Below, in pieces: positions 1 through 64,000 of a stretch of 64,000 nucleotides of DNA. The notes beneath the pieces are model-generated. The model was not told where the DNA came from. It was given only the letters and a program-made list of their open reading frames with translations, and searched no databases. The position numbers were made by a program, and so were the translations under genes. Source of the DNA: a virus; IMG/VR virus record IMGVR_UViG_3300020442_002322, positions 1 to 64,000 of that record. One strand, given 5' to 3'. The number at the start of each line of letters is the position of its first letter. The first letter of the stretch is position 1.

Positions 1-1
1 C

Positions 2-445
2 ATTCCGCCAAAGTGGGATGAAACAAAGTATACTATTGATAATTTTACAGGTGTTACATATAGGTATTATAAAGATTTACAAGATATGGAACCAATCAAA
101 ACAATAAGAGAACAATTAAATTTTCCATATCTTGATTACACAACTACTCAATTATTAAAATTTCCGCCTCATAATGGTCCAACCATACATAGAGATACAG
201 AACGCCATACTGCAATACTTTTTCCAATTTATACAAACGAAAAATACGAACCAATTAAATTTTATCATGACGATACTTCAGAATGGTTTGAAGTAGATTA
301 TCATGACCAAGTTATTGTGTTTGATGCAAAAGTTTTACATGCTGTAGCAAACAAAAAAGATAATAGGTTTAGTTTACAGTTTGATTTTAAAGAACCCTAT
401 GCAGAAGTGTATAAAAAATATTGCGAAGGAGAATTCTTTGCTTAA
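2..445 (+). CDS. Fe(II)/2OG-dependent oxygenase-like (cupin) protein, 5'-truncated by the window edge
   Basis: Frame is open from position 2 (IPPKWDETKY...DMEPIK), upstream of the ORF-track start at 86. HxD (IHRD) plus distal His in FDAKVLHAV, and RFSLQ in the last strand, fit the DSBH facial triad. Confidence 0.65.
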   Translation: MPPKWDETKYTIDNFTGVTYRYYKDLQDMEPIKTIREQLNFPYLDYTTTQLLKFPPHNGPTIHRDTERHTAILFPIYTNEKYEPIKFYHDDTSEWFEVDYHDQVIVFDAKVLHAVANKKDNRFSLQFDFKEPYAEVYKKYCEGEFFA

Positions 446-2618
446 CGTTTTTGGAGTACAACTTGCATCGAACTATCATGTTACCTTACCTGTCAGTTTA
501 GGTACACTATGGGCTTATTTGTCTACAGTAAAAGATGTGTATAAACATCTTAATCTTACAGGCTGGGCTGTATATCATGCACCTGATAGTAGCGTATTAG
601 ATTTATTACCAGATGTTGACAAAAATGGTGAACCAGATGTTGTGCTTGTAAGTTTGTATATGTGGAATAGGAACAGGTCAATAAAACTTACAAAGGCAAT
701 AAAAGAAAAGTATCCTAATGTAAAAATTATTGTAGGTGGTAACGAAGTGCCACAAGACCCTGAACGCTTTGAGAAGTTTGTAGCAGATAATCCTCAGTTT
801 GATTATTATGTAAACAGCGAAGGAGAAGTTGCATTAGAAATGATGCTAAGAGAAATCCTTAAAGAAAAAAACATTTACAAATCAGATTACTACAATGATT
901 GTTTTCATAAAACTAAAAATGGAAAAGTAATAAGTAAACAAAGCACAAGAAGATATTTAAATCACAAAGCAGAACTAGATTATCCAAGTGCTTGTGCTAT
1001 GGGCATATTTGATGATCTAATTAAGTCCTTTCCTAAAGACATACAAATACAAGGTGTTTTAGAAACAAATAGAGGTTGCCCTTATACTTGTACTTTTTGT
1101 GATTGGGGGCTAGAAGAAAAATTAAGACGTTTTAGTATGAAACGCATCAAAGATGAAATAGATTGGTATGTGGGCAATGTTCATGAAATAATGCTTTCAG
1201 ATGCTAACTTTGGAATTTTACATAGAGATTTAGATATTGCAAAATATCTAGTCAAAGCAAAACTAAAACACCCTAATCCTAAACTGCATACCACAGCAAT
1301 TACGTATGCAAAAAATAATAAAGAACGTGTTTTACGAATTGCTGAAATATTAGAAAAGTTTGATTTCAGTAGAAGCGGTGCAACATTTAGTTTACAAAGT
1401 TTGCATACACCTACATTAGAAGCAATACGCAGAGATAATCTAAGTATTACCAAAGATTTTGAATGGATTGCTAGAAATTTTATTGCTAAAGGTATTCCTT
1501 ACTACCACGAAATGATTATGGGAATGCCATTAGAAACTAAAGAAAGTTTTCTAAGTGGAATTAGTAAATTACTTCAATTTAATCCTCTAGAAGTAAATGT
1601 ATATAAACTTGCATGGCTAGAAAACAGTGAAATAAGTTTAGCAAAGCACGAAGATATTTACAAACTAGAATGGGACGAATTTGAACAAGGCCCTAGTCCA
1701 TATGCAGATGAAAAAGAATACGCATATATTATTGGTAGTACTAGTACAATTTCACGTAGTGATATGAAATACATTAGAGATATTAGAGACTTAATCCAAA
1801 TACTTTGGCTCGGCAGAACTATATTTTACATTGGCAGATACATGCAAAATGAATATAATATTGAAGCATGTGATATGATTGAAAAAATTGTTGATTGGTT
1901 TAATACAAAAGGTGACAAAGAATTTTTTGATACACTTATGGCAAGCAAAGAAGACCTAAGAGATGAAAAATATAATGTGCCATTATGGTTTCCATTTCAA
2001 AAAGACAAATACAAATTCCATAGATATGCAAATGCATGGTTGTATATACACGGCACAAAAGAAAGAAAAAATCATTTTTACAATCAAATAACACAATTTT
2101 TTCTCGATACATATAAACAAGTAGATAAAGATGTATTATTAGATCTAATACATTTTAATAAGAATATTATGATTGATGGCGAACAAAAAGATTTTATTAC
2201 TAGTTTCAAAACAAAATACAGCTGGATTGATTATTTTACAAATCATGATTTAGAAAAATTAGAAACAACATACAATGCAAAAATCGAAGTTGCAGGAAAT
2301 ACTAAAGTTTCTAAAGGTTCAGTAGATAGAGATATTTTTGTTTATTATATTGCTGGCGGACATGAATTTATGTTTAACAAACAGAACGCATTTTATTATC
2401 CTGAAGGTACATATACAAATCAAAATGGCAGTCACGATTACATAAGTAGAATAGGAACATTCTATCCTGCAAATACATATTTTGAAAGTGCTGAAGATAT
2501 TATAGATAGTATTATGGAAGAAGATGATATTGACATCAAAGATTATAAAACAAATGCTACACTAAAAATCTTAAAGAACATTAACCAAGAAAATAATCCG
2601 TTCAAAGTTTCTGCTTGA
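438..2618 (+). CDS. Cobalamin-binding radical SAM enzyme (class B methyltransferase-like)
   Basis: ETNRGCPYTCTFCDWG (CxxxCxxC). N-terminal B12-binding-like segment (SLYMWN...IIVGGNE...SEGE), DANFG and MIMGMPLET. Likely TTG start at 438 with AAGGAG at 426-431 (ORF track starts at 381). Confidence 0.85.
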   Translation: MLNVFGVQLASNYHVTLPVSLGTLWAYLSTVKDVYKHLNLTGWAVYHAPDSSVLDLLPDVDKNGEPDVVLVSLYMWNRNRSIKLTKAIKEKYPNVKIIVGGNEVPQDPERFEKFVADNPQFDYYVNSEGEVALEMMLREILKEKNIYKSDYYNDCFHKTKNGKVISKQSTRRYLNHKAELDYPSACAMGIFDDLIKSFPKDIQIQGVLETNRGCPYTCTFCDWGLEEKLRRFSMKRIKDEIDWYVGNVHEIMLSDANFGILHRDLDIAKYLVKAKLKHPNPKLHTTAITYAKNNKERVLRIAEILEKFDFSRSGATFSLQSLHTPTLEAIRRDNLSITKDFEWIARNFIAKGIPYYHEMIMGMPLETKESFLSGISKLLQFNPLEVNVYKLAWLENSEISLAKHEDIYKLEWDEFEQGPSPYADEKEYAYIIGSTSTISRSDMKYIRDIRDLIQILWLGRTIFYIGRYMQNEYNIEACDMIEKIVDWFNTKGDKEFFDTLMASKEDLRDEKYNVPLWFPFQKDKYKFHRYANAWLYIHGTKERKNHFYNQITQFFLDTYKQVDKDVLLDLIHFNKNIMIDGEQKDFITSFKTKYSWIDYFTNHDLEKLETTYNAKIEVAGNTKVSKGSVDRDIFVYYIAGGHEFMFNKQNAFYYPEGTYTNQNGSHDYISRIGTFYPANTYFESAEDIIDSIMEEDDIDIKDYKTNATLKILKNINQENNPFKVSA

Positions 2619-3282
2619 ATTCTGTAACACCTAATCCTATTTTATTTTGATTATCAAATCTAGGATCGTTCCATTCTTTTTTTATCTCTTTAGGAAAAGG
2701 TATAGTAGTATATTCTAAATTTTCTATATTGCTATAATAATCATTGTTAGGTTGCCATGGGGATCCAATACAGACTGTTAATTTTATATCATTGCCTGTG
2801 TTTGTCATACCGTGAGGATGTGAACCATTTATTACATATGCATCTGTTTGCGGCTCGTAGTAATGTTTGTTACTGTTTTCGTCAAAGAAATATAGTGTGC
2901 TTTCTTTTTTACCTTTGACTACCCATCTAAATTTGTGTTGCATACCGCCAACTTCATCTGGTGCACTGTCAACATGATCATTTAACATTTCTCCAGGTTT
3001 TGTTTTTATCACTGTAACATTTCCTACACCACCAATATATGGAAAAATGTAATCTCTTAATGCTGTAACACATGCAGAATCTTCTGCTAAATTTGGATTA
3101 AAACTAAATTGTTCAAACCAACCCACATCCGGTCTAGCATTATATAAACTGCACATCCATGCTCCGTGAAACTTAATCCAATACCAATCATCTTCAGGCA
3201 AAGATAATATTTCGTCAGCAACTTGTTCTTTGTTAGGAATATTTAGATTTACAAGATCCATGTATGTGATTATTCTGTCCAT
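2602..3282 (-). CDS. Fe(II)/2OG-dependent oxygenase-like protein (Asp/Asn beta-hydroxylase-like fold)
   Basis: LNDHVD (HxD) and NGSHPHGMTN distal His. Confidence 0.65.
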   Translation of the reverse strand: MDRIITYMDLVNLNIPNKEQVADEILSLPEDDWYWIKFHGAWMCSLYNARPDVGWFEQFSFNPNLAEDSACVTALRDYIFPYIGGVGNVTVIKTKPGEMLNDHVDSAPDEVGGMQHKFRWVVKGKKESTLYFFDENSNKHYYEPQTDAYVINGSHPHGMTNTGNDIKLTVCIGSPWQPNNDYYSNIENLEYTTIPFPKEIKKEWNDPRFDNQNKIGLGVTEFKQKL

Positions 3283-4058
3283 TCATACTCCTTGCCACAA
3301 TTTACTCTGTATAATAATCTATTAGGATTGTCTGTGGGCGGACGTCTATGTTGTGTAAACAAACTTTCAGTAATAAAAAGATCTCCTTCGTCCCATGTAT
3401 GTTTATATATAGGAACCTTTCTAAACTGTGCTTGCAACATTTCAAAAAGGTATGTGTTGTGATTTGTTCCTCTGATTTCTGTACAAAATAAATGTGGAAA
3501 AAATAATCCTTCTTTACCTGTAGGATCTTTTATTACAAGTTTCTTCCAGTTAGTATGTGGTTTTATTAAATCTTCTAAATCGTTTTGAAAGACATCATGA
3601 TTGAAATAAAAATTTCCTTCTGCGTTTCTAAGTCTTTTTTTATCTTGTTCTGAAAGTCTATCCCATACCATGTTATTACTTAGATACTCCTGAGTGCCGT
3701 TATCTAAATTTTCTATGCCTTGAAACATTATGAAGGGTGCTAATTTTTTGTTTACACAATTATCACTGTGCCATCCTACTTCGCCCGATTTACCCATACG
3801 TCCTTTAGGTGAACCATCTTCATACTTTTGTCCTGTAATTTGGCCTACATAATTACATTCAGGATGGTCTACAGGACTAGCATCTGCAACATTGCCTAGT
3901 TTATGTGCAATGTCATTTATTGTAGACCAGTGTGTGTCTAACTTTTTAAGTACAACAAAGCCATTTTCCCAAATTAAACTTTCTAAATCTAGCCAAGGAT
4001 TATCTATTTCGTATTCTTCTATTTGTAGTCCAAAAGGCTCTAATTTTTTCAATTTCAT
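3270..4058 (-). CDS. TauD/TfdA-family Fe(II)/2OG dioxygenase
   Basis: N-terminal LEPFGLQI, GFVVLK, GWHSD (HxD), HTWDEGDL...TQHRR and RLLYR match TauD family motifs. Confidence 0.8.
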   Translation of the reverse strand: MKLKKLEPFGLQIEEYEIDNPWLDLESLIWENGFVVLKKLDTHWSTINDIAHKLGNVADASPVDHPECNYVGQITGQKYEDGSPKGRMGKSGEVGWHSDNCVNKKLAPFIMFQGIENLDNGTQEYLSNNMVWDRLSEQDKKRLRNAEGNFYFNHDVFQNDLEDLIKPHTNWKKLVIKDPTGKEGLFFPHLFCTEIRGTNHNTYLFEMLQAQFRKVPIYKHTWDEGDLFITESLFTQHRRPPTDNPNRLLYRVNCGKEYEWTE

Positions 4059-4618
4059 TGTTTATTCTCTACTGTTGTTACAAGATGTATTCTTTGTTCA
4101 AAACTACCATTAAATGCAGTATGTGGTTGTGTTGTATCAACCCAATACAATGTTCCTTCGGGCATATGTACAGTTTTATTATCCCATACCATCATGCAAC
4201 GTTCGTTAGTAATAATAGGTATGTGTAATCTATATGTACTATCTTGATGCCATGTTAAACATGTTTTAGGCTCCATTAGTAGTAGTCTTGTTCTACCAAT
4301 AGTGAATTTATTTTGAAGATCTACAAGTAAATCGTATAGGTATGTGCCTTTGAGGTCAGGCACAATTTTATTAAAATCCTTTTCTGCTACTTTGTTTTTG
4401 CGAGGGGGAGGATTTCCTTCACCATCCCAATTTTCATAATCCCAATCTAAACTGCCTACTGCATCTAGATATTTGTTTTTAGATTTTTCGTTAGCATACG
4501 TTACACCTAATTGTGTTTTAAATACATGAGAAAATAAATCTCTATTTTCAAAAAGTAAAACTGTTTCAGTTTTAAGTCGTTCTATATCAATTTTGTAATT
4601 TATAATTTGCTTGTACAT
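4055..4618 (-). CDS. Aspartyl/asparaginyl beta-hydroxylase-like 2OG oxygenase
   Basis: RTRLL..PKTCLTWHQD...RLHIPIITN...VDTTQPHTAFNGS..RIHLV. Confidence 0.8.
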   Translation of the reverse strand: MYKQIINYKIDIERLKTETVLLFENRDLFSHVFKTQLGVTYANEKSKNKYLDAVGSLDWDYENWDGEGNPPPRKNKVAEKDFNKIVPDLKGTYLYDLLVDLQNKFTIGRTRLLLMEPKTCLTWHQDSTYRLHIPIITNERCMMVWDNKTVHMPEGTLYWVDTTQPHTAFNGSFEQRIHLVTTVENKQ

Positions 4619-5043
4619 TATTGTGGGACTACTGTTATTTCTTTTATAGAGTGGGGTTGTTGTAATACCCAGTCAACTATTCCTACTGCATATTCTAAAG
4701 ACATTTTTTTAACTTCCTTGTCTTTTTGACTTTCAGTATCAATGTGTCCAAAATTTATACACGTAGTTTTAATTCCATCTGAAAACAATTGATGGTTTGC
4801 TTCTCTTAGTGCTTTCTTTTCAACTGCATATTTAAAATTAAAAGTATAATCACTTGCATGTGATCCTATGTTTATTATTTGTTTGCCTAACTCTGCCGCT
4901 TGGTACAAAAGTTCTACTTGATTAAATCCATCATGTTTACAATTAATAAAAATATCACAATCTTCTAATTTATTGACAGTGCCATATTTGTCCAGTAATG
5001 CTTTTCCTAATCCTCTTCTAGTGCCTGTTATAAAATACTTCAT
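4618..5043 (-). CDS. Minimal short-chain dehydrogenase/reductase (SDR)
   Basis: ITGTRRGLG (TGxxxGxG), IINIGS, YAVEK (YxxxK), INFGHIDT. Only 141 aa. Confidence 0.75.
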   Translation of the reverse strand: MKYFITGTRRGLGKALLDKYGTVNKLEDCDIFINCKHDGFNQVELLYQAAELGKQIINIGSHASDYTFNFKYAVEKKALREANHQLFSDGIKTTCINFGHIDTESQKDKEVKKMSLEYAVGIVDWVLQQPHSIKEITVVPQ

Positions 5044-5690
5044 GTATATTCTCCAGCAAAACGCAAACTTAAACCTATTTTGTGATCAGTAATCATACTA
5101 CCAGTGCAATGTATAAATTTACTATCAAAAATAATAATATCGCCTGGAGCAAAGTCTATAGCATGTCCTGTACAACCATAAAACATTTTTTCGTCTCTAT
5201 ATTCGTGTTGTAAGTAATCATTATAAAACTTTTGATCAATAGGATTATTTGTTAAACCTTTCACGTCTTTATCCTCACTAATATAAGTTGTGCTTGTGTT
5301 AGTTTCAAACTCTTTGCTTATTTTTATATCACCCATATATGTTCTAGGTGTATATTCTGTAACATATTGATCAAAAATAATAAATTTTTGTGGGCCTTGC
5401 ACATATAAAGGCACGAGAACATTTACACAAGGATAACCGCCATGTGTGTCAACATGTGGAAAGTAAGGAAAGGTATGTTTGTAAATGTTATCGCCAAGAT
5501 TAAGAGAAGTATCTACGTGTGGCGAAATAATACTATCTAAATTTTTTACAGTATCGAATGACCAAGGTTGGTTAAGTTTTTCCCAACCATTGTCTTGTTG
5601 TTGAATTAGGTGTCTATATTCATTATAAAAATCAAGAATAGATTCAATATGCTCGTGTGATAGAACATTTTTTAGAATTTTGTACTGCAT
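5040..5690 (-). CDS. Fe(II)/2OG oxygenase-like protein (paralog of 9289-9978 and 11758-12495)
   Basis: PHVD...NVLVPL...FDQY...PGDIIIFDSKFIHCTG. Confidence 0.6.
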   Translation of the reverse strand: MQYKILKNVLSHEHIESILDFYNEYRHLIQQQDNGWEKLNQPWSFDTVKNLDSIISPHVDTSLNLGDNIYKHTFPYFPHVDTHGGYPCVNVLVPLYVQGPQKFIIFDQYVTEYTPRTYMGDIKISKEFETNTSTTYISEDKDVKGLTNNPIDQKFYNDYLQHEYRDEKMFYGCTGHAIDFAPGDIIIFDSKFIHCTGSMITDHKIGLSLRFAGEYT

Positions 5691-5695
5691 ACAAG

Positions 5696-5702
5696 TACTT
5701 AT
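5696..5702 (-). promoter_or_regulatory. Putative late promoter ATAAGTA, 5 nt upstream of ATG
   Basis: Same TAA(A/G)TA motif as upstream of the structural genes, resembling the T4 late promoter TATAAATA. Confidence 0.5.
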
Positions 5703-5722
5703 CGTACAGTATAATCAACAAA

Positions 5723-6370
5723 TTACTTTATGAAAGTAGTTTCTATTTCTTGCTTGGCTTTTGTAGGAAAAACAAAGTCTGACTTATGATGAACACGTCT
5801 ATTCTTATCAACATTTTTGAATCCTACACCCATAAGTAATTTAATAGGATTTTTTGCACCAATAGTTTCTGCAATATCGTTTTCATTAAAACATGCACAA
5901 CACCCTGTACCGTAACCTAGCATACTAGCAGTTAAATTTACGTAACCTGCCGCAATACCTATAGCCATAAACCTATCTCTAGCTAAAACATCTTTTTGTT
6001 TTTGAGTGATTTCATCATTGTCATGTGCAAGCAATTCGTCATTCCTAAACACTGTATCAGTGGTATGTCTATCAATGTAATCTTCTTCTTCAAATGCAAT
6101 CAATAAATTTGCAAGAGTTTGACTATTTGTTTCACTACCGCCTGTTTCGTAGTTTGTAAATCCTGCTGTTTTATCGTGAACTGATTCGATTACGTCTCTA
6201 TTTGTGATAAAATGAACTTTGTAAAATGCAACATTTTGTTTGCTAGGACACTGCGTTGCCGCATGTACTATTAAATCTAAATCTTCTTGTGGAATTTCTT
6301 TGTTAAGATCCCAGTTACGTTGGCAGTGTTGACTTCTAATAACTGCTTTTTTGATTTCGGTGTGTTCCAT
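5723..6370 (-). CDS. Nitroreductase-fold flavoprotein
   Basis: RSQHCQRNWD, AATQCPSKQN, IGIAAGYVNLTASMLGYGTGCCAC, LMGVG. GGAGG SD upstream. Confidence 0.75.
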   Translation of the reverse strand: MEHTEIKKAVIRSQHCQRNWDLNKEIPQEDLDLIVHAATQCPSKQNVAFYKVHFITNRDVIESVHDKTAGFTNYETGGSETNSQTLANLLIAFEEEDYIDRHTTDTVFRNDELLAHDNDEITQKQKDVLARDRFMAIGIAAGYVNLTASMLGYGTGCCACFNENDIAETIGAKNPIKLLMGVGFKNVDKNRRVHHKSDFVFPTKAKQEIETTFIK

Positions 6371-6390
6371 GTAATACCTCCCCTGTAAAG

Positions 6391-6397
6391 TATTTAT
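6391..6397 (-). promoter_or_regulatory. Putative late promoter ATAAATA
   Basis: GATAAATAC overlapping the upstream stop codon, ahead of the GGAGG SD of 5723-6370. Confidence 0.5.
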
Positions 6398-7506
6398 CGC
6401 TTTACTTTTGGGATCTTACTATCTGCTGAACTTACACAACTTTTTGTTATACACGTTTTTGGTTCTTTAAATAGGTTAAAACCTGTTTCGATGTTGCCAA
6501 GAGGTGCATCGTGGCAAGAATAACTCCTTTTTACCGAACCGTCAGGCTCGCGTATTATTATTCCGCTGTAACCGGCGTTACACCGCCATCCTTCAAAATT
6601 GTTGAAATTAAAGGCATTAAAGCGTTCTGCTTGGTCCATATACCACTTCTTGCCTTTAGAGTCTTTTAACTCTACTTGCATGTGCCATGGCACACTAGCA
6701 TCGTTCTTACCTTCTACTCCTTTAGGAATTTGGAATGTGGGCTTGGGCCTTTCTTCCCACTGCCTTTTGCTTTCTGTGTAGGCTCGCTGTGGCATTCCGT
6801 TCCAGAGTCTTTCGAGTTGTTCTTTTGTGTATCCTTCAACGACTCGTGATGCAGTTGGATCAGACTGGGGTTTGAGAGTAACGTTAATGCCTCTGGTATG
6901 GAAGTATAAGGCATTCCTCCAGTCTCGTTCAAACCATTCTGGAACCATAACCATATTGATCGTAACTTGGACATCATGTTCTTGACATAGGATGAGTTTA
7001 TTTGCAAACTCTTCCATCCTTTCAGTTGTATTTACATGTTCTGTATGTAAACTAGCAGTTATGCTGGCTCTATGAAATGGCTTTGCATACTCTACATACT
7101 CTTCAAACCATTTCATAGGTCTGCTACAGTTGCTTGTCATGTGTATGCTTGTATAGTTTGTATTTGGCACATCATCTGCCAAATGCTTTAGTATGTCCAA
7201 GTATCCAGGATGGAAAGTAGGCTCTCCTCCCGACAAGGAGAAGTGGAAACTGTTAAAACCGTTGTCTCTGGCTTGACGTTTAATTTCATCCACTGTAAGC
7301 AAGCAGAGCTCGGTAGGACGGTGGTCTTTACGATCACTTCTTGCGTAAGGCCAGCAGTAGGAACATCTGTAGTTGCAGAACCTTCCAAGTAGCCATGATA
7401 CAGTAAAAAGATCACGATAAAGCAAAGTCCGTTGACCCACACTAACAATGTCGTCAAAGGGAATTTTTGTAAAATCGTAATTACTCCATTTTAAATCTTC
7501 AGTCAT
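6394..7506 (-). CDS. Radical SAM protein with C-terminal Cys-rich (SPASM/Twitch-like) domain
   Basis: CNYRCSYC, SGGEPT, TSN, C-terminal CNAG...SC...CITKSCVSSAD. Confidence 0.88.
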   Translation of the reverse strand: MTEDLKWSNYDFTKIPFDDIVSVGQRTLLYRDLFTVSWLLGRFCNYRCSYCWPYARSDRKDHRPTELCLLTVDEIKRQARDNGFNSFHFSLSGGEPTFHPGYLDILKHLADDVPNTNYTSIHMTSNCSRPMKWFEEYVEYAKPFHRASITASLHTEHVNTTERMEEFANKLILCQEHDVQVTINMVMVPEWFERDWRNALYFHTRGINVTLKPQSDPTASRVVEGYTKEQLERLWNGMPQRAYTESKRQWEERPKPTFQIPKGVEGKNDASVPWHMQVELKDSKGKKWYMDQAERFNAFNFNNFEGWRCNAGYSGIIIREPDGSVKRSYSCHDAPLGNIETGFNLFKEPKTCITKSCVSSADSKIPKVKR

Positions 7507-7512
7507 GTTGTT

Positions 7513-7541
7513 ATAATAACACCTTGTACTAGATTAGTCAA
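7513..7541 (-). promoter_or_regulatory. Sigma70-type promoter TTGACT-N17-TATTAT (extended -10), probably leaderless
   Basis: On the minus strand: TTGACT aatctagtacaaggtgt TATTAT aacaac ATG. Confidence 0.55.
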
Positions 7542-8640
7542 CCATAAGTGGCTGTATATCTCTTGTTTTTTCATAAAAAATTTGTTTAGCGTCTTTAATA
7601 TCTTTTGCTTTAGGACTACACATACCACATCCGCAATAAAATTTAGGGCATTTTATTACAGGAAAATTTCCTGTATCAAACTGTTTTTGGAATTTAGATA
7701 TAATACTATCAAAATTATCAGCATTACCTATAGGTCCTATTTCTCCATCTAAATTTACTTTACAAGTTTGATGAAAATATACTTGATTGGTTTCACTATT
7801 GATGTATAAGAAGTCCCAATTAACCATACAATGCCAACCATTAAAGTTGTTATTAGAAACATATTTTTGTTTTTTCCATATATCATTATTTTTTACATTC
7901 AAACACTTTCCGTTACAACATGGTCTTCCTATAGTCTGTGATGATGTTTTTTTAGTAGCCATTGCCATAACGCTATTAGGCAAAACACTCCAATCTTTGT
8001 TAAAATATCTTAATTGCTCCGGAGTATATTCATGAGCATGACCTTTCTCAACATCTTGCTTGTTAGAACTATCACCAATTGGTCTAGCAATCGATTTAAT
8101 GCCCAATGTTTTACAAAGTTTCACAACATTTTTACATTCGTCAAAATAGTCTTTATGAAACATTACATTAACAGTCACAGTAAAATTATTATCAACCATT
8201 GTTTGTAAGTTATCTAGTACAAGTTCCTTTTCTTTTATACTTGCTTCTGGATGGTAACTTATTGTTGCACTATGTAAATTTTGAATAATTTTCACACATT
8301 TGTCTTCAGAGTAGCAACCATTAGTTGTAACATTTGTTTTAAGGAAAGGATAGGTTGTTTTACAATATTCAATAAAATCAAAAAATCCAGGATGTACAGT
8401 AGGTTCACCTCCTGTAAAATTTAAATCCACAACTTTATGTTGGCTTCTAAATCTATTTAATAGATAGGTATACTGGACTACTCCATCTAATGTTTTTTTT
8501 AAAGATTCAAAATTTATAATAGGACTAGTTTTATTGCTACGGTGAGGACCACAATAACTACAAGCATATGTGCATCTTCTACCTAAGTCCCATACAACAT
8601 GAAATCTTTCGTTTGCTGTATGATTGATTGCGGATAACAT
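7534..8640 (-). CDS. Radical SAM protein with C-terminal Cys-rich domain
   Basis: CTYACSYC, FTGGEPT, TTNG, C-terminal CPKFYCGCGMC. Confidence 0.88.
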   Translation of the reverse strand: MLSAINHTANERFHVVWDLGRRCTYACSYCGPHRSNKTSPIINFESLKKTLDGVVQYTYLLNRFRSQHKVVDLNFTGGEPTVHPGFFDFIEYCKTTYPFLKTNVTTNGCYSEDKCVKIIQNLHSATISYHPEASIKEKELVLDNLQTMVDNNFTVTVNVMFHKDYFDECKNVVKLCKTLGIKSIARPIGDSSNKQDVEKGHAHEYTPEQLRYFNKDWSVLPNSVMAMATKKTSSQTIGRPCCNGKCLNVKNNDIWKKQKYVSNNNFNGWHCMVNWDFLYINSETNQVYFHQTCKVNLDGEIGPIGNADNFDSIISKFQKQFDTGNFPVIKCPKFYCGCGMCSPKAKDIKDAKQIFYEKTRDIQPLMVD

Positions 8641-9296
8641 TATACAATAATTTTTTCGTATTCCGCTTTTGGATATGATTCTTTGTAATTTTTATTATTA
8701 AAAATTCTATGGTCATCTAATAAAGGATACCCTACGCCAAACATTACGGATAAGTCATCCTTTTCTACGCCCCAGCCTGATGTCCATTCATCTGGAATAA
8801 TATCATGCCATATGCATCCACAAAATCCAGACCTCATACCTTTCATATTTGCGGCAATACCAATTGCACTTGCCGCCAAGCCAATTTCTAAATTTTTATC
8901 TATTCTCCATTGCTTAGGTGTAGGATCAGTTCCTCTTTCTCTATTGCGTCTGCGTTCACTAGTGCGTTCATTTTGATTAACAAAAAATAAAAAAAGTAGA
9001 TTAGCATCAGTTTGGGGATTTTGAAATATACCTTTGTCCATTAAGGCTTTTGTTTCAACACCTACATTTCTAATTGTATCATCAGAATTACGTGCTACAC
9101 TAGCCCATTTACGTACTTCATCTCTGTCTTTTATACAAACAATTTTAAAACTATTTAAATTTTGCTTTGTAGGAACATTGTATCCTGCTTCTAATAAAAA
9201 ATCAATTGTTTCGTTATCTATTACTTTAGAATAATCCCAATTACGTTGACAATGTTGAAAGTTTTCAATGATTCCTAAATATTCTTCATTATTCAT
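8640..9296 (-). CDS. Nitroreductase-fold flavoprotein
   Basis: QHCQRNWD, PTKQN, NPQTDANLL, IGLAASAIGIAANMKGMRSGFCGC, FGVGY. Confidence 0.75.
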   Translation of the reverse strand: MNNEEYLGIIENFQHCQRNWDYSKVIDNETIDFLLEAGYNVPTKQNLNSFKIVCIKDRDEVRKWASVARNSDDTIRNVGVETKALMDKGIFQNPQTDANLLFLFFVNQNERTSERRRNRERGTDPTPKQWRIDKNLEIGLAASAIGIAANMKGMRSGFCGCIWHDIIPDEWTSGWGVEKDDLSVMFGVGYPLLDDHRIFNNKNYKESYPKAEYEKIIV

Positions 9297-9978
9297 TTAT
9301 TAACTCCTCTAGTGTTCCTTCAAATTGAATAAGCAGTCCCATTTTCCAAGGTCCAATAAGTTTTCCTGTACTGTGAATATTATTACTATTAAAAACAACC
9401 ATGTTACCAGGAATAAAATCATATGCTGTTCCTGTTAAGCCATAAAATAATTCAGGAGTATGATTGTTGAATTCAAGATATTCATTGTAAAAATTTTCAT
9501 CAATGGGTTTGTCTAAACAACCATATACCCTTTCATCTTCATACGGAGTCATTGGAATCTTATGATTACGATCAAAGTCTCCATGTTTTTTTATATCTTT
9601 GCGCTTTCCATACCATGTTTGTCCAAATCCATTATCAGTATATTGGTCAAATACAATAAGTTGTTGCTTAGGCTCCTCAACTTCTAAATGGATAGGTATA
9701 GTAACATTCATAAGTTGCCAAGGTTCGTCACTGTCAACATGCAAACTATACAAATTGGTATGTTTGTAAATATTGCCGCCTTGTCCTTTGTTTGTTTTAA
9801 AATATTTGCTTAGAATTGGATTTAAAACTTCATGTAAGTGTGACCACGGACTATTAATTTTGATCACATCTGGATTGTTAGGCTTGTGTACATGTAAATC
9901 AGGATTATTGTCAAAAAATTCTTTTATATACTTGCATACATCTAACGGAATACTATTTTCAAAACAAGTATGTCTCAT
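9289..9978 (-). CDS. Fe(II)/2OG oxygenase-like protein
   Basis: NIYKHT..LHVD...NVTIPI...FDQY...PGNMVVFNSNNIHSTG, closely matching 5040-5690. Confidence 0.6.
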   Translation of the reverse strand: MRHTCFENSIPLDVCKYIKEFFDNNPDLHVHKPNNPDVIKINSPWSHLHEVLNPILSKYFKTNKGQGGNIYKHTNLYSLHVDSDEPWQLMNVTIPIHLEVEEPKQQLIVFDQYTDNGFGQTWYGKRKDIKKHGDFDRNHKIPMTPYEDERVYGCLDKPIDENFYNEYLEFNNHTPELFYGLTGTAYDFIPGNMVVFNSNNIHSTGKLIGPWKMGLLIQFEGTLEELINE

Positions 9979-10596
9979 TTACCACCTATAAGTTACAATA
10001 TTATCTAATGTAGGACGCTTGTGATGATGTTCTATATAAACATCTTTTGTTGTATTTGTTCTTGGATCTAAAAAAGTTTTTGCATCACTTTTATATCCTA
10101 CACCCATCATTAATTCTACAGGATTATCTATTCCTAATTCATTTGCCAAGTCTTGCTTATTCATAATACATTGACAAAATCCTGTAGAAAGTCCTGCGTT
10201 TTCAAACGCCATCATAAGCATCATGCTTACAATTCCCATTTCCATAAAAATAATTCGCTGATCTGTAAATCCCCATACATCATTTGCTTTTGACATATTA
10301 TTTGTATCAACAGTCCTACGACTAAACACAAGCAAATGAGGAGCAAGTGTTTGAGGATTTCCATAATCATCCTCTACAGTTGCATCTTCATCTCTATGAG
10401 TATATTCAAATATTCTATTTCTTAATTGTTGATTTGAATTATCAAATACATCAATTTTATATGGCATTCTTTTTTGTTTGCTAGGAACTTTTGACAAGAC
10501 ATTGTTTATTATATCTACTATTTTTTTATTACTAGGAACTTCTTCTGTCCAAGTAAAATTTGTTTTTCTGTTGTCTAGTAGTGTGTTAAATTCCAT
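9979..10596 (-). CDS. Nitroreductase-fold flavoprotein
   Basis: LDNRKT, VPSKQ, NPQTLAP, EMGIVSM...AGLSTGFCQC, MGVGY. Start moved to ATG 10596 behind a GGAGG SD. Confidence 0.72.
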   Translation of the reverse strand: MEFNTLLDNRKTNFTWTEEVPSNKKIVDIINNVLSKVPSKQKRMPYKIDVFDNSNQQLRNRIFEYTHRDEDATVEDDYGNPQTLAPHLLVFSRRTVDTNNMSKANDVWGFTDQRIIFMEMGIVSMMLMMAFENAGLSTGFCQCIMNKQDLANELGIDNPVELMMGVGYKSDAKTFLDPRTNTTKDVYIEHHHKRPTLDNIVTYRW

Positions 10597-11758
10597 ATCC
10601 ATTCCCCTCCAGATAAGCAACTAGCTCAGGATTATAATCCTTTATTCTAGTGTTGTAAAATCCATCAAGTTTTTTAGTTGTATATAAAAACTCCAACCAA
10701 TGCTTCTCATTGTACTTACCGCTTTTTACAAATGTATTTACAAGTTTTGACGCGGTGGTATTATTGCTATTTTTTTCTAATATCCAATCTACATAAGACT
10801 GTGGTGCGTATAATAAAGATAGATACCTAGGATATCTAACAAAATCTACACTCACATGATATTTGTTTTCTTCAATGAGAAAATTCAAACTATCTGACAG
10901 TTTATTTGCTGTTAGTAAACTTACTGCACAATGAAAACTAACATGTATATTATCTAATATTTTTTCATATGTTTTTGCATTATTATATGTTTGCTTGTAA
11001 TCACTTCCATAGCGTTGATAATCATTTGCTTTATCATAAGCATCTAAACTTACATTTATATAAAGCATTTCATATTTGTTAAGTTTGTCTATTATTTTTT
11101 TGTTGGGTATTGTTGTTCCGTTAGTGGCTATTTCTAATTTAATTTTACTAGGGTCGGCTCTTTTTTCTATGTAATCTAAAAATTTAATAAAGTTAGGTGA
11201 AATAAAAGGCTCCCCTCCTAATAATTTTATGTAAACTAAATTAGATAAATCTACACTATCAAATTTATCAAAACTTGGTTCTAATTTTTTAAAAACATCT
11301 TCTTCTAAAAATTTATCTCTAAGTTGTAGTTTACTACTAAACTTGCTATCACACATTTTACATTGTAGATTACAAATGTTATCTAAACTCATTTCTATAT
11401 ATCTAACACTGTCAAATTCGTTTGTGTAATTATCTTTCAAATAAGATGAAAATCTCCAATTCAAAAATCTTCTCAAACTTGCTCTATCAGTCAGTTCGTT
11501 GTTTTGTTCTTGTACAAAACATTTAGTGCATTCAGGACGCTTTACACCATCTAACATATCTTGGCGTAGATTTTTTAGATAGTCATTGTTCATTTCAGAT
11601 ATACCGTTTGCTTTTAATGCATCTAAATTTACATTTACAGGATCATCTTTTGCTTGATATCTGCAACAAGGCTTTAGGCTTTCATCTGGACGAACACATA
11701 GGTGTATCCATGGTAACATACAAAATGTATCACTGTTTTTGTAATCTTTTTTACTCAT
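10586..11758 (-). CDS. Radical SAM protein with N-terminal Twitch-like domain
   Basis: FCMLPWIHL..RPD...PCC, ECTKC, then CNLQCKMC...SS, GGEPF, TNGT. Confidence 0.88.
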   Translation of the reverse strand: MSKKDYKNSDTFCMLPWIHLCVRPDESLKPCCRYQAKDDPVNVNLDALKANGISEMNNDYLKNLRQDMLDGVKRPECTKCFVQEQNNELTDRASLRRFLNWRFSSYLKDNYTNEFDSVRYIEMSLDNICNLQCKMCDSKFSSKLQLRDKFLEEDVFKKLEPSFDKFDSVDLSNLVYIKLLGGEPFISPNFIKFLDYIEKRADPSKIKLEIATNGTTIPNKKIIDKLNKYEMLYINVSLDAYDKANDYQRYGSDYKQTYNNAKTYEKILDNIHVSFHCAVSLLTANKLSDSLNFLIEENKYHVSVDFVRYPRYLSLLYAPQSYVDWILEKNSNNTTASKLVNTFVKSGKYNEKHWLEFLYTTKKLDGFYNTRIKDYNPELVAYLEGNGYGI

Positions 11759-12495
11759 TATCTATCAACGTCTATACTTGCAAAACCAATAATACTACGT
11801 TTGTATTCTGTGCTTGTATCTGGAAGCATTTTGTCTTTTATAAACCAACTACTGCTATGCCACCTACGTGTATCAAAAACCATTGCTGTGCCAACTTTCC
11901 ATTTGTATGCACTATGAAAATTTAAATCTGCATACTCTTTATAATATTCTGTACCAGATGGATTATATTTTAAAACTTCTTCATCGTATAGATAATCTGT
12001 TCTATAATTGTATACTTCGTCGTTGTCTTGATAACGCATTTCACCTTTTCTAAATTTTAACTTGCGAGGACTTTCTGCAATCTTGTTATAATTAACAGTG
12101 TAAGGTTGTTTGCAATTCCATTCCAAAGGTATTATAATTCCCATTACAACATAACAATCGTGTGTTATATAATCTTTATTAGGCTTCCAACTATTTGGAA
12201 AACTTAAATAATCTGTATGTAGTCCTGCAGGCTCTCCACTGTGGAAATATTCCCAAGTCCAATCATAATCTAATTCAAAAGTTTTGTTCCAATAATCTAC
12301 AAGATATTTTTTTGTGTGTTTGCTTACATTATTAAATCTGTTAAAGTCGTTGCGTCCACTAACTTTTGCATCTTTACTATCGTATGTTGCACGGGCTTCT
12401 GGCAAATACTGCAAAGGATCAAAGTCTAATTTGTAAGAACCATATGTAGGTCTATGATTTTCATAATCTTCTAGTTTTATAAATCCTTGTTCCAT
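11758..12495 (-). CDS. Fe(II)/2OG oxygenase-like protein
   Basis: GLHTD...IIIPL...WKVGTAMVFDTRRWHSS. Confidence 0.55.
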   Translation of the reverse strand: MEQGFIKLEDYENHRPTYGSYKLDFDPLQYLPEARATYDSKDAKVSGRNDFNRFNNVSKHTKKYLVDYWNKTFELDYDWTWEYFHSGEPAGLHTDYLSFPNSWKPNKDYITHDCYVVMGIIIPLEWNCKQPYTVNYNKIAESPRKLKFRKGEMRYQDNDEVYNYRTDYLYDEEVLKYNPSGTEYYKEYADLNFHSAYKWKVGTAMVFDTRRWHSSSWFIKDKMLPDTSTEYKRSIIGFASIDVDR

Positions 12496-13425
12496 TTACT
12501 TTCTTTCTTCTCTCTCAATTTTGTTTAATCCTTTGTCTGTTCCTCGTTCGTCAAATATTCCTTCTATTAAAAAACGCAAAGGTGTTCGCACACCAAATTG
12601 ATGTTTACCGTTTTTGTCTTTTAACCAACCAACATGTATACTGTCTGTTTCTTCAAGATTAAAATCTGCACACACCTTTGAATATAGATCTCCATAATTT
12701 GCCCACCAATAGTCTGTGCCAAAATGTTTCATTGCTTCTACACCCAACCACATATCACTTACATTAGCATAAGCGAAATCATTCATAATAGCAATAGGCC
12801 CATTTACTCTTTCTTTTGTATATCTTATTCCAATACGCTGACTTCCCATTCCTAGTGCTTTACTTAAACTTACACTAACACTCTGTACAGCAGGATGTGT
12901 AACATCAAATTCAAAATTACGACACTGACCAAACCATGCGCCGTCAATATGCACAGGTATATCTCCCATATGACAGTAATCTAAAAGTTTATCAAACTCA
13001 TTGTGATAATTGGTTGTGATACAACTAGGATAACTTGCTATAAAAACATCGCCCCTTCCTAAATCACTATAGTGTGTGATTTCTTTTACTGTAAAATCAG
13101 TTAAACGTCTATGATACTTGTATTCCCCTTTATAAACAGCTATATTACGACCGTGTAGCTGGTGTAACTCATCTAGTTGATGTGTAGTGCCTAAGATTGC
13201 ATCTCTGCGTGTAAAGGTCTCTAAACCTGCATAGTGTACATGTTTATGCGACATAATCCATTCATCTATTGTTTTTAAAAATGTTTCTGTGTATGCATGA
13301 GGATCTTTAGGATATGTATTCATATCTAGATTTTGTCTAAATTTTGTAAACTTACTTAGGTACATAGGACGCTGTCTGCGTGTACCAAGCATTTCAAATG
13401 TTATATCTTCATACTTCATATTCAT
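12496..13425 (-). CDS. PLP-dependent fold-type-I enzyme (aminotransferase/decarboxylase-like)
   Basis: HIDGAW (PLP-binding Asp) and SLSKALGMGSQRIG (Schiff-base Lys motif SxSKxxxxxxxRxG). Confidence 0.7.
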   Translation of the reverse strand: MNMKYEDITFEMLGTRRQRPMYLSKFTKFRQNLDMNTYPKDPHAYTETFLKTIDEWIMSHKHVHYAGLETFTRRDAILGTTHQLDELHQLHGRNIAVYKGEYKYHRRLTDFTVKEITHYSDLGRGDVFIASYPSCITTNYHNEFDKLLDYCHMGDIPVHIDGAWFGQCRNFEFDVTHPAVQSVSVSLSKALGMGSQRIGIRYTKERVNGPIAIMNDFAYANVSDMWLGVEAMKHFGTDYWWANYGDLYSKVCADFNLEETDSIHVGWLKDKNGKHQFGVRTPLRFLIEGIFDERGTDKGLNKIEREERK

Positions 13426-14635
13426 CTAACCAAGGCCAAAGTTTTTTCCAGTTTGTTCCTCTACGTGCATCAATTTCATTGAGAGTAACTTTTAATTGTT
13501 TAATTTTTTTATTATCCTGTTTTTGATTGTTTACTTTAGACCAAAATCCCTGTAGCCATTTAATTGTAGTAGGATTATTATGGTTTTTAATTGATTGTTC
13601 AAATTGTTTATCAAAAAACCCTGTAGGAAATACACCTACATCCATACCAGGTCTACCACTGGCAAAACTTATACTATGTTTTATAGGTCTAAAGTTGTGC
13701 CATTCTGCAACTTTTGCACATAAATCAGGTAATGTGTCCATAGTCAAACTAATTATAGTTCCATGAATTTCTATTGTAATGCTAGGATATTCATGTAATA
13801 TAGTTTCAAAATTTTCTTCCCATTGTTTTAAATTCAAGCCTGTTCTTATATATTCTTGTTGAGGTCCCCAACAATCAAAACTACACACAAGTTGAAAATC
13901 TTTAATATGTTTGCGTTTTTGTAAATCTACTACTTTGTCTAATAATTTACGCATTCTCTTATTTTCGACTTTAAGATTAGAAAAAATAATAAATCTTGTA
14001 TCAGGACAAGGGTTATTAAAAAAGAAATCAATATTTTGTTCAAACTCAGGCTGAAAAAACGGTTCGCCGCCTAATATTCTATACTCGGCAATATATTTTG
14101 CATGTTCTTCCATCCATTTCCAATGAGCCTTTAACATTTCTGGATATTGTTTTCTACTTCTTTCCATTTCTGCTAATTCGGCCGGATCTCTCAAACCAAA
14201 TTTCTTTTCTTCAGCTTCCCATACTGTACTATATTCGCCGCTACAATATATACAATTTAAATTACATAAATTATTAAAATATACTTCAACCATACGTGGC
14301 GTCAATCTTACTTTTCTAGGATCTTTGTCCATCTCTACAGGTGCAAGATAATCATCTTGTTGTAGATCAGTTCTATCACTCATACCTCCTGCAAGTTCAA
14401 TATCTCTACAGTACTCACACCCGTCTCCAGGCCATTTGCCTGCTTGCATTAATCTTCTATGTTTTATTTTTGTTGGTGTATTATGAAAATCAGAATAATT
14501 AGCTGGACTTATTGTATCAGATTTTACTCTATGACAACTGTTTGTACTACCTTCCATTAATCGTATAGTGCTCCATGTCCATTTGTACAAACACACAGGA
14601 TCTTTTAATCCATATTTTTTTAAAAAGTCACCCAT
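13409..14635 (-). CDS. Radical SAM protein with N-terminal Twitch-like domain
   Basis: CLYKW...SCHR, GCEYC, then CNLNCIYC, LGGEPF. Confidence 0.88.
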   Translation of the reverse strand: MGDFLKKYGLKDPVCLYKWTWSTIRLMEGSTNSCHRVKSDTISPANYSDFHNTPTKIKHRRLMQAGKWPGDGCEYCRDIELAGGMSDRTDLQQDDYLAPVEMDKDPRKVRLTPRMVEVYFNNLCNLNCIYCSGEYSTVWEAEEKKFGLRDPAELAEMERSRKQYPEMLKAHWKWMEEHAKYIAEYRILGGEPFFQPEFEQNIDFFFNNPCPDTRFIIFSNLKVENKRMRKLLDKVVDLQKRKHIKDFQLVCSFDCWGPQQEYIRTGLNLKQWEENFETILHEYPSITIEIHGTIISLTMDTLPDLCAKVAEWHNFRPIKHSISFASGRPGMDVGVFPTGFFDKQFEQSIKNHNNPTTIKWLQGFWSKVNNQKQDNKKIKQLKVTLNEIDARRGTNWKKLWPWLDEYEV

Positions 14636-15327
14636 TATATAATCCTATCAAACCCATACCATCTTTCTAAACAAAAAAAGCAATTTCCGCAATGAACAGG
14701 AATTTTATTTTGTCCTAACTTCCAAGGAGGAGATTCACAACTGAATGTGTAAGGATACAACAATTCCATCATATTATAGCGTCTATATGCTTCTGCTACT
14801 CTTTTTTTATCATGGTTTACAAAAACTAAACCAGAAGAATCAAAACTCTTTGGTAATTTAATAGCCATATCTCTACTTATATCTCTAGTGGCTATTGCTT
14901 CATATGCTAACCTTTTATCAAAATTACATCTAACAATGTTATGATCAACAAGTTTTTTTAATTGATCAGCAGGCGGGTTTATAGTTAATCCACTATACAT
15001 TCTTGTGATAGGATATCTTGTGTACGCTACTTTTACTAGTGCGTCTTGTCCATTGACATAATTTGTTTCACTGTGCCTGACAGACCTTGTTATATGATCT
15101 ATAGGTGCTTTTCCAGTCAAATTTCTTACTATTCTTATAATTCTTTTAGCACTAGCTATGTACTGATTTTTAAAATTAGTGTCTAAGGTTACAACAACAA
15201 TTTTTACATCGTCACGATCCTTAAACTTGTCACATACTGCATAGTATACAATAGAACTGTCAGCGCCTCCACTAAGTTTTATTAATACATATTGCTCACC
15301 TTGTGGCAAGTCTTGAATTAAGTTCAT
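14635..15327 (-). CDS. QueC-like PP-loop ATPase (7-cyano-7-deazaguanine synthase-like)
   Basis: LSGGADS PP-loop, TFSCE...HCGNCFFCLER zinc motif. Start likely ATG 15327 (ATGA overlap). Confidence 0.65.
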   Translation of the reverse strand: MNLIQDLPQGEQYVLIKLSGGADSSIVYYAVCDKFKDRDDVKIVVVTLDTNFKNQYIASAKRIIRIVRNLTGKAPIDHITRSVRHSETNYVNGQDALVKVAYTRYPITRMYSGLTINPPADQLKKLVDHNIVRCNFDKRLAYEAIATRDISRDMAIKLPKSFDSSGLVFVNHDKKRVAEAYRRYNMMELLYPYTFSCESPPWKLGQNKIPVHCGNCFFCLERWYGFDRII

Positions 15328-16223
15328 GCTACACTCCACTTTTCAACAACTGCATCTAGTTTACAAGGACATGCTTCGTAATTACACAGAATAGGATCAT
15401 CAGGCAGTGTGTACCCTGTAAACAAATTACCAATACTGCCGCCAACATTTTTTGTACAACGTTTCATATTTCCATTTGGTTCAATCATTAATCTTTTTAT
15501 ACCTGCTGTACACATATAACCTTTAAACTTGTGCAGTCCTTGATCAAGAACTGTCATAAATTTTTTCTTTTCTCCGTTAAAATGTAAATTTCGTGGTATT
15601 TCCCAATCAATACCAAAAGGTTTCATTTTACTGTAATAACTGTTTTGTATCCATTCTCGCTGTTCATCTGTATATTCAAAGTAACTGTGGCCATGAATAC
15701 TAGTTCTAGTAAATTTAGGAGTAATTTCTACATTAAGATCTTTAAGGCGTTCGTACAACTTAACTGCACGATCATAGTTGTCTGGAACGACCATTAGTGG
15801 AATACTTACACTTGCCTTGTGTTGCATAATCTTTGCTACTTCATAAAAATGATCGTCATTCATTTCTTCATAATGCCAACTTAAAAATACAAAAGCTCTG
15901 TGTGTTCTAAATTGTTCCCAATAACGCAAAGTTCTGCTTGCATTGGTACTAAACTCTACAAACACTCTATCATCACTTATTGTATCAACAAAATCTTGAA
16001 ACTGCGGCCATACAGTTGGTTCGCCGCCTAGCACTTCGATGTATAGATATTTGTTACGTTGTTTTAATTTTTCGATTAATTTTAGATATGGTGTCCAATC
16101 TTTAGGCCAGCGACTTGTTCCGTCTCTATGATAATCACTGCAATAACTACAATTAAAATTGCAAACATTGTGTACAAACATTGTTACTATGCAACAATCT
16201 AAATTTTCACTTGTTATGTGCAT
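15324..16223 (-). CDS. Radical SAM protein with C-terminal SPASM/Twitch-like domain
   Basis: CNFNCSYC, LGGEPT, STNAS, CTAG...RC...CNYEACPC. Start likely ATG 16223. Confidence 0.86.
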   Translation of the reverse strand: MHITSENLDCCIVTMFVHNVCNFNCSYCSDYHRDGTSRWPKDWTPYLKLIEKLKQRNKYLYIEVLGGEPTVWPQFQDFVDTISDDRVFVEFSTNASRTLRYWEQFRTHRAFVFLSWHYEEMNDDHFYEVAKIMQHKASVSIPLMVVPDNYDRAVKLYERLKDLNVEITPKFTRTSIHGHSYFEYTDEQREWIQNSYYSKMKPFGIDWEIPRNLHFNGEKKKFMTVLDQGLHKFKGYMCTAGIKRLMIEPNGNMKRCTKNVGGSIGNLFTGYTLPDDPILCNYEACPCKLDAVVEKWSVA

Positions 16224-17565
16224 CAAATAAATCCTTGTATTGCGGAACAATATCTAAAATATTTTGATTACGTACTTCGTCAAGTTTTTTAGTTTGATCT
16301 ACAAAATGTTCTAACCATTCTTCAGAATAGTCTTCACTCATCATAAATTTCTCTACGCCGCCTAGCACTTTAAGCCAGTTATTTTTTACTTTGTCAGAAA
16401 AATCCGTAGTTTGTATCCAATCGTTATACTCTGCATAATGCTCAGAAACTTTTTGTTTTAACTCTGGTGGTAGAACTTTAATATTAAAATATTTAGGACT
16501 ATGACACATGTGATGTGTAAGTATAGGCCTCATGCCGTCAATAGGATTAAATTTTGTAAGTCCGCTTTCAGTAAGTTTCCATTTCATAAATTCTGCCATA
16601 TGAAAAACATTGTAAGGTGTAACTGTAAAAGCAAACCATGCTTTTAAATTTATCTTATCATTGTTTTGCAGTGTCATCATGTTTTTATATACTGCATCAA
16701 ACTTAGCAGGTGTTCTTTGATAATTAAACACATCTCCAATTCCGTCAATACTTACACCTATACGAATTTGTTTGAACTGTTCCCATAAATGTACTAACCT
16801 GTCAGGAACCATTGTAAGATTACTGTTGTATTCAAGTTGAATCTTTTTACTTTTACCACTTGCTACTAAACGTTCTAAACTTTCTTGATGCTCTTCAATT
16901 ATAAGAGGTTCGCCTCCTACAATATATAATTTTTTTGCATTAGGAGCATACTGTTCAAAGTTTGACCAATATCTATTGTTATTTTGAAACCAATCATATT
17001 GATCTGTGAACCATCTACCTTTTTTATTTTTTTGTAATTTAATACGTTCGTGTGTATCTTTGTATTCTGTCTTGCCTGTAACTTTAACAAAGTCATCATA
17101 CCATTGATGGCTATCAGTAGGTCCGCACATACGACATTTTAAATTACAAAAATTTCCATAACGTATATCAATAAATTCTACTGGTAATTTTTTAGCATCA
17201 ATAGTTCCATCTTCTTTTGTGTGCGGCAATACTTTTTCTAAACTAATATCACCAAACCATTTGCCCCAGTCATCATTTTCATATTCGCGTCTACTACGGA
17301 TGCCATTTTTTTCCTCTTGTCTACAACGTTCACATTCTGGATGCCATTCACCTTTCATCATAGATTGCCGAACTTCTTTTAATATTTCTGCGTTACGTGC
17401 TTCGTCCCAATCATCTTTACCTGCATTATAAGGAGTACCATCTTTTTTCTTCATGATACCACGTTGAGGACTGTAGCTATTGGTATTACAACAAATACGC
17501 AAATCACCGTTATTACGCATATTAATACTGTTCCACGGAAGTGGGCAAAATGTACAATTACTCAT
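16207..17565 (-). CDS. Radical SAM protein with N-terminal Twitch-like domain
   Basis: FCPLPW...NGDLRICC, ECERC, CNLKCRMCGPTDS, GGEPL. Confidence 0.9.
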   Translation of the reverse strand: MSNCTFCPLPWNSINMRNNGDLRICCNTNSYSPQRGIMKKKDGTPYNAGKDDWDEARNAEILKEVRQSMMKGEWHPECERCRQEEKNGIRSRREYENDDWGKWFGDISLEKVLPHTKEDGTIDAKKLPVEFIDIRYGNFCNLKCRMCGPTDSHQWYDDFVKVTGKTEYKDTHERIKLQKNKKGRWFTDQYDWFQNNNRYWSNFEQYAPNAKKLYIVGGEPLIIEEHQESLERLVASGKSKKIQLEYNSNLTMVPDRLVHLWEQFKQIRIGVSIDGIGDVFNYQRTPAKFDAVYKNMMTLQNNDKINLKAWFAFTVTPYNVFHMAEFMKWKLTESGLTKFNPIDGMRPILTHHMCHSPKYFNIKVLPPELKQKVSEHYAEYNDWIQTTDFSDKVKNNWLKVLGGVEKFMMSEDYSEEWLEHFVDQTKKLDEVRNQNILDIVPQYKDLFDAHNK

Positions 17566-18971
17566 TATACGTCCTTAAAAATATCTTTCATTTCTGGAAA
17601 TGTTTTTGCAAAACTAATTCCGCGTTGTTGATCACAGCGTTCTAAAAATTCTTTAGTTTCTGGCAAACGTACACTCCAATCTTCTGATTCCATAAACTGT
17701 AGCATACCTTCTAGTCTGCTAATTCCATAACTTGCTTCACGCCATTTGTCATATGTTACTTTTCCTTTGTGCCAACTAGGAACACCTTTTTCCCAATTAG
17801 CTTCCCACCAAGGATAAAATTCTTCATACTTACGACGGCATTCGTCTTTAAACCACTTAGGCAATACTTTTACATTTAGGTGAGGTGGGTGATAAACAAA
17901 ATGATAATTTATACCTCCTGCACCAAACGGCCACATATTAATTTTATTAAATCCTTCGTTTAGTTTCCATTTAATAAAATCTGGAATATAATAAATGTTT
18001 AGTGCTTGTACTGCACAAGCAACTGTAACTTCTACATTGTTACCTGTTTGCTTGTCAAGTATATGAAATACTTCTCTTGTGCGATCCCATTTGCTAGGAT
18101 AGCGTATATAATCGTTCATGCTTTCAATGCTGTCAACGCTGTAATGAAAACGTACCAATTTAAAGTGCTTCCAGAGCTCGAATAAATCTTCTCTCCATTC
18201 AACACCATTGCTGTTGTAACGCAATTCAAGATCTTTTGCATATCCTTGACGAATACATTCTTCAAGTATTTCATAATGTTCCTCAATAATTAAACTTTCA
18301 CCGCCTGCAAAATAAATCTGTTGCATGTTTGGAATTTGTTCATAGAACTGTTTCCAAAAAATTGGATTTTGTTTGTGCCAATTATAGCTACTGCCGTTGT
18401 AACTACCTTTGTCTTTCCATTGCATAGTTTCTTTAAGACTTGCGTTTTCAACTGCTGGAAATACTGCTTTCCAATCTTTGATCCAGCCTGAACTGTCATG
18501 TGGGCTACACATTACACAGGCAAGTTGACATTTAGTACCAAAGCGTAAATCAATGTAAGTTAGCTCAGGTGGCACACTGCCATCTTTATCTGTGTTTGCA
18601 ACAAGCCTGTCTACATCAACACGTTGACTCCAGTAGTTTGTTTCCCACATACGTTTACTGTTATGTCCAGCGGCTTCTTCTTTGTAACATTTTAAACAAC
18701 TAGGCGGCATTTCTCCGTTAAGCATTTGCTTACGGACATTTTTCATGTATGTACTATTCCAACTTGTTAAAAAATCACTTACATTTAGATTGTTAGGTTT
18801 GCCGTCTTCTGTTTTAAGGATACCTACTTGTCCGCCATGTTCTTTATCATTTGTTTTGCCAACCGAACTTGCATTAGCAGTACAGCATACTCGCATACTT
18901 CCGTCTGGTCTTGTGCTAAGGTGTACCCATGGAAGGATACAAAATGTGTCTGAGGGTGCTTTGTAATTCAT
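17565..18971 (-). CDS. Radical SAM protein with N-terminal Twitch-like domain
   Basis: FCILPWVHL..RPDGSMRVCC, SCLKC, CQLACVMCSPHDSS, AGGE. Evident paralog of 16207-17565. Confidence 0.9.
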   Translation of the reverse strand: MNYKAPSDTFCILPWVHLSTRPDGSMRVCCTANASSVGKTNDKEHGGQVGILKTEDGKPNNLNVSDFLTSWNSTYMKNVRKQMLNGEMPPSCLKCYKEEAAGHNSKRMWETNYWSQRVDVDRLVANTDKDGSVPPELTYIDLRFGTKCQLACVMCSPHDSSGWIKDWKAVFPAVENASLKETMQWKDKGSYNGSSYNWHKQNPIFWKQFYEQIPNMQQIYFAGGESLIIEEHYEILEECIRQGYAKDLELRYNSNGVEWREDLFELWKHFKLVRFHYSVDSIESMNDYIRYPSKWDRTREVFHILDKQTGNNVEVTVACAVQALNIYYIPDFIKWKLNEGFNKINMWPFGAGGINYHFVYHPPHLNVKVLPKWFKDECRRKYEEFYPWWEANWEKGVPSWHKGKVTYDKWREASYGISRLEGMLQFMESEDWSVRLPETKEFLERCDQQRGISFAKTFPEMKDIFKDV

Positions 18972-18979
18972 TATATACG

Positions 18980-18986
18980 TACTTAT
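18980..18986 (-). promoter_or_regulatory. Putative late promoter ATAAGTA
   Basis: AATAAGTAC 8 nt upstream of ATG 18971, in a short intergenic gap. Confidence 0.45.
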
Positions 18987-18994
18987 TTCCTATA

Positions 18995-20062
18995 CTATTT
19001 AAATTGCTCCGTAAATGGATCCCATTCAACGCCACACTTTTGAGCGCAAACTTTTAATTTACCATCTGCACAACTAGACTTATTCCAGCTAGTTTCTATG
19101 CGGTTGAATATACCTGTTTCAAAAACTTTCCATAATCCATTGCGTGTATCTAAAGATTTTTTATCTCCAATAAAATCCCATATTTGTTCTTTTGTTGGAT
19201 CTTCTAACCACCATTTGTACATGCGTCCGGCAGTCCAACAGCAAGGCATAGCAAGCCCTTCTGCTGTAATATATAAACTATTATCTTTTTTAACTTTACA
19301 ATCGACAGGCACTGCATCATAATAGTTGTCCATACTACCATATTTCTCTAAGAGTTTTTCTTGCTTGGTAAGTGCTTTGTTTTGGTATTTTGCTTCTGGT
19401 TTTTTGAGCTCTGTTGTATCTTTGCCTTTGCGATTTTTGGCTTGATGAGTTTCTTTTTTATTGGTTTTAGCATCTACAAATCTTCCTGTTTTCTTTGCTA
19501 CAAATTTTTCAAAGCCCCATTCTTTTGACAGTGCTTCTGCTTCATCTACTTGATGTTGGTTATGTTCAAATATTAAAAAGTCCCATCTAGCTCTGCCGCC
19601 TGCTTTTGTAAAAGCTCGCATACTGCGTTCTACATTGTTCCAAACAACACCTTGCCTGTACAAATGATTAGTATCGCTAAGACCATCCACACTAAAAATA
19701 ACTGCACCCATTCTACCAAAGACTTGAGCTAATTCAGTCCACCACACTTCGTCTCTTGCTCCTGCATTTGTATTCATGCTTAGCCAAATGTTTGTATTAT
19801 GCTCTCTAAAATAACGGAAAATTTCTAGTGTATCACGTGCTACTATCGGGTCACCATGATTGCCGCACATATACATTGTTTTTAATTGAGAAATAAATTC
19901 AGGACTAAAAATTTTTTTACAATCTTCTAATGTAAGTTCATCTAAATTGAGGTGTGGATTTAATCCTTCTCCATTCATGTTGCGATCACACATAGGACAA
20001 GAGGCTTGACAATTTTGTGTTACCTCTAAGTGTATTGTTTTTATATCTTCGTATCTATACAT
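18995..20062 (-). CDS. Radical SAM protein with C-terminal SPASM/Twitch-like domain
   Basis: CQASCPMC, CGNHGDP, TNAG, FSVDG, C-terminal DC...PCCW...CAQKC. Confidence 0.88.
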   Translation of the reverse strand: MYRYEDIKTIHLEVTQNCQASCPMCDRNMNGEGLNPHLNLDELTLEDCKKIFSPEFISQLKTMYMCGNHGDPIVARDTLEIFRYFREHNTNIWLSMNTNAGARDEVWWTELAQVFGRMGAVIFSVDGLSDTNHLYRQGVVWNNVERSMRAFTKAGGRARWDFLIFEHNQHQVDEAEALSKEWGFEKFVAKKTGRFVDAKTNKKETHQAKNRKGKDTTELKKPEAKYQNKALTKQEKLLEKYGSMDNYYDAVPVDCKVKKDNSLYITAEGLAMPCCWTAGRMYKWWLEDPTKEQIWDFIGDKKSLDTRNGLWKVFETGIFNRIETSWNKSSCADGKLKVCAQKCGVEWDPFTEQFK

Positions 20063-20279
20063 CGTAAACTAATTTTATTTCTTTTCCTGGACCTACACGA
20101 CTTGGTAAATCTCCGTATTGTTCTACATACCATTTAATTACAGCCTTGTACCAGTTTTCACTATTGTGATGTGCTTGCTTGTTAAACTGGTATATGTTGT
20201 TATTTGTTGCTTGCATTGTGCTTAGTGCCCTAGCACTTTCTTTTTGCAGTTCACGTCTTGTTAAATTACTTATATCCAA
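20055..20279 (-). CDS. Small hypothetical protein (74 aa)
   Basis: Fills the gap between two genes with overlapping start/stop codons. GGAGG lies upstream of the ATG. Confidence 0.7.
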   Translation of the reverse strand: MDISNLTRRELQKESARALSTMQATNNNIYQFNKQAHHNSENWYKAVIKWYVEQYGDLPSRVGPGKEIKLVYDV

Positions 20280-23200
20280 TTTTCATAAACCTCCTGTACG
20301 TTACTAAATCTAACGTACCTTCAAATAGTGTTTGTGTCATCGGTGTTGATTTACTAAACATTTCAATATCTTTTGAACAGTTTACATGTTCTTCAACATC
20401 AATATAATCATTGCTTTGTAATATTACTAATTTACCTGCAGGTATTTTTCTATACCATTCGTCAAAGTTTACTATGTGTTCACAACTTGTGTTTACGATT
20501 GTATCTGGACTGTCACTTAAACTTGTTTCTACACCTTCGCTTTTTTGTACGGTATAATAATGTGTATTATAATCAATATCAAATATATCTTGCGTAGATG
20601 CTTTAAACTTCCAGCCGTCTAGTGCAAGATCACGATTAAACATTTCTGCAATATTAGCAACACCAGGATCAATATCAAAACTACGAATTTTGTTAAATTT
20701 AATATCTGCTTCTTGTATCATAGGAACAAGTGTAGCATACCAACCTGCACATAAAAATACAGTGCCTAAATCTACATCAAGACTTTTTAAATTATCTATA
20801 AGCCATTTTTTACTTTTAAGTTGTCCACGACTCAAACAGTCTAGATCAAATTCTATATTATTATTGACTAGATATTTCAAAGGTTTTACAAACTTACTTT
20901 GTGTATGTTTGTCAAGAACGCTCCACAACACATCTTTATTGTTTTCCATAGCAAGAATAATTTCATTTTTTACTTCAGGCTCAATTCTTTTCAATGCCCA
21001 GACATTTTTATCAAATGCAAGTTTTTTAAGATCTGTTGCTGTATCATGTTCTTCTAACAATCTAAACAGACTGTATGGATTTTCATCAACTAGTATTTTT
21101 CGTAAATCTTCGTTGCCTTGAATATATTTAAAAATACTAGTTGGGTTTTTTGTAAGAACTGCTTTTCGTAGTTCGTCATAGTCTTCGCCTAACACTCTAA
21201 ACAAACTATACAAATTTTTATCAAAAATTGCTTTGCGAAGTTCTTCTTGCTCAGGAATAAGATTAAAAACTTCTGCCATGTTTTCTTGTATTACTGCTTG
21301 ACGTAGTGTTTCATGTTCTTCACCTAACAGTCTAAACAAACTATGTATATTCTTTTCGAGAAAAACTTTACGTTCATCTTCTAGTTCTATACCTTTATCT
21401 TCTAGATATCTAAACAAACTATGATAGTTTTTTTCTTCTACAAACTTACGTAGATCTTCGTTACCTAATATACGTAACACATCAAGTAAATGACCATCAT
21501 TGTAAAATCTTCTTAAGTTAGTTACTTTGTCACCGTATAATATTTCAAATCTATCAAGTAAATCTACTATAAAACTATCACGTGGTGCAAGTTGTAGTGT
21601 GTTTTGTTTAGACTGTACCTTAATCGGTACACTTTCTTGCGGTACATTTTCCGCTTTTGGAGCACTTTCTTGCACATCAATATCTGGATAGTCCTCATGG
21701 AAACGTTTTCTTAACCATGCAAAGTCATTTATTAGCCCCAGATTGTCCCTGCTAGAAAGGCCAAACTCCATACCAGCGGTAGCACCTGCCACAGCGTATT
21801 CCCCAAAAGGTCTATCGTGTCCCACGGTTGTCCAAGTTTTGAGTCTTTCATTAGTTTCGTCCTCCTTTTGTCTATCAATTACTTTACTGCTTAATTTTGC
21901 ACATTCTCTAAATCCACTTTTCCAAGTTTCAAAAGGCCCTGTGTTGAATCTTGTTACTACACTTATCTGATCCATTTTCTTAAATTTAGTGCTAAGGCTA
22001 GTTGTCATATCCTTTGTTGTGGTGTCCATGTCTCTTGCCATTTGTGTAGGAAATAATTTAATACCACCATAACCGTAAACAAGATCATTTACAGGATTTT
22101 CACTGCGCCATACATGCACTGTATCTGTTTGTGTAGTTACATAATCAAAATTAAAGTCGTCTTTTAGTTCTGCATCGCCATCTATAATCCAAAACATTTC
22201 TGTTTCACAAATGTTTGCCGCGGCAACGTGTGCATTGTGTATACCTTTTACTCCGTGTATACGTTTTGCACGAGGATAGCGTTTTAACAAACGTTGATAG
22301 TTTTCATCTGCGTTTGGTTCCGCATAACTGATCATGACTATATCATATTCATTAGATTTGTTTTCAGGTTCTGGAACGTATTCTGCTGTAACATATGGAT
22401 GCTCTGGACGTGGCGGGTTTCTATATGTTAGTTTATAGAATTTGCTTTGTTCACTTGTAAAAGGATGTGCAGGAATATCTACATCTAATTCGTAGCGTAG
22501 TTTTTCTCCTTGTGCAATTATTTCGTATGGTAGTTGTGCGTCAGGAACTTTGCTATACGTGTCTTTCCACAAACTATTTAGGTACTCAAAGTCACGTACA
22601 TTTACATAGTTCCAATCTGTACACATTGTTTTGTACAAACCTTCTCTAGCACCAAAAATTGCCCACTTGCCGTTTTCTACATCTGTGCCTACTGTACACC
22701 AAACATATAAACGTTCTAAATTTTTAGCATGTACACTTCTCACATCTTGTGGTTTGATACCTTCTATCAAGGACATCTTTACGCCTTCTCTAAATCCTGC
22801 TCGCCATGCTTGTTGTGGTGTAGCATTGTTATGTACTGTACTCATTAGACTATTGATTTGTATGTACTCAAGGTCCCAACAAAAGTCAATACCAGCCGCA
22901 ATATTATCAGGATCAGCATTTTCATGTGTTTTCATACGTAGAACTGTTTCTCTATCCCAGCATTTGATACCGCCATTGCCATAACGTAGCCCGTTGATGA
23001 TATTATCAGCTGTCCAACTGATTACATGTCTGGACAAATCTACGCCTGGTTTAAAATTAACTGCTTGATTAAGAAATTGTTCATCAATTTGATTATCACC
23101 GTCAATTGTTATAAATCTTTTTGTGTCAGATATCTCTGCACAAGCCTTGTGTGCGGCATCTGATCCTTCTACACCATGTATGCGTTTTGCCCAAGGCACT

Positions 23201-23292
23201 TTTGTAAGAAGATTAGCATAATTTTCTTCCGCATTAGGTTCATCATATGAAAGATAGATTATATCGTAGTCAATAACTTTAAACTGTGCCAT
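20266..23292 (-). CDS. Multidomain protein: two tandem GT-A-like domains + helical repeats + C-terminal class I SAM methyltransferase-like domain
   Basis: Duplicated domain (DIIYLSYDEPNAEENY..AKRIHGV..AH.AC...IDGD..NGLRYGNGGIK / DIVMISYAEPNADENY..AKRIHGV..AH.AA...IDGD..NDLVYGYGGIK). C-terminal LCAGWY, SFDID, INTSCEH. Confidence 0.65.
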   Translation of the reverse strand: MAQFKVIDYDIIYLSYDEPNAEENYANLLTKVPWAKRIHGVEGSDAAHKACAEISDTKRFITIDGDNQIDEQFLNQAVNFKPGVDLSRHVISWTADNIINGLRYGNGGIKCWDRETVLRMKTHENADPDNIAAGIDFCWDLEYIQINSLMSTVHNNATPQQAWRAGFREGVKMSLIEGIKPQDVRSVHAKNLERLYVWCTVGTDVENGKWAIFGAREGLYKTMCTDWNYVNVRDFEYLNSLWKDTYSKVPDAQLPYEIIAQGEKLRYELDVDIPAHPFTSEQSKFYKLTYRNPPRPEHPYVTAEYVPEPENKSNEYDIVMISYAEPNADENYQRLLKRYPRAKRIHGVKGIHNAHVAAANICETEMFWIIDGDAELKDDFNFDYVTTQTDTVHVWRSENPVNDLVYGYGGIKLFPTQMARDMDTTTKDMTTSLSTKFKKMDQISVVTRFNTGPFETWKSGFRECAKLSSKVIDRQKEDETNERLKTWTTVGHDRPFGEYAVAGATAGMEFGLSSRDNLGLINDFAWLRKRFHEDYPDIDVQESAPKAENVPQESVPIKVQSKQNTLQLAPRDSFIVDLLDRFEILYGDKVTNLRRFYNDGHLLDVLRILGNEDLRKFVEEKNYHSLFRYLEDKGIELEDERKVFLEKNIHSLFRLLGEEHETLRQAVIQENMAEVFNLIPEQEELRKAIFDKNLYSLFRVLGEDYDELRKAVLTKNPTSIFKYIQGNEDLRKILVDENPYSLFRLLEEHDTATDLKKLAFDKNVWALKRIEPEVKNEIILAMENNKDVLWSVLDKHTQSKFVKPLKYLVNNNIEFDLDCLSRGQLKSKKWLIDNLKSLDVDLGTVFLCAGWYATLVPMIQEADIKFNKIRSFDIDPGVANIAEMFNRDLALDGWKFKASTQDIFDIDYNTHYYTVQKSEGVETSLSDSPDTIVNTSCEHIVNFDEWYRKIPAGKLVILQSNDYIDVEEHVNCSKDIEMFSKSTPMTQTLFEGTLDLVTYRRFMKIGYK
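20950..21530 (-). repeat. About 8-9 degenerate 22-26-aa helical protein repeats (consensus approximately EDLRKAVxEKNxxSLFRxL)
   Basis: NEDLRKFVEEKNYHSLFRYL / EDERKVFLEKNIHSLFRLL / ETLRQAVIQENMAEVFNLI / EELRKAIFDKNLYSLFRVL / DELRKAVLTKNPTSIFKYI / EDLRKILVDENPYSLFRLL / TDLKKLAFDKNVWALKRI. Boundaries approximate. Confidence 0.85.
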
Positions 23293-23797
23293 GTACTAGT
23301 CCGTAAGAATCAAACACCATAGGTGTGTATATACTTACATCTCCCTTTTCTTCTTCGTCAATGAACTGAACTGTATGTCCATTTGTAATTTGTTCTACTG
23401 TTGCTTCAAATGTTCTAATCAACATATGTAAATCTCTTTTGTGTGTTACACTGAACCTACAAAGCCTATTAGGCTCCAGCAAAATATCTGTATTTCCCAT
23501 TGTAACTTGCCAACTGCTGTTGTTTTTAGTAATCAAACAGTCTGCACTATCTATTGTAGGTACATGATGTATGATATCCTTGATATCATACGACACTTTA
23601 GGTTGCACATATGGTAATAATTTGTATTTCTTTTGTGCTACACTGTATTTTACAACATGTCTGTCTCTTAATGACTTATCTTCTGCAAACTTTACGTATA
23701 GGTCTTCATCAACCTCACAAAAATTGTCATCCTTGGGCGGCATATTTGTAAGTCCATTGATACGCCCAGTGTCTTTGTCAAATTTTACGTAATACAT
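23279..23797 (-). CDS. Hypothetical protein
   Basis: 172-aa ORF overlapping both neighbours in the operon. Confidence 0.7.
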   Translation of the reverse strand: MYYVKFDKDTGRINGLTNMPPKDDNFCEVDEDLYVKFAEDKSLRDRHVVKYSVAQKKYKLLPYVQPKVSYDIKDIIHHVPTIDSADCLITKNNSSWQVTMGNTDILLEPNRLCRFSVTHKRDLHMLIRTFEATVEQITNGHTVQFIDEEEKGDVSIYTPMVFDSYGLVHGTV

Positions 23798-24591
23798 TCT
23801 TTGTACCTTTTCAACATTACATCACAAAAGTCTTTTTCTGTATAATGGAATACACCTTCTTGCTTGTAGTTGCCTATTTTCAAATCATTGTTCATATACC
23901 AATCAACTTTGTGTTGCCAACTTTCACCTACAGTATCCCAATTTTGTGCATGTAACTTCATATGTACAAAATTTACAAGATCTTTTGCTCTATCTTCATG
24001 TAATTGTAGCATGTCACACACAATAGCCGCACATACATCGATACTTACATGTTGCGGTTTGTGGTCTTTACAGTAAATGCTGTAAAATTCTTGCCACTCT
24101 TCTATAACAACTTCAAGTATAGCAAAAAATTGTTGTGCAGTTCTACATTTTTTGAAGTAATACATACCTACATACACATCTGGTAATAAATTCATTTCAA
24201 ATGTCTTTCTATAATATCCACTTGACACTGGTTCACCTCTGTATGTTACAGGATTTTGTGTAAAGTAGATATCATAATCTGCAAAAAGATACCAATCTAT
24301 TTTGTCTAACACTAATACGTCACTGTCTAGTACAATAGTTTCGTCATAAGGCGACAGTTCAAATGCTTTATATCTATTTTCAATTTTCCAATCACTGTCT
24401 TTTGCCTTGTCATCTGCCATTACAATTACCCTATCAAACACAAGATAGTATTCTTGTGGTACAGGATTATCAGTTACTAGTGTAAAATTTTTATTTCCAC
24501 TGTATGTTCCACTTAATGCACACAAATATGCCTGTTTGACATAATCATCTTTTTCATTGTTTTGTGCAAAAATTAAAAAACCTTTACTCAT
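23785..24591 (-). CDS. Glycosyltransferase (GT-A fold, GT8-like)
   Basis: KGFLIFAQN..DYVKQA, ENRYKAFELSPYDETIVLDSD (DxD), FVHMK. Confidence 0.72.
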   Translation of the reverse strand: MSKGFLIFAQNNEKDDYVKQAYLCALSGTYSGNKNFTLVTDNPVPQEYYLVFDRVIVMADDKAKDSDWKIENRYKAFELSPYDETIVLDSDVLVLDKIDWYLFADYDIYFTQNPVTYRGEPVSSGYYRKTFEMNLLPDVYVGMYYFKKCRTAQQFFAILEVVIEEWQEFYSIYCKDHKPQHVSIDVCAAIVCDMLQLHEDRAKDLVNFVHMKLHAQNWDTVGESWQHKVDWYMNNDLKIGNYKQEGVFHYTEKDFCDVMLKRYKECIT

Positions 24592-25388
24592 AATAACTCC
24601 TCCAATGAAAATTTGTTCATAGCATGTATTGTCATGTCTTTTGTTTTTATAGGTGTAAATTTATTATTGCCATCATCTACCAAGAATGTTAATCTTCTGT
24701 TTGTCATTTTAAGTAAAATGTCTTTGTCTAGTGTGTAAAACAATTTGCCTGGCATAGGATGTACAAAGTCTCCTTTTGTATGTCCATTCATAATATGTGC
24801 CGCAATACTAAACGCAAAATCATTCCTAAATGTAGACTGTGTAATTTGATAGGTCATGCGATAGTGTTTCCAGTTTTCAGCAATATGTTTTACTAGATCA
24901 AAAAATATTTTGTTGACTACTGTTTTTCTAAAAAATACACAAGTAGCCCAATAAAAGTCTACTCCTGTTTCACTAATCTTATCAAACTCTTTGTAGTTTC
25001 TTGTTTGTGCAAGATCATAAGCATCTCTATACATACACAAATCATTAGGCTGGTCAAAGCAGTTGTGCAGTTGGCTATCGCAAACAATTACATCACTGTC
25101 AACTACTAATGTTTCATCATACGGTGAAAGATCAAAACTTTCAGCTCTTGCTGTATTTTTAAAACTTAGAGATTCAGAACCATGTCCGTTGTTATAAATT
25201 TTTGCTGTGTAGTCTTTTACATCTACTTTTATTACTCTGTCAAATAACGTGGTTCTGACATCTATATCTGTAACTATACTTGTAGGAAGATTACAAAATC
25301 TTTCCATACGCATTGCAAGATTTTTTGCCTGTTTTACATAGTCTATAGATTCGTTATTAAAAGCAAAGACTAATACGCCTTTAGTCAT
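24588..25388 (-). CDS. Glycosyltransferase (GT-A fold), paralog of 23785-24591
   Basis: KGVLVFAFN..DYVKQA, FDLSPYDETLVVDSD (DxD), FRNDFAFSIA, HAMNK. Confidence 0.72.
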   Translation of the reverse strand: MTKGVLVFAFNNESIDYVKQAKNLAMRMERFCNLPTSIVTDIDVRTTLFDRVIKVDVKDYTAKIYNNGHGSESLSFKNTARAESFDLSPYDETLVVDSDVIVCDSQLHNCFDQPNDLCMYRDAYDLAQTRNYKEFDKISETGVDFYWATCVFFRKTVVNKIFFDLVKHIAENWKHYRMTYQITQSTFRNDFAFSIAAHIMNGHTKGDFVHPMPGKLFYTLDKDILLKMTNRRLTFLVDDGNNKFTPIKTKDMTIHAMNKFSLEELL

Positions 25389-25719
25389 TAAGCAACCCTT
25401 CTACACTTCTTTTGCTTTTTAACATTTTTCCATATTCTATGCCATATGATGTTGTTGCTCTTTTGTGTGTATTTTTAAGTTGTGTGTAGAAGTCTAACAC
25501 TTCATCAATATACAAAGGAACTCCGTTAGCATCAACAATCCAATAAGGCTCTCCTTGGTTGAGTGCGAAAGTTATAAGTTCTAATGTTGTTTTGAAAGCA
25601 TGACCTTTGTAGTAAAGCATAAGGTCTTTTTCGTACTTTTGTTCTAAAATACGTTTCTTGTTTTTGAATGCTTTTACGTAATCAGCATACTCAAGTGCTT
25701 TAGATAATCGTTTGTCCAT
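25381..25719 (-). CDS. Hypothetical protein (112 aa)
   Basis: GGAG SD. First gene behind the sigma70-type promoter at 25741-25769. Confidence 0.7.
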   Translation of the reverse strand: MDKRLSKALEYADYVKAFKNKKRILEQKYEKDLMLYYKGHAFKTTLELITFALNQGEPYWIVDANGVPLYIDEVLDFYTQLKNTHKRATTSYGIEYGKMLKSKRSVEGLLND

Positions 25720-25740
25720 TTAGAGCTCCATTTGTATGCT

Positions 25741-25769
25741 AGTTTAGCATATCACGCCCTATTTGTCAA
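25741..25769 (-). promoter_or_regulatory. Sigma70-type promoter TTGACA-N17-TAAACT with an overlapping inverted repeat
   Basis: Minus strand: TTGACA aatagggcgtgatatgc TAAACT. TATGCTA-gtt-TAGCATA (25735-25751) covers the -10 box. Confidence 0.6.
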
Positions 25770-25772
25770 CTA

Positions 25773-26714
25773 TTAACTGCCCGAAAAGTTTGATTGTCTT
25801 GTAATTGTTGGTGCCGCTACAGATACATATGACCCACTTGCTGTAACATATCCTGCATGATGGGTTAAATTTCCTTGCACATATTCATCAATTGGTACAG
25901 TGCCTTTAGCAGAACTTGTACTACCTGTATCAGCTTCGTCCATTAGGATGCGGAATTCAATAACCGAGTCGCTAATATTTTTTCCTCTAATATAATAGTT
26001 GTTATCTGCATAAACACCACTTCCTGATTTACGGTATAGTTGTTGTTCGCTGTTTGTTAACTGATAGTTACCAATTGCACTGCCGGTACCACTATTGTCA
26101 CTGCTTGTGTAGTTGTGGCCAAAACTTACTGTACCAGAATTACTAAGCATTGTTGCCCAGTCGTTTGTTTTTGCAACATTTCCACCTGATGCTGTGCTTA
26201 CTAGATTTACTTTGAAAGTTATGCGTCCGCCTGCATTAAAAAAATAACGTCTTGCATTTGCACTAGTAAATGTTGCTCTGTAATATCCATTTAAACTTGC
26301 ACGCCATTGAGAACCGAATGTAAGATTTGCTACTTCATCATCTGTTGTACTTTGTGTAGCATGAAGTCTAAATCTGTTAGGATCTGTTGAAATACTTGTT
26401 GTAAAAGCCTCATAATCTGCATAACCTTTTAGAATGTCACTAGGTTCATTATCATCATCTGCAATTAAATCTTCAACTGCTAGTGTAGCAATTGATGCTC
26501 CAGGGCCTAAATTTACTTGGTGTCTATAGATCCTATCTAAATCCGTAAACAAGTTATTCATATCACTTGCTGTAACAATTTTTTCTACAGGGACTTGATT
26601 GCTTGCTGTACTTCCACCGTATCCGAAGTTTCCAGAACCAACACCTAATACATCTTCGACAGTATTTTGTATGTTGTTGTATCTTACTGCTGTGATAATA
26701 TCACCAACTGCCAT
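25773..26714 (-). CDS. Putative virion structural protein (tail-fibre associated), paralog of 26798-27709
   Basis: MAVGDIITAVRYN..VLGVGSG..GYG; FTSANARRYFFNAGG; DW..L.NSGTVSF; IGNY.LT; Gly/Ser/Thr-rich. Confidence 0.6.
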   Translation of the reverse strand: MAVGDIITAVRYNNIQNTVEDVLGVGSGNFGYGGSTASNQVPVEKIVTASDMNNLFTDLDRIYRHQVNLGPGASIATLAVEDLIADDDNEPSDILKGYADYEAFTTSISTDPNRFRLHATQSTTDDEVANLTFGSQWRASLNGYYRATFTSANARRYFFNAGGRITFKVNLVSTASGGNVAKTNDWATMLSNSGTVSFGHNYTSSDNSGTGSAIGNYQLTNSEQQLYRKSGSGVYADNNYYIRGKNISDSVIEFRILMDEADTGSTSSAKGTVPIDEYVQGNLTHHAGYVTASGSYVSVAAPTITRQSNFSGS

Positions 26715-26740
26715 TCATTCTCTCCACGTACATTTTATAT

Positions 26741-26769
26741 ACTATAGCAAATTTGTTTTACAAAGTCAA
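26741..26769 (-). promoter_or_regulatory. Sigma70-type promoter TTGACT-N17-TATAGT, preceded by late motif ATAAGTA (26777-26783)
   Basis: Minus strand: TTGACT ttgtaaaacaaatttgc TATAGT, then GGAGAG SD. Confidence 0.6.
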
Positions 26770-26797
26770 CCATTAATACTTATTTAAATAAAACAAA

Positions 26798-27709
26798 TTA
26801 CGCTAGAGAATTGACAACTGCAAAAGCAGGCGCCTCTACATCAACATGAATGCCGCTGGCTCTGACATAGCCCATTTTAGCTTCAAGCAACCCTTGAATA
26901 GGTTCATCAATCTTGTAACCGCCTGGATTATGGTCGAAATATTCAATTTGTATTTGGATAGTCTTTGAATCAATTTCTTTTGCTCTGATGTAATAGTTGT
27001 TATTGCCATAAACACCAGTAGCTGATTTTCTAAAAATTTCTTGATAACTTGTTGTAAGATCATAATTACCAATACTCTGAACTACTCCTGTTCCGGAGGT
27101 AGTTGTTTCATTATAATTAAAACTAACTGTACCTGAATTACTTAATATATTTTGCCAATCTTGACTCTTTGCAACACTGTCACCACTTGTTGGTGGATTA
27201 GACAAAGAACTTACAACTGTTAAACTGCCTCCGCTGTTAAAAAAATGTCTACGATGATCAGCATCAGTAAAAGTAATTTTAAATTCTGTATCAATTGGTG
27301 CTGTCCATTGATTGCGTCTTTGATCTACTTTAGCATCAACGTCTGTACTACTTTGTGTCGATGCTAATAAAAATCTTTGACCAACTGTTTCTATAGTACT
27401 AATAATAGTTTCATAATCTGCAAAACCTTTTGTGACGTCACCGTCACTGTCAGCATCTCCTATAGTATCACCTACTGATATCTGGCTGATACTATTTGGA
27501 ATGCCACCTGTTTGATGCACTCTAATTTTTTTTATATCTTCGAATAGATTGTTTATATCTTGTGCTGTTACTCTATTAGAACTGTTGACAATAGAACTTG
27601 ATACTGTTTGACCGTAGCCTTCGTCACCGCTTCCTGTGCCTAATACAGCTTGTACTCTACTTTGAGCATTGTTATACCGCGCCGCGGTAATTAAATCTCC
27701 TGATGCCAT
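26798..27709 (-). CDS. Putative virion structural protein, paralog of 25773-26714
   Basis: MASGDLITAARYN..VLGTGSG..GYG; FTDADHRRHFFNSGG; DW..LSNSGTVSF; IGNYDLT. Confidence 0.6.
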   Translation of the reverse strand: MASGDLITAARYNNAQSRVQAVLGTGSGDEGYGQTVSSSIVNSSNRVTAQDINNLFEDIKKIRVHQTGGIPNSISQISVGDTIGDADSDGDVTKGFADYETIISTIETVGQRFLLASTQSSTDVDAKVDQRRNQWTAPIDTEFKITFTDADHRRHFFNSGGSLTVVSSLSNPPTSGDSVAKSQDWQNILSNSGTVSFNYNETTTSGTGVVQSIGNYDLTTSYQEIFRKSATGVYGNNNYYIRAKEIDSKTIQIQIEYFDHNPGGYKIDEPIQGLLEAKMGYVRASGIHVDVEAPAFAVVNSLA

Positions 27710-27727
27710 TTGCCTTCCTCTTCACAG

Positions 27728-27735
27728 TACTTATA
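27728..27735 (-). promoter_or_regulatory. Putative late promoter TATAAGTA
   Basis: One mismatch to T4 late TATAAATA, overlapping the upstream stop codon. Confidence 0.5.
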
Positions 27736-29209
27736 CTTTAAGTACACACTCGATAATTTTTTCTTCTTGTTCTGTACTTGACTCTAATGCTACTCCAACT
27801 AATCCATTGCTTGCAATAGTAGAAGCTACTCCGTCTGCCCATGCATACACTGCCTGTCCTTTTGAAACTGGGCCAGTTACTCTCACAGGAACACGACCTT
27901 TAAGTGCTATTGCTTGTCCTTCGCTGTCTTCGTTCATTATCATTGCTGGATTTTCAGAAATAACTCCTATAGCAAAATCACTTGTTTTTGCCGCTCTAGC
28001 TTCTTCTTTGCCTCCAACTGCCATAACAGTTCCAACAGGATATTCTTGATCTGTTGTATACTTTTCTGCAATATCAGCATATTGAGCGGCAATCGCTGTT
28101 CCTCTAAAGAAATTAGCAGTAATATCACCACTGCTATCTCTCAAAGCAACTGTGCTTGCGTTTGCACTAGTTTGTCCTAGGTAAGTATTACCGTCAAACT
28201 TAATTGCTGTTGCTGTGTCTGCTGTACCTCTAAAGAAGTCTGCATAAACATCTGACCATCTTAATGCTGTTGTTCCAAGTGTATATGTTTGTGTTGCTCC
28301 TGGATTCATTCCTGTTGATGTGAATGTTGCACTGTTTGTTTGTTGACTTGATCCATTGTTTAATTGAATCTTAATTGCATTTGAAGTACCTTGCTCATTT
28401 GCAATTACACCTGTGTTACCAGTTACATAGATATGTAAACCTAAACTATCACCAATTTTTAAACCATTATTATTTTCAATATTAACTAATTCGTTAAATG
28501 ATGTAGATTGACCAGCTTGCTGTGTAACAAAGTCTGCGGCATCAACACCGTTTAGTTTTAGTGCATTAGATGCTGTTCCCCAAAAATAATGGTTAGTGCT
28601 TGTGACACCGCCTGTGCTTGCAATAGTGTTTATAAGTGTAATACCTTTTTTGACAGTATCAAATCCTGTAATTGCATTAGCTGGATCTGTACCATCAATA
28701 GTAAATTCTTGTGGGCTAATAATAAAAATAACTTCATCATCAATTGTAGCAGTAATTACACTGTGATTAGTATTTTGTGTATCTCTAATAGTTTGACTAC
28801 GCATCTGTGTTAAACCGCTACCAGTTCCTTGCGGTCCTACTAGGATCCAACTTGATCCATCATATGCATATAATTGATTATTACCACTATCAAACCAAAA
28901 ATCACCTGATACTGCTGTTGCTGGTTGGGTTGAAGATACTTCAGCACCGCCTGTTGGCTTAAACACGGAACCGTCGTAGAATTTTATTTTACCAGTAGTA
29001 CTATCATGCCAAATTTGACCTGCGATTGGTTTAGGTGGTTGTGAACTTCCACTAAAATTTTCTAATAAAAACAAGAAGTTTTCATTTTGTATTTCGCCAT
29101 ATCCAGCATAGTTCTTTCCAACAAACGTAAGATCTGTTGTAGTGTCTATGGTCCCGTCTTGCACAACAACTAAAGTTGCTCCGCTGTATTTGTTAATTGT
29201 ATAAGCCAT
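27731..29209 (-). CDS. Tail fibre-like protein with C-terminal intramolecular-chaperone (peptidase G2-like) domain
   Basis: N-terminal module shared with 29241 and 31064 (VGKNYAGYGE..NENFL.LLENF..P..GQIW). C-terminal ADIAEKY...GTV..GG..IGVIS..IALKGRVPVRV. Confidence 0.65.
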   Translation of the reverse strand: MAYTINKYSGATLVVVQDGTIDTTTDLTFVGKNYAGYGEIQNENFLFLLENFSGSSQPPKPIAGQIWHDSTTGKIKFYDGSVFKPTGGAEVSSTQPATAVSGDFWFDSGNNQLYAYDGSSWILVGPQGTGSGLTQMRSQTIRDTQNTNHSVITATIDDEVIFIISPQEFTIDGTDPANAITGFDTVKKGITLINTIASTGGVTSTNHYFWGTASNALKLNGVDAADFVTQQAGQSTSFNELVNIENNNGLKIGDSLGLHIYVTGNTGVIANEQGTSNAIKIQLNNGSSQQTNSATFTSTGMNPGATQTYTLGTTALRWSDVYADFFRGTADTATAIKFDGNTYLGQTSANASTVALRDSSGDITANFFRGTAIAAQYADIAEKYTTDQEYPVGTVMAVGGKEEARAAKTSDFAIGVISENPAMIMNEDSEGQAIALKGRVPVRVTGPVSKGQAVYAWADGVASTIASNGLVGVALESSTEQEEKIIECVLKV

Positions 29210-29232
29210 TGTTTTTCAACCCTTTATTTACA

Positions 29233-29239
29233 TATTTAT
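29233..29239 (-). promoter_or_regulatory. Putative late promoter ATAAATA
   Basis: GATAAATA in the 31-nt gap upstream of 29209. Confidence 0.5.
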
Positions 29240-29240
29240 C

Positions 29241-31064
29241 TTAAACACTAGATACAAGATCTTGGTCAAATGTCCATGATCCACTGCTTTTCACATACCT
29301 TTTCAATGCTCTAGATACTGAAACTGTAACAGTACCCGTTGCATCTGTAAATCCAATATCCTGCATTACTGATTCGTTTTGCACTCCTGCTGAATCAACA
29401 GCAATAAACGATTTTGTAGCAACCGCAGTAATATCAATACCTGTCACGCTTGCACCGCCTAGTGTAGTACAGTGTATACGTGCATAAGTTCCATCTGATA
29501 CATTAGCCGCAGGAACTAGATCTTCTAGTACTAGTCCAATTTGTGTATCATTAAGTCCTGTTGAGTCCATACTAAATGAAATACCAGCACCTGCAATTTC
29601 TTCATCAACATATTGTTTTGTTGCCGCATCTGTTGGGCTACCTGGTACACCTAGTCCGGAAATTCTGTTTGTGTTTGTAAATGTTATATCACCTGCAAGG
29701 TCAAAAGTAAGCCCTCCTAGGCTGTTAGTAATTGTGTTACCATCAATGGTTATGTTATCAACTGTCAATGCTGTAAGTGTGCCAACATTTGTAAGACTAG
29801 AATTTACAACTCCTGATCCTAGTGTTGTTCCTGTAAGAACATTTGTTCCATCAACCTTGTAACTATTACCACTTGTTACATTTAAATTTTCTGTTGTTGT
29901 CCATGCGTTTGGTGTTTGTCTCCAAGTAAACTTTTTATCTGTGCCAGTAACACGTACAATTAAGCCTGCATCATCTACATCTGCTTCAGGTAAAAGTGTA
30001 CTATCACTTGTTATAGCAAGTTCAATATTTTTATCCTCAACACGCATACTAGAAACATCTATGCTTGTGCTAGAACCTTCTACAATCAAATTGCCTGTAA
30101 TACGCATGTCTCCTGTCAAATCAAGTGTATGTGCAGGTGTACTATTCCAAATACCAACTCTTTTGTTTGTAGCATCTATATAAATTGCATCAGTTGCCTG
30201 TGCGCCATCTAATGTTGAAGTTATTCTAAATCTTAGATCATTATCTGTTACTGTTTGCGTCATAGCAAAAGTGTCGCCAATAACTTTTTGTTCTAAGTCT
30301 GTGTTAGGTCCGATTGTAACACCGTCACTATTTTGTACTGTAATTGTACCTGCAACAATCTGATCACCTGTTGTGCTTAAGAAACTATCTGCTGTAACTT
30401 TTGTGCCGTTTGATTTTAACAAACTTTTTGCAGAATCAACTGTACCTTCGTAAATAAAATTATCTTTATCAATAATGTTAATACCTTTTTTAACATTTCC
30501 TGTTATGCCATCAATTCTATATCCTACTGCTGGCTCAAATTCAACATTACTACTTACAGCAACTCTAGTTGTACCACTGTTACTATCACCAATGTATAAA
30601 CTTGCTATTGTCCTAGCTCTATCAGTAGTATCTCTTATACTTTCAATTACCCAACCAGACACACCTTGTTGTTTTGTGTAAACTGGTCCTGCCAAAACAG
30701 GATCGCCTACACCATCATAAAAATATATTTGATCATTTACGTTGTCAATCCATAAATCACCAGCAACCATAGCAGGTTGTTCTTTTTGTACAAAAGGTCC
30801 ACCTACTGCTTTAAAGATTGATCCTTCATAAACTTTTAAACGGGCATCACTTTTATCCCACCACAGTTGTCCTTCAATAGGATTGCTTGGAGAACTTGTG
30901 TTTGCAAAGTTTTCCAATATTTTAACAAAGTTTTCATTCAATGCTTCGCCAAATCCTGTGTAGTTTCTTCCAATTAATGAAATACTTGTGCTTGCAGTAT
31001 CTAAAGTACCGTCAATTAAGTCTACAAGTAATGTGCCGTCTGTTTTATTAAGTTTATATGCCAT
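29241..31064 (-). CDS. Tail fibre/baseplate structural protein
   Basis: MAYKLNK..IGRNYTGFGE..NENF..LENFA..P.NPIEGQLWW; beta-rich repeats; DAATKQYVD fibre motif. Start at ATG 31064 (TAATG overlap). Confidence 0.65.
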   Translation of the reverse strand: MAYKLNKTDGTLLVDLIDGTLDTASTSISLIGRNYTGFGEALNENFVKILENFANTSSPSNPIEGQLWWDKSDARLKVYEGSIFKAVGGPFVQKEQPAMVAGDLWIDNVNDQIYFYDGVGDPVLAGPVYTKQQGVSGWVIESIRDTTDRARTIASLYIGDSNSGTTRVAVSSNVEFEPAVGYRIDGITGNVKKGINIIDKDNFIYEGTVDSAKSLLKSNGTKVTADSFLSTTGDQIVAGTITVQNSDGVTIGPNTDLEQKVIGDTFAMTQTVTDNDLRFRITSTLDGAQATDAIYIDATNKRVGIWNSTPAHTLDLTGDMRITGNLIVEGSSTSIDVSSMRVEDKNIELAITSDSTLLPEADVDDAGLIVRVTGTDKKFTWRQTPNAWTTTENLNVTSGNSYKVDGTNVLTGTTLGSGVVNSSLTNVGTLTALTVDNITIDGNTITNSLGGLTFDLAGDITFTNTNRISGLGVPGSPTDAATKQYVDEEIAGAGISFSMDSTGLNDTQIGLVLEDLVPAANVSDGTYARIHCTTLGGASVTGIDITAVATKSFIAVDSAGVQNESVMQDIGFTDATGTVTVSVSRALKRYVKSSGSWTFDQDLVSSV

Positions 31065-33106
31065 TATACGTTCCCAGTGTAAATTATCCAATTTAAGGAC
31101 ATAAACGGATTCATAATGTCCAGAGGTTGCCCTGTAGTTCCTGCTACACTACCACTTGTGGTTGCCGCTTGTCCTTGGTTGTTTCCAGTAGGTGCATCGT
31201 ATACCTGTGCTCCTGCTACAGATCCAGATCCTTTTACAGCATCTAATATTGTATAGAACTGTTGTTTTGCACCCGGATCACCAACTTGTAAATCGTGTTC
31301 GTGATCTGGTATTTGATTACCCGCGATTGTTACTTGTTCAACACCGCCTCCGTTACCAAGTTCATTACCTCTTACACCTGTAACTCTGTTTGCGGCTGTA
31401 CCGCCCATATCGTCAAGACCCATAATTGTTCTGCCTCTTAAATCAGGTAAACAAAATAATTGGACACCGTTATCTGAAACTTCGTTACTTGGTTTAAAGT
31501 TAAAACCAATAGCTAGAAATAATTTTTGATAATCTGCTTGTAATACTTCACTACCATCACAAAGTAACCAATGTGTTGGTGCTTGCAATCCTGCATATGG
31601 CATTATAATGCCCGGCGGGTTGGTAGGAACTTTGTCAAGTAAATTTTCTACACGTAATCTATATAAACCTGTTGCACCCTGGACTCTGTTTACTAAGAAT
31701 TCGTCTGAATCTTGTGCTGATGATGTTGAAGTTTTATTTGATATAAAACTATTACTTACAACTGTGTTAAATGTTTTTGTATTGCCGCCTTGTTGTCCGT
31801 CAAAAGTAATTGTAGGAGCACTTACTTCTCCTATCATTTGGAAACTTGTACTGCTAGATAGTTTATCAGCAGTTTGTGATGTACCACTAATGTTACCTGT
31901 TAAGTTACCTACAAATTGTCCTGTAAATTGTGTGGCGTATATATTCGCATATTTGTTTGCATCTGATCCAATAGTCCTTACATTTGTTGCATCTGGTAAT
32001 ACATTTCTAGTTTCAATGTTTCCAATAATATCTACATTGCCACCTACGTTTAGGTCTCCTGCAATACCTGCTCCGCCTTTTACAATTAAAGATCCAGTAC
32101 CAAAGTTTGTACTTGCTGTAGTACCATCTATAGTTATTGAATCACTTACTTTAATTTTACCTGTTACATCTAATGCTTCACTAGGCGCCGTATTGTTAAT
32201 ACCTATATTAGTTGTGCTATCAATACGCATCACTGTTTTAGTTGTGCCTTGATCGTTTACACGAACATCTAAACTAGAACCTGTTGCACTATGAGTAATA
32301 ACACCTGTTTGACCTTCAACTGTCAAACGCATTTGGTTACCGCTACCTACAATAATACCTTCGTCACTGTTTACTTTTAATTGGTGTGTAGTTGTGCTAA
32401 CTTTATCACCTCTTAAGAAGTCACTTGCTAACACAGGTGTATCTTCACCAGCAACAATTAAACTTTCTGCTTTTTCAGCAACACCGTAATATTTTCCTGC
32501 ACCGTCACCTGTAATATTTGCTGTGCTTAAATTGACACCAGGTTTAATTTCTGAAAATCCGTTAATAACTGCTCTTGGTGAAAAAGTTTTTGTGCTTATA
32601 ATTGCAATAGGTTTTGCTTCAACTTCAATTTGTAAAACATTGTAGTCAATGTTATCTTGACCACGAATTGTTTTTACATTTACACCTGTATTCAATCCTC
32701 CGGAAAATTCCGGACCAACTAATGTCCAACCCGAACCTGTATACAAATATAATTGCTGATTGTCTGTATCAACCCAAAGGTCTCCAGTTACACTTGCACT
32801 TGCTTGTGGTGCATTGGTTGCTTTTTTCAATCCGCCTGCCGCAATCCATTGAGTACCATCGTATACTTTAAGTCCTTCTTCTCCAGAAGAACTGTCCCAC
32901 CAAAGTTGTCCTTCAACAGGATTTGCTGGTGGAGTAGTGTTTGCAAAATTTTCTAAAAGTTTTAAAAAGTTTTGATTAAATTCAACACCATAACTTGTTG
33001 TATTACGTCCAACTAAGTTTAAACTTGTTTGTGTGTTAATATCATTATCTTCAACAGTTAGACTACCTTTGTTGACCAAATCAGTAAAATTAATAGTATA
33101 TGCCAT
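31064..33106 (-). CDS. Short tail fibre-like protein with phage tail collar domain
   Basis: PPGIIMPYAG..AP..WLLCDGSEV....Y..LF..IG...F.LPDLRGR (tail collar), HEH, MNPFMSLNWII. Confidence 0.8.
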   Translation of the reverse strand: MAYTINFTDLVNKGSLTVEDNDINTQTSLNLVGRNTTSYGVEFNQNFLKLLENFANTTPPANPVEGQLWWDSSSGEEGLKVYDGTQWIAAGGLKKATNAPQASASVTGDLWVDTDNQQLYLYTGSGWTLVGPEFSGGLNTGVNVKTIRGQDNIDYNVLQIEVEAKPIAIISTKTFSPRAVINGFSEIKPGVNLSTANITGDGAGKYYGVAEKAESLIVAGEDTPVLASDFLRGDKVSTTTHQLKVNSDEGIIVGSGNQMRLTVEGQTGVITHSATGSSLDVRVNDQGTTKTVMRIDSTTNIGINNTAPSEALDVTGKIKVSDSITIDGTTASTNFGTGSLIVKGGAGIAGDLNVGGNVDIIGNIETRNVLPDATNVRTIGSDANKYANIYATQFTGQFVGNLTGNISGTSQTADKLSSSTSFQMIGEVSAPTITFDGQQGGNTKTFNTVVSNSFISNKTSTSSAQDSDEFLVNRVQGATGLYRLRVENLLDKVPTNPPGIIMPYAGLQAPTHWLLCDGSEVLQADYQKLFLAIGFNFKPSNEVSDNGVQLFCLPDLRGRTIMGLDDMGGTAANRVTGVRGNELGNGGGVEQVTIAGNQIPDHEHDLQVGDPGAKQQFYTILDAVKGSGSVAGAQVYDAPTGNNQGQAATTSGSVAGTTGQPLDIMNPFMSLNWIIYTGNV

Positions 33107-33109
33107 TTA

Positions 33110-33715
33110 TTATACTCCTGATAAACTTTGTACTCTTACTGTATAATCTATCTGTACAAGTCTGTTTAAAGACTTTTGTACTGGATGGAAAATAACATGT
33201 GTTAATAATCTTCCGCTACCATTCGGATTATAGCTCTTTAAACCAAGCTCATCAAATACATACAAGCTATTTGTATCACTTGCATTATCAAATGCATCTT
33301 GTCCTTCTGGTTCACCGTAATCTAGTAGTGCAGTAACAACAATATCTGTATAGTTAGTACCACTGACATGACGTGTTTCTGTTTTGTTTCTAACTGGATC
33401 AGTATTTGCTGTGCTTCTGTCATCTACAACTTTAGTAAATGTCTGGTTATACAAACTTGCATTTGTACCTGTTGAGTTTGGTGTTAGATATGTAATAATA
33501 CCTGTGGGATCAACATTTGTTCCCCCATTACCAAAGCTCATTTCATAAATCATACCTTGTCCTTGGTTAGCAAGGCTTTCTGCTAACGCAATACTCATAT
33601 TTTCATAGTGAATAGCATTTTTCTTGTCCACATACACTTCTTTGGTCATAGGATCAAAGATCTTTATGTGTCCACTTACTGCTACACCTGAATTTTCTTT
33701 TATTTTGTCTGTCAT
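33110..33715 (-). CDS. Putative baseplate/virion structural protein
   Basis: 201-aa ORF in the tail module; FDELGL..LLTHVIFHPVQKSLNR.IQIDYT. Confidence 0.55.
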   Translation of the reverse strand: MTDKIKENSGVAVSGHIKIFDPMTKEVYVDKKNAIHYENMSIALAESLANQGQGMIYEMSFGNGGTNVDPTGIITYLTPNSTGTNASLYNQTFTKVVDDRSTANTDPVRNKTETRHVSGTNYTDIVVTALLDYGEPEGQDAFDNASDTNSLYVFDELGLKSYNPNGSGRLLTHVIFHPVQKSLNRLVQIDYTVRVQSLSGV

Positions 33716-33736
33716 GTCACTTTCTCGCTGTTACTG

Positions 33737-33743
33737 TATTTAT
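33737..33743 (-). promoter_or_regulatory. Putative late promoter ATAAATA
   Basis: AATAAATACAGT, also seen at 52167. Confidence 0.55.
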
Positions 33744-36700
33744 TTAGGTAACTCCGTTGTATTTTCTCTTAGGAAGTCAGCTATGTCATTTTTTGCGTCT
33801 GCTAGGCTAGTTCCTGGTGTAGTCCATGTCTGTCCTAAGCGTCTAACAACCACAATTTTTTCTTCTTCTTCAGGTGTGCGGTACAATGTAAGCGTACTTC
33901 CACTGAGTGTAAACTCTGGATCTAGCGTTACATCGCCTTCTGGACTATCTTGATCAATAAATCTAGTCACAAAAGTGCCTGCACTGTCCTTTTTGTCAAC
34001 TTGATAATTGCTTATAGCATTTTTACGTAGTCTACGCCCTGCCATAAACACCTCAAACTCGTTGACGCTTGTTGGAGTAAAATCTAGCTCAAATACACCA
34101 GTTGTACCGTCTGGAGTGTACACTGTTGTATAAATCTCATCTTTGTATGGAACAGTATTCTGTGGGCTTTGATCTTCTACCTCAGTGCCTGCTGTTAACA
34201 AAGCATTTACTCCTGTACCTAGTGTGCCTCTTCTTAGCTGTCTTAAAGAATTACCCTGTTTAACAAGATATTCAATACGCTCGCCGTTTATAAACACAAC
34301 ACCCGGAATACGTGATGTTTTGTTTGGCTCAGCTAATCCAGTAGCACTTACTAGATCAATCTTTGTGTCGTACCAATTCAAATCATTAGCAAGTTTATAC
34401 ATTGATTTATCATCAATTCGCTTGTAATGTGTTCTATTCAGAACGTCTTTGAATACTCTGTACCCAAATTTTTGTGTAAGTTTTTCACCTGCAAATTCAA
34501 TAAATTCTATTTTGTCATTTGCACTAATTGGTTTAACAATACGTAAATAATTTTTATCTTCAGTCAAATAGTAATCTACATTAGGCACAAGTCTATCACC
34601 ATTAATAATAACCCAAACATATTCTGTATCTACTGCATCATTTCTAAGTTTTAATATACCATTGCTTAGATTATAATAATCTGCATAACTTTGTGTGCCA
34701 GGTACAAGAGTTTTTCTTGTAAGCATATCATATTTGGTTCTAGAAATATCTTGGCTATCATGATTACTTAAAGTTGTTACTTTTACTGTTGCGCCTAATG
34801 CGGGTGCAGTATCAAAATATAATTTATCTCTTGATTGAATAAATCTACGTGTGCTATCATCTGCTATACCTATGTATCCAAATGCATACTGGCCATCATT
34901 TATAACAAATATTTCTAAGTTATCTCCTACATTTCCAACGCCCGGCGATAGTGTAACACTCCCGTTAGCACCATTCCATCTATAATCAACATTTTTAACA
35001 ATTAATTCATTATTTAAATAAACTTCAACTTCAGCATTTTGTATTTCACCTGCATAAAACTGCCAATCATCAACAGCATATTCTCTTGCACTTGTCATTG
35101 TAAAGTCAATATTATATCCTGTGTCTTGTAATACATCATCTACAGTTACAATAGTGTTTTGTTGTACAGGTAATCCTCCAGTAATTGCACTATTAAGTGT
35201 GAATATGGTTGTACTGCCGTCGCCTGTAAATGTTTGAGTGCTTGTTGCACTATAGGATTGAGATGCACTATAAAATAAACCGTAATCAACAAGTTCACCA
35301 TTTTGTGGCGGATGATTAAACTGTATAGCAATTAATCCAGCATCGTCACCGTATGTGCTATCAGTTTTGAACAATGTTGAAGTAATAGGTTCTCCGTTGA
35401 TGTTTACAAAGTGTGTTGCATTGTCTACCCAAGTAACATTTGTAACAAAAGTATTTGTACTTCCATCTGCTACAAAATTATTAATGTCTAGAATTTTAGT
35501 TGCACTTTCACCTACAACAACAATACTTAACACTTGTCCTGAAGCTGGTGCTGTTGCAAATGTAATTGATTCATTTCTATAATCAACTGTATAATTTGTA
35601 ACAGTGTTACTTCCTAATTTTACAAATACACCATCATTATTCATAGGTTTCATACCCATGTTAAATGTTGTAGTTGTGCCATCTGTAGTGTAAAAATTAC
35701 TTTGGATATTACTTGCACCGTCATCTGGTCTATGATAAACTTTTATATCTACTGTATCAGCAATTTTTCCTGGTACTAATTCTTCAGGTCCAGTTGTGTT
35801 TACTGGTGTAATAAAATTGTCACCGTCAACAACTATTTCTGCGGCATCAATACCTTTTGCATTACTATAATTTAACTGCCCGCCTGTAAGTTGTGTATCA
35901 TAACTTGCAGTGTCAGGTTTGAAACTTCCATCACTTGTTGTTTTCCTTATAATAAATGTATCACCATCTACTGTTGAAATACCAAGCGTATCTAGATCTA
36001 ATTCAGTTTGTCCGGCGCCTGTAATACTTTGCATTAGAGCATTTTTGTTTGCACCAGGATTACTTAAATCAACAAAATTAGGGTCGTCAATTCTAACATT
36101 GTTTTTGTATATGTTGTATGTTACACCACTATCTAATGCATCTTCGGAAGCCCATTCCATAATAGTTGTAGAACCATCTATGTAAATTACAATATCTTCG
36201 TAAGTGTTATCATATAAATCGTATGGTTCAATACCATAACCTTTCGCTTCAAAACCTGCTGTTGCACTAAAGTCGAAACTTTTTACTTCTACGCCGCCAA
36301 AGTCAATTCCGTCCATTAGTTGTGTTACATCTTTACCAACCATTCCATCTGTTGGTTTGTAGTAACTTTCTATTCTGTCTTGTGCATTTAACAATGCTGG
36401 AGAAATTTCATAATTTACAGTAATAGCAGAACCTACCTTTGGAGGTGTAGTAAACAAAATTCTACCTTTTTCTCTTGTATATGTTTTTGTTGTATCTACA
36501 ATATTACTATAACTATATTCACTTCTCAATAATTCTACATTATCAATTATTATTTGTATCTTATTTGCATTAATTGTAAGTGGCCATTTCAGATCGAAAA
36601 TTTGCTGTGCGCCTGTACCTACAAAAGTTTCAGATTTCTTCACACTTAAGATGTATGGTGTGCCGGATACTCTGTCAAATTTGCTAATAACTTTGACCCC

Positions 36701-39700
36701 TCTTGCCTTACCTCTACCCATTACTGCTGTTGCTTTGGCATCTTTGCCTCCATCTTTGATGCTACCGTTGATTACAACTTCTGGTGCAGTTTTATAATTT
36801 TTACCAGGATTAGTTACTTCAATATAACTAATTTTATCTCCATTCAAAAATGCTATTGCAGTCGCTCCGGAGCCGCCGCCACCTTCAAGTGTAATTTTAG
36901 GAGCAAGTAAATAACCTTCACCTTTATCACCAATTTCTATACTTGTAATTTCGTGCCCTACATTATCTCTCCACCATTTATCTGGATAGTCACTAGTGCT
37001 ATTACGTAGAGAAATAACAGTATCATTTTTTATAGTTGCTTTGCTAGGTTCAATTTGTTTTGTATTAAAATTATAACGTGGTGGTAAATCAAAATCTGTA
37101 ACAACACTTCTCGTTGCTTCAGTTTTTTCATAAGCACTTACGTATTGACGTATTTTTGTTTTGAACGGTTTGACTTCGCTTATATAATCTTGGAAACTAT
37201 CAATGTTATCGTTTTTATATGTAATTTTTTGTTGTAGTTCTCCAACATTATGAGTTGCATTTATAAAACTTGTTTTAAATGCCCAATCTAAATTAGGCTG
37301 TTCACTAAACGCATATCTTAAACTTGATAAGAACAATTCATTGTATTCAGTTTCTAAATCGTCAACAAATAAACTATCTCTAATTACTTCTAAAATAATA
37401 CGTGTTTCTTCCACAGGCTGGTTATCATAAAATTCTGTATCAAAAGTATTTGTATCAAAACCAGTTTTATTTAAATCAGTATTATAAAGTGTGTCTAAAA
37501 ATTGTATTGTAGCATCTTGTTTACCAATAACTTTGTAATTAACAGTGTAATCTTCATTTTCTTGGTTATCAATTTTTTCTAGAAGCAACCAACCGCCTGT
37601 GCCTACGCTGTTAATTTTAACTGTGCTTCCAATTGCATTTTCTAAACCACTCAATTGATAACTAAAATCTATTAAATTATCAATTTCTGTGAATTGATTA
37701 TATCCAGTTGCATACCAATCAATATATTTCCAATATTGACTTACATTGTACCTTTGAGAAATAGTTCTATTGAATTTTGTACCATTAAAATTGTACGTGC
37801 TCCATTTACCTGCAACATTACTATCACTATCAATTAATACAGTAAAGTTTCTTACAGTTAGTGTAGTATTGTTGTCATAACCTTCGCCAGGATCAACTAT
37901 ATTCACACTAGTTATTTTGCCAACTTCGTCGATAGTAGTTTCAATAATTGCATCTCTACCAATACCATTTACAGTAACTTTGGGTCCTAGTCTATTTCTT
38001 GTTGTTGTACCAACTACATAACTTGGATCTTCATATCCTCTTCCTGCTTTTGTAATTGCTACACTCTGTATTTTACCGTCAGCAATAGTAGGAGTCAATT
38101 CAGCAGTTTCTCTTTTTGCTGTTCCTACGTATTGTAAGTCTTGATATGTATCAATATTAACATCATACTCACGTCCTGTAATCAAAGGTTTAGGATCATT
38201 TAATGATAATTTCGAAATATCAAATTCGTCTACAATTATATTATCTTTTACAACTGTGTTCACTCTTTCTATAGCCTGTTTTAGAGCTTCTGTTCTATTA
38301 ATAAACATGCTTTGTCTTGGACTATTTTGTATACCGTATTTTGCTTTTGCACTTAAAGCAGGATCAGGCACAGTTCTACGTTTTGTATCGTAACCTATTA
38401 AACTATCAAACCATTTACGTTCAATATCTCTAGTAGGTTTACTGCTACCTAGACCTTGTGTGAGTAAACTATATTCATTATGAATATTTTGTGTTTTGTT
38501 ATCTAAAGTATAATATCTAAGATTTAATGCAATATTTCTATCATCCATTACACTTGCACAATTAAACAATGTATATCTATTCTTGCCCATTAATGCAACA
38601 AATTTGTAACCTTGTCCTGCAGGATTTTGAATTAAATTTGTAACTTCATTTGCACTAATTTTTCTAAAGTCTACCGCTGGCACTGTTTTTTTATTTGCTA
38701 CCCAATAAAAGTATTTTGCTTTACTTGTTTTTGCAATCGGATCCCATACTAAACGTTGAGAATACACACTATCATCATATCTAGTAACACCACTTATGCC
38801 TCTGCTGATGCCTTCATTAGTATCCGCAAGTTCATTCCATTCACTAGGCAATAGATCACTTTGCACCCATTCATACACTTGTACTCTTGTGCTTGGAAAT
38901 ACTTCTCCCCAATAATTTGTTTGATATGTAATATCATTCATTTGATAGTTGTAAAATTTAGCAGAACCTACATCCCACCATAACTTCCCTACATATGCAT
39001 CGCCCCATGCATTTTCTTCATCAACCACTACATTACTATCACCTATGCTATAGGTAGCAGGATCATAATATGTTTTGAAACTTAATTCTTGTTCTGCTGT
39101 ACCAGCAATCTTTCCTTGAACAGGATCAATAAAATCTAAATCTTCAACAATTACATTTGTTTTTGTATTGTACAAGAATACATTTTTAATGTTATCTATA
39201 TCAACTTGGTCTATAGGAGTTCTGTGTTGCTTCCATGCTTTAGCACCAACAGTTTTTCTAAAGTCAACAATCTGACCTATAAACGTAACACCATCTGTAC
39301 GTCTTGGCATTGCAGTATAAACGTGGTTTTCTCGTACAAGTAAATTTTTTCCAAAGAACATACTATCATCATCTTCGTAAATAAATTCTTGTGCATAAAC
39401 AAGCGTATCGTTAATACGCTCGTACATGTATACCGCACCACTATCTTTTTGAATTGTTTTAAATCTTGTAAATTCGTTGTCAAACACTGTTGAACTTGCA
39501 TCAAATGTTGTTGCAATATTAATATCACCTTGTAAACTATTAACTGCTAATTGATTGCCATCAAAGTTAATTGCGTTTCCAAAGTTTTCATTTTGTTCAC
39601 CACTAGGACTATTAAGAATTTGTGACTGTACAAATTGTCCGCTTTGCAATGTGTAGATATACACACGACCTTGATTTTCTTTAAGTGCATCGTTATATGG

Positions 39701-42700
39701 TTCGCCAATTGCAATCATTTCGCCATCTTTTGCAATGCTAACACTGTCACCAAAACCTGTATAACTTCCTGTTGATAGATCTAGATACGGTGCTTCTAAA
39801 GTTTGTGAAAGAATATATTGTCCTTGTGGTAATCTTCTATAAATGTTTACAACTCTTTCGCCAGTACTATCATTACCTTGAATACGTGTGCTTACAATCA
39901 TCACACTACCATCTGGTGTTTGATCAAAACTACGTGCAAACTCTCTAATGCCAAACTGCGGATCAAAGAAATTTTCACCGTTCAATTGCTGTACTCCTAA
40001 ATTTGGAATTTTACCTGTGTGTGCAATACCAACATCTACTGTATCCCAGTCAGTAGTAACAAAGGCACTACCGCTTGCAATATTTCTATTAGCTTGATAT
40101 AAATCACCATTGTAATCTACAATCTCGTCTTTAATATAGAAAGTAGATGTGTCAAACTCTCCTCTATAATTTGGATTGATATCTAATTCCCATTCGTATG
40201 TGTTGGCTCCTTCTTTACCGTGCCTAATAAAATGTATGCTTCCAGGCAATGCTCCACTGCCGTCACCTTTAGAACCAACTGATAGAGTATATTTTAATCC
40301 ATCTTTTGCAAATTGAATTTCGTCCCCTAGCTTCGCATAATCTGCTCTATCAGGAACAGTGTATGCATTTGAAAAAGCAAACTGTCCTGTTGTGCCTTTT
40401 TCATATACAGAAAATAATCCTTCGTACGTAAGTCCACTTCTTGATGCCGCTTGACTATCTGTTAATGGAAGATTCTTCACAATTTCCCAATCTCTATTAT
40501 TTGACGCAGGTATATTTGGTTCTCTTGCAATACCTTGCAAAGTAGTTTTATTGTAGAACCAATATTCAAAATTAGTAAGTTCAGTTGTTGGAGCAGTTGG
40601 GAAGTCTGATGTTTCTTGTAGGACAATAATTTTACCAATGTTTCCGTATCTAGGAAGTGAAGTTGCTTTAATTTCTCCCATAGGACGATCGGTACCTCTG
40701 CGTCTTACAATTCTGTTCATATCACCAAAATCGTCACCTAAACACCACTGTCCTGAAACATTTTTTACATAGACCCTAACATCGTTAAACTGTCTTCTAT
40801 AGAATACTATTTCAGCAGTGCCGCCTAAAACTTCATCTACTATTATATCACCAACAACGGGTTCGAAAGGAAGTTGTGTAACAGTTTCAAATTCTGTAAA
40901 TTCAAAATCAATATATCCATCCCATAAATCATATACAGTGTGTTCTTTGTTTATCAATGCACTACTAAAAGTTGTATCAGTAAAATCGGTTTGACCACTG
41001 AAGTCATCTACAATCATTCTAAATGTATCACCTACTGATAGTGTGCTTGTAAATGAAGCAGGACCTCTGACTGTCCATAGATCGGAAGATTGTAAAGCAA
41101 ACACATTTAACGGATCGCCTTCATAAGTTAGTGTTTCCATAAATGCCGCTTGATCATTTTTATTAATGACTCTACTTTGTTGTGTAGCGAGAGTTCTGCC
41201 TGCTTCTTTGGCATCAATTATGTTGTGATAAAAATTAGGTGTAGTTCTGCCACTGCTTGTTGTAAGCAAATCTTGATAGACTAAACTGTGCCCTGGATCA
41301 ATAAAAACATTAGTGCTATCTGCACTAGTTTGATATGATGGAGAATTAATCATCCAATAACCACCTAGTGTTCCTGTAGCATCTTGATAGTCTTCTGTAT
41401 AGTCACCAATTCGTAAAGAACCAACAAATAAAGAACCTGATTGTTGGAAGGTTCCATTAACATCACTTACATAAACCACTAAGTCGTTCAAGTTGTTAGA
41501 AACATAAACAATAGTACCACTTGCAACTGCACTGCTTATAGTTTCACCTACAGCAGGTACATTTACAAAATTTTCTACAAACAAAACATTGTCAACTTTG
41601 TTTTCAATATTATGAGTGCCAGTGATAAAGTTATTGTCTATACCATTAAACTCGCCATCAAAAGGTTGTACATCTACAGTATCACCTTGAATGTTAATGT
41701 AACTATGATTATTCCATTTTAAAACAATGTCATCGCCTGCTGTGCTTCCTTCGTATGCCGCTAAAGGTGCTCTTACAAGTACATGATCAACAATTCTGTT
41801 ATTTAATTTATAGTCAGCTGTTTGCAATAGGTTTAATAGACTACTATCTGTTTCTTTAATAATTTGCAAGTAACTGTTAAAACTTTCAAAATTTACTGCA
41901 TTTACACTTGGATCAATATTTTGCACTGCTCTAAATAACACAGGTCCATATTGAACTATGTCAGCTTTACTGTAAGGTGTTCCTTGATTAAATTTACCTT
42001 TGTAAAAACTTACTGTATTAGAGGCTTGTGGACTACCGACTACAATATATTTTCCGTCTGGACTTACAGCAACACTTTCGCCAAAGTTTTGACTGCTACC
42101 GGAGCTACCGTCATAGGCATCGCAAAATCCTGTCTCAGCTACAATTTCCTGATCCAGTACAAAGTTTGTGCTGTCACTTGGACGCTTGTAAATATGCACT
42201 TCACCGTTTCCTTTGAAAGGTAATCCTACTGCCATTACTGTATTGTTTTGATTAACACTTATACTATGGCCAAAACCGTGATATGTGCTATCTAAATCTG
42301 CTGTGCTTCTAATAACTTGGTGTTCATTATAAATTTTATTATTTTTATATACTGCCCATTTACCAGTATCGTCATTATCAACCCAAATTATTTCGTTGTC
42401 TTTAATATTTGCTGTAACATTATTGTTTGCTTCTTTTAAGTCAGCTACTCTGTTGCTTGTAAAAATACTGATACTGCCTGTTGGATTGGTCTCATCATAG
42501 TTGTTCCAATCTGATGTTGACGCAGTAAATTCTACTGCATTTAAATATACATTTGTTGCTTTGTAAAATCCATCTAGTGTTTTGAATTTTTCGGTATTCA
42601 TATTATTGATACCAAATATATCGTCTTTTGCAAATTCTGTAATTGTTTTGTTCATGGTCAATGTTACAGTATCGCCACGCTTTTCAAATCCTTGTATAGT

Positions 42701-45700
42701 AAGCCTAGTGTTTTCATGCTGTAGTACGTCCCAAGACTGTTTATCTGTTGCTACCCAAATATAACTAGATTCATTAATTTCATTTATATCAAATTCTAAT
42801 ATCCCATCTTTATTTGCAACAGCTCGATTAACATCGTCTCCTGTAACGTACCCTACTGTCTTAACAAATTCTTCGTCTGTATATTTTGTTGGAATACGTG
42901 TTTTTGCATAATCGTCTGGTGCTAAAAATAGTTCATGGTCTGCAATTCTGTAAATTAGATCTGTAGGATCAACAGGTTTTGTTTGAACTAATTCAACCGG
43001 CTGTGGTTCTAATTTAAACTGTGATTCGTCAAGTTGCCATTCTATTTCATCAAAATTATCAGTAGCACCATATTGTGAATTTTTAATTGCCCATTCTTCA
43101 TAGAAGTCAACACTTTCTTTATTAGCACTAGCTAGACTGTCAAATAATTTATCAATAGCATTTCTAGTGCCTTTGTCTTGAATAAAACCTTGATAAAATT
43201 TATACTGACTAACATCATCTTGGATAATGTTATCTAAGTATTGTCTTTTCTGATATCCAATAAGGTGTTGTGCTAACTTTTGCTGACCAGCGTCAAAGTT
43301 ATCACTTTCAAGATCATAAAAGTCAGTAAACTGATTAATTCTATAATCAAAGTTTGTTTTTAATTTTGGTTGTGGTCTTTGATCTAGCTTTTTCCATTCA
43401 ACAGCATTAAAAGACTGTTGACCAATAATTTTTACATTTGCACTGTAATAAAATTCTTTATATTTTACAATAGTTCCAATGTCGTAATCTTTATATTGTT
43501 CCCAATCTACAACTTCACCTTTATCAAAAATAAATCCTTTGATATTTAAACTACCATCCCAGTCGTCACTGATATATCCTAAAGCACGAATTCTATTTTG
43601 CTTGTACCCTGTAACAGGTTCATAAATGATATCACCAAAAATACTTGTATTATCAAAAAGTACAACGTGTTCATTTTGCACTGTTGGCAAGTCAACCATG
43701 TAAACACCGTTAGCACTTTCAGCAATATCCATTGTGAATTCATTACCATCTCTATTAATTCTAGTAAATGTATAACTTAGTGGATTGCCAGAACTATCCT
43801 TAATGCTGTAGCCATAAAATGGATCTAGCAAATCATCTACAACATGATAATCTTTACGAAATTTTAACCTATTAGCGTTAGGACTTAATGCAATAACTGT
43901 GCCGGCCGCCCAATTTTGTGTAGTCCAAAACATAAATTCTTTAGCACTTGCACGCCAATCTTCTACTTTTTGTGTATCGTTATTGTAATAATCAAAAGTA
44001 AATCCTGCAGATTCTAAATAAGAGTTATATCCTAAAATAAACGATACAACTTCATCTACTGTTTCATATACAGTTCCGTAAGGAACTTCAGTAATTTTTG
44101 TTGAAAAGTTTTTAGGAAACTTTGCAGTCACTCCGCCTCTGACAGGAAGTGCATCAAGCTCTACAAATTTAGTTGCATCAAATGTTTGTGTGCTTACATG
44201 GGCTTCTGTAACTCTATAAAATTTAACTCCATATCTTACAAACTTGTCGTCTGTGTATCTTCTACCTTCTTCCCATTCAACAAAAGGTTCTGATATGCCT
44301 CCAATGTTAACATTTGGATCACTTTGTCTTGTTACTGCTTCATTAATTTTAAATATAGGATTATCTAAGTTATATCCTCTTACAACATATCCGTAGGATT
44401 GTTTTTCAACAATAACACCACTATATGTAACAATATCTGTAGCTGTGCTTTTGTTTAAAAATACTTGATAATTTTCTTTAGGTAAAAATACGTTTCCTTT
44501 ATTTAGAGGCGTTCTACTGTCTAAAATAAATCTAAGTTTATCATTATCTGTATATGCACCTAATTTTAATCCTAACTGAATAAAAATAGATTGCAAATTA
44601 CTTCTATAATCATTAACTGTTTTTGCTCCATTTTCTAAAACATAACCTACTACATAATTTACTAAGCCGCTTGTAAATATTCTTGTAGTATCATCAATTA
44701 TGTTTGTAAACTGTAAATTTTTTGCACTTATTGGTTTTATTTTATCATAAACAATTTGACCGCTTAAATTTTTGCTGATTCTTGATAGGTCCCAACCAAT
44801 ACCAAAAACTTTCGCAGGTTGATTCAATAGCCATGCTTTAATTATACTAAAAGGATAGTCACTGCTTTTACGCCATGCATACTCTGCAGGACTACTGTCT
44901 CCAAATACAAATCCTAATTTTGTAAACTGTAAAACATGACCACTAGCATAATTACTTGCCAGCGGACTTATTAAATTACCTTCATCATCTACAGGAATAT
45001 GTTTTGTTAATCCAGGGCGAACAAACCTTTTATCGTAAATAATTGCTTTATTAGGTTCTGCAATTTTTCCTTGCTCTAAATCTTCCCAAAGAATAAGATT
45101 ATTATTTGTGTAAGGTGCAGGTCCGTATACATCGTCCCACCATTTTGGCTTGACTGAAAATCCTAACATCTCCCACGGATGTGTATGCGGACGATCTGTA
45201 TCGTATGCTTCTTGATAAACTTCTCTCCAAAAACCTGCAAGTGTTTCACCGTTAGGTCCTGACATGCGTGAATAGTTAAATGTGAAGCTGTTTGTTTCAT
45301 TCCAATTACTATTTGTTGTATAATCTACTGTGCCTAAGCTCTCACTCCATCTTACAAAGTCTCTGATTAAAACATTATCAATTTGCTTTTTTGTAAACTT
45401 TGTATTTCTATATTTGCTAGGAATAAAGTCTTTTACATTTAATTCTTCGTGTGTAGACACTTTTATATTATTATAGATTCTTTTTTCTAATTCTAAAATT
45501 AGATCATCTCTATAGTCATTGTACGCAACAGTCTTACTTCCATCGTGTCCTATAATAACACCTGTATCTACTAGGTAAGTATTATCAACTATTTTTTCAG
45601 GTGTATATTTAGGATACAATCCTAACTTTGTAGGTGTAGGTGGAATATAGTTTGCATCTGTCGATTCATATTCATATATTTCAATTTTGTCGCCCTCAGC

Positions 45701-48556
45701 TTTGGTTGCTGTAATTACAGCAAAACCATCACTATTAAAAGTATAATCTCTACCATAACATAATTGCACTCCATTCTGATAAATTAATACTGCTTTTTGA
45801 CTTAACTTTGTAATATCAAAAACTTCTGAAAGACTGAAAAAATTATTTTCTATGTCATATACTATAAACTCTAATCTCTTGTTACCTTGATAAGGTACCA
45901 TATCACTAAAATAAAACGGACTTGTACTAGGTTTATCTTTAAATATTTCTTGTAAAATTTTATCAACATGTGCTTTACTAGTTCCATCAAAACCAAGTGT
46001 TTCAGACACCCTAATAAACTCAGATTTAAAACTTCTGTATTCATTTTGTGCAAACTCTAGTGCTTTGACTATGTTTGCATCTCTATCCGCAATATGATAA
46101 AGTGGTAAACTTATAGGTCCTGCGTGTTGTACAAAGTTCTTGCCTTTTCCTGTAACATTTCCTAGATTATCTAAATTACTCGGCCCAGGAAATGTGCCAT
46201 TAAATTCTTTTAAATCTTCTATCATACTAAACACATGATCTGTAATATTACCTAGTGTAAAAGAAGATAGATCTTCGTTGTTACTATTTCTTTCTAAGTT
46301 TATAGGAAAGTCATAAGCACCATTTGCATTTTTTTCTGTTGCACTTTTTGTTTTGATAGTAACGACATCACCACTGTCTAAATTAGAATCAAATTTAACA
46401 TATGCAATACCGTCTTGTCTTATTATACTGTAATCAAATCTATGGATGCTGTTTACAAATACTGCTTCATCTAAATCATTTAAATCTCCGCTTTTGTCAT
46501 ATACGTCAATAGCAAAAGTAGTAGCAGGTGTATCTACATCATATTGTCTCACAACCTTCTGCGTGGTTAGTGTGTCGGCTTTCTGCCAGCCGTTTTTATA
46601 ATCAAAATCAGTTCTTGTTTTATACTTTCTTAAAAATCCTGTTCTTGTTTCTACATTGTTTACTTCTGTAAGAACTTGGTACGTAAAAGTATCACTTGTA
46701 AGATTAAAATCAAATTCGATATCACCTACGTTTTCAATAGCACGATATGAAATAGGAAATCCTAATTCTACATCATTTGTTCCTGTGCCCTGTCTATAAG
46801 AAAATAGTTTTGTGCCTTTGAATGACGAAGCAGTGTACATACTTTCATCTGCAAACCAGTTTCCATCTCGGTCATACATATCAAACAATGGTTGTTGATT
46901 GGTCTGTGATTTAATTTGACCTAACTTCCATTTATTTTGTGTGTAATAATAATTTTTGCCAGCATTTTCTGTACCTCTTTTAATAAGAACTACATCATTT
47001 TCTTGCGGTTGTACTGTGTCCTCTACTAGAGCAATTTGCGGTACATCACTGTTGTGTTCTATAAACTTTACAGTATAAATTTTACCATTCGCTCTGATAT
47101 CAGTATCACCAGTAAACAATATTTTCATACCGTCTGTTATTGTTACTCCGTCAATTACATAACCATTAGCACCTTCTATGTCTGAAAAGATATCTGTTGT
47201 AAGTGTATCAACAAGATCAATATCTGTTGTATTTGCAAAGGTACCAAAATTCCATAATTTTATTCCTGCATCAAACTCAATAATAGGACGCTTCGCACGT
47301 TGATCTTGATCAATATCTACAAAACGCTTGTTAATTTCTGCTGTCTTTTCGATTACGTTTTTGTGAAACCATTTATTATTTCTTGCCCAAGGATTTCTAT
47401 CTGGTGAACATCTGTTCATTACAATGTAATCTTTTACAGCAGGATAACTAGCGGCATTACCAAAAGGCAATGCGTCAAAACTATTGTTATCAAACTGAAC
47501 AGGAACATCATCAGAATATGCATTGTTTATAGTCAGATCGGAATATTTTACAAGTTCAATTTTATCCCCAACACCTTCTACATACCAATAGTCTTCAGCA
47601 TATTTTGCAGGTGTAACTTCTCCAACAAATTGAAGTTTCATTCCATTCTGTAACTCGTATCCGCCAGCAGTAAGATATTTTTCTTTACCAATAATTTCTG
47701 CTTCAACATCTATTTCTGTTGCTTCATTGACATCACTTATTCTAATAATACCACCGTTTTCAACATTGTTGCTATCGACATAATATAATCTGTTTGGTGC
47801 ATCTAAAGGAATTGTAAATGTAAATGTGCCTTCTTCATTAATTTCATTTGCACTTAAATTTTCATCTTCGTATAATGTGTCTGCATCAACTGATCTAGAC
47901 GTTCTTATGCTAAATTTTATATCCGGTGTGCTTACATTAAAAGTATATGTTTGACCTTTGAATAGTTCGATTGTCCTGTTTTTTTCTAAGTTGCCGTTAA
48001 AAACAAATGCAGGGCTTTCGCCATCGGAAACACTTACAACATTCCATGTGCTTGTTATATTTCTACTGTTACCAAATACACTAATAGGTTCTGGTCCTGT
48101 TGGTAGCCAATAGTATTCTCTAAAGTTTACTAGTTTGTCCCAATCAATATTAGGGTTCCATGCATGGTATTCTGCACTATTTAATCTGTCATGGTTAGTA
48201 ACATCTCCTCCAAAGTTCTTAATTTGATTAATATAATCATTATAGTCTTTAAAGAATGTTATGTTATCTAAAGTGTCTTTTGTTACTACAGATGGTTCAA
48301 ATTGATAATCTTGTCTTTCTTTTGATACAGCACCTATATAGTTGTCTGATGTTCTATAAGACTTTGTAAATTTACTACCATAATACCCATTAATCTTTTC
48401 AACAACTCCAGGTTGTAGTACTTGATCAAGTGTTGCATCTAAAAATTTTGTATTTTTAGGAGTTCTGAAATATTTAGGAAGCAAGTCTTTAGACTTGCGA
48501 TTTCTCTTTCCGCCTGCAGGTAATGCACTTTCGTTTTGATCGTTATCGAATGCCAT
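33740..48556 (-). CDS. Giant (4938 aa) virion structural protein, probably baseplate-associated, with FG-GAP-like and CBM5/12-like repeats
   Basis: Uninterrupted 14.8-kb ORF downstream of the gp6-like wedge. FG-GAP-like blades (GFGHSISV..AVGLP, NFGESVAVSPDG..VVGSP, GFGDSVSIAKDG..AIGEP), W/Y-rich modules, GxGY and GDGSTTxF repeats. Confidence 0.75.
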   Translation of the reverse strand: MAFDNDQNESALPAGGKRNRKSKDLLPKYFRTPKNTKFLDATLDQVLQPGVVEKINGYYGSKFTKSYRTSDNYIGAVSKERQDYQFEPSVVTKDTLDNITFFKDYNDYINQIKNFGGDVTNHDRLNSAEYHAWNPNIDWDKLVNFREYYWLPTGPEPISVFGNSRNITSTWNVVSVSDGESPAFVFNGNLEKNRTIELFKGQTYTFNVSTPDIKFSIRTSRSVDADTLYEDENLSANEINEEGTFTFTIPLDAPNRLYYVDSNNVENGGIIRISDVNEATEIDVEAEIIGKEKYLTAGGYELQNGMKLQFVGEVTPAKYAEDYWYVEGVGDKIELVKYSDLTINNAYSDDVPVQFDNNSFDALPFGNAASYPAVKDYIVMNRCSPDRNPWARNNKWFHKNVIEKTAEINKRFVDIDQDQRAKRPIIEFDAGIKLWNFGTFANTTDIDLVDTLTTDIFSDIEGANGYVIDGVTITDGMKILFTGDTDIRANGKIYTVKFIEHNSDVPQIALVEDTVQPQENDVVLIKRGTENAGKNYYYTQNKWKLGQIKSQTNQQPLFDMYDRDGNWFADESMYTASSFKGTKLFSYRQGTGTNDVELGFPISYRAIENVGDIEFDFNLTSDTFTYQVLTEVNNVETRTGFLRKYKTRTDFDYKNGWQKADTLTTQKVVRQYDVDTPATTFAIDVYDKSGDLNDLDEAVFVNSIHRFDYSIIRQDGIAYVKFDSNLDSGDVVTIKTKSATEKNANGAYDFPINLERNSNNEDLSSFTLGNITDHVFSMIEDLKEFNGTFPGPSNLDNLGNVTGKGKNFVQHAGPISLPLYHIADRDANIVKALEFAQNEYRSFKSEFIRVSETLGFDGTSKAHVDKILQEIFKDKPSTSPFYFSDMVPYQGNKRLEFIVYDIENNFFSLSEVFDITKLSQKAVLIYQNGVQLCYGRDYTFNSDGFAVITATKAEGDKIEIYEYESTDANYIPPTPTKLGLYPKYTPEKIVDNTYLVDTGVIIGHDGSKTVAYNDYRDDLILELEKRIYNNIKVSTHEELNVKDFIPSKYRNTKFTKKQIDNVLIRDFVRWSESLGTVDYTTNSNWNETNSFTFNYSRMSGPNGETLAGFWREVYQEAYDTDRPHTHPWEMLGFSVKPKWWDDVYGPAPYTNNNLILWEDLEQGKIAEPNKAIIYDKRFVRPGLTKHIPVDDEGNLISPLASNYASGHVLQFTKLGFVFGDSSPAEYAWRKSSDYPFSIIKAWLLNQPAKVFGIGWDLSRISKNLSGQIVYDKIKPISAKNLQFTNIIDDTTRIFTSGLVNYVVGYVLENGAKTVNDYRSNLQSIFIQLGLKLGAYTDNDKLRFILDSRTPLNKGNVFLPKENYQVFLNKSTATDIVTYSGVIVEKQSYGYVVRGYNLDNPIFKINEAVTRQSDPNVNIGGISEPFVEWEEGRRYTDDKFVRYGVKFYRVTEAHVSTQTFDATKFVELDALPVRGGVTAKFPKNFSTKITEVPYGTVYETVDEVVSFILGYNSYLESAGFTFDYYNNDTQKVEDWRASAKEFMFWTTQNWAAGTVIALSPNANRLKFRKDYHVVDDLLDPFYGYSIKDSSGNPLSYTFTRINRDGNEFTMDIAESANGVYMVDLPTVQNEHVVLFDNTSIFGDIIYEPVTGYKQNRIRALGYISDDWDGSLNIKGFIFDKGEVVDWEQYKDYDIGTIVKYKEFYYSANVKIIGQQSFNAVEWKKLDQRPQPKLKTNFDYRINQFTDFYDLESDNFDAGQQKLAQHLIGYQKRQYLDNIIQDDVSQYKFYQGFIQDKGTRNAIDKLFDSLASANKESVDFYEEWAIKNSQYGATDNFDEIEWQLDESQFKLEPQPVELVQTKPVDPTDLIYRIADHELFLAPDDYAKTRIPTKYTDEEFVKTVGYVTGDDVNRAVANKDGILEFDINEINESSYIWVATDKQSWDVLQHENTRLTIQGFEKRGDTVTLTMNKTITEFAKDDIFGINNMNTEKFKTLDGFYKATNVYLNAVEFTASTSDWNNYDETNPTGSISIFTSNRVADLKEANNNVTANIKDNEIIWVDNDDTGKWAVYKNNKIYNEHQVIRSTADLDSTYHGFGHSISVNQNNTVMAVGLPFKGNGEVHIYKRPSDSTNFVLDQEIVAETGFCDAYDGSSGSSQNFGESVAVSPDGKYIVVGSPQASNTVSFYKGKFNQGTPYSKADIVQYGPVLFRAVQNIDPSVNAVNFESFNSYLQIIKETDSSLLNLLQTADYKLNNRIVDHVLVRAPLAAYEGSTAGDDIVLKWNNHSYINIQGDTVDVQPFDGEFNGIDNNFITGTHNIENKVDNVLFVENFVNVPAVGETISSAVASGTIVYVSNNLNDLVVYVSDVNGTFQQSGSLFVGSLRIGDYTEDYQDATGTLGGYWMINSPSYQTSADSTNVFIDPGHSLVYQDLLTTSSGRTTPNFYHNIIDAKEAGRTLATQQSRVINKNDQAAFMETLTYEGDPLNVFALQSSDLWTVRGPASFTSTLSVGDTFRMIVDDFSGQTDFTDTTFSSALINKEHTVYDLWDGYIDFEFTEFETVTQLPFEPVVGDIIVDEVLGGTAEIVFYRRQFNDVRVYVKNVSGQWCLGDDFGDMNRIVRRRGTDRPMGEIKATSLPRYGNIGKIIVLQETSDFPTAPTTELTNFEYWFYNKTTLQGIAREPNIPASNNRDWEIVKNLPLTDSQAASRSGLTYEGLFSVYEKGTTGQFAFSNAYTVPDRADYAKLGDEIQFAKDGLKYTLSVGSKGDGSGALPGSIHFIRHGKEGANTYEWELDINPNYRGEFDTSTFYIKDEIVDYNGDLYQANRNIASGSAFVTTDWDTVDVGIAHTGKIPNLGVQQLNGENFFDPQFGIREFARSFDQTPDGSVMIVSTRIQGNDSTGERVVNIYRRLPQGQYILSQTLEAPYLDLSTGSYTGFGDSVSIAKDGEMIAIGEPYNDALKENQGRVYIYTLQSGQFVQSQILNSPSGEQNENFGNAINFDGNQLAVNSLQGDINIATTFDASSTVFDNEFTRFKTIQKDSGAVYMYERINDTLVYAQEFIYEDDDSMFFGKNLLVRENHVYTAMPRRTDGVTFIGQIVDFRKTVGAKAWKQHRTPIDQVDIDNIKNVFLYNTKTNVIVEDLDFIDPVQGKIAGTAEQELSFKTYYDPATYSIGDSNVVVDEENAWGDAYVGKLWWDVGSAKFYNYQMNDITYQTNYWGEVFPSTRVQVYEWVQSDLLPSEWNELADTNEGISRGISGVTRYDDSVYSQRLVWDPIAKTSKAKYFYWVANKKTVPAVDFRKISANEVTNLIQNPAGQGYKFVALMGKNRYTLFNCASVMDDRNIALNLRYYTLDNKTQNIHNEYSLLTQGLGSSKPTRDIERKWFDSLIGYDTKRRTVPDPALSAKAKYGIQNSPRQSMFINRTEALKQAIERVNTVVKDNIIVDEFDISKLSLNDPKPLITGREYDVNIDTYQDLQYVGTAKRETAELTPTIADGKIQSVAITKAGRGYEDPSYVVGTTTRNRLGPKVTVNGIGRDAIIETTIDEVGKITSVNIVDPGEGYDNNTTLTVRNFTVLIDSDSNVAGKWSTYNFNGTKFNRTISQRYNVSQYWKYIDWYATGYNQFTEIDNLIDFSYQLSGLENAIGSTVKINSVGTGGWLLLEKIDNQENEDYTVNYKVIGKQDATIQFLDTLYNTDLNKTGFDTNTFDTEFYDNQPVEETRIILEVIRDSLFVDDLETEYNELFLSSLRYAFSEQPNLDWAFKTSFINATHNVGELQQKITYKNDNIDSFQDYISEVKPFKTKIRQYVSAYEKTEATRSVVTDFDLPPRYNFNTKQIEPSKATIKNDTVISLRNSTSDYPDKWWRDNVGHEITSIEIGDKGEGYLLAPKITLEGGGGSGATAIAFLNGDKISYIEVTNPGKNYKTAPEVVINGSIKDGGKDAKATAVMGRGKARGVKVISKFDRVSGTPYILSVKKSETFVGTGAQQIFDLKWPLTINANKIQIIIDNVELLRSEYSYSNIVDTTKTYTREKGRILFTTPPKVGSAITVNYEISPALLNAQDRIESYYKPTDGMVGKDVTQLMDGIDFGGVEVKSFDFSATAGFEAKGYGIEPYDLYDNTYEDIVIYIDGSTTIMEWASEDALDSGVTYNIYKNNVRIDDPNFVDLSNPGANKNALMQSITGAGQTELDLDTLGISTVDGDTFIIRKTTSDGSFKPDTASYDTQLTGGQLNYSNAKGIDAAEIVVDGDNFITPVNTTGPEELVPGKIADTVDIKVYHRPDDGASNIQSNFYTTDGTTTTFNMGMKPMNNDGVFVKLGSNTVTNYTVDYRNESITFATAPASGQVLSIVVVGESATKILDINNFVADGSTNTFVTNVTWVDNATHFVNINGEPITSTLFKTDSTYGDDAGLIAIQFNHPPQNGELVDYGLFYSASQSYSATSTQTFTGDGSTTIFTLNSAITGGLPVQQNTIVTVDDVLQDTGYNIDFTMTSAREYAVDDWQFYAGEIQNAEVEVYLNNELIVKNVDYRWNGANGSVTLSPGVGNVGDNLEIFVINDGQYAFGYIGIADDSTRRFIQSRDKLYFDTAPALGATVKVTTLSNHDSQDISRTKYDMLTRKTLVPGTQSYADYYNLSNGILKLRNDAVDTEYVWVIINGDRLVPNVDYYLTEDKNYLRIVKPISANDKIEFIEFAGEKLTQKFGYRVFKDVLNRTHYKRIDDKSMYKLANDLNWYDTKIDLVSATGLAEPNKTSRIPGVVFINGERIEYLVKQGNSLRQLRRGTLGTGVNALLTAGTEVEDQSPQNTVPYKDEIYTTVYTPDGTTGVFELDFTPTSVNEFEVFMAGRRLRKNAISNYQVDKKDSAGTFVTRFIDQDSPEGDVTLDPEFTLSGSTLTLYRTPEEEEKIVVVRRLGQTWTTPGTSLADAKNDIADFLRENTTELPK

Positions 48557-51500
48557 TAGTAACCATATCCTCCGCCACTACTGCCGCTACTGCCGCTACT
48601 ACTGCTACTGCCGCTAGAACTACTGCTAGAGCTACTGCTAGAGCTACTGCTAAAACTATATCCGCCGCCTGATTGTGTTGAACTTGATAACGTAGTACTT
48701 TGTACGCCTGCATTTGCTGTAACACTTGCACTTACTACATTTCCTGATGCTTTTAGTTTACTTGCTGTTAATGAATCTATAATTTCTACATCAGCTACAG
48801 ACGCTGAACTAATAAAAATTTCATCTGATTCAGCTTTTATTTCAAACAAACTACCAAAAGTTTGGTTATCTGATTTAGGAACAATTACAACATTTACAAT
48901 ATCAGGAGTAAGTTCATTCATGATATATGTTGATAGTTCAGTAAAATAAAATGCTTCACCAAATTCCCAATTATCTAAAGTGAAAAATTGATTAATTGCA
49001 TTTATAACTCTTGTTTTAATATCGTTGTCATTGACAACCACATCTGGATTTTTAACTATTTTAAATGTTGCTTGCAATGCTTCGTCCGCTTTTGTTCCAA
49101 ATAAAGGTTTGTATTTTACAGGATGATATATTACTTCATCACTTATACTTTTAATTTTTTGTAAGTCTGCACCGTAATTATAATAAAGTTGATCTGAGCT
49201 AGGTGGTAAAGGTTTTGCAACTATATCTCCCTGCAACCATCTTCTATAGTTTATGTCATAGTTTCTTGTTAATAGATACATATCCATTAAATTTGTGCTA
49301 GAAGGATCAATTCTTGTATTGTAATCAGCATTATGCACATAATGGAATTTAATTCCTTGTCTGCCAACAAACCCTAAGTAGTCGTTTATAACTGCAATAT
49401 TCTTTTTGTCATCACTAAGTTTATAAAACAAATTAGTGTCTTTGATGTAAAAAACTTGTCCTGCTGTGTATTGGCTGTATGCTCCTATACCGCCTAACAA
49501 TTCAAATATTTTGATAGTTTCATCTGAATTGTCCATAAATTTATAATCTTCTACTCCATCACTGCTAGTAAATTTTTCTAAGAAAATAATTTTTTTCAAA
49601 CTATCTGTATCTTCAGCAACAATGTCTAAGAAACTATCTGGATTATCAACTACTCCATCATCGTCTGCATCAAAAAATCCGACTTCAACTTTTTTACTAT
49701 TGACATAACCTTCTGCATCTCTGTATTCTTTAACAATTTCAAAGTTATATCCTAATGTAAAAGGATTTGTTACATCTGGTTTGTTATTAATATTCAAAAC
49801 TTCAATTTTGTCTTTTACTACTGTACCAGATTTGTTATCATAAATTTTATCAGAGCTGTCATAGTAGAATTTGATTTCTTTATCGCTTTCAAAAACATAT
49901 CTCAATGCTCTATAGGTTATAGTATATTTCTCGCCATCTGTTTTAAAATATAATAACCAACTAGCATCTAAGTTTTGATTACTTACATCTCCTGTTTTAC
50001 CTTGACTAAATTTGCTTACTGTATCTAAATTTTGATTAGTAATTACACGCCATTCTCTTGTTGTTACGTCATAGCGTAAACCAAAAGTATTTGTTGCGAA
50101 TGCTTGATCTACAATTTGTGTTTTCACACTATCAGTGATAACATTTGCTAACTTAGGTTTTATTTCCTGTAGTATAGGTGCAGTGTCATATGCTTGTGCA
50201 GGATTAGCAGGATCAGGTATAATATCACTTAGTACTATAGGTCCAAGTCCACTGTCAGCAACTGTTGTTCCGTCTGTTACTACACTTATAACTTTTGTCC
50301 AAATATATTCACTAGCAAAAGGATGATTTGCAGGGCCACTCATCAATTTGTTTTTATCATTAGTCATAAAATGATATCCAGTAGGTGCAACAAATTTTAC
50401 TAAAGAACCTGCTTCGATATATTTTAAATTATTTGCTGTAAATGCACCAACCTTAAACTTTTCTTCACTACTATTAATAAAGTATCCAGTGCTTCTATTA
50501 GTTTCTTTAGTGCTACTAATCCATTTAGCGCCTATATCACTACCAAATATTTTATTGAAGTTTGCAAGATAGTAATTTTTAATTTTTTGATCTCTTACAA
50601 TAGGTTCTACAACATTAGTAATGGCACTTTCTATGTCAGTTTGTGTAGCAAAAGTAAAACTATCTTTCAAATCATATTGCTGTTTGTATATAACACCATC
50701 ATTGCCAAAAAGATTTGTTTTACTATATTTTCCTGTGGCATCTATTAGATCAAAATATCTTGAAATACCACTTGCAACTCTGTTTACTGTTTTTGCTTTT
50801 ACTATTTCTTGACTTATTCCTAAAGGTGCAACATTATAATCTTCAGCTGTAATCATTCTGTTTTGTGTATAGAATGATGAAGGTGCATTTCTTTTAATAT
50901 TTTCATTTGTTTCAGAAGGTGCACCGTTACTAACAGTATATTTTAAACTACAAGTTAACTTTAGTGTTTCAGGAACACCTGTTTTGCTAAGATAAGGTAT
51001 TTCAACAATTATACCGTTCATGTCATTTGGCTTAATTGTTGATAATTGATTTGCACTACTTCTATATACTGCTTTAAATCTTCCTTGCGGCAGATTACCA
51101 AAAACGCCGTCACTAAAAACTAAACTTATTCTGTCAGAAACTCTTGTTTTTACTGCATATAAGTTTCTAATGTTTTTATTCAAACTATTGTAAATTACAT
51201 TATTGCCTTCAACAGCATCTACTTTTGTCCAATATTCTACTTCTTGCCCTTGATTGTTTAATTTAAACAACCAAACATCTTTGTCGTTAATATTTGTTGC
51301 GTCAATATCTATTGCTTGATTAGTGCTAGGATTAGTTACACTAAATTGTCCTGAATCTAATGATCCTTGTTTGAATTGAACAAAAAATCCTGTATTTGTA
51401 CTTCCTGCACCTTGACCATCATTTCTATAAACAGTAGCAAAACTATTGCCAACAATAGGAATTTCTTCTATAATCTGTCCATCGTTCAAATCACTGCTTA

Positions 51501-52143
51501 CTACTTCAAATGGTAAACTTGTACCTTGTACATTTTTTGTAAAACTGTAAATTGGAATATCTGTATTAATTGCATTGAAACGATATTGTTCATTTGGTAT
51601 GCCATTTACATTTTCTTTTTTAACTGGACTTCCAAATGTACCATTATTAGGTAATGCAGAATTCATTATCTTAATAAACTGCTCATACCAATACTGGTTG
51701 CTAGGATCATTCCAAGATACTTTTTGTCTAGATAAGTTAAAATTGTTACTGTCATAGATATCTTCAGATGTTGATACAGCATCAATTTTTAATAAGCCTT
51801 GTGCGGCTTGATTACGTCTTGGATTGTAAGATAATAAACGTGCAAGGCGTAAAACACTTTCTCTACGCTCTGCTAGTTCTAAAAAATTTTCTCTAGCGTT
51901 CAAGTCAATACGGAAAGATAAGTTTTGACCAAGGAATGCAATTAGGTCAATTAATGCAAGGTATTCACTTGATTCAATATAATCGTTAAAATCCTCAGGA
52001 TAGTTTTCCCTGAGGTAATTAATCATTGTTCTACGCAAATTATCAAAGTCATAGCTTTGAAATTCTGCATTTCTGTAGCTCTGATAGATACGTTTCCAAT
52101 CTTCTGCTACTAGTAGTCTATTTTGTCTATCTGTTGATGACAT
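48556..52143 (-). CDS. gp6: Baseplate wedge protein (T4 gp6-like)
   Basis: DFDNLR..MI.YL...F.DY.ESS...LIDLIA....L.F..D..ARENFL..AERRESVLRLARLLSYNP; NGAPSET..IK..AP....QNRMITAEDY. Follows gp25. Confidence 0.75.
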   Translation of the reverse strand: MSSTDRQNRLLVAEDWKRIYQSYRNAEFQSYDFDNLRRTMINYLRENYPEDFNDYIESSEYLALIDLIAFLGQNLSFRIDLNARENFLELAERRESVLRLARLLSYNPRRNQAAQGLLKIDAVSTSEDIYDSNNFNLSRQKVSWNDPSNQYWYEQFIKIMNSALPNNGTFGSPVKKENVNGIPNEQYRFNAINTDIPIYSFTKNVQGTSLPFEVVSSDLNDGQIIEEIPIVGNSFATVYRNDGQGAGSTNTGFFVQFKQGSLDSGQFSVTNPSTNQAIDIDATNINDKDVWLFKLNNQGQEVEYWTKVDAVEGNNVIYNSLNKNIRNLYAVKTRVSDRISLVFSDGVFGNLPQGRFKAVYRSSANQLSTIKPNDMNGIIVEIPYLSKTGVPETLKLTCSLKYTVSNGAPSETNENIKRNAPSSFYTQNRMITAEDYNVAPLGISQEIVKAKTVNRVASGISRYFDLIDATGKYSKTNLFGNDGVIYKQQYDLKDSFTFATQTDIESAITNVVEPIVRDQKIKNYYLANFNKIFGSDIGAKWISSTKETNRSTGYFINSSEEKFKVGAFTANNLKYIEAGSLVKFVAPTGYHFMTNDKNKLMSGPANHPFASEYIWTKVISVVTDGTTVADSGLGPIVLSDIIPDPANPAQAYDTAPILQEIKPKLANVITDSVKTQIVDQAFATNTFGLRYDVTTREWRVITNQNLDTVSKFSQGKTGDVSNQNLDASWLLYFKTDGEKYTITYRALRYVFESDKEIKFYYDSSDKIYDNKSGTVVKDKIEVLNINNKPDVTNPFTLGYNFEIVKEYRDAEGYVNSKKVEVGFFDADDDGVVDNPDSFLDIVAEDTDSLKKIIFLEKFTSSDGVEDYKFMDNSDETIKIFELLGGIGAYSQYTAGQVFYIKDTNLFYKLSDDKKNIAVINDYLGFVGRQGIKFHYVHNADYNTRIDPSSTNLMDMYLLTRNYDINYRRWLQGDIVAKPLPPSSDQLYYNYGADLQKIKSISDEVIYHPVKYKPLFGTKADEALQATFKIVKNPDVVVNDNDIKTRVINAINQFFTLDNWEFGEAFYFTELSTYIMNELTPDIVNVVIVPKSDNQTFGSLFEIKAESDEIFISSASVADVEIIDSLTASKLKASGNVVSASVTANAGVQSTTLSSSTQSGGGYSFSSSSSSSSSSSSSGSSSSSGSSGSSGGGYGY
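48577..48651 (-). repeat. Low-complexity AGT/AGC/TCT/GGC codon repeat encoding a Ser/Gly tail on the wedge protein
   Basis: Plus strand ctactgccgctactgccgctactactgctactgccgctagaactactgctagagctactgctagagctactgc encodes SSSSSSSSSSSSGSSSSSGSSGSS. Confidence 0.9.
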
Positions 52144-52166
52144 TGCACATTCCTTATCTTACACTG

Positions 52167-52173
52167 TATTTAT
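52167..52173 (-). promoter_or_regulatory. Putative late promoter ATAAATA (second TAAGTA at 52192-52197)
   Basis: AATAAATACAGT upstream of the TAAGGA SD of the wedge gene. Confidence 0.55.
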
Positions 52174-52200
52174 TCTACTTGGAAAAGTGCGTACTTAAAT

Positions 52201-52647
52201 CTATGCAGTAAGGCCAGCGGATTGATCAAAATCTAGTTTCATCTTTTCTGAAATATTATATGGCAAATATGTAAGATCTAATTGTATTTGTATACCACTT
52301 TCATATGTGTCAACTGCAACACTGTTTACTTGGACTCTTGGGTCGTAGTTTACAATAGTTGTAACATTTTCTGCTATTGCACTTTTTAAGTCTTCTGTAA
52401 AAGGTTCGAACAAAGCGTCCCATATAATTGTGCCAAATTCAGGATTTTCTAGTTTTTCACCTTGGCGTATGTGGAAATGATTTAGTATATCCTGCTTTAT
52501 TAATGCAAGATCGTACAGTGTACCTTGCCTGTTATCTGGATCGACCGTTGATAACCCTCTGTAGGCTTTACTTGCAACTACAGGAGCATCTTGTTGAGAT
52601 GGTTTTATTGCTATACGCTTATATAAATTCTTTTCCAATGTACTCAT
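52201..52647 (-). CDS. gp25: Baseplate wedge subunit gp25-like
   Basis: DLALIKQDILNHFHIRQGEKLENPEFGT.IWDALFEP....I...V..DPRV. Confidence 0.85.
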   Translation of the reverse strand: MSTLEKNLYKRIAIKPSQQDAPVVASKAYRGLSTVDPDNRQGTLYDLALIKQDILNHFHIRQGEKLENPEFGTIIWDALFEPFTEDLKSAIAENVTTIVNYDPRVQVNSVAVDTYESGIQIQLDLTYLPYNISEKMKLDFDQSAGLTA

Positions 52648-52652
52648 ATTAG

Positions 52653-52658
52653 TATTTA
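52653..52658 (-). promoter_or_regulatory. Putative late promoter TAAATA, 5 nt before the gp25 ATG
   Basis: TAAATA ctaat ATG, no SD. Confidence 0.45.
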
Positions 52659-52928
52659 ACCTATTTTTACTGCTGTAGAACCTGCGGCTCTAGTATGACC
52701 GCATGAATCATCATCGCCTTTTCTATTTACTGGCACGCCGCCTATTTTCACAACCGAACTGCCATTTGCAGTTTTTGGACTTGCATGTGGAGGTAAGCCA
52801 TGTGCCTCAACTGGATCGCCGTCTGTTGCAACAGGTTCGCCACCTATTTTAACTGCTGTTTGTTTTGTACTAGTAATTTTAGCACCTGCATCGTTTTTAT
52901 CATTTTTTCTGTGTACATCATTTGCCAT
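52656..52928 (-). CDS. PAAR-domain spike tip protein (T4 gp5.4-like)
   Basis: VHRKND..AGA..VKIGGEPVATDGDPVEAH..PPH...ANGSSVVKIGGVPVNRKGD..SCGH..AGS.VKIG. True start is ATG 52928 (TAATG overlap), not 53006. Confidence 0.85.
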   Translation of the reverse strand: MANDVHRKNDKNDAGAKITSTKQTAVKIGGEPVATDGDPVEAHGLPPHASPKTANGSSVVKIGGVPVNRKGDDDSCGHTRAAGSTAVKIG

Positions 52929-53692
52929 TATACTGTTGTATCCGATCCTGCTACTGCGGCCGCTGTACCGTCTATAGGCACATCGTATGCAGATGGTACG
53001 CTCCAATTTCTGCGTACACTTTTAACATACTGACTTTTACTGTTAAATTGGTAATTACTTACTTTTGCATTATTACCCTGATTACCACCTAAAACTTTAA
53101 TGACTCCATTTGTTGTAATTTCTTGTATAAATCCTATATGTCCGCCTGAACGTGTTTTAGATTTAAAAATTACCACGTCCCATTTGCGAATATTTTTTGT
53201 ATCTCGCCAATCTACTTCGCCTCCCCAGCGTCCCCATCCTTGGCTTGACATTGTAGGTGTTCCTTGACCTAAAGGTATGCCTGCTGTGTATAATGCCCAG
53301 CTTACAAAAGCCGCACACCAAGCATATGCCATTGAACTGCTGTCTCTAGTATACGCATTACCACAAATTTTATAAGTTTCTAATATTCTAGGATTACCAG
53401 GATTTCCTCTTTCTCTCCAATCCTGTGTTAATACATTTGATAAAACTGCATCAAGTTTTTCCCAACCTGGATTTTCGGGTATATCTCCTGGAGTAATATT
53501 TGAATCTAGCGGAGGTAAATTTGAACTGTTAGAACCTGCATAAGATGTTGCACCTGGTCCTGTGCTAGGATAATCGCCTTCTAGGTCTAGATAATTAAAT
53601 CTTCCAGCTTCTAATAAATCATTCCATTGTTCATTATCTTGAATAAGTGAAGGACTTACAACTGGACTAAATGGTATTACTATTTGACACAT
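52928..53692 (-). CDS. TIGR02594-like NlpC/P60/CHAP peptidoglycan amidase
   Basis: E.GNPGNPRILE...AWCAAFVSWAL...DVVIF...GHIGF...VLGGNQ (Cys-His catalytic pair). Confidence 0.78.
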   Translation of the reverse strand: MCQIVIPFSPVVSPSLIQDNEQWNDLLEAGRFNYLDLEGDYPSTGPGATSYAGSNSSNLPPLDSNITPGDIPENPGWEKLDAVLSNVLTQDWRERGNPGNPRILETYKICGNAYTRDSSSMAYAWCAAFVSWALYTAGIPLGQGTPTMSSQGWGRWGGEVDWRDTKNIRKWDVVIFKSKTRSGGHIGFIQEITTNGVIKVLGGNQGNNAKVSNYQFNSKSQYVKSVRRNWSVPSAYDVPIDGTAAAVAGSDTTV

Positions 53693-53693
53693 A

Positions 53694-56282
53694 TTAAACT
53701 CCTATCGTTGGTGATCTAATCCAATCAGGATCAAACGTACCATCTGGCAAATACTTGGCCTGCAAATAACTTTGGTCTTTAGGATATCCTAAATTATAAC
53801 CGCCTTCGGTTCCTGCGATAGCCATTCTAAAGTTACCAAGTGTACCCCTACCAAAATCTTTATAACGTTCTTTTAAGTATGCCGCTGTTACTGCAACACT
53901 TTTTTCAACATCTGTAAGTAGTATTGTTGGATCGTCTACAATTTCTACACCAAATGGATTTGTGGTTGATATAAGACTATCTTTTACAAGCCCTGCAAGT
54001 TTACCATATCTTTGGTAATTTGCTTTCCCTGTCAATTGGATTAATCCTCTACCAATATATTTGCCGCCATCTCCGGGTGCTTTGTTACCCATGCCTGGAC
54101 CTATTTTACTTTGATATCCATAAACTAATTCAAAGAACAATGTTTTGTCTTTTTTGATTTCTGTAAGTTCAGCATCACTAACTGTTCTTGCCGCAGAGAA
54201 AATACTTCTAATTCTATCATTAGCAGTTCCGCCATAACCTGATTCAGTTTTTAATTGCAAGCCCGATTCTGTTTCTGCTGTAGCAATCGCGGCATAAACT
54301 TGCTGTTCGTTAAATCCTACTGCAAATAAAGCACTTGCAAATTTTCTTGAAAGTTCTTGCTTACTAATTTTGACTGCTGGCGGATCTTCTGGTATGTCAC
54401 TTGCTCCTGTAGGATCAAATCTTGCACTACCTTCTCCAACTTTTCCTGTGTCGTTATAACTGTTAGGTTGGCTTCCTGGTGTTCTAACAACTCCACCTGG
54501 ACCCCTATTGAATGTGTCAGGTGTGCTTGGTGGATATGTTTCTGGTTGTGTATTACCTGCTCTAATATTATCTGAACTATATTTTACTGGATCATAATTT
54601 TCGTGTTCAAACCAAGGTTCTTGTGAAGGAATTCTTGATGTTGTCAATGCTTGTTCTGGTGGTGTAGGATCAACTACAACTGGTGCTGGCGGAATAGTTG
54701 CCTCTTGTGGTGATTGAGGTGTTGATGGTATAATATTTTGTATGTCAATGTTACTGCCGTCTGAATACAAATATAAACTGCCACCAGCATGATTACTTAC
54801 ATTGGCATCTGATCTTAATTTTAAATCGCCAACTGCTTTTGCATGTAAAATATTTGCACTTTCTATACGTGTTGCAAGTTCACTTTTTTGATCATAGTTT
54901 CCTTCAGCAAGTATTTTAATATTGCCTAGTGTTTTTAGATCATAATCTCCGTCTGTTGTAACCTTGACATATGCACAGCCTTCTATACCAACTCCTGTTG
55001 CACTACCAAGTGCAAGATTTTCGTTGCTCATAACACTTTGTTGTGCGCCTGCAACAATGCTACCATTGTTTTGTGCATATAATACAAGATTAGCATTACT
55101 GTTAATACTACTATCTTGACCACTGTTTACACTCCATTGTGTACCACTAATCATATTAGTGCTATCAATAGAACTTGTTTTAATTTTATTTGCTACAATG
55201 TTTAAATTTGATCCTGCTGTTATATTCACATCATTATCAGCGGTAAAATTTATATCTTCTTGTGTGTGAATACTAATACTGTCTTTGGCATAAATGTCAA
55301 TTTTTCCATTTGATGTCATTTCGATCCAACTTGTACCTCTGCTATTACCGATGTATATTAGATCTTCTGTATTGTGTAAAAGTATTTGATGTCCTGTTCT
55401 GGTCTGTAGGCGCAATAACTCGTTGTGAGGCAGTGTGGGATCACCTCCTGTTTCACCTGCTTCTAAGTTAATATATTCTAAAGGTTTTTCCCAAGGCTTT
55501 CCTGTTCTTAAAAACTTATCGTCACCGTCATCCATAACAAACGATGAACCGCCTAATCTGCTTTTATACCAATTAGTTTTGTTGCCTCTAGGACCAATGT
55601 CTGCTTTTGGTGCGCCATCTCTTTTATCTAATGGTCCGGGTGTACTCCAGCCAAACACACTACTAGGAATTTCTCGTCTAGCACTAGAACTTGTTATTCC
55701 CCTTGTTTCATCTTCAATAAGGCCACGCTTGATATATCCTGCTAACAAATCTAAATGAGCTGGTTTAGGAAATGCTGTTGGTTCATTGTTTACACCTGTT
55801 GTAGTTAATTTGTTGTATTCAGCCGCAGGTGCTTTTTTATCAAAATCTTTTACTGTTGATGTTGCCGCATACCCAGGAACCATAAAGTTCATATATTCGT
55901 CTTGAATACAGCCTATCCAATAGCAGTTACTACTATTGCCTTCAGCAAAAATTACAAGTACTTTTGTTCCTGGATCAGGCGGTACTGCCCAAAATCCTGA
56001 ACTTTGTTGTGAATTTCTATAGCCTTCGTTTCTGCTACTTGCATTTACACTAGTTACATTATAAAAAGGACTTAAATATTTTGCTTCAAACAACTGTCCT
56101 GTAGTTTCTGGTTGGTTACCACTATCTGTCTGCTTTAACAATTCAACTTGCAATCTACCCATATACTGTGAGTCTAAAACATTAACTACAATAGCTTCAA
56201 AAGGTCCAGAACTTTCGACCCTCATTTTATCTTCAATAGTTCCGAATCTAGTTCTTATATCACGGTTTGGATTTCTTGCCAT
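53694..56282 (-). CDS. gp5: Baseplate spike/hub protein (gp5/VgrG-like) with C-terminal GH19-type lysozyme domain
   Basis: N-terminal OB fold (D..YMGRLQV...PPDPGTKVLVIF...YWIG), RTGHQILL..., beta-helix repeats, C-terminal ETESG...DGGKYIGRGLIQLTGKANYQRYG. Confidence 0.78.
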   Translation of the reverse strand: MARNPNRDIRTRFGTIEDKMRVESSGPFEAIVVNVLDSQYMGRLQVELLKQTDSGNQPETTGQLFEAKYLSPFYNVTSVNASSRNEGYRNSQQSSGFWAVPPDPGTKVLVIFAEGNSSNCYWIGCIQDEYMNFMVPGYAATSTVKDFDKKAPAAEYNKLTTTGVNNEPTAFPKPAHLDLLAGYIKRGLIEDETRGITSSSARREIPSSVFGWSTPGPLDKRDGAPKADIGPRGNKTNWYKSRLGGSSFVMDDGDDKFLRTGKPWEKPLEYINLEAGETGGDPTLPHNELLRLQTRTGHQILLHNTEDLIYIGNSRGTSWIEMTSNGKIDIYAKDSISIHTQEDINFTADNDVNITAGSNLNIVANKIKTSSIDSTNMISGTQWSVNSGQDSSINSNANLVLYAQNNGSIVAGAQQSVMSNENLALGSATGVGIEGCAYVKVTTDGDYDLKTLGNIKILAEGNYDQKSELATRIESANILHAKAVGDLKLRSDANVSNHAGGSLYLYSDGSNIDIQNIIPSTPQSPQEATIPPAPVVVDPTPPEQALTTSRIPSQEPWFEHENYDPVKYSSDNIRAGNTQPETYPPSTPDTFNRGPGGVVRTPGSQPNSYNDTGKVGEGSARFDPTGASDIPEDPPAVKISKQELSRKFASALFAVGFNEQQVYAAIATAETESGLQLKTESGYGGTANDRIRSIFSAARTVSDAELTEIKKDKTLFFELVYGYQSKIGPGMGNKAPGDGGKYIGRGLIQLTGKANYQRYGKLAGLVKDSLISTTNPFGVEIVDDPTILLTDVEKSVAVTAAYLKERYKDFGRGTLGNFRMAIAGTEGGYNLGYPKDQSYLQAKYLPDGTFDPDWIRSPTIGV

Positions 56283-59200
56283 TATTTTAATCTCTCATTT
56301 AATGCCCTGATTGCCGCCGCTGAATCTGTTGCCGCTTGTTCAATTGCATTAGGAATATCTACTGGTACTCTACTTAACTGATCTTGTATGTTTCCTGTTT
56401 GATTTCCGAGATATCCTAAAATATCTTGCCCGTCTAAACCTAATTGGTTTAGTGTACCTGTAAGTTTACCGTCAATGGTACTAGTTATATCTTGAATAGT
56501 TGCAGATGCACCTATCATAGATTGGAAGTCCATGCCCACTTTAACAAGATTTCCTGCATCAAGCGCCGCTTGAGCGCCTGTTAATGCGTCACTGATTCTG
56601 CCAAATGCTTCTAATGCTCTGCTGTCTAAATTTTTCTTTTGTGCCTGTATAACACTATTCAAACTATTATATCCTGGTAAAATGTCTTTTACTGCATTAA
56701 GATAACTTTCATAGTTTGCTTCTATGCCTGCTGTAGCGGCCGCTTCAGAAACTTTATTACCAAATTCAGTCACTTTATCGTTGAGTGCCTTGGTAGGATC
56801 TGTCACAGGTACAAGAGCACCAATATTAGCCTTGCCATCATTTTGATATTGATTGTTTAATCTTACCATTGAAAGAGTTTGCGTAAATTGATTACCTGAT
56901 ATTCTATGTACTACTTTAGGCACATAGTATATTCCGCTGTATTGATCTACAACAATTAAATCCTCAGGAAAAATATAACTACCATCTAACGGGTTCAAAT
57001 CAACAGGAGACCTAAACATTAAATTTATATGTACTTGGCCGTTTGTATGATTCAAGTGTCCGTCTTTATTCATGTTTGTATAACTTGTATCTTTAGCGTG
57101 ATAATTTCCAATTCCGCTATCACTAATATAAAACGGATCCCCCATTATTGTCATGTCTACTCTAATCAGACCCGCAGTATCTGAATGCATTAATCTATCA
57201 TTGAATTGCCTTGCAACACTTATTGCACTATTATCTAATCCTGCACTTTGTCCTCCAGATGACGTGCCAACTACTTCTTTGCTTTTAGAGCCATCTTCGC
57301 TGTCGGCAGTACTACTACTTCCACTACCGCCAGATGATGTCGTAAGTTGCACATCTGGAGCACCAGCTGTCATTTGATTACTTGCTCCTTGAGCAGTGTT
57401 AGCATTGTTAGATCCTCTATCAGCTACAACAGGATGAACAAAAGCGTAATCGTATCTAATTTCAAAATCTAAAATGTCTTTGTTTTTGCCTGTGTAGATA
57501 TAATTGTATTGTTTTGCTACATCACGTTTTAGTTCACTTACTCCTACACTAGGATCTTTAGGATTTGCAAATACACTATGATGAACTTTGTATGGAACTA
57601 CTCTGTAAACATAAAGTTGAGGATAATTTCCACTACGTTTTAATTCTTCATCATCTGGTATAATATAAAGATCAGGCTCTATTCTAAACCAATCAATCAT
57701 GCCTTGTGGATCTTTTAGATCTTGTAATTGGTTTAATAAGTTTCTTCCATATTCACTTGTAATAACAACTTCTTCTACTATTTCACTTATTTTTGTGCCA
57801 CCTTTAAATTTAAAAACTCTAACATCATCGCTAACTTGTAATGCACTGTCTGTTCTATTAAATATTTCATATTTGTCTTTAAATTCTTGTTTAGCGTTTG
57901 TTTCAGCATTTTCTTGTTCAGAAACAAAACTATCTAGGCTTTGTCCTTTTCTAAATGCAGGCGGATTCATAGGCTGAATACCTGCCTCTACCGGATCTCC
58001 AATAATTTTTCCGGTACCTATTTTGTTTGCACTGTAGTCACTACCTGCATATTTTTTAAACATAAATTCTATTTTTTTTGCATTGTCTGCATTATTAGCT
58101 AGGTTTGCATAATATTCACCAAATGTGCTAGGTACTTCTGCATCTTGGCTTCCTACTATACTTTGATAAAGTGCTTCCATTCCTGTTCCTGAATATATAG
58201 GTCCTGACGGATCATAGTCTGGACCGTCATATCCTACAGTAGCAGATCCTACATCCTCTCCCGATCCACCAAATGCATCTAGTCCACTATCTTGACTGCT
58301 TGTATCTGAAGGGAAAACAATTACATATTGATCAGGTGTAACAATTTGATCTTTGCCTGCAAGTTCTTGTAAACGTTTATTCATTAATTCAGTTAGACTT
58401 TCGCCTCCTGTCTGCAAAATTTCTCTAACTGTCCTACCTTTAAGTGCAAGATCCGTTTTAATTTGTGTAACGCTGTCAGTCAGTGCAGAATCGTTGTATG
58501 CAATAGCAGTCATTGTATAAGTTGTACCGCCTTCGTTAGTTGCCATTTGTCCTGTAGTTAATTTGACTGGAAGCATTCTACGTGCATATGGTACTTCTTG
58601 TTCTTCACCGTCTACATTATATCCTTTGAAATCTAGCTGAAAACAAAATGGTGCAAGAGTGTAATCTGCATAGCCGTTTTCCAATGCCGCTACTTTTAGT
58701 GCTTGAAAAAATAATCCCATGCTATATGGTTCTGAAACTGTAAAATCAAATTTTGCGGCATTAGATGTTCTACCTCTTGCGTTTGGAGCCATTGTGCTAC
58801 TAAATTCAAAATCTTCTATAAAGAATTCAACATTTGCACCTAATGCTTGTTCGATTCTTGTTTTTGTTTTTCTGTTTGCTCCGCCACCACTACGCAAAAC
58901 AACAGTTTTCAGTCCTGTTTTTCTAAATGTGTTGTTAGGATCATTTATTTCTTTAGGTGAAAGACATGCTAGTGTAATAATACAGTTAAAACTTGCAAAC
59001 GGTTCTAATTCATTTGGCCAAGGCGGTGCAGAAACTCCAGGCACTAGTGTACCTGCTTTTGTTGTAAAACTAATTGGACTAGGCTTAGCCGGTAAGTTAC
59101 TTTTTAACATTTCAGGAGACATGCTTGCAAAATTTTCACCTGGTAAATTTAATCCTGGAATGTTAGGTATGTTAATATTTGCTTCTGCCTTGAAGTCATT

Positions 59201-59308
59201 CATTGTTTTTTCAAGACCTGCACGTATGTTTGCTCCAATATCAGGAAGCTGATTTGTTAAACTTTCAAACTTTTTTGTAACATTACCTAATAAGGCAGTA
59301 AAGCTCAT
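56282..59308 (-). CDS. Putative baseplate hub/tail protein (gp27/gpD-like)
   Basis: Position between the LysM wedge and gp5; FTVSEPYSM..F; K.YNYIYTGKNKDILDF; MTIMGDPFY; YSGIY.V.KV.H...NQFTQTL. Confidence 0.5.
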   Translation of the reverse strand: MSFTALLGNVTKKFESLTNQLPDIGANIRAGLEKTMNDFKAEANINIPNIPGLNLPGENFASMSPEMLKSNLPAKPSPISFTTKAGTLVPGVSAPPWPNELEPFASFNCIITLACLSPKEINDPNNTFRKTGLKTVVLRSGGGANRKTKTRIEQALGANVEFFIEDFEFSSTMAPNARGRTSNAAKFDFTVSEPYSMGLFFQALKVAALENGYADYTLAPFCFQLDFKGYNVDGEEQEVPYARRMLPVKLTTGQMATNEGGTTYTMTAIAYNDSALTDSVTQIKTDLALKGRTVREILQTGGESLTELMNKRLQELAGKDQIVTPDQYVIVFPSDTSSQDSGLDAFGGSGEDVGSATVGYDGPDYDPSGPIYSGTGMEALYQSIVGSQDAEVPSTFGEYYANLANNADNAKKIEFMFKKYAGSDYSANKIGTGKIIGDPVEAGIQPMNPPAFRKGQSLDSFVSEQENAETNAKQEFKDKYEIFNRTDSALQVSDDVRVFKFKGGTKISEIVEEVVITSEYGRNLLNQLQDLKDPQGMIDWFRIEPDLYIIPDDEELKRSGNYPQLYVYRVVPYKVHHSVFANPKDPSVGVSELKRDVAKQYNYIYTGKNKDILDFEIRYDYAFVHPVVADRGSNNANTAQGASNQMTAGAPDVQLTTSSGGSGSSSTADSEDGSKSKEVVGTSSGGQSAGLDNSAISVARQFNDRLMHSDTAGLIRVDMTIMGDPFYISDSGIGNYHAKDTSYTNMNKDGHLNHTNGQVHINLMFRSPVDLNPLDGSYIFPEDLIVVDQYSGIYYVPKVVHRISGNQFTQTLSMVRLNNQYQNDGKANIGALVPVTDPTKALNDKVTEFGNKVSEAAATAGIEANYESYLNAVKDILPGYNSLNSVIQAQKKNLDSRALEAFGRISDALTGAQAALDAGNLVKVGMDFQSMIGASATIQDITSTIDGKLTGTLNQLGLDGQDILGYLGNQTGNIQDQLSRVPVDIPNAIEQAATDSAAAIRALNERLK

Positions 59309-59311
59309 TTG

Positions 59312-59617
59312 TTATACTCCTAATATTTCTTTAAGAGCAGGTCCTTTAGGAAGAAAAATTTTTGTTCCTGCTTCTATATCAAAAACAGGATCTTTAATAG
59401 TGTCCATATTTCTTTGTGCAAAAACCCACCATAGTTTTGAATTGCCGTATAAGTCATATGCTAATAAATCTGGACGATGTGTATACTGAGGTTCAATTTC
59501 ATAAAGGACATCGTCTGCTTCGGCAGGCACTGGTCTAATTGAAAGTATTGACAAATACTGTCCGTTTTGATAACCAGTATTTTTCCAAGGACTTGTATTA
59601 CCGTATGTAGCTGGCAT
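59312..59617 (-). CDS. Baseplate wedge protein gp53-like (LysM/tail X)
   Basis: YEI...Y.HRPDLLAYDLYGNSKLWWVFA.RN...DP.FD..AGT.I.LP. Confidence 0.75.
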   Translation of the reverse strand: MPATYGNTSPWKNTGYQNGQYLSILSIRPVPAEADDVLYEIEPQYTHRPDLLAYDLYGNSKLWWVFAQRNMDTIKDPVFDIEAGTKIFLPKGPALKEILGV

Positions 59618-60444
59618 TATAAAAATCCTCTCTTACTAATCAGTTTACCATTTACAAAATCATTCATATTAAACTGTTCAACATGTGTTCTGCTGTATAC
59701 AGGTTGTACAGTTACAGCAATTAAACTTTGCGCTGGTACCCATGTTCCAGCTTTTGCTTCATTACTAGGTTCAGCACCTTGTATATTGGTTTTAAAATAA
59801 TCAACGTCTTGAGGCATATCAATATTGAAACTTGTTATAACACAAGGTACATTTTTAAATACGTATTCTCCGTAACCATTTAGTTTTACTATTACTGGCG
59901 GATTTCCTGAATTTACTCCGTTGTCTCCATAAAACATTTTTGTTGCTGTACGTAAAAATGTTACAGCGGCGACCCAATATTCTGCATCTTCATTAGTTTC
60001 TGTAAAAAAGTCTCCTGAAATGGTAATAGCGTCCACAGTGCTGTTTCCATAATTGTAAAAAGGATAATTACTATGTACTGGTTGCATTGCTGAATAGCTT
60101 GCGCTGTGTGAAAAGATCACACTTGGTGTAAATGGGAATATCATACGATCACCTGTAACACCCAAAGGTTTTAACAAAGGCGATTCTAATTCTTTAATAA
60201 TAGGGGGAACACTTAAAGAAACACGCCAATCATTGTTGTTTTTACCATCTGCAATGATTGCCTCAGTATTAGTTTTGAACTGAGGAACACCATCAGAAGG
60301 CAAATTTTTGCTTCTGACGCCTTTCATGAATCCTTTGGAAGTACCATTACTAAACGGCACTAGAGACTTGGTTTTCTCTCTAATTTCGTTTTGTATGGTT
60401 CCACGTATATCACGTGCTACGTTACCGATCAAGTCTTTAAACAT
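59617..60444 (-). CDS. Putative tail tube initiator/baseplate protein (gp48/gp54-like)
   Basis: FPFTP...A.Y....HSNY......I.ISG.F...LR..TKM..G....G.PP.I..L.GYG...F..VP.VIT.F. Confidence 0.55.
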   Translation of the reverse strand: MFKDLIGNVARDIRGTIQNEIREKTKSLVPFSNGTSKGFMKGVRSKNLPSDGVPQFKTNTEAIIADGKNNNDWRVSLSVPPIIKELESPLLKPLGVTGDRMIFPFTPSVIFSHSASYSAMQPVHSNYPFYNYGNSTVDAITISGDFFTETNEDAEYWVAAVTFLRTATKMFYGDNGVNSGNPPVIVKLNGYGEYVFKNVPCVITSFNIDMPQDVDYFKTNIQGAEPSNEAKAGTWVPAQSLIAVTVQPVYSRTHVEQFNMNDFVNGKLISKRGFL

Positions 60445-60463
60445 AAGATATCTCCTACTACAT

Positions 60464-60499
60464 TATTTAGTTGACTTTATTAACTGCGTAGTTTATAAT
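60464..60499. promoter_or_regulatory. Divergent control region: late motif TAAATA (- strand, 60464-60469) back-to-back with sigma70 promoter TTGACT-N17-TATAAT (+ strand, 60471-60499)
   Basis: cattatttagTTGACTttattaactgcgtagttTATAAT read directly. Confidence 0.7.
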
Positions 60500-60520
60500 G
60501 TACTTATAAAAATTGGAGAA

Positions 60521-61354
60521 ATGATGAGAAAAACAAATTACCTTAACAACAAAGACATACTTAAAGAGATACACAAGTCCAAAAGTAAGTTCTGTAGTTT
60601 TACAGATACGGACTATAATCAATATGATATAATCTTACCAAGCATTGAAAAAATTAACATTAGAACTATAGCAGAAGCAAAACGTAACAAGGCAAAAAGA
60701 CTAGGACAACAAGATTTTGAAGCACGTAAAGCAAACGGCGAAAAAATAAAACAAGCAGAATGCGAAGTAGACTACAGAAAAATTACAAAAGAAGAATTAA
60801 TTTTTAGAGTAATGACATTTGATCATATTCCAGATGATCCTACACGCAAGAAAAATCCTAAAACTGTAGCAGACACAAAAGTAAAACTTAACTTTCCTCC
60901 ATTTGTACATTATAAATTTAACGATGCAGGTGAACTTATTGTTGTTGGTAAAAGTCATTGGATTGGTGGTATGGAAAACGGTTACTTCTCAAAAGATCAC
61001 GGGCAAGCAACAAATAAACTTGCAATGATGTGGATGAAATTGTGTGATCGCTATGCAACACGAGGCAATGTGCGTGGGTACACATACAATGACGAAATGC
61101 GTGGACAAGCAATACTGCAACTTGCACAAATTGGTCTACAATTTGACGAATCTAAGTCAAATAATCCGTTTGCATACTATACTGCGGCTGTAACCAACAG
61201 TTTCGTACGTGTAATCAACATTGAAAAGAAAAATCAGAACATTAGAGACGATATTCTAGAAATGAATAATATGAATCCTAGCTATACTAGACAACATCAA
61301 GGCGAATGGGAAGCTTCTAAGAAAAGACAAGAAGAATTAGGACAAAACACTTGA
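60521..61354 (+). CDS. gp55: Late-transcription sigma factor, T4 gp55-like
   Basis: NYLNNKDILKEI; N.RGYTYNDEM..QA........FDE.KS.NPFAYYT....NSF.R.I..EKK.Q; upstream of gp47/gp46 as in T4-like phages. Start ATG 60521 after GGAG. Confidence 0.75.
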   Translation: MMRKTNYLNNKDILKEIHKSKSKFCSFTDTDYNQYDIILPSIEKINIRTIAEAKRNKAKRLGQQDFEARKANGEKIKQAECEVDYRKITKEELIFRVMTFDHIPDDPTRKKNPKTVADTKVKLNFPPFVHYKFNDAGELIVVGKSHWIGGMENGYFSKDHGQATNKLAMMWMKLCDRYATRGNVRGYTYNDEMRGQAILQLAQIGLQFDESKSNNPFAYYTAAVTNSFVRVINIEKKNQNIRDDILEMNNMNPSYTRQHQGEWEASKKRQEELGQNT

Positions 61355-61379
61355 CATTGTTGAACTTTTAGTATAATAT
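61351..61379 (+). promoter_or_regulatory. Sigma70-type promoter for gp47/gp46
   Basis: TTGACA at 61351, then TATAAT (15-nt spacer) or TAATAT (17-nt spacer). Confidence 0.5.
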
Positions 61380-61406
61380 AGTAAAAAATTATGAGAGGAT
61401 TCAACT

Positions 61407-62417
61407 TTGTTTAAGAAAGCGGCTGTCTTTACGGATATTCATTTCGGCCTTAAAGGCAACTCTAAAGTTCACAACGACGACTGTGAGCATTTTATTGATT
61501 GGTACATTGAGCAAGCCCAAGCAAACGGGTGTGAGACTGGCATCTTTTGTGGTGATTGGCATCACAATCGTAACAGTTTAAATCTTACAACAATGGATGC
61601 TACTATTCGTAGTTTAGAAAAACTAGGAAAAGCATTTGATAAATTTTATTTCTTTGATGGTAATCATGATTTGTACTATAAAGATAGGCGTGATGTAAAT
61701 TCTACGAGATTTGCTCCGTTTATTCCTGGTATTACATTTGTAGATGAAATTACTACTATTGAAGACGTTACACTTGTACCTTGGCTAGTAGGCGACGAGT
61801 GGAAAAAAATTGAAAAAATTAAATCCAAATATATGTTTGGACATTTTGAATTGCCAAACTTTTACATGAATGCTATGGTACAGATGCCTGATCATGGAGA
61901 ACTAAAAGGCGATCATTTTAAAAATCAAGAATACGTGTTCTCAGGACACTTTCATAAAAGACAAGTTCAGGGTAACATTCATTATATCGGTAACGCATTT
62001 CCTCACAACTATGCAGATGCATGGGACGACAAACGAGGTATGATGATACTTGACAGAGAAAACGATAAAGAACCAGAATTTTTAGACTGGCCGGATTGTC
62101 CTAAATACAGAACTACGACATTAAGCAAACTGCTTGATCCTAACAGTGAAGTTGTTAAACCTAATATGTATCTACGTGTTACACTAGATCTGCCAATTAG
62201 TTATGAAGAAGCGCAGTTTATTAAAGAAACATATATTAACAACCACCAATGTAGAGAGATTACACTTATTCCTCAGAAACAAGTTGAGGAAATTAGTACA
62301 GAACTTGATATAAGCAAATTTGAATCAGTTGATGAGATAGTATCAAAAGAGATTGCCGCTATTGACAGTGACAATTTTAATAAGAAAACACTGCTAGACA
62401 TATACAGCGAGCTATAA
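61407..62417 (+). CDS. gp47: Recombination endonuclease subunit (T4 gp47 / Mre11-SbcD metallophosphoesterase)
   Basis: TDIHFG, GDWHH, GNHD, GHFE, SGHFH motifs; TTG start after GAGG. Confidence 0.9.
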   Translation: MFKKAAVFTDIHFGLKGNSKVHNDDCEHFIDWYIEQAQANGCETGIFCGDWHHNRNSLNLTTMDATIRSLEKLGKAFDKFYFFDGNHDLYYKDRRDVNSTRFAPFIPGITFVDEITTIEDVTLVPWLVGDEWKKIEKIKSKYMFGHFELPNFYMNAMVQMPDHGELKGDHFKNQEYVFSGHFHKRQVQGNIHYIGNAFPHNYADAWDDKRGMMILDRENDKEPEFLDWPDCPKYRTTTLSKLLDPNSEVVKPNMYLRVTLDLPISYEEAQFIKETYINNHQCREITLIPQKQVEEISTELDISKFESVDEIVSKEIAAIDSDNFNKKTLLDIYSEL

Positions 62418-64000
62418 TGATAAAAGTAAAAGATTTAACAGTAAAAAACTTTATGAGTGTGGGTAACCAAACCCAAGCGGTTGACTTCAATAAGGAGCAA
62501 CTCACACTCGTGCTTGGTGAAAACTTAGATCAGGGAGGTGACGACCAAGGCTCAAGAAACGGTACAGGTAAGACAACCATTATCAATGCGTTATCATATG
62601 CCCTGTACGGCCAAGCACTGACCAACATCAAACGGAACAATCTTATCAACAAGACAAATTCCAAAGGTATGTTGGTCACCTTACACTTTGAGAAGGACGG
62701 TGTTGACTATAGGATTGAGCGAGGACGCTCTCCTAACGTGTTAAAGTTCTATATCAATGACCAAGAGCAGGAAATGCTCGATGAATCGCAAGGTGATAGT
62801 CGCAAAACGCAAGAGCAAATCAATACGTTGTTGGGTATGAGCCACGATATGTTCAAACATATTGTTGCACTAAACACATACACTGAACCGTTTCTTAGTT
62901 TGAAACAGAACGATCAACGTGCAATTATTGAACAGCTCTTGGGTATTACAATACTTTCAGAGAAAGCAGAAAATTTAAAAGAACATGTACGTCAAACAAA
63001 AGAAAAGATTACATCAGAAACACTAAAGATTGAAGCAATACAAACTGCAAACAGTAAAATTGAAACTACTATAGATAGTTTAAAAAACAATCAACGTGCT
63101 TGGAATAGCAAACAGTCACAGGACATAGAAAGATTAACAAAAAGTATTGAAGAGTTAGAAAAACTTGATATCGATCAAGAGCTTGAAGCACATGAAAAAT
63201 TACAAAACTGGAGTGAACAGAGTAATGCAATAACGGCTCTTAATAAAGAAAAAAGCACACTAGAGAGTGCATTACTACGTGCTACTAAGTCTGTAGAAAA
63301 AGCAGAAAAAGACATCGCAAATCTTGAAGATGCTGTGTGTTATACTTGTGGACAAGCATTGCATGACGACAAAAAAGCAGAAATTGAATCAAGAAAAACA
63401 AAAGAGTTGAACGATGCAATGGCATATCAAACTGAGGTTGCTGATAAACTTGAAGATATCTTAAAAGGACTAGATGAAATTGGTGATATCAACGGACGTC
63501 CTACTACATTTTATGAAACAATGCGTGAAGCATACGATCATAGAACTAATGTAGACGGATTGCGTAACACTCTTACTTCAAGACAACAAGAAACTGATCC
63601 TTACCAAGCACAAATTGACGAACTTTCAACTACAGCAATGCAAGAAATTGATTGGACGCCTGTAAACGAACTTACAAGTTTACAAGAACATCAAAATTTC
63701 TTGTACAAATTGCTAACAAACAAAGATAGTTTTATACGTAAGAAAATTATTGATCAAAATTTAGCATATTTGAATAATAGACTTACATATTATCTTGACA
63801 AACTAGGATTACCACATCAAGTAGAGTTTCAAAATGATCTTACTGTAATGATTACACAACTTGGACAGGATTTAGACTTTGATAACTTGAGTAGAGGTGA
63901 AAGAAATAGACTTATTCTTGGTATGAGCTTTGCATTCCGTGATGTTTGGGAAAGTTTATATCAAAATGTTAACCTATTGTTTATTGATGAGCTTATTGAC
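62417..64000 (+). CDS. gp46: Recombination ATPase subunit (T4 gp46 / Rad50-SbcC), 3'-truncated; absent from the ORF track
   Basis: MIKVKDLTVKNFMSVGN...NGTGKTT (Walker A), CYTC zinc hook, LSRGE signature, and LLFIDELID (Walker B) in frame at the window end. Confidence 0.9.
   Translation, partial: MIKVKDLTVKNFMSVGNQTQAVDFNKEQLTLVLGENLDQGGDDQGSRNGTGKTTIINALSYALYGQALTNIKRNNLINKTNSKGMLVTLHFEKDGVDYRIERGRSPNVLKFYINDQEQEMLDESQGDSRKTQEQINTLLGMSHDMFKHIVALNTYTEPFLSLKQNDQRAIIEQLLGITILSEKAENLKEHVRQTKEKITSETLKIEAIQTANSKIETTIDSLKNNQRAWNSKQSQDIERLTKSIEELEKLDIDQELEAHEKLQNWSEQSNAITALNKEKSTLESALLRATKSVEKAEKDIANLEDAVCYTCGQALHDDKKAEIESRKTKELNDAMAYQTEVADKLEDILKGLDEIGDINGRPTTFYETMREAYDHRTNVDGLRNTLTSRQQETDPYQAQIDELSTTAMQEIDWTPVNELTSLQEHQNFLYKLLTNKDSFIRKKIIDQNLAYLNNRLTYYLDKLGLPHQVEFQNDLTVMITQLGQDLDFDNLSRGERNRLILGMSFAFRDVWESLYQNVNLLFIDELID

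Follow-up and report, generated by a model that had tools for sequence, protein, structure and literature searches.

The locus considered here raises the question of what a marine virus makes with a gene whose product appears to combine two glycosyltransferase (GT)-like domains, a repeat array and a methyltransferase-like domain. The gene, a single ORF of 1,008 aa (P0001), occupies 20266..23292 on the minus strand of the window, that is, of the whole 64,000-nucleotide stretch analysed. Its carrier is an uncultured marine T4-like giant phage, and an identical copy of the gene is present in contigs from independent marine metagenome studies. Judged from its sequence, P0001 probably serves to build and methylate a sugar chain.

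Domain organization of P0001

The ORF reads, in order, N1, linker, N2, linker, repeat array and C domain. An earlier note on this DNA had described two homologous domains with DGD motifs, a Pro/Glu/Gln linker, repeats and a C-terminal domain, and the ORF, its self-alignment and a repeat profile confirmed this architecture. Searches of Pfam, PHROGs and NCBIfam returned no family for P0001 itself, whether GT, methyltransferase or other. No kinase domain was found in it by Pfam and a sequence scan, and it has no membrane segment (the highest Kyte-Doolittle mean over 19 residues is 1.35).

The evidence for N1 (residues 1-300; 22393..23292, minus strand) comes from self-alignment, conservation and hhalign, and that for N2 (residues 313-532; 21697..22356, minus strand) from self-alignment, conservation and profiles; a Pro/Glu-rich linker visible in the sequence (residues 290-315; 22348..22425, minus strand) joins them. 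Aligned with each other, N1 (residues 1-300) and N2 (residues 313-560) share 32% identity over 244 columns (E=4e-37), a likeness far beyond chance, and they are paralogues that arose by duplication, yet diverged long ago. Both carry I-D-G-D (residues 63-67 in N1 and 370-374 in N2), Y-G-x-G-G-I-K and F-R-E motifs. On the minus strand, the DxD of N1 (IDGDN) lies at 23092-23106, followed by YGNGGIK (22963-22983) and FREGVK (22777-22794), and the counterparts in N2 are IDGDA (22171-22185), YGYGGIK (22057-22077) and FRECAK (21895-21912). Among 40 single-domain relatives, from the N1 and the N2 lineage alike, the Glu of SY-x-EPNA, AH, DxD, YG-x-GG-x-K and FRE show little or no variation; the second Asp of IDGD is invariant and the first is kept in at least 90% of the 40 sequences.

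Weak but specific profile evidence suggests a GT-A/GT2-like assignment for both domains. P0001 had no Pfam GT2 match at E<=1, nor did a six-frame search of its record yield one. PF00535 or PF13641 was matched at E<=0.1 in the N2 region of five of eight full-length homologues, DUF6492 in three of the eight and PF00535 in 4 of the 40 single-domain relatives, while the homologue P0063 (49% identical) passed the Pfam GT2 cut-off, scoring 28.5 bits against the required 23.3. In hhalign, a profile of 104 non-redundant N-type domains aligned with a profile of 10 Escherichia coli K-12 GT2 domains at E=2.4e-4 (probability 44%, 66 columns), with its IDGD falling on the GT2 DxD; cross and reversed controls gave E values of 0.013-0.34, and a smaller N-type profile gave E=0.0015 (probability 16%). 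The N-type profile retrieved zero PDB sequence matches at E<=10 and none in the E. coli genome, and WcaA and WcaE, each compared as a lone sequence, did not stand out. The Pfam matches of homologues and the DxD-on-DxD alignment support the earlier reading of the N-terminal pair as divergent GT-A/GT2-like domains.

The evidence for the C domain (residues 806-1008; 20269..20877, minus strand) comes from conservation, ESM Atlas look-alikes and hhalign. A profile of 39 C domains aligned with a profile of 24 E. coli Methyltransf_25 proteins at E=5.3e-4 (probability 31%) over 99 columns that span motif I to strand 5, and the cross and reversed controls gave E values of 0.37-0.7. All 10 of the best named ESM Atlas look-alikes, retrieved by language-model features, belong to the class I methyltransferase clan. 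Nicotianamine-synthase-like clusters also occur among the look-alikes; nicotianamine synthases use SAM for a different transfer. One of 55 relatives matched Methyltransf_31 (E=3e-4), and a homologue in a Pelagibacter phage bears the annotation putative methyltransferase. The C domain of P0001 matched nothing in Pfam, PHROGs or NCBIfam, and the C-domain profile had zero PDB sequence matches at E<=10. Its motif I position (VFLCAGWYATL; 20728-20760, minus strand) reads L-C-A-G-W-Y-A at the aligned residues, G-W-Y being invariant in 55 sequences; a single Gly is kept, and C-A-G-W-Y replaces the glycine-rich SAM loop. F-D-I-D, with both Asp invariant, lies within IRSFDID (20668-20688, minus strand) and aligns with the post-I Asp, after which strands 4 and 5 follow in order in the hhalign alignment. 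A further motif, NTSCEH, lies at 20476-20493 (minus strand). This profile evidence is weak but specific and, with the ESM Atlas look-alikes, favours the class-I-methyltransferase-like domain proposed earlier.

The domains could have been misidentified, the N-type ones being some other DxD nucleotide-dependent transferase and C a SAM-binding or non-catalytic Rossmann domain. Family evidence for the window's own sequence is sub-threshold throughout, and both the non-canonical SAM loop and the nicotianamine-synthase-like look-alikes would fit such an error. However, the profile matches are reciprocally specific with clean controls, DxD falls on DxD, motif I, post-I, strand 4 and strand 5 are correctly ordered, and one close homologue exceeds the Pfam GT2 cut-off, so that we regard misidentification as very unlikely.

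A three-gene module in the tail-fibre region

P0001 is one fusion state of a conserved module of three genes, N1, N2 and repeat-C. Gene order is constant across 80 related phage loci from IMG/VR, where the module sits after tail-fibre-like genes and before a radical SAM battery. The module is fully fused in 24 loci, split into N1N2 and C in 10, and present as three separate genes in 8; N2-C, N1-C and N2-radical SAM fusions were also found, and in 23 of the 80 loci N1 and N2 are separated by a radical SAM gene. Since N1, N2 and repeat-C are adjacent in constant order or fused in several combinations, we infer that they are functionally linked. In Ralstonia phage RsoM2USA, radical SAM, N-like and C-like genes are consecutive, and the C-like gene of Pelagibacter phage Mosig lies among genes for sugar-type enzymes (aminotransferase, carbamoyltransferase and epimerase). 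The family comprises 2,604 representative clusters at 50% identity and 560 confirmed places in IMG/VR, with only two distant matches in a phage isolate collection.

In the window, the module shares its surroundings with a giant VrlC-like gene (4,938 aa), fibre genes, GT-like genes and radical SAM genes. A Pfam scan of 20 neighbouring ORFs, which excluded the ten at 2602-9978, found no ABC exporter, flippase or initiating transferase; nor was an acceptor or a nucleotide-sugar pathway identified in the ORFs covered.

The repeat array and a possible role in chain length

With a profile made from units of P0001 itself, eight repeats of 22-28 aa were detected (residues 589-775; 20968..21528, minus strand). 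Eight to nine tandem repeats of 22-26 aa had been noted before; eight stand, with a somewhat wider length range, and the ninth, from residue 776 onward, is degenerate and was not counted by the profile. Upstream of the array lie a 41-residue linker after N2, rich in Pro, Glu, Gln and Val (residues 533-573; 21574..21696, minus strand), and the conserved head motif FIVDLLDRFEILY (residues 574-586; 21535..21573, minus strand), which forms the N-terminus of the separate repeat-C protein in split forms. No tandem repeat was found at the DNA level across the array. The 298 in-register units collected across relatives have the consensus E-D-L-R-K-A-V-V-E-K-N-L-H-S-I-F-R-L-L-G-D-E-H, and their profile reads, at the sequence level, as helix, Asn turn, helix and Gly/Asp turn with a period of 22-23 residues; the Asn, at unit position 11, never varies, and the Gly turn falls at position 20. 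Because Pro and Gly are confined to positions 20-21 and the only families that the repeats match are all-alpha, we infer that the repeats are helical.

Compared across homologues, as the earlier note had suggested, repeat number ranges from 0 to 15 (119 fused proteins have 1-15 copies and 120 split ones 0-11), and protein length is a linear function of it (r=0.97). Pairs of proteins that are 97.3% and 92.6% identical differ by whole-unit indels of 22 aa and 44 aa. Such indels are predicted by a length-setting spacer and equally by neutral repeat instability. The repeats directly precede the C domain in every case, in fused and split forms alike, and repeat-free forms exist as well (N1-N2-C, N2-C and N1-C).

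A helical spacer is an established ruler in Klebsiella pneumoniae O7 ORF6 and in serotype O12 WbbB (PMC11231755). As described there, O7 ORF6 consists of a methyltransferase-kinase, a coiled coil and two GT2 modules, and makes a methyl-phosphate cap. The account of these two proteins describes one polypeptide, as in P0001, in which a helical spacer separates two GT2-type modules from a methyltransferase-type terminator at its far end; in P0001, too, the order N1-N2-linker-repeats-C places the terminating-type domain distal to the GT modules. Related bacterial systems have their modules variably split among proteins, as in the phage module. By analogy, N1 and N2 would alternate on a two-linkage glycan and the array length would time a chain-stopping methylation, more repeats giving a longer product. 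P0001 mirrors the Klebsiella proteins in reversed order, its relatives change repeat number and length by whole units among near-identical proteins, and the array always adjoins the C domain, all of which speaks for this reading.

Several differences weigh against it. The terminator is described as N-terminal in O7 ORF6 and WbbB, whereas it is C-terminal in P0001; their spacer is an extended coiled coil, whereas a sequence-level test of the unit profile found no heptad pattern or extended coiled coil in the phage repeats. The earlier comparison with WbdD and WbbB fails at the spacer, which by this test is not a coiled coil like theirs and reads instead as two-helix units with a conserved Gly turn. 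O7 ORF6 includes a kinase and none is seen in P0001, and the bacterial proteins are reported as membrane-associated and tied to ABC export, in contrast to a viral protein that is predicted to be soluble and has no exporter gene among the 20 ORFs scanned. No sequence similarity between P0001 and O7 ORF6 or WbbB was detected. The 41-residue Pro/Glu/Gln linker that joins the GT pair to the array argues against a rigid ruler, some forms lack repeats altogether, and N2-C and N1-C fusions with a single GT fit stepwise tailoring better than alternating polymerization. Taken with these differences, a polymerase-ruler-terminator is rather unlikely.

Two further systems offer partial parallels. E. coli O9a WbdD carries a methyltransferase terminator, a helical spacer and a site that recruits the dual-GT polymerase WbdA (PMC3482155, PMC11231755). 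Split phage forms (N1N2 plus repeat-C) resemble this two-protein layout as outlined there; unlike P0001, WbdD couples a kinase to its methyltransferase, forms a trimeric coiled coil and binds the membrane through a helix. The WbdA modules are GT4 (GT-B) rather than GT-A, and WbdD was not matched in our PDB sequence searches, although the PDB includes it. The chlorovirus PBCV-1 protein A064R works on the capsid glycan of its own virus, to which it adds two sugars in turn before it O-methylates the terminal sugar (PMC9614988). As presented in that source, A064R shares with P0001 a viral origin and the order GT, GT, class I methyltransferase, but it is 638 aa long without a repeat spacer, its GT domains are mutually unrelated whereas those of P0001 are paralogues, and it is expressed early by a eukaryotic virus whereas P0001 belongs to a phage and is probably late. 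Similarity to A064R was not detected, with no PDB match at E<=10; the PDB includes its domain 1, and this search covered A064R to that extent.

Expression and candidate substrates

A motif scan placed the nearest ATAAATA upstream of P0001 on its strand at 29233..29239 (minus strand), 23 nt before a 492-aa tail-fibre-like gene. We take this motif to match the T4-type late promoter consensus. It occurs 4 times in the window against 40.8 expected, always on the gene strand and 20-23 nt before a start codon, and a gp55 homologue is encoded in the window. None occurs between 29233 and 6397, and in 75 related loci ATAAATA never precedes N1, N2 or C genes. P0001 is probably made late, together with the tail-fibre-like genes; such co-transcription is suggested by the promoter consensus and the absence of other signals.

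This setting invites comparison with protein or peptide modification (RiPP-like or virion maturation), in which the GT-like domains would glycosylate, C would methylate, radical SAM enzymes would modify further and the repeats would bind the substrate. Candidate substrates are the neighbouring 303-aa and 313-aa proteins and the product of a conserved 53-aa ORF just downstream (20055..20216, minus strand), which overlaps the first radical SAM gene at its start. This ORF is present in 57 of the 80 loci, with 523 synonymous against 312 non-synonymous codon differences. In NCBIfam the first radical SAM protein comes closest to maturases of peptides or cofactors, though every match falls far short of the cut-off; the N2-radical SAM fusion, the radical SAM gene between N1 and N2, and the constant position behind fibre-like genes with the same late-promoter-like motif also fit. 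A precedent is SunS, a GT2-family peptide glycosyltransferase with a helical substrate-binding domain. However, no match to a RiPP recognition element or a known precursor family was found, the 53-aa product is conserved end to end, unlike most leader-core peptides, a freely changing repeat number would be odd for a specific binding domain, and the Mosig C-like gene keeps company with sugar-type enzymes. We consider this reading unlikely.

A third possibility is that the enzyme alters host lipopolysaccharide or capsule during infection and so blocks superinfection. In pelagimyophages the host recognition cluster has the same setting: the giant VrlC gene is followed by a hypervariable block with tail-fibre genes, glycosyltransferases and radical SAM cassettes, which shows structural variants in natural populations (PMC7029224, PMC12379486). 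The layout of the window is the same, and O-chain modification is the interpretation favoured in PMC7029224. The parts of these two papers drawn on here do not describe the GT-GT-repeat-methyltransferase family, how its parts are fused or how its repeats vary, and the interpretation in PMC7029224 does not extend to the P0001 family. Moreover, the gene lies in a late-promoter-type unit with fibre genes and not among early genes, P0001 has no membrane segment, and the scanned neighbours include no flippase, exporter or initiating transferase. Host-surface remodelling is accordingly quite improbable.

A proposed function

The reading that we prefer, and hold about as probable as its negation, is a soluble, late-made enzyme of the GT-GT-repeat-methyltransferase type with an adjustable spacer, belonging to a fibre-region module. 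P0001 would be a soluble protein of three activities, encoded downstream of a late-promoter-like motif. Each GT-A (GT2-like, DxD) domain would add a sugar, donated by a nucleotide sugar, to a growing glycan, and the divergent class I SAM-methyltransferase-like domain would then methylate the product. The array of 22-23-residue two-helix repeats may keep the methyltransferase away from the transferase pair, at a distance that would be genetically adjustable. The module lies where uncultured marine T4-like giant phages encode tail fibres and host recognition, and the acceptor could be a virion fibre protein, a neighbouring small peptide or a host envelope glycan. The GT pair might make two single additions, as A064R does, or polymerize by acting repeatedly.

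The GT-GT-repeat-methyltransferase family is large and entirely uncharacterized, and abundant marine phages carry its module in their region for host recognition. Should the module make methylated glycans on virions or hosts, it would matter for host range, for superinfection and for the arms race between marine viruses and their hosts. A more specific and doubtful proposal is that the array is a tunable solenoid ruler, whose units, gained and lost by recombination, shift the length at which a glycan, polymerized by the two GT domains on the phage's own fibre proteins, is methyl-capped. In that event, the host-recognition apparatus of near-identical phages would bear sugar chains that differ in length, and P0001 would be a first in two respects, as a polymerase-ruler-terminator from a virus and as a ruler of this kind that is not a coiled coil. 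Natural proteins that differ only in repeat number offer a ready-made experiment on whether the array sets glycan length; if it does, the ruler principle, so far one of bacterial O-antigens, would extend to viruses.

Domain layout of the fusion protein

The 1008-aa fusion protein is encoded by one uninterrupted ORF (20266..23292, minus strand), and no membrane segment was found in it. Its two N-terminal DxD domains, N1 (residues 1-300) and N2 (313-560), are paralogous (E=4e-37, 32% identity, 244 aligned columns), with the motifs I-D-G-D, Y-G-x-G-G-I-K and F-R-E found in N1 and again in N2. When 40 single-domain relatives, drawn from both types, were aligned, the invariant positions were the second Asp of the DxD, the Glu of SY-x-EPNA, an A-H pair, Y-G, R-E and one Trp. 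Since these motif residues are kept in the N1 and N2 types, both copies look functional. N1 and N2 are joined by a Pro/Glu-rich linker (residues 290-315), and N2 is followed by a 41-residue linker rich in Pro, Glu, Gln and Val (533-573). After a conserved head motif at 574-586, the protein continues with an array of eight repeats, each 22-28 aa long (589-775), and ends in a C-terminal domain of 200 aa (806-1008), hereafter the C domain. The earlier note had described this ORF, its paralogous domains, motifs, linkers, repeats and C domain correctly in every particular visible in the sequence.

Probable folds of the N-type and C domains

The window protein had no match in Pfam (E<=1), PHROGs or NCBIfam, and HMM searches of PDB sequences with it and with three profiles returned nothing meaningful. 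ADP-glucokinase and adenosine-deaminase rows from the PDB, lying either within the repeats or at residues 229-298, were dismissed as chance matches. Because direct family matches are absent, the fold assignments rest on transitive and profile–profile evidence.

A GT2-type Pfam family was matched in the N2 region by five of eight full-length homologues (E<=0.1), and P0063, a homologous protein 49% identical to that of the window, scored 28.5 bits against a GT2-type cut-off of 23.3 bits. DUF6492 was matched by three of the eight, and PF00535 by 4 of the 40 single-domain relatives. With hhalign, a profile of 104 non-redundant N-type domains aligned to a GT2 reference profile (10 E. coli K-12 places found with PF00535) at E=2.4e-4 and 44% probability, so that IDGD coincides with the DxD of GT2, and G-V-x-G...A-H with its N-x-G...a segment. 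Controls with the same query gave E=0.34 (reversed GT2), 0.047 (methyltransferase) and 0.013 (reversed methyltransferase); an earlier, smaller N-type profile had reached E=0.0015 against GT2. When the first N-type profile was compared by hhalign with 20 single proteins of the E. coli colanic acid region, the GT2 enzymes WcaA and WcaE were not favoured, the top match being Wzc (E=0.03). Nothing was found on the E. coli K-12 chromosome with the N-type profile, nor in the 88.8-kb source record with the Pfam GT2, GT8 and Methyltransf_31 models (E<=10). The N-type fold is probably GT2-like.

For the C domain, a profile of 39 non-redundant sequences aligned to a methyltransferase reference profile (the best 24 of 30 E. 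coli K-12 places found with PF13649) at E=5.3e-4 and 31% probability, over 99 columns from motif I through strand 5, while controls gave E values of 0.37-0.7. The first C-domain profile had been non-significant against the methyltransferase set (E=0.076), significance being reached only with the trimmed, non-redundant profile. All 10 ESM Atlas look-alikes carrying a family name fell within the class I methyltransferase clan, and one viral ESM Atlas cluster was a look-alike with a score of 0.94. The glycine loop is degenerate (C-A-G-W-Y). A class-I-methyltransferase-like fold is thus probable for this domain.

Family size and fusion states

We retrieved 228 long relatives among 5568 candidates and 1871 shorter C-domain proteins among 2071 candidates; in the library at 50% identity, 2604 representatives matched (E<=0.001). 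The order N1-N2-repeats-C was found in 119 of the 120 long proteins listed, and the 120 short proteins listed consist of a head of ~20 residues, 0-11 repeats and then the C domain. Among 151 diverse proteins, the architectures were N2 alone (29), N1 alone (22), repeat-C (20) and N1-N2 (11), with N2-C (8), N1-C (1) and N1-N2-C without repeats (1) being rarer; many of the 151 carry several N2-type pieces. In five proteins of 700-2100 aa (P0256, P0259, P0298, P0354 and P0370), the first ~100 residues of the N2-type domain, including and extending past the DxD, are tandemly repeated, with up to six degenerate copies preceding one complete domain. Another, P0349, has 681 aa and joins an N2-type domain to a Radical_SAM domain that scores 33 bits, the cut-off being 29.5.

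Across the best 80 of 560 confirmed IMG/VR loci, the order N1, N2, repeat-C was constant, whether as genes or as domains. The three parts were fully fused in 24 loci, split as N1N2 and C in 10 and as N1, N2 and C in 8, and a radical SAM gene was inserted between N1 and N2 in 23; the remaining 15 were partial or had N2 or C doubled. The fusion ORF belongs to a conserved module and a large family. Only two of 50,697 isolate records had a match, namely the Ralstonia jumbo phage RsoM2USA, where a radical SAM gene, an N-like gene of 233 aa and a C-like gene of 227 aa are consecutive, and the Pelagibacter phage Mosig, in which a C-like 'putative methyltransferase' lies among aminotransferase, carbamoyltransferase, nitroreductase and epimerase genes. 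We found no description of this GT-GT-repeat-methyltransferase family in the literature, where annotations in supplementary files could exist.

In a comparison of four public runs (X5, X6, X7 and X15) that shows presence only, contigs identical to the window gene (20266-23292) turn up in separate marine metagenome studies (2014 and 2020). A ~96%-identical relative was found in one metatranscriptome library, its presence in an RNA library not amounting to shown transcription.

Variation of the repeat array

The repeat logo draws on 298 in-register units, among them 94 different 22-mers and 119 different 23-mers. Its consensus is E-D-L-R-K-A-V-V-E-K-N-L-H-S-I/L-F-R-L-L-(G/N)-(D/A)-(D/E)-(H/Y), in which Asn11 (96-100%), Phe16 (95-100%) and Arg4 (98%) are most strongly kept and Pro or Gly occurs at positions 20-21 only. 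We interpret the unit as two helices, the first ending in an Asn turn and the second in a Gly turn, which would make it a short two-helix solenoid unit and not a heptad coiled coil. The many conserved polar residues suggest that the repeats are more than an inert spacer. They may resemble LRV or HEAT-like repeats; no LRV or HEAT-like Pfam match was found in them, and other helical Pfam matches (DUF4197, BBS2_CtH, FRB, a terminase RNaseH-like domain and others) were not accepted as placing them in a family and were treated as low-complexity helical matches.

The earlier note had proposed comparing copy number across homologues. It varies from 0 to 15, with whole-unit indels in near-identical pairs: the 119 fused proteins listed have 1-15 copies and the 120 split proteins listed 0-11, in close correlation with protein length (r=0.97; 23-26 aa per unit). 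Of 1152 pairs whose first 540 residues share 90% identity or more, 485 have unequal copy numbers. Proteins of 854 and 876 aa, for instance, differ by a single 22-aa gap at 97.3% identity; for those of 876 and 935 aa, which are 92.6% identical, the alignment opens a gap of 44 aa within the array and another of 15 aa within the linker. At the DNA level, relatives with long arrays contain a 69-bp tandem repeat (10.4 copies, 72% matches) with a 207-bp higher-order period, seen in the related loci L015 (8227-8945) and L010 (8207-8740). The window's gene shows no such tandem repeat, so its copy of the array is, judging by the DNA, old and diverged. A low-depth joint in an RNA library, skipping 212 nt within the repeats (depth 2.3, side 21), was too weak to be taken as a repeat-number variant.

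The unit-wise hypervariability of the spacer is the one real piece of support for the earlier note's proposal that the repeat array acts as a ruler, setting the length of a glycan before methyl capping. This proposal now seems unlikely, given that the spacer is not a coiled coil, that a long flexible linker is present, that repeat-free and single-GT forms occur, and that no kinase or membrane anchor was seen in the protein and no exporter among the 20 neighbouring ORFs scanned.

Genomic neighbourhood and probable late transcription

The source record (88.8 kb; CheckV completeness 19%) carries T4-type genes for a gp55 late sigma factor, a gp46/47-like nuclease, a gp5-like hub and a gp6-like wedge, the last having its top isolate matches (~34% identity) in jumbo phages of ~340-470 kb. 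Upstream, on the strand of the ORF, lie a giant gene (4938 aa) and tail-fibre-like genes (Collar and Peptidase_G2 domains, PHROG tail matches), together with genes for two paralogous 303/313-aa proteins, one 112-aa protein, two paralogous ~267-aa DxD proteins and one 172-aa protein, six products that matched no family. The ~267-aa pair (23785-24591 and 24588-25388, minus strand), which has a D-S-D motif and precedes the module in most related loci, has no match in PHROGs, Pfam or NCBIfam, and one of the two was searched against the PDB without result; a GT8 label for them is without support from family scans. Likewise, the 303/313-aa proteins had no Pfam, PHROG, NCBIfam or PDB match and were not labelled as fibre proteins. 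Where the contig permits, the module in related loci is preceded by the 492-aa fibre-like, 303/313-aa, 112-aa and two DxD genes.

Downstream, six ORFs match Radical_SAM (PF04055), four at scores over the curated cut-off, and are accompanied by a PP-loop ATPase and a nitroreductase. Four of the six encode paralogous proteins (10586-11758, 13409-14635, 16207-17565 and 17565-18971, minus strand) that match NCBIfam NF033640, an N-terminal twitch-domain radical SAM family, at 227-423 bits, the cut-off being 170. The radical SAM ORF nearest the fusion (18995-20062, minus strand) is likest to peptide and cofactor maturases in NCBIfam, far under their cut-offs, and the gene after the module resembles it in 53 of the 70 related loci where such a gene is visible.

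Between the fusion ORF and this radical SAM gene lies a 53-aa ORF (20055-20216, minus strand), whose stop overlaps the radical SAM ATG. It was found in 57 of the 80 related loci and shows 523 synonymous and 312 non-synonymous codon differences from the window copy, an excess that marks it as a real gene. The radical SAM enzyme may have the 53-aa product as its partner or substrate. This conserved ORF and the radical SAM battery alongside keep alive a reading of the module as a protein- or peptide-modification system, which we regard as quite improbable.

ATAAATA, which we take to be the T4-type late promoter core, occurs 4 times in the window, where 40.8 copies would be expected; for TATAAATA the count is 0 and the expectation 11.35. 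All four copies (6391-6397, 29233-29239, 33737-33743 and 52167-52173) are on the minus strand, which is the gene strand, 20-23 nt 5' of the starts at 6370, 29209, 33715 and 52143, respectively. ATAAATA thus looks like a strongly counter-selected late-promoter word marking four late transcription units. In 75 distinct related loci, 85 of 139 gene-strand copies were within 45 nt of a start, preceding fibre-like genes (53), radical SAM genes (16) and others (16), and never N1, N2, C, DxD, 112-aa or 172-aa genes. No minus-strand terminator-like site was found between the ORF and the next gene. A late unit would accordingly begin before the 492-aa fibre-like gene, include the ORF and extend through the radical SAM genes.

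Proposed function

The layout of the window matches the host recognition cluster of pelagimyophages as outlined in PMC7029224, where glycosyltransferases and radical SAM cassettes follow VrlC; structural variants of this cluster are reported from natural populations (PMC12379486). Among viruses, the closest precedent in function is chlorovirus A064R, with GT, GT and methyltransferase domains, which adds two rhamnoses, the last one being O-methylated (PMC9614988). In architecture, the fusion protein comes closest to bacterial polymerase–coiled-coil–terminator proteins, in particular Klebsiella O7 ORF6, a single chain of methyltransferase-kinase, coiled coil and two GT2 modules (PMC11231755). 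O7 ORF6 has a coiled-coil spacer and a kinase, whereas the repeats of the window protein are not a coiled coil and no kinase was seen in it.

The most economical reading of these sequences is that the fusion protein would be a soluble, late enzyme that builds and methylates a glycan. For glycan building with methyl capping in general, we consider the chances evenly balanced.
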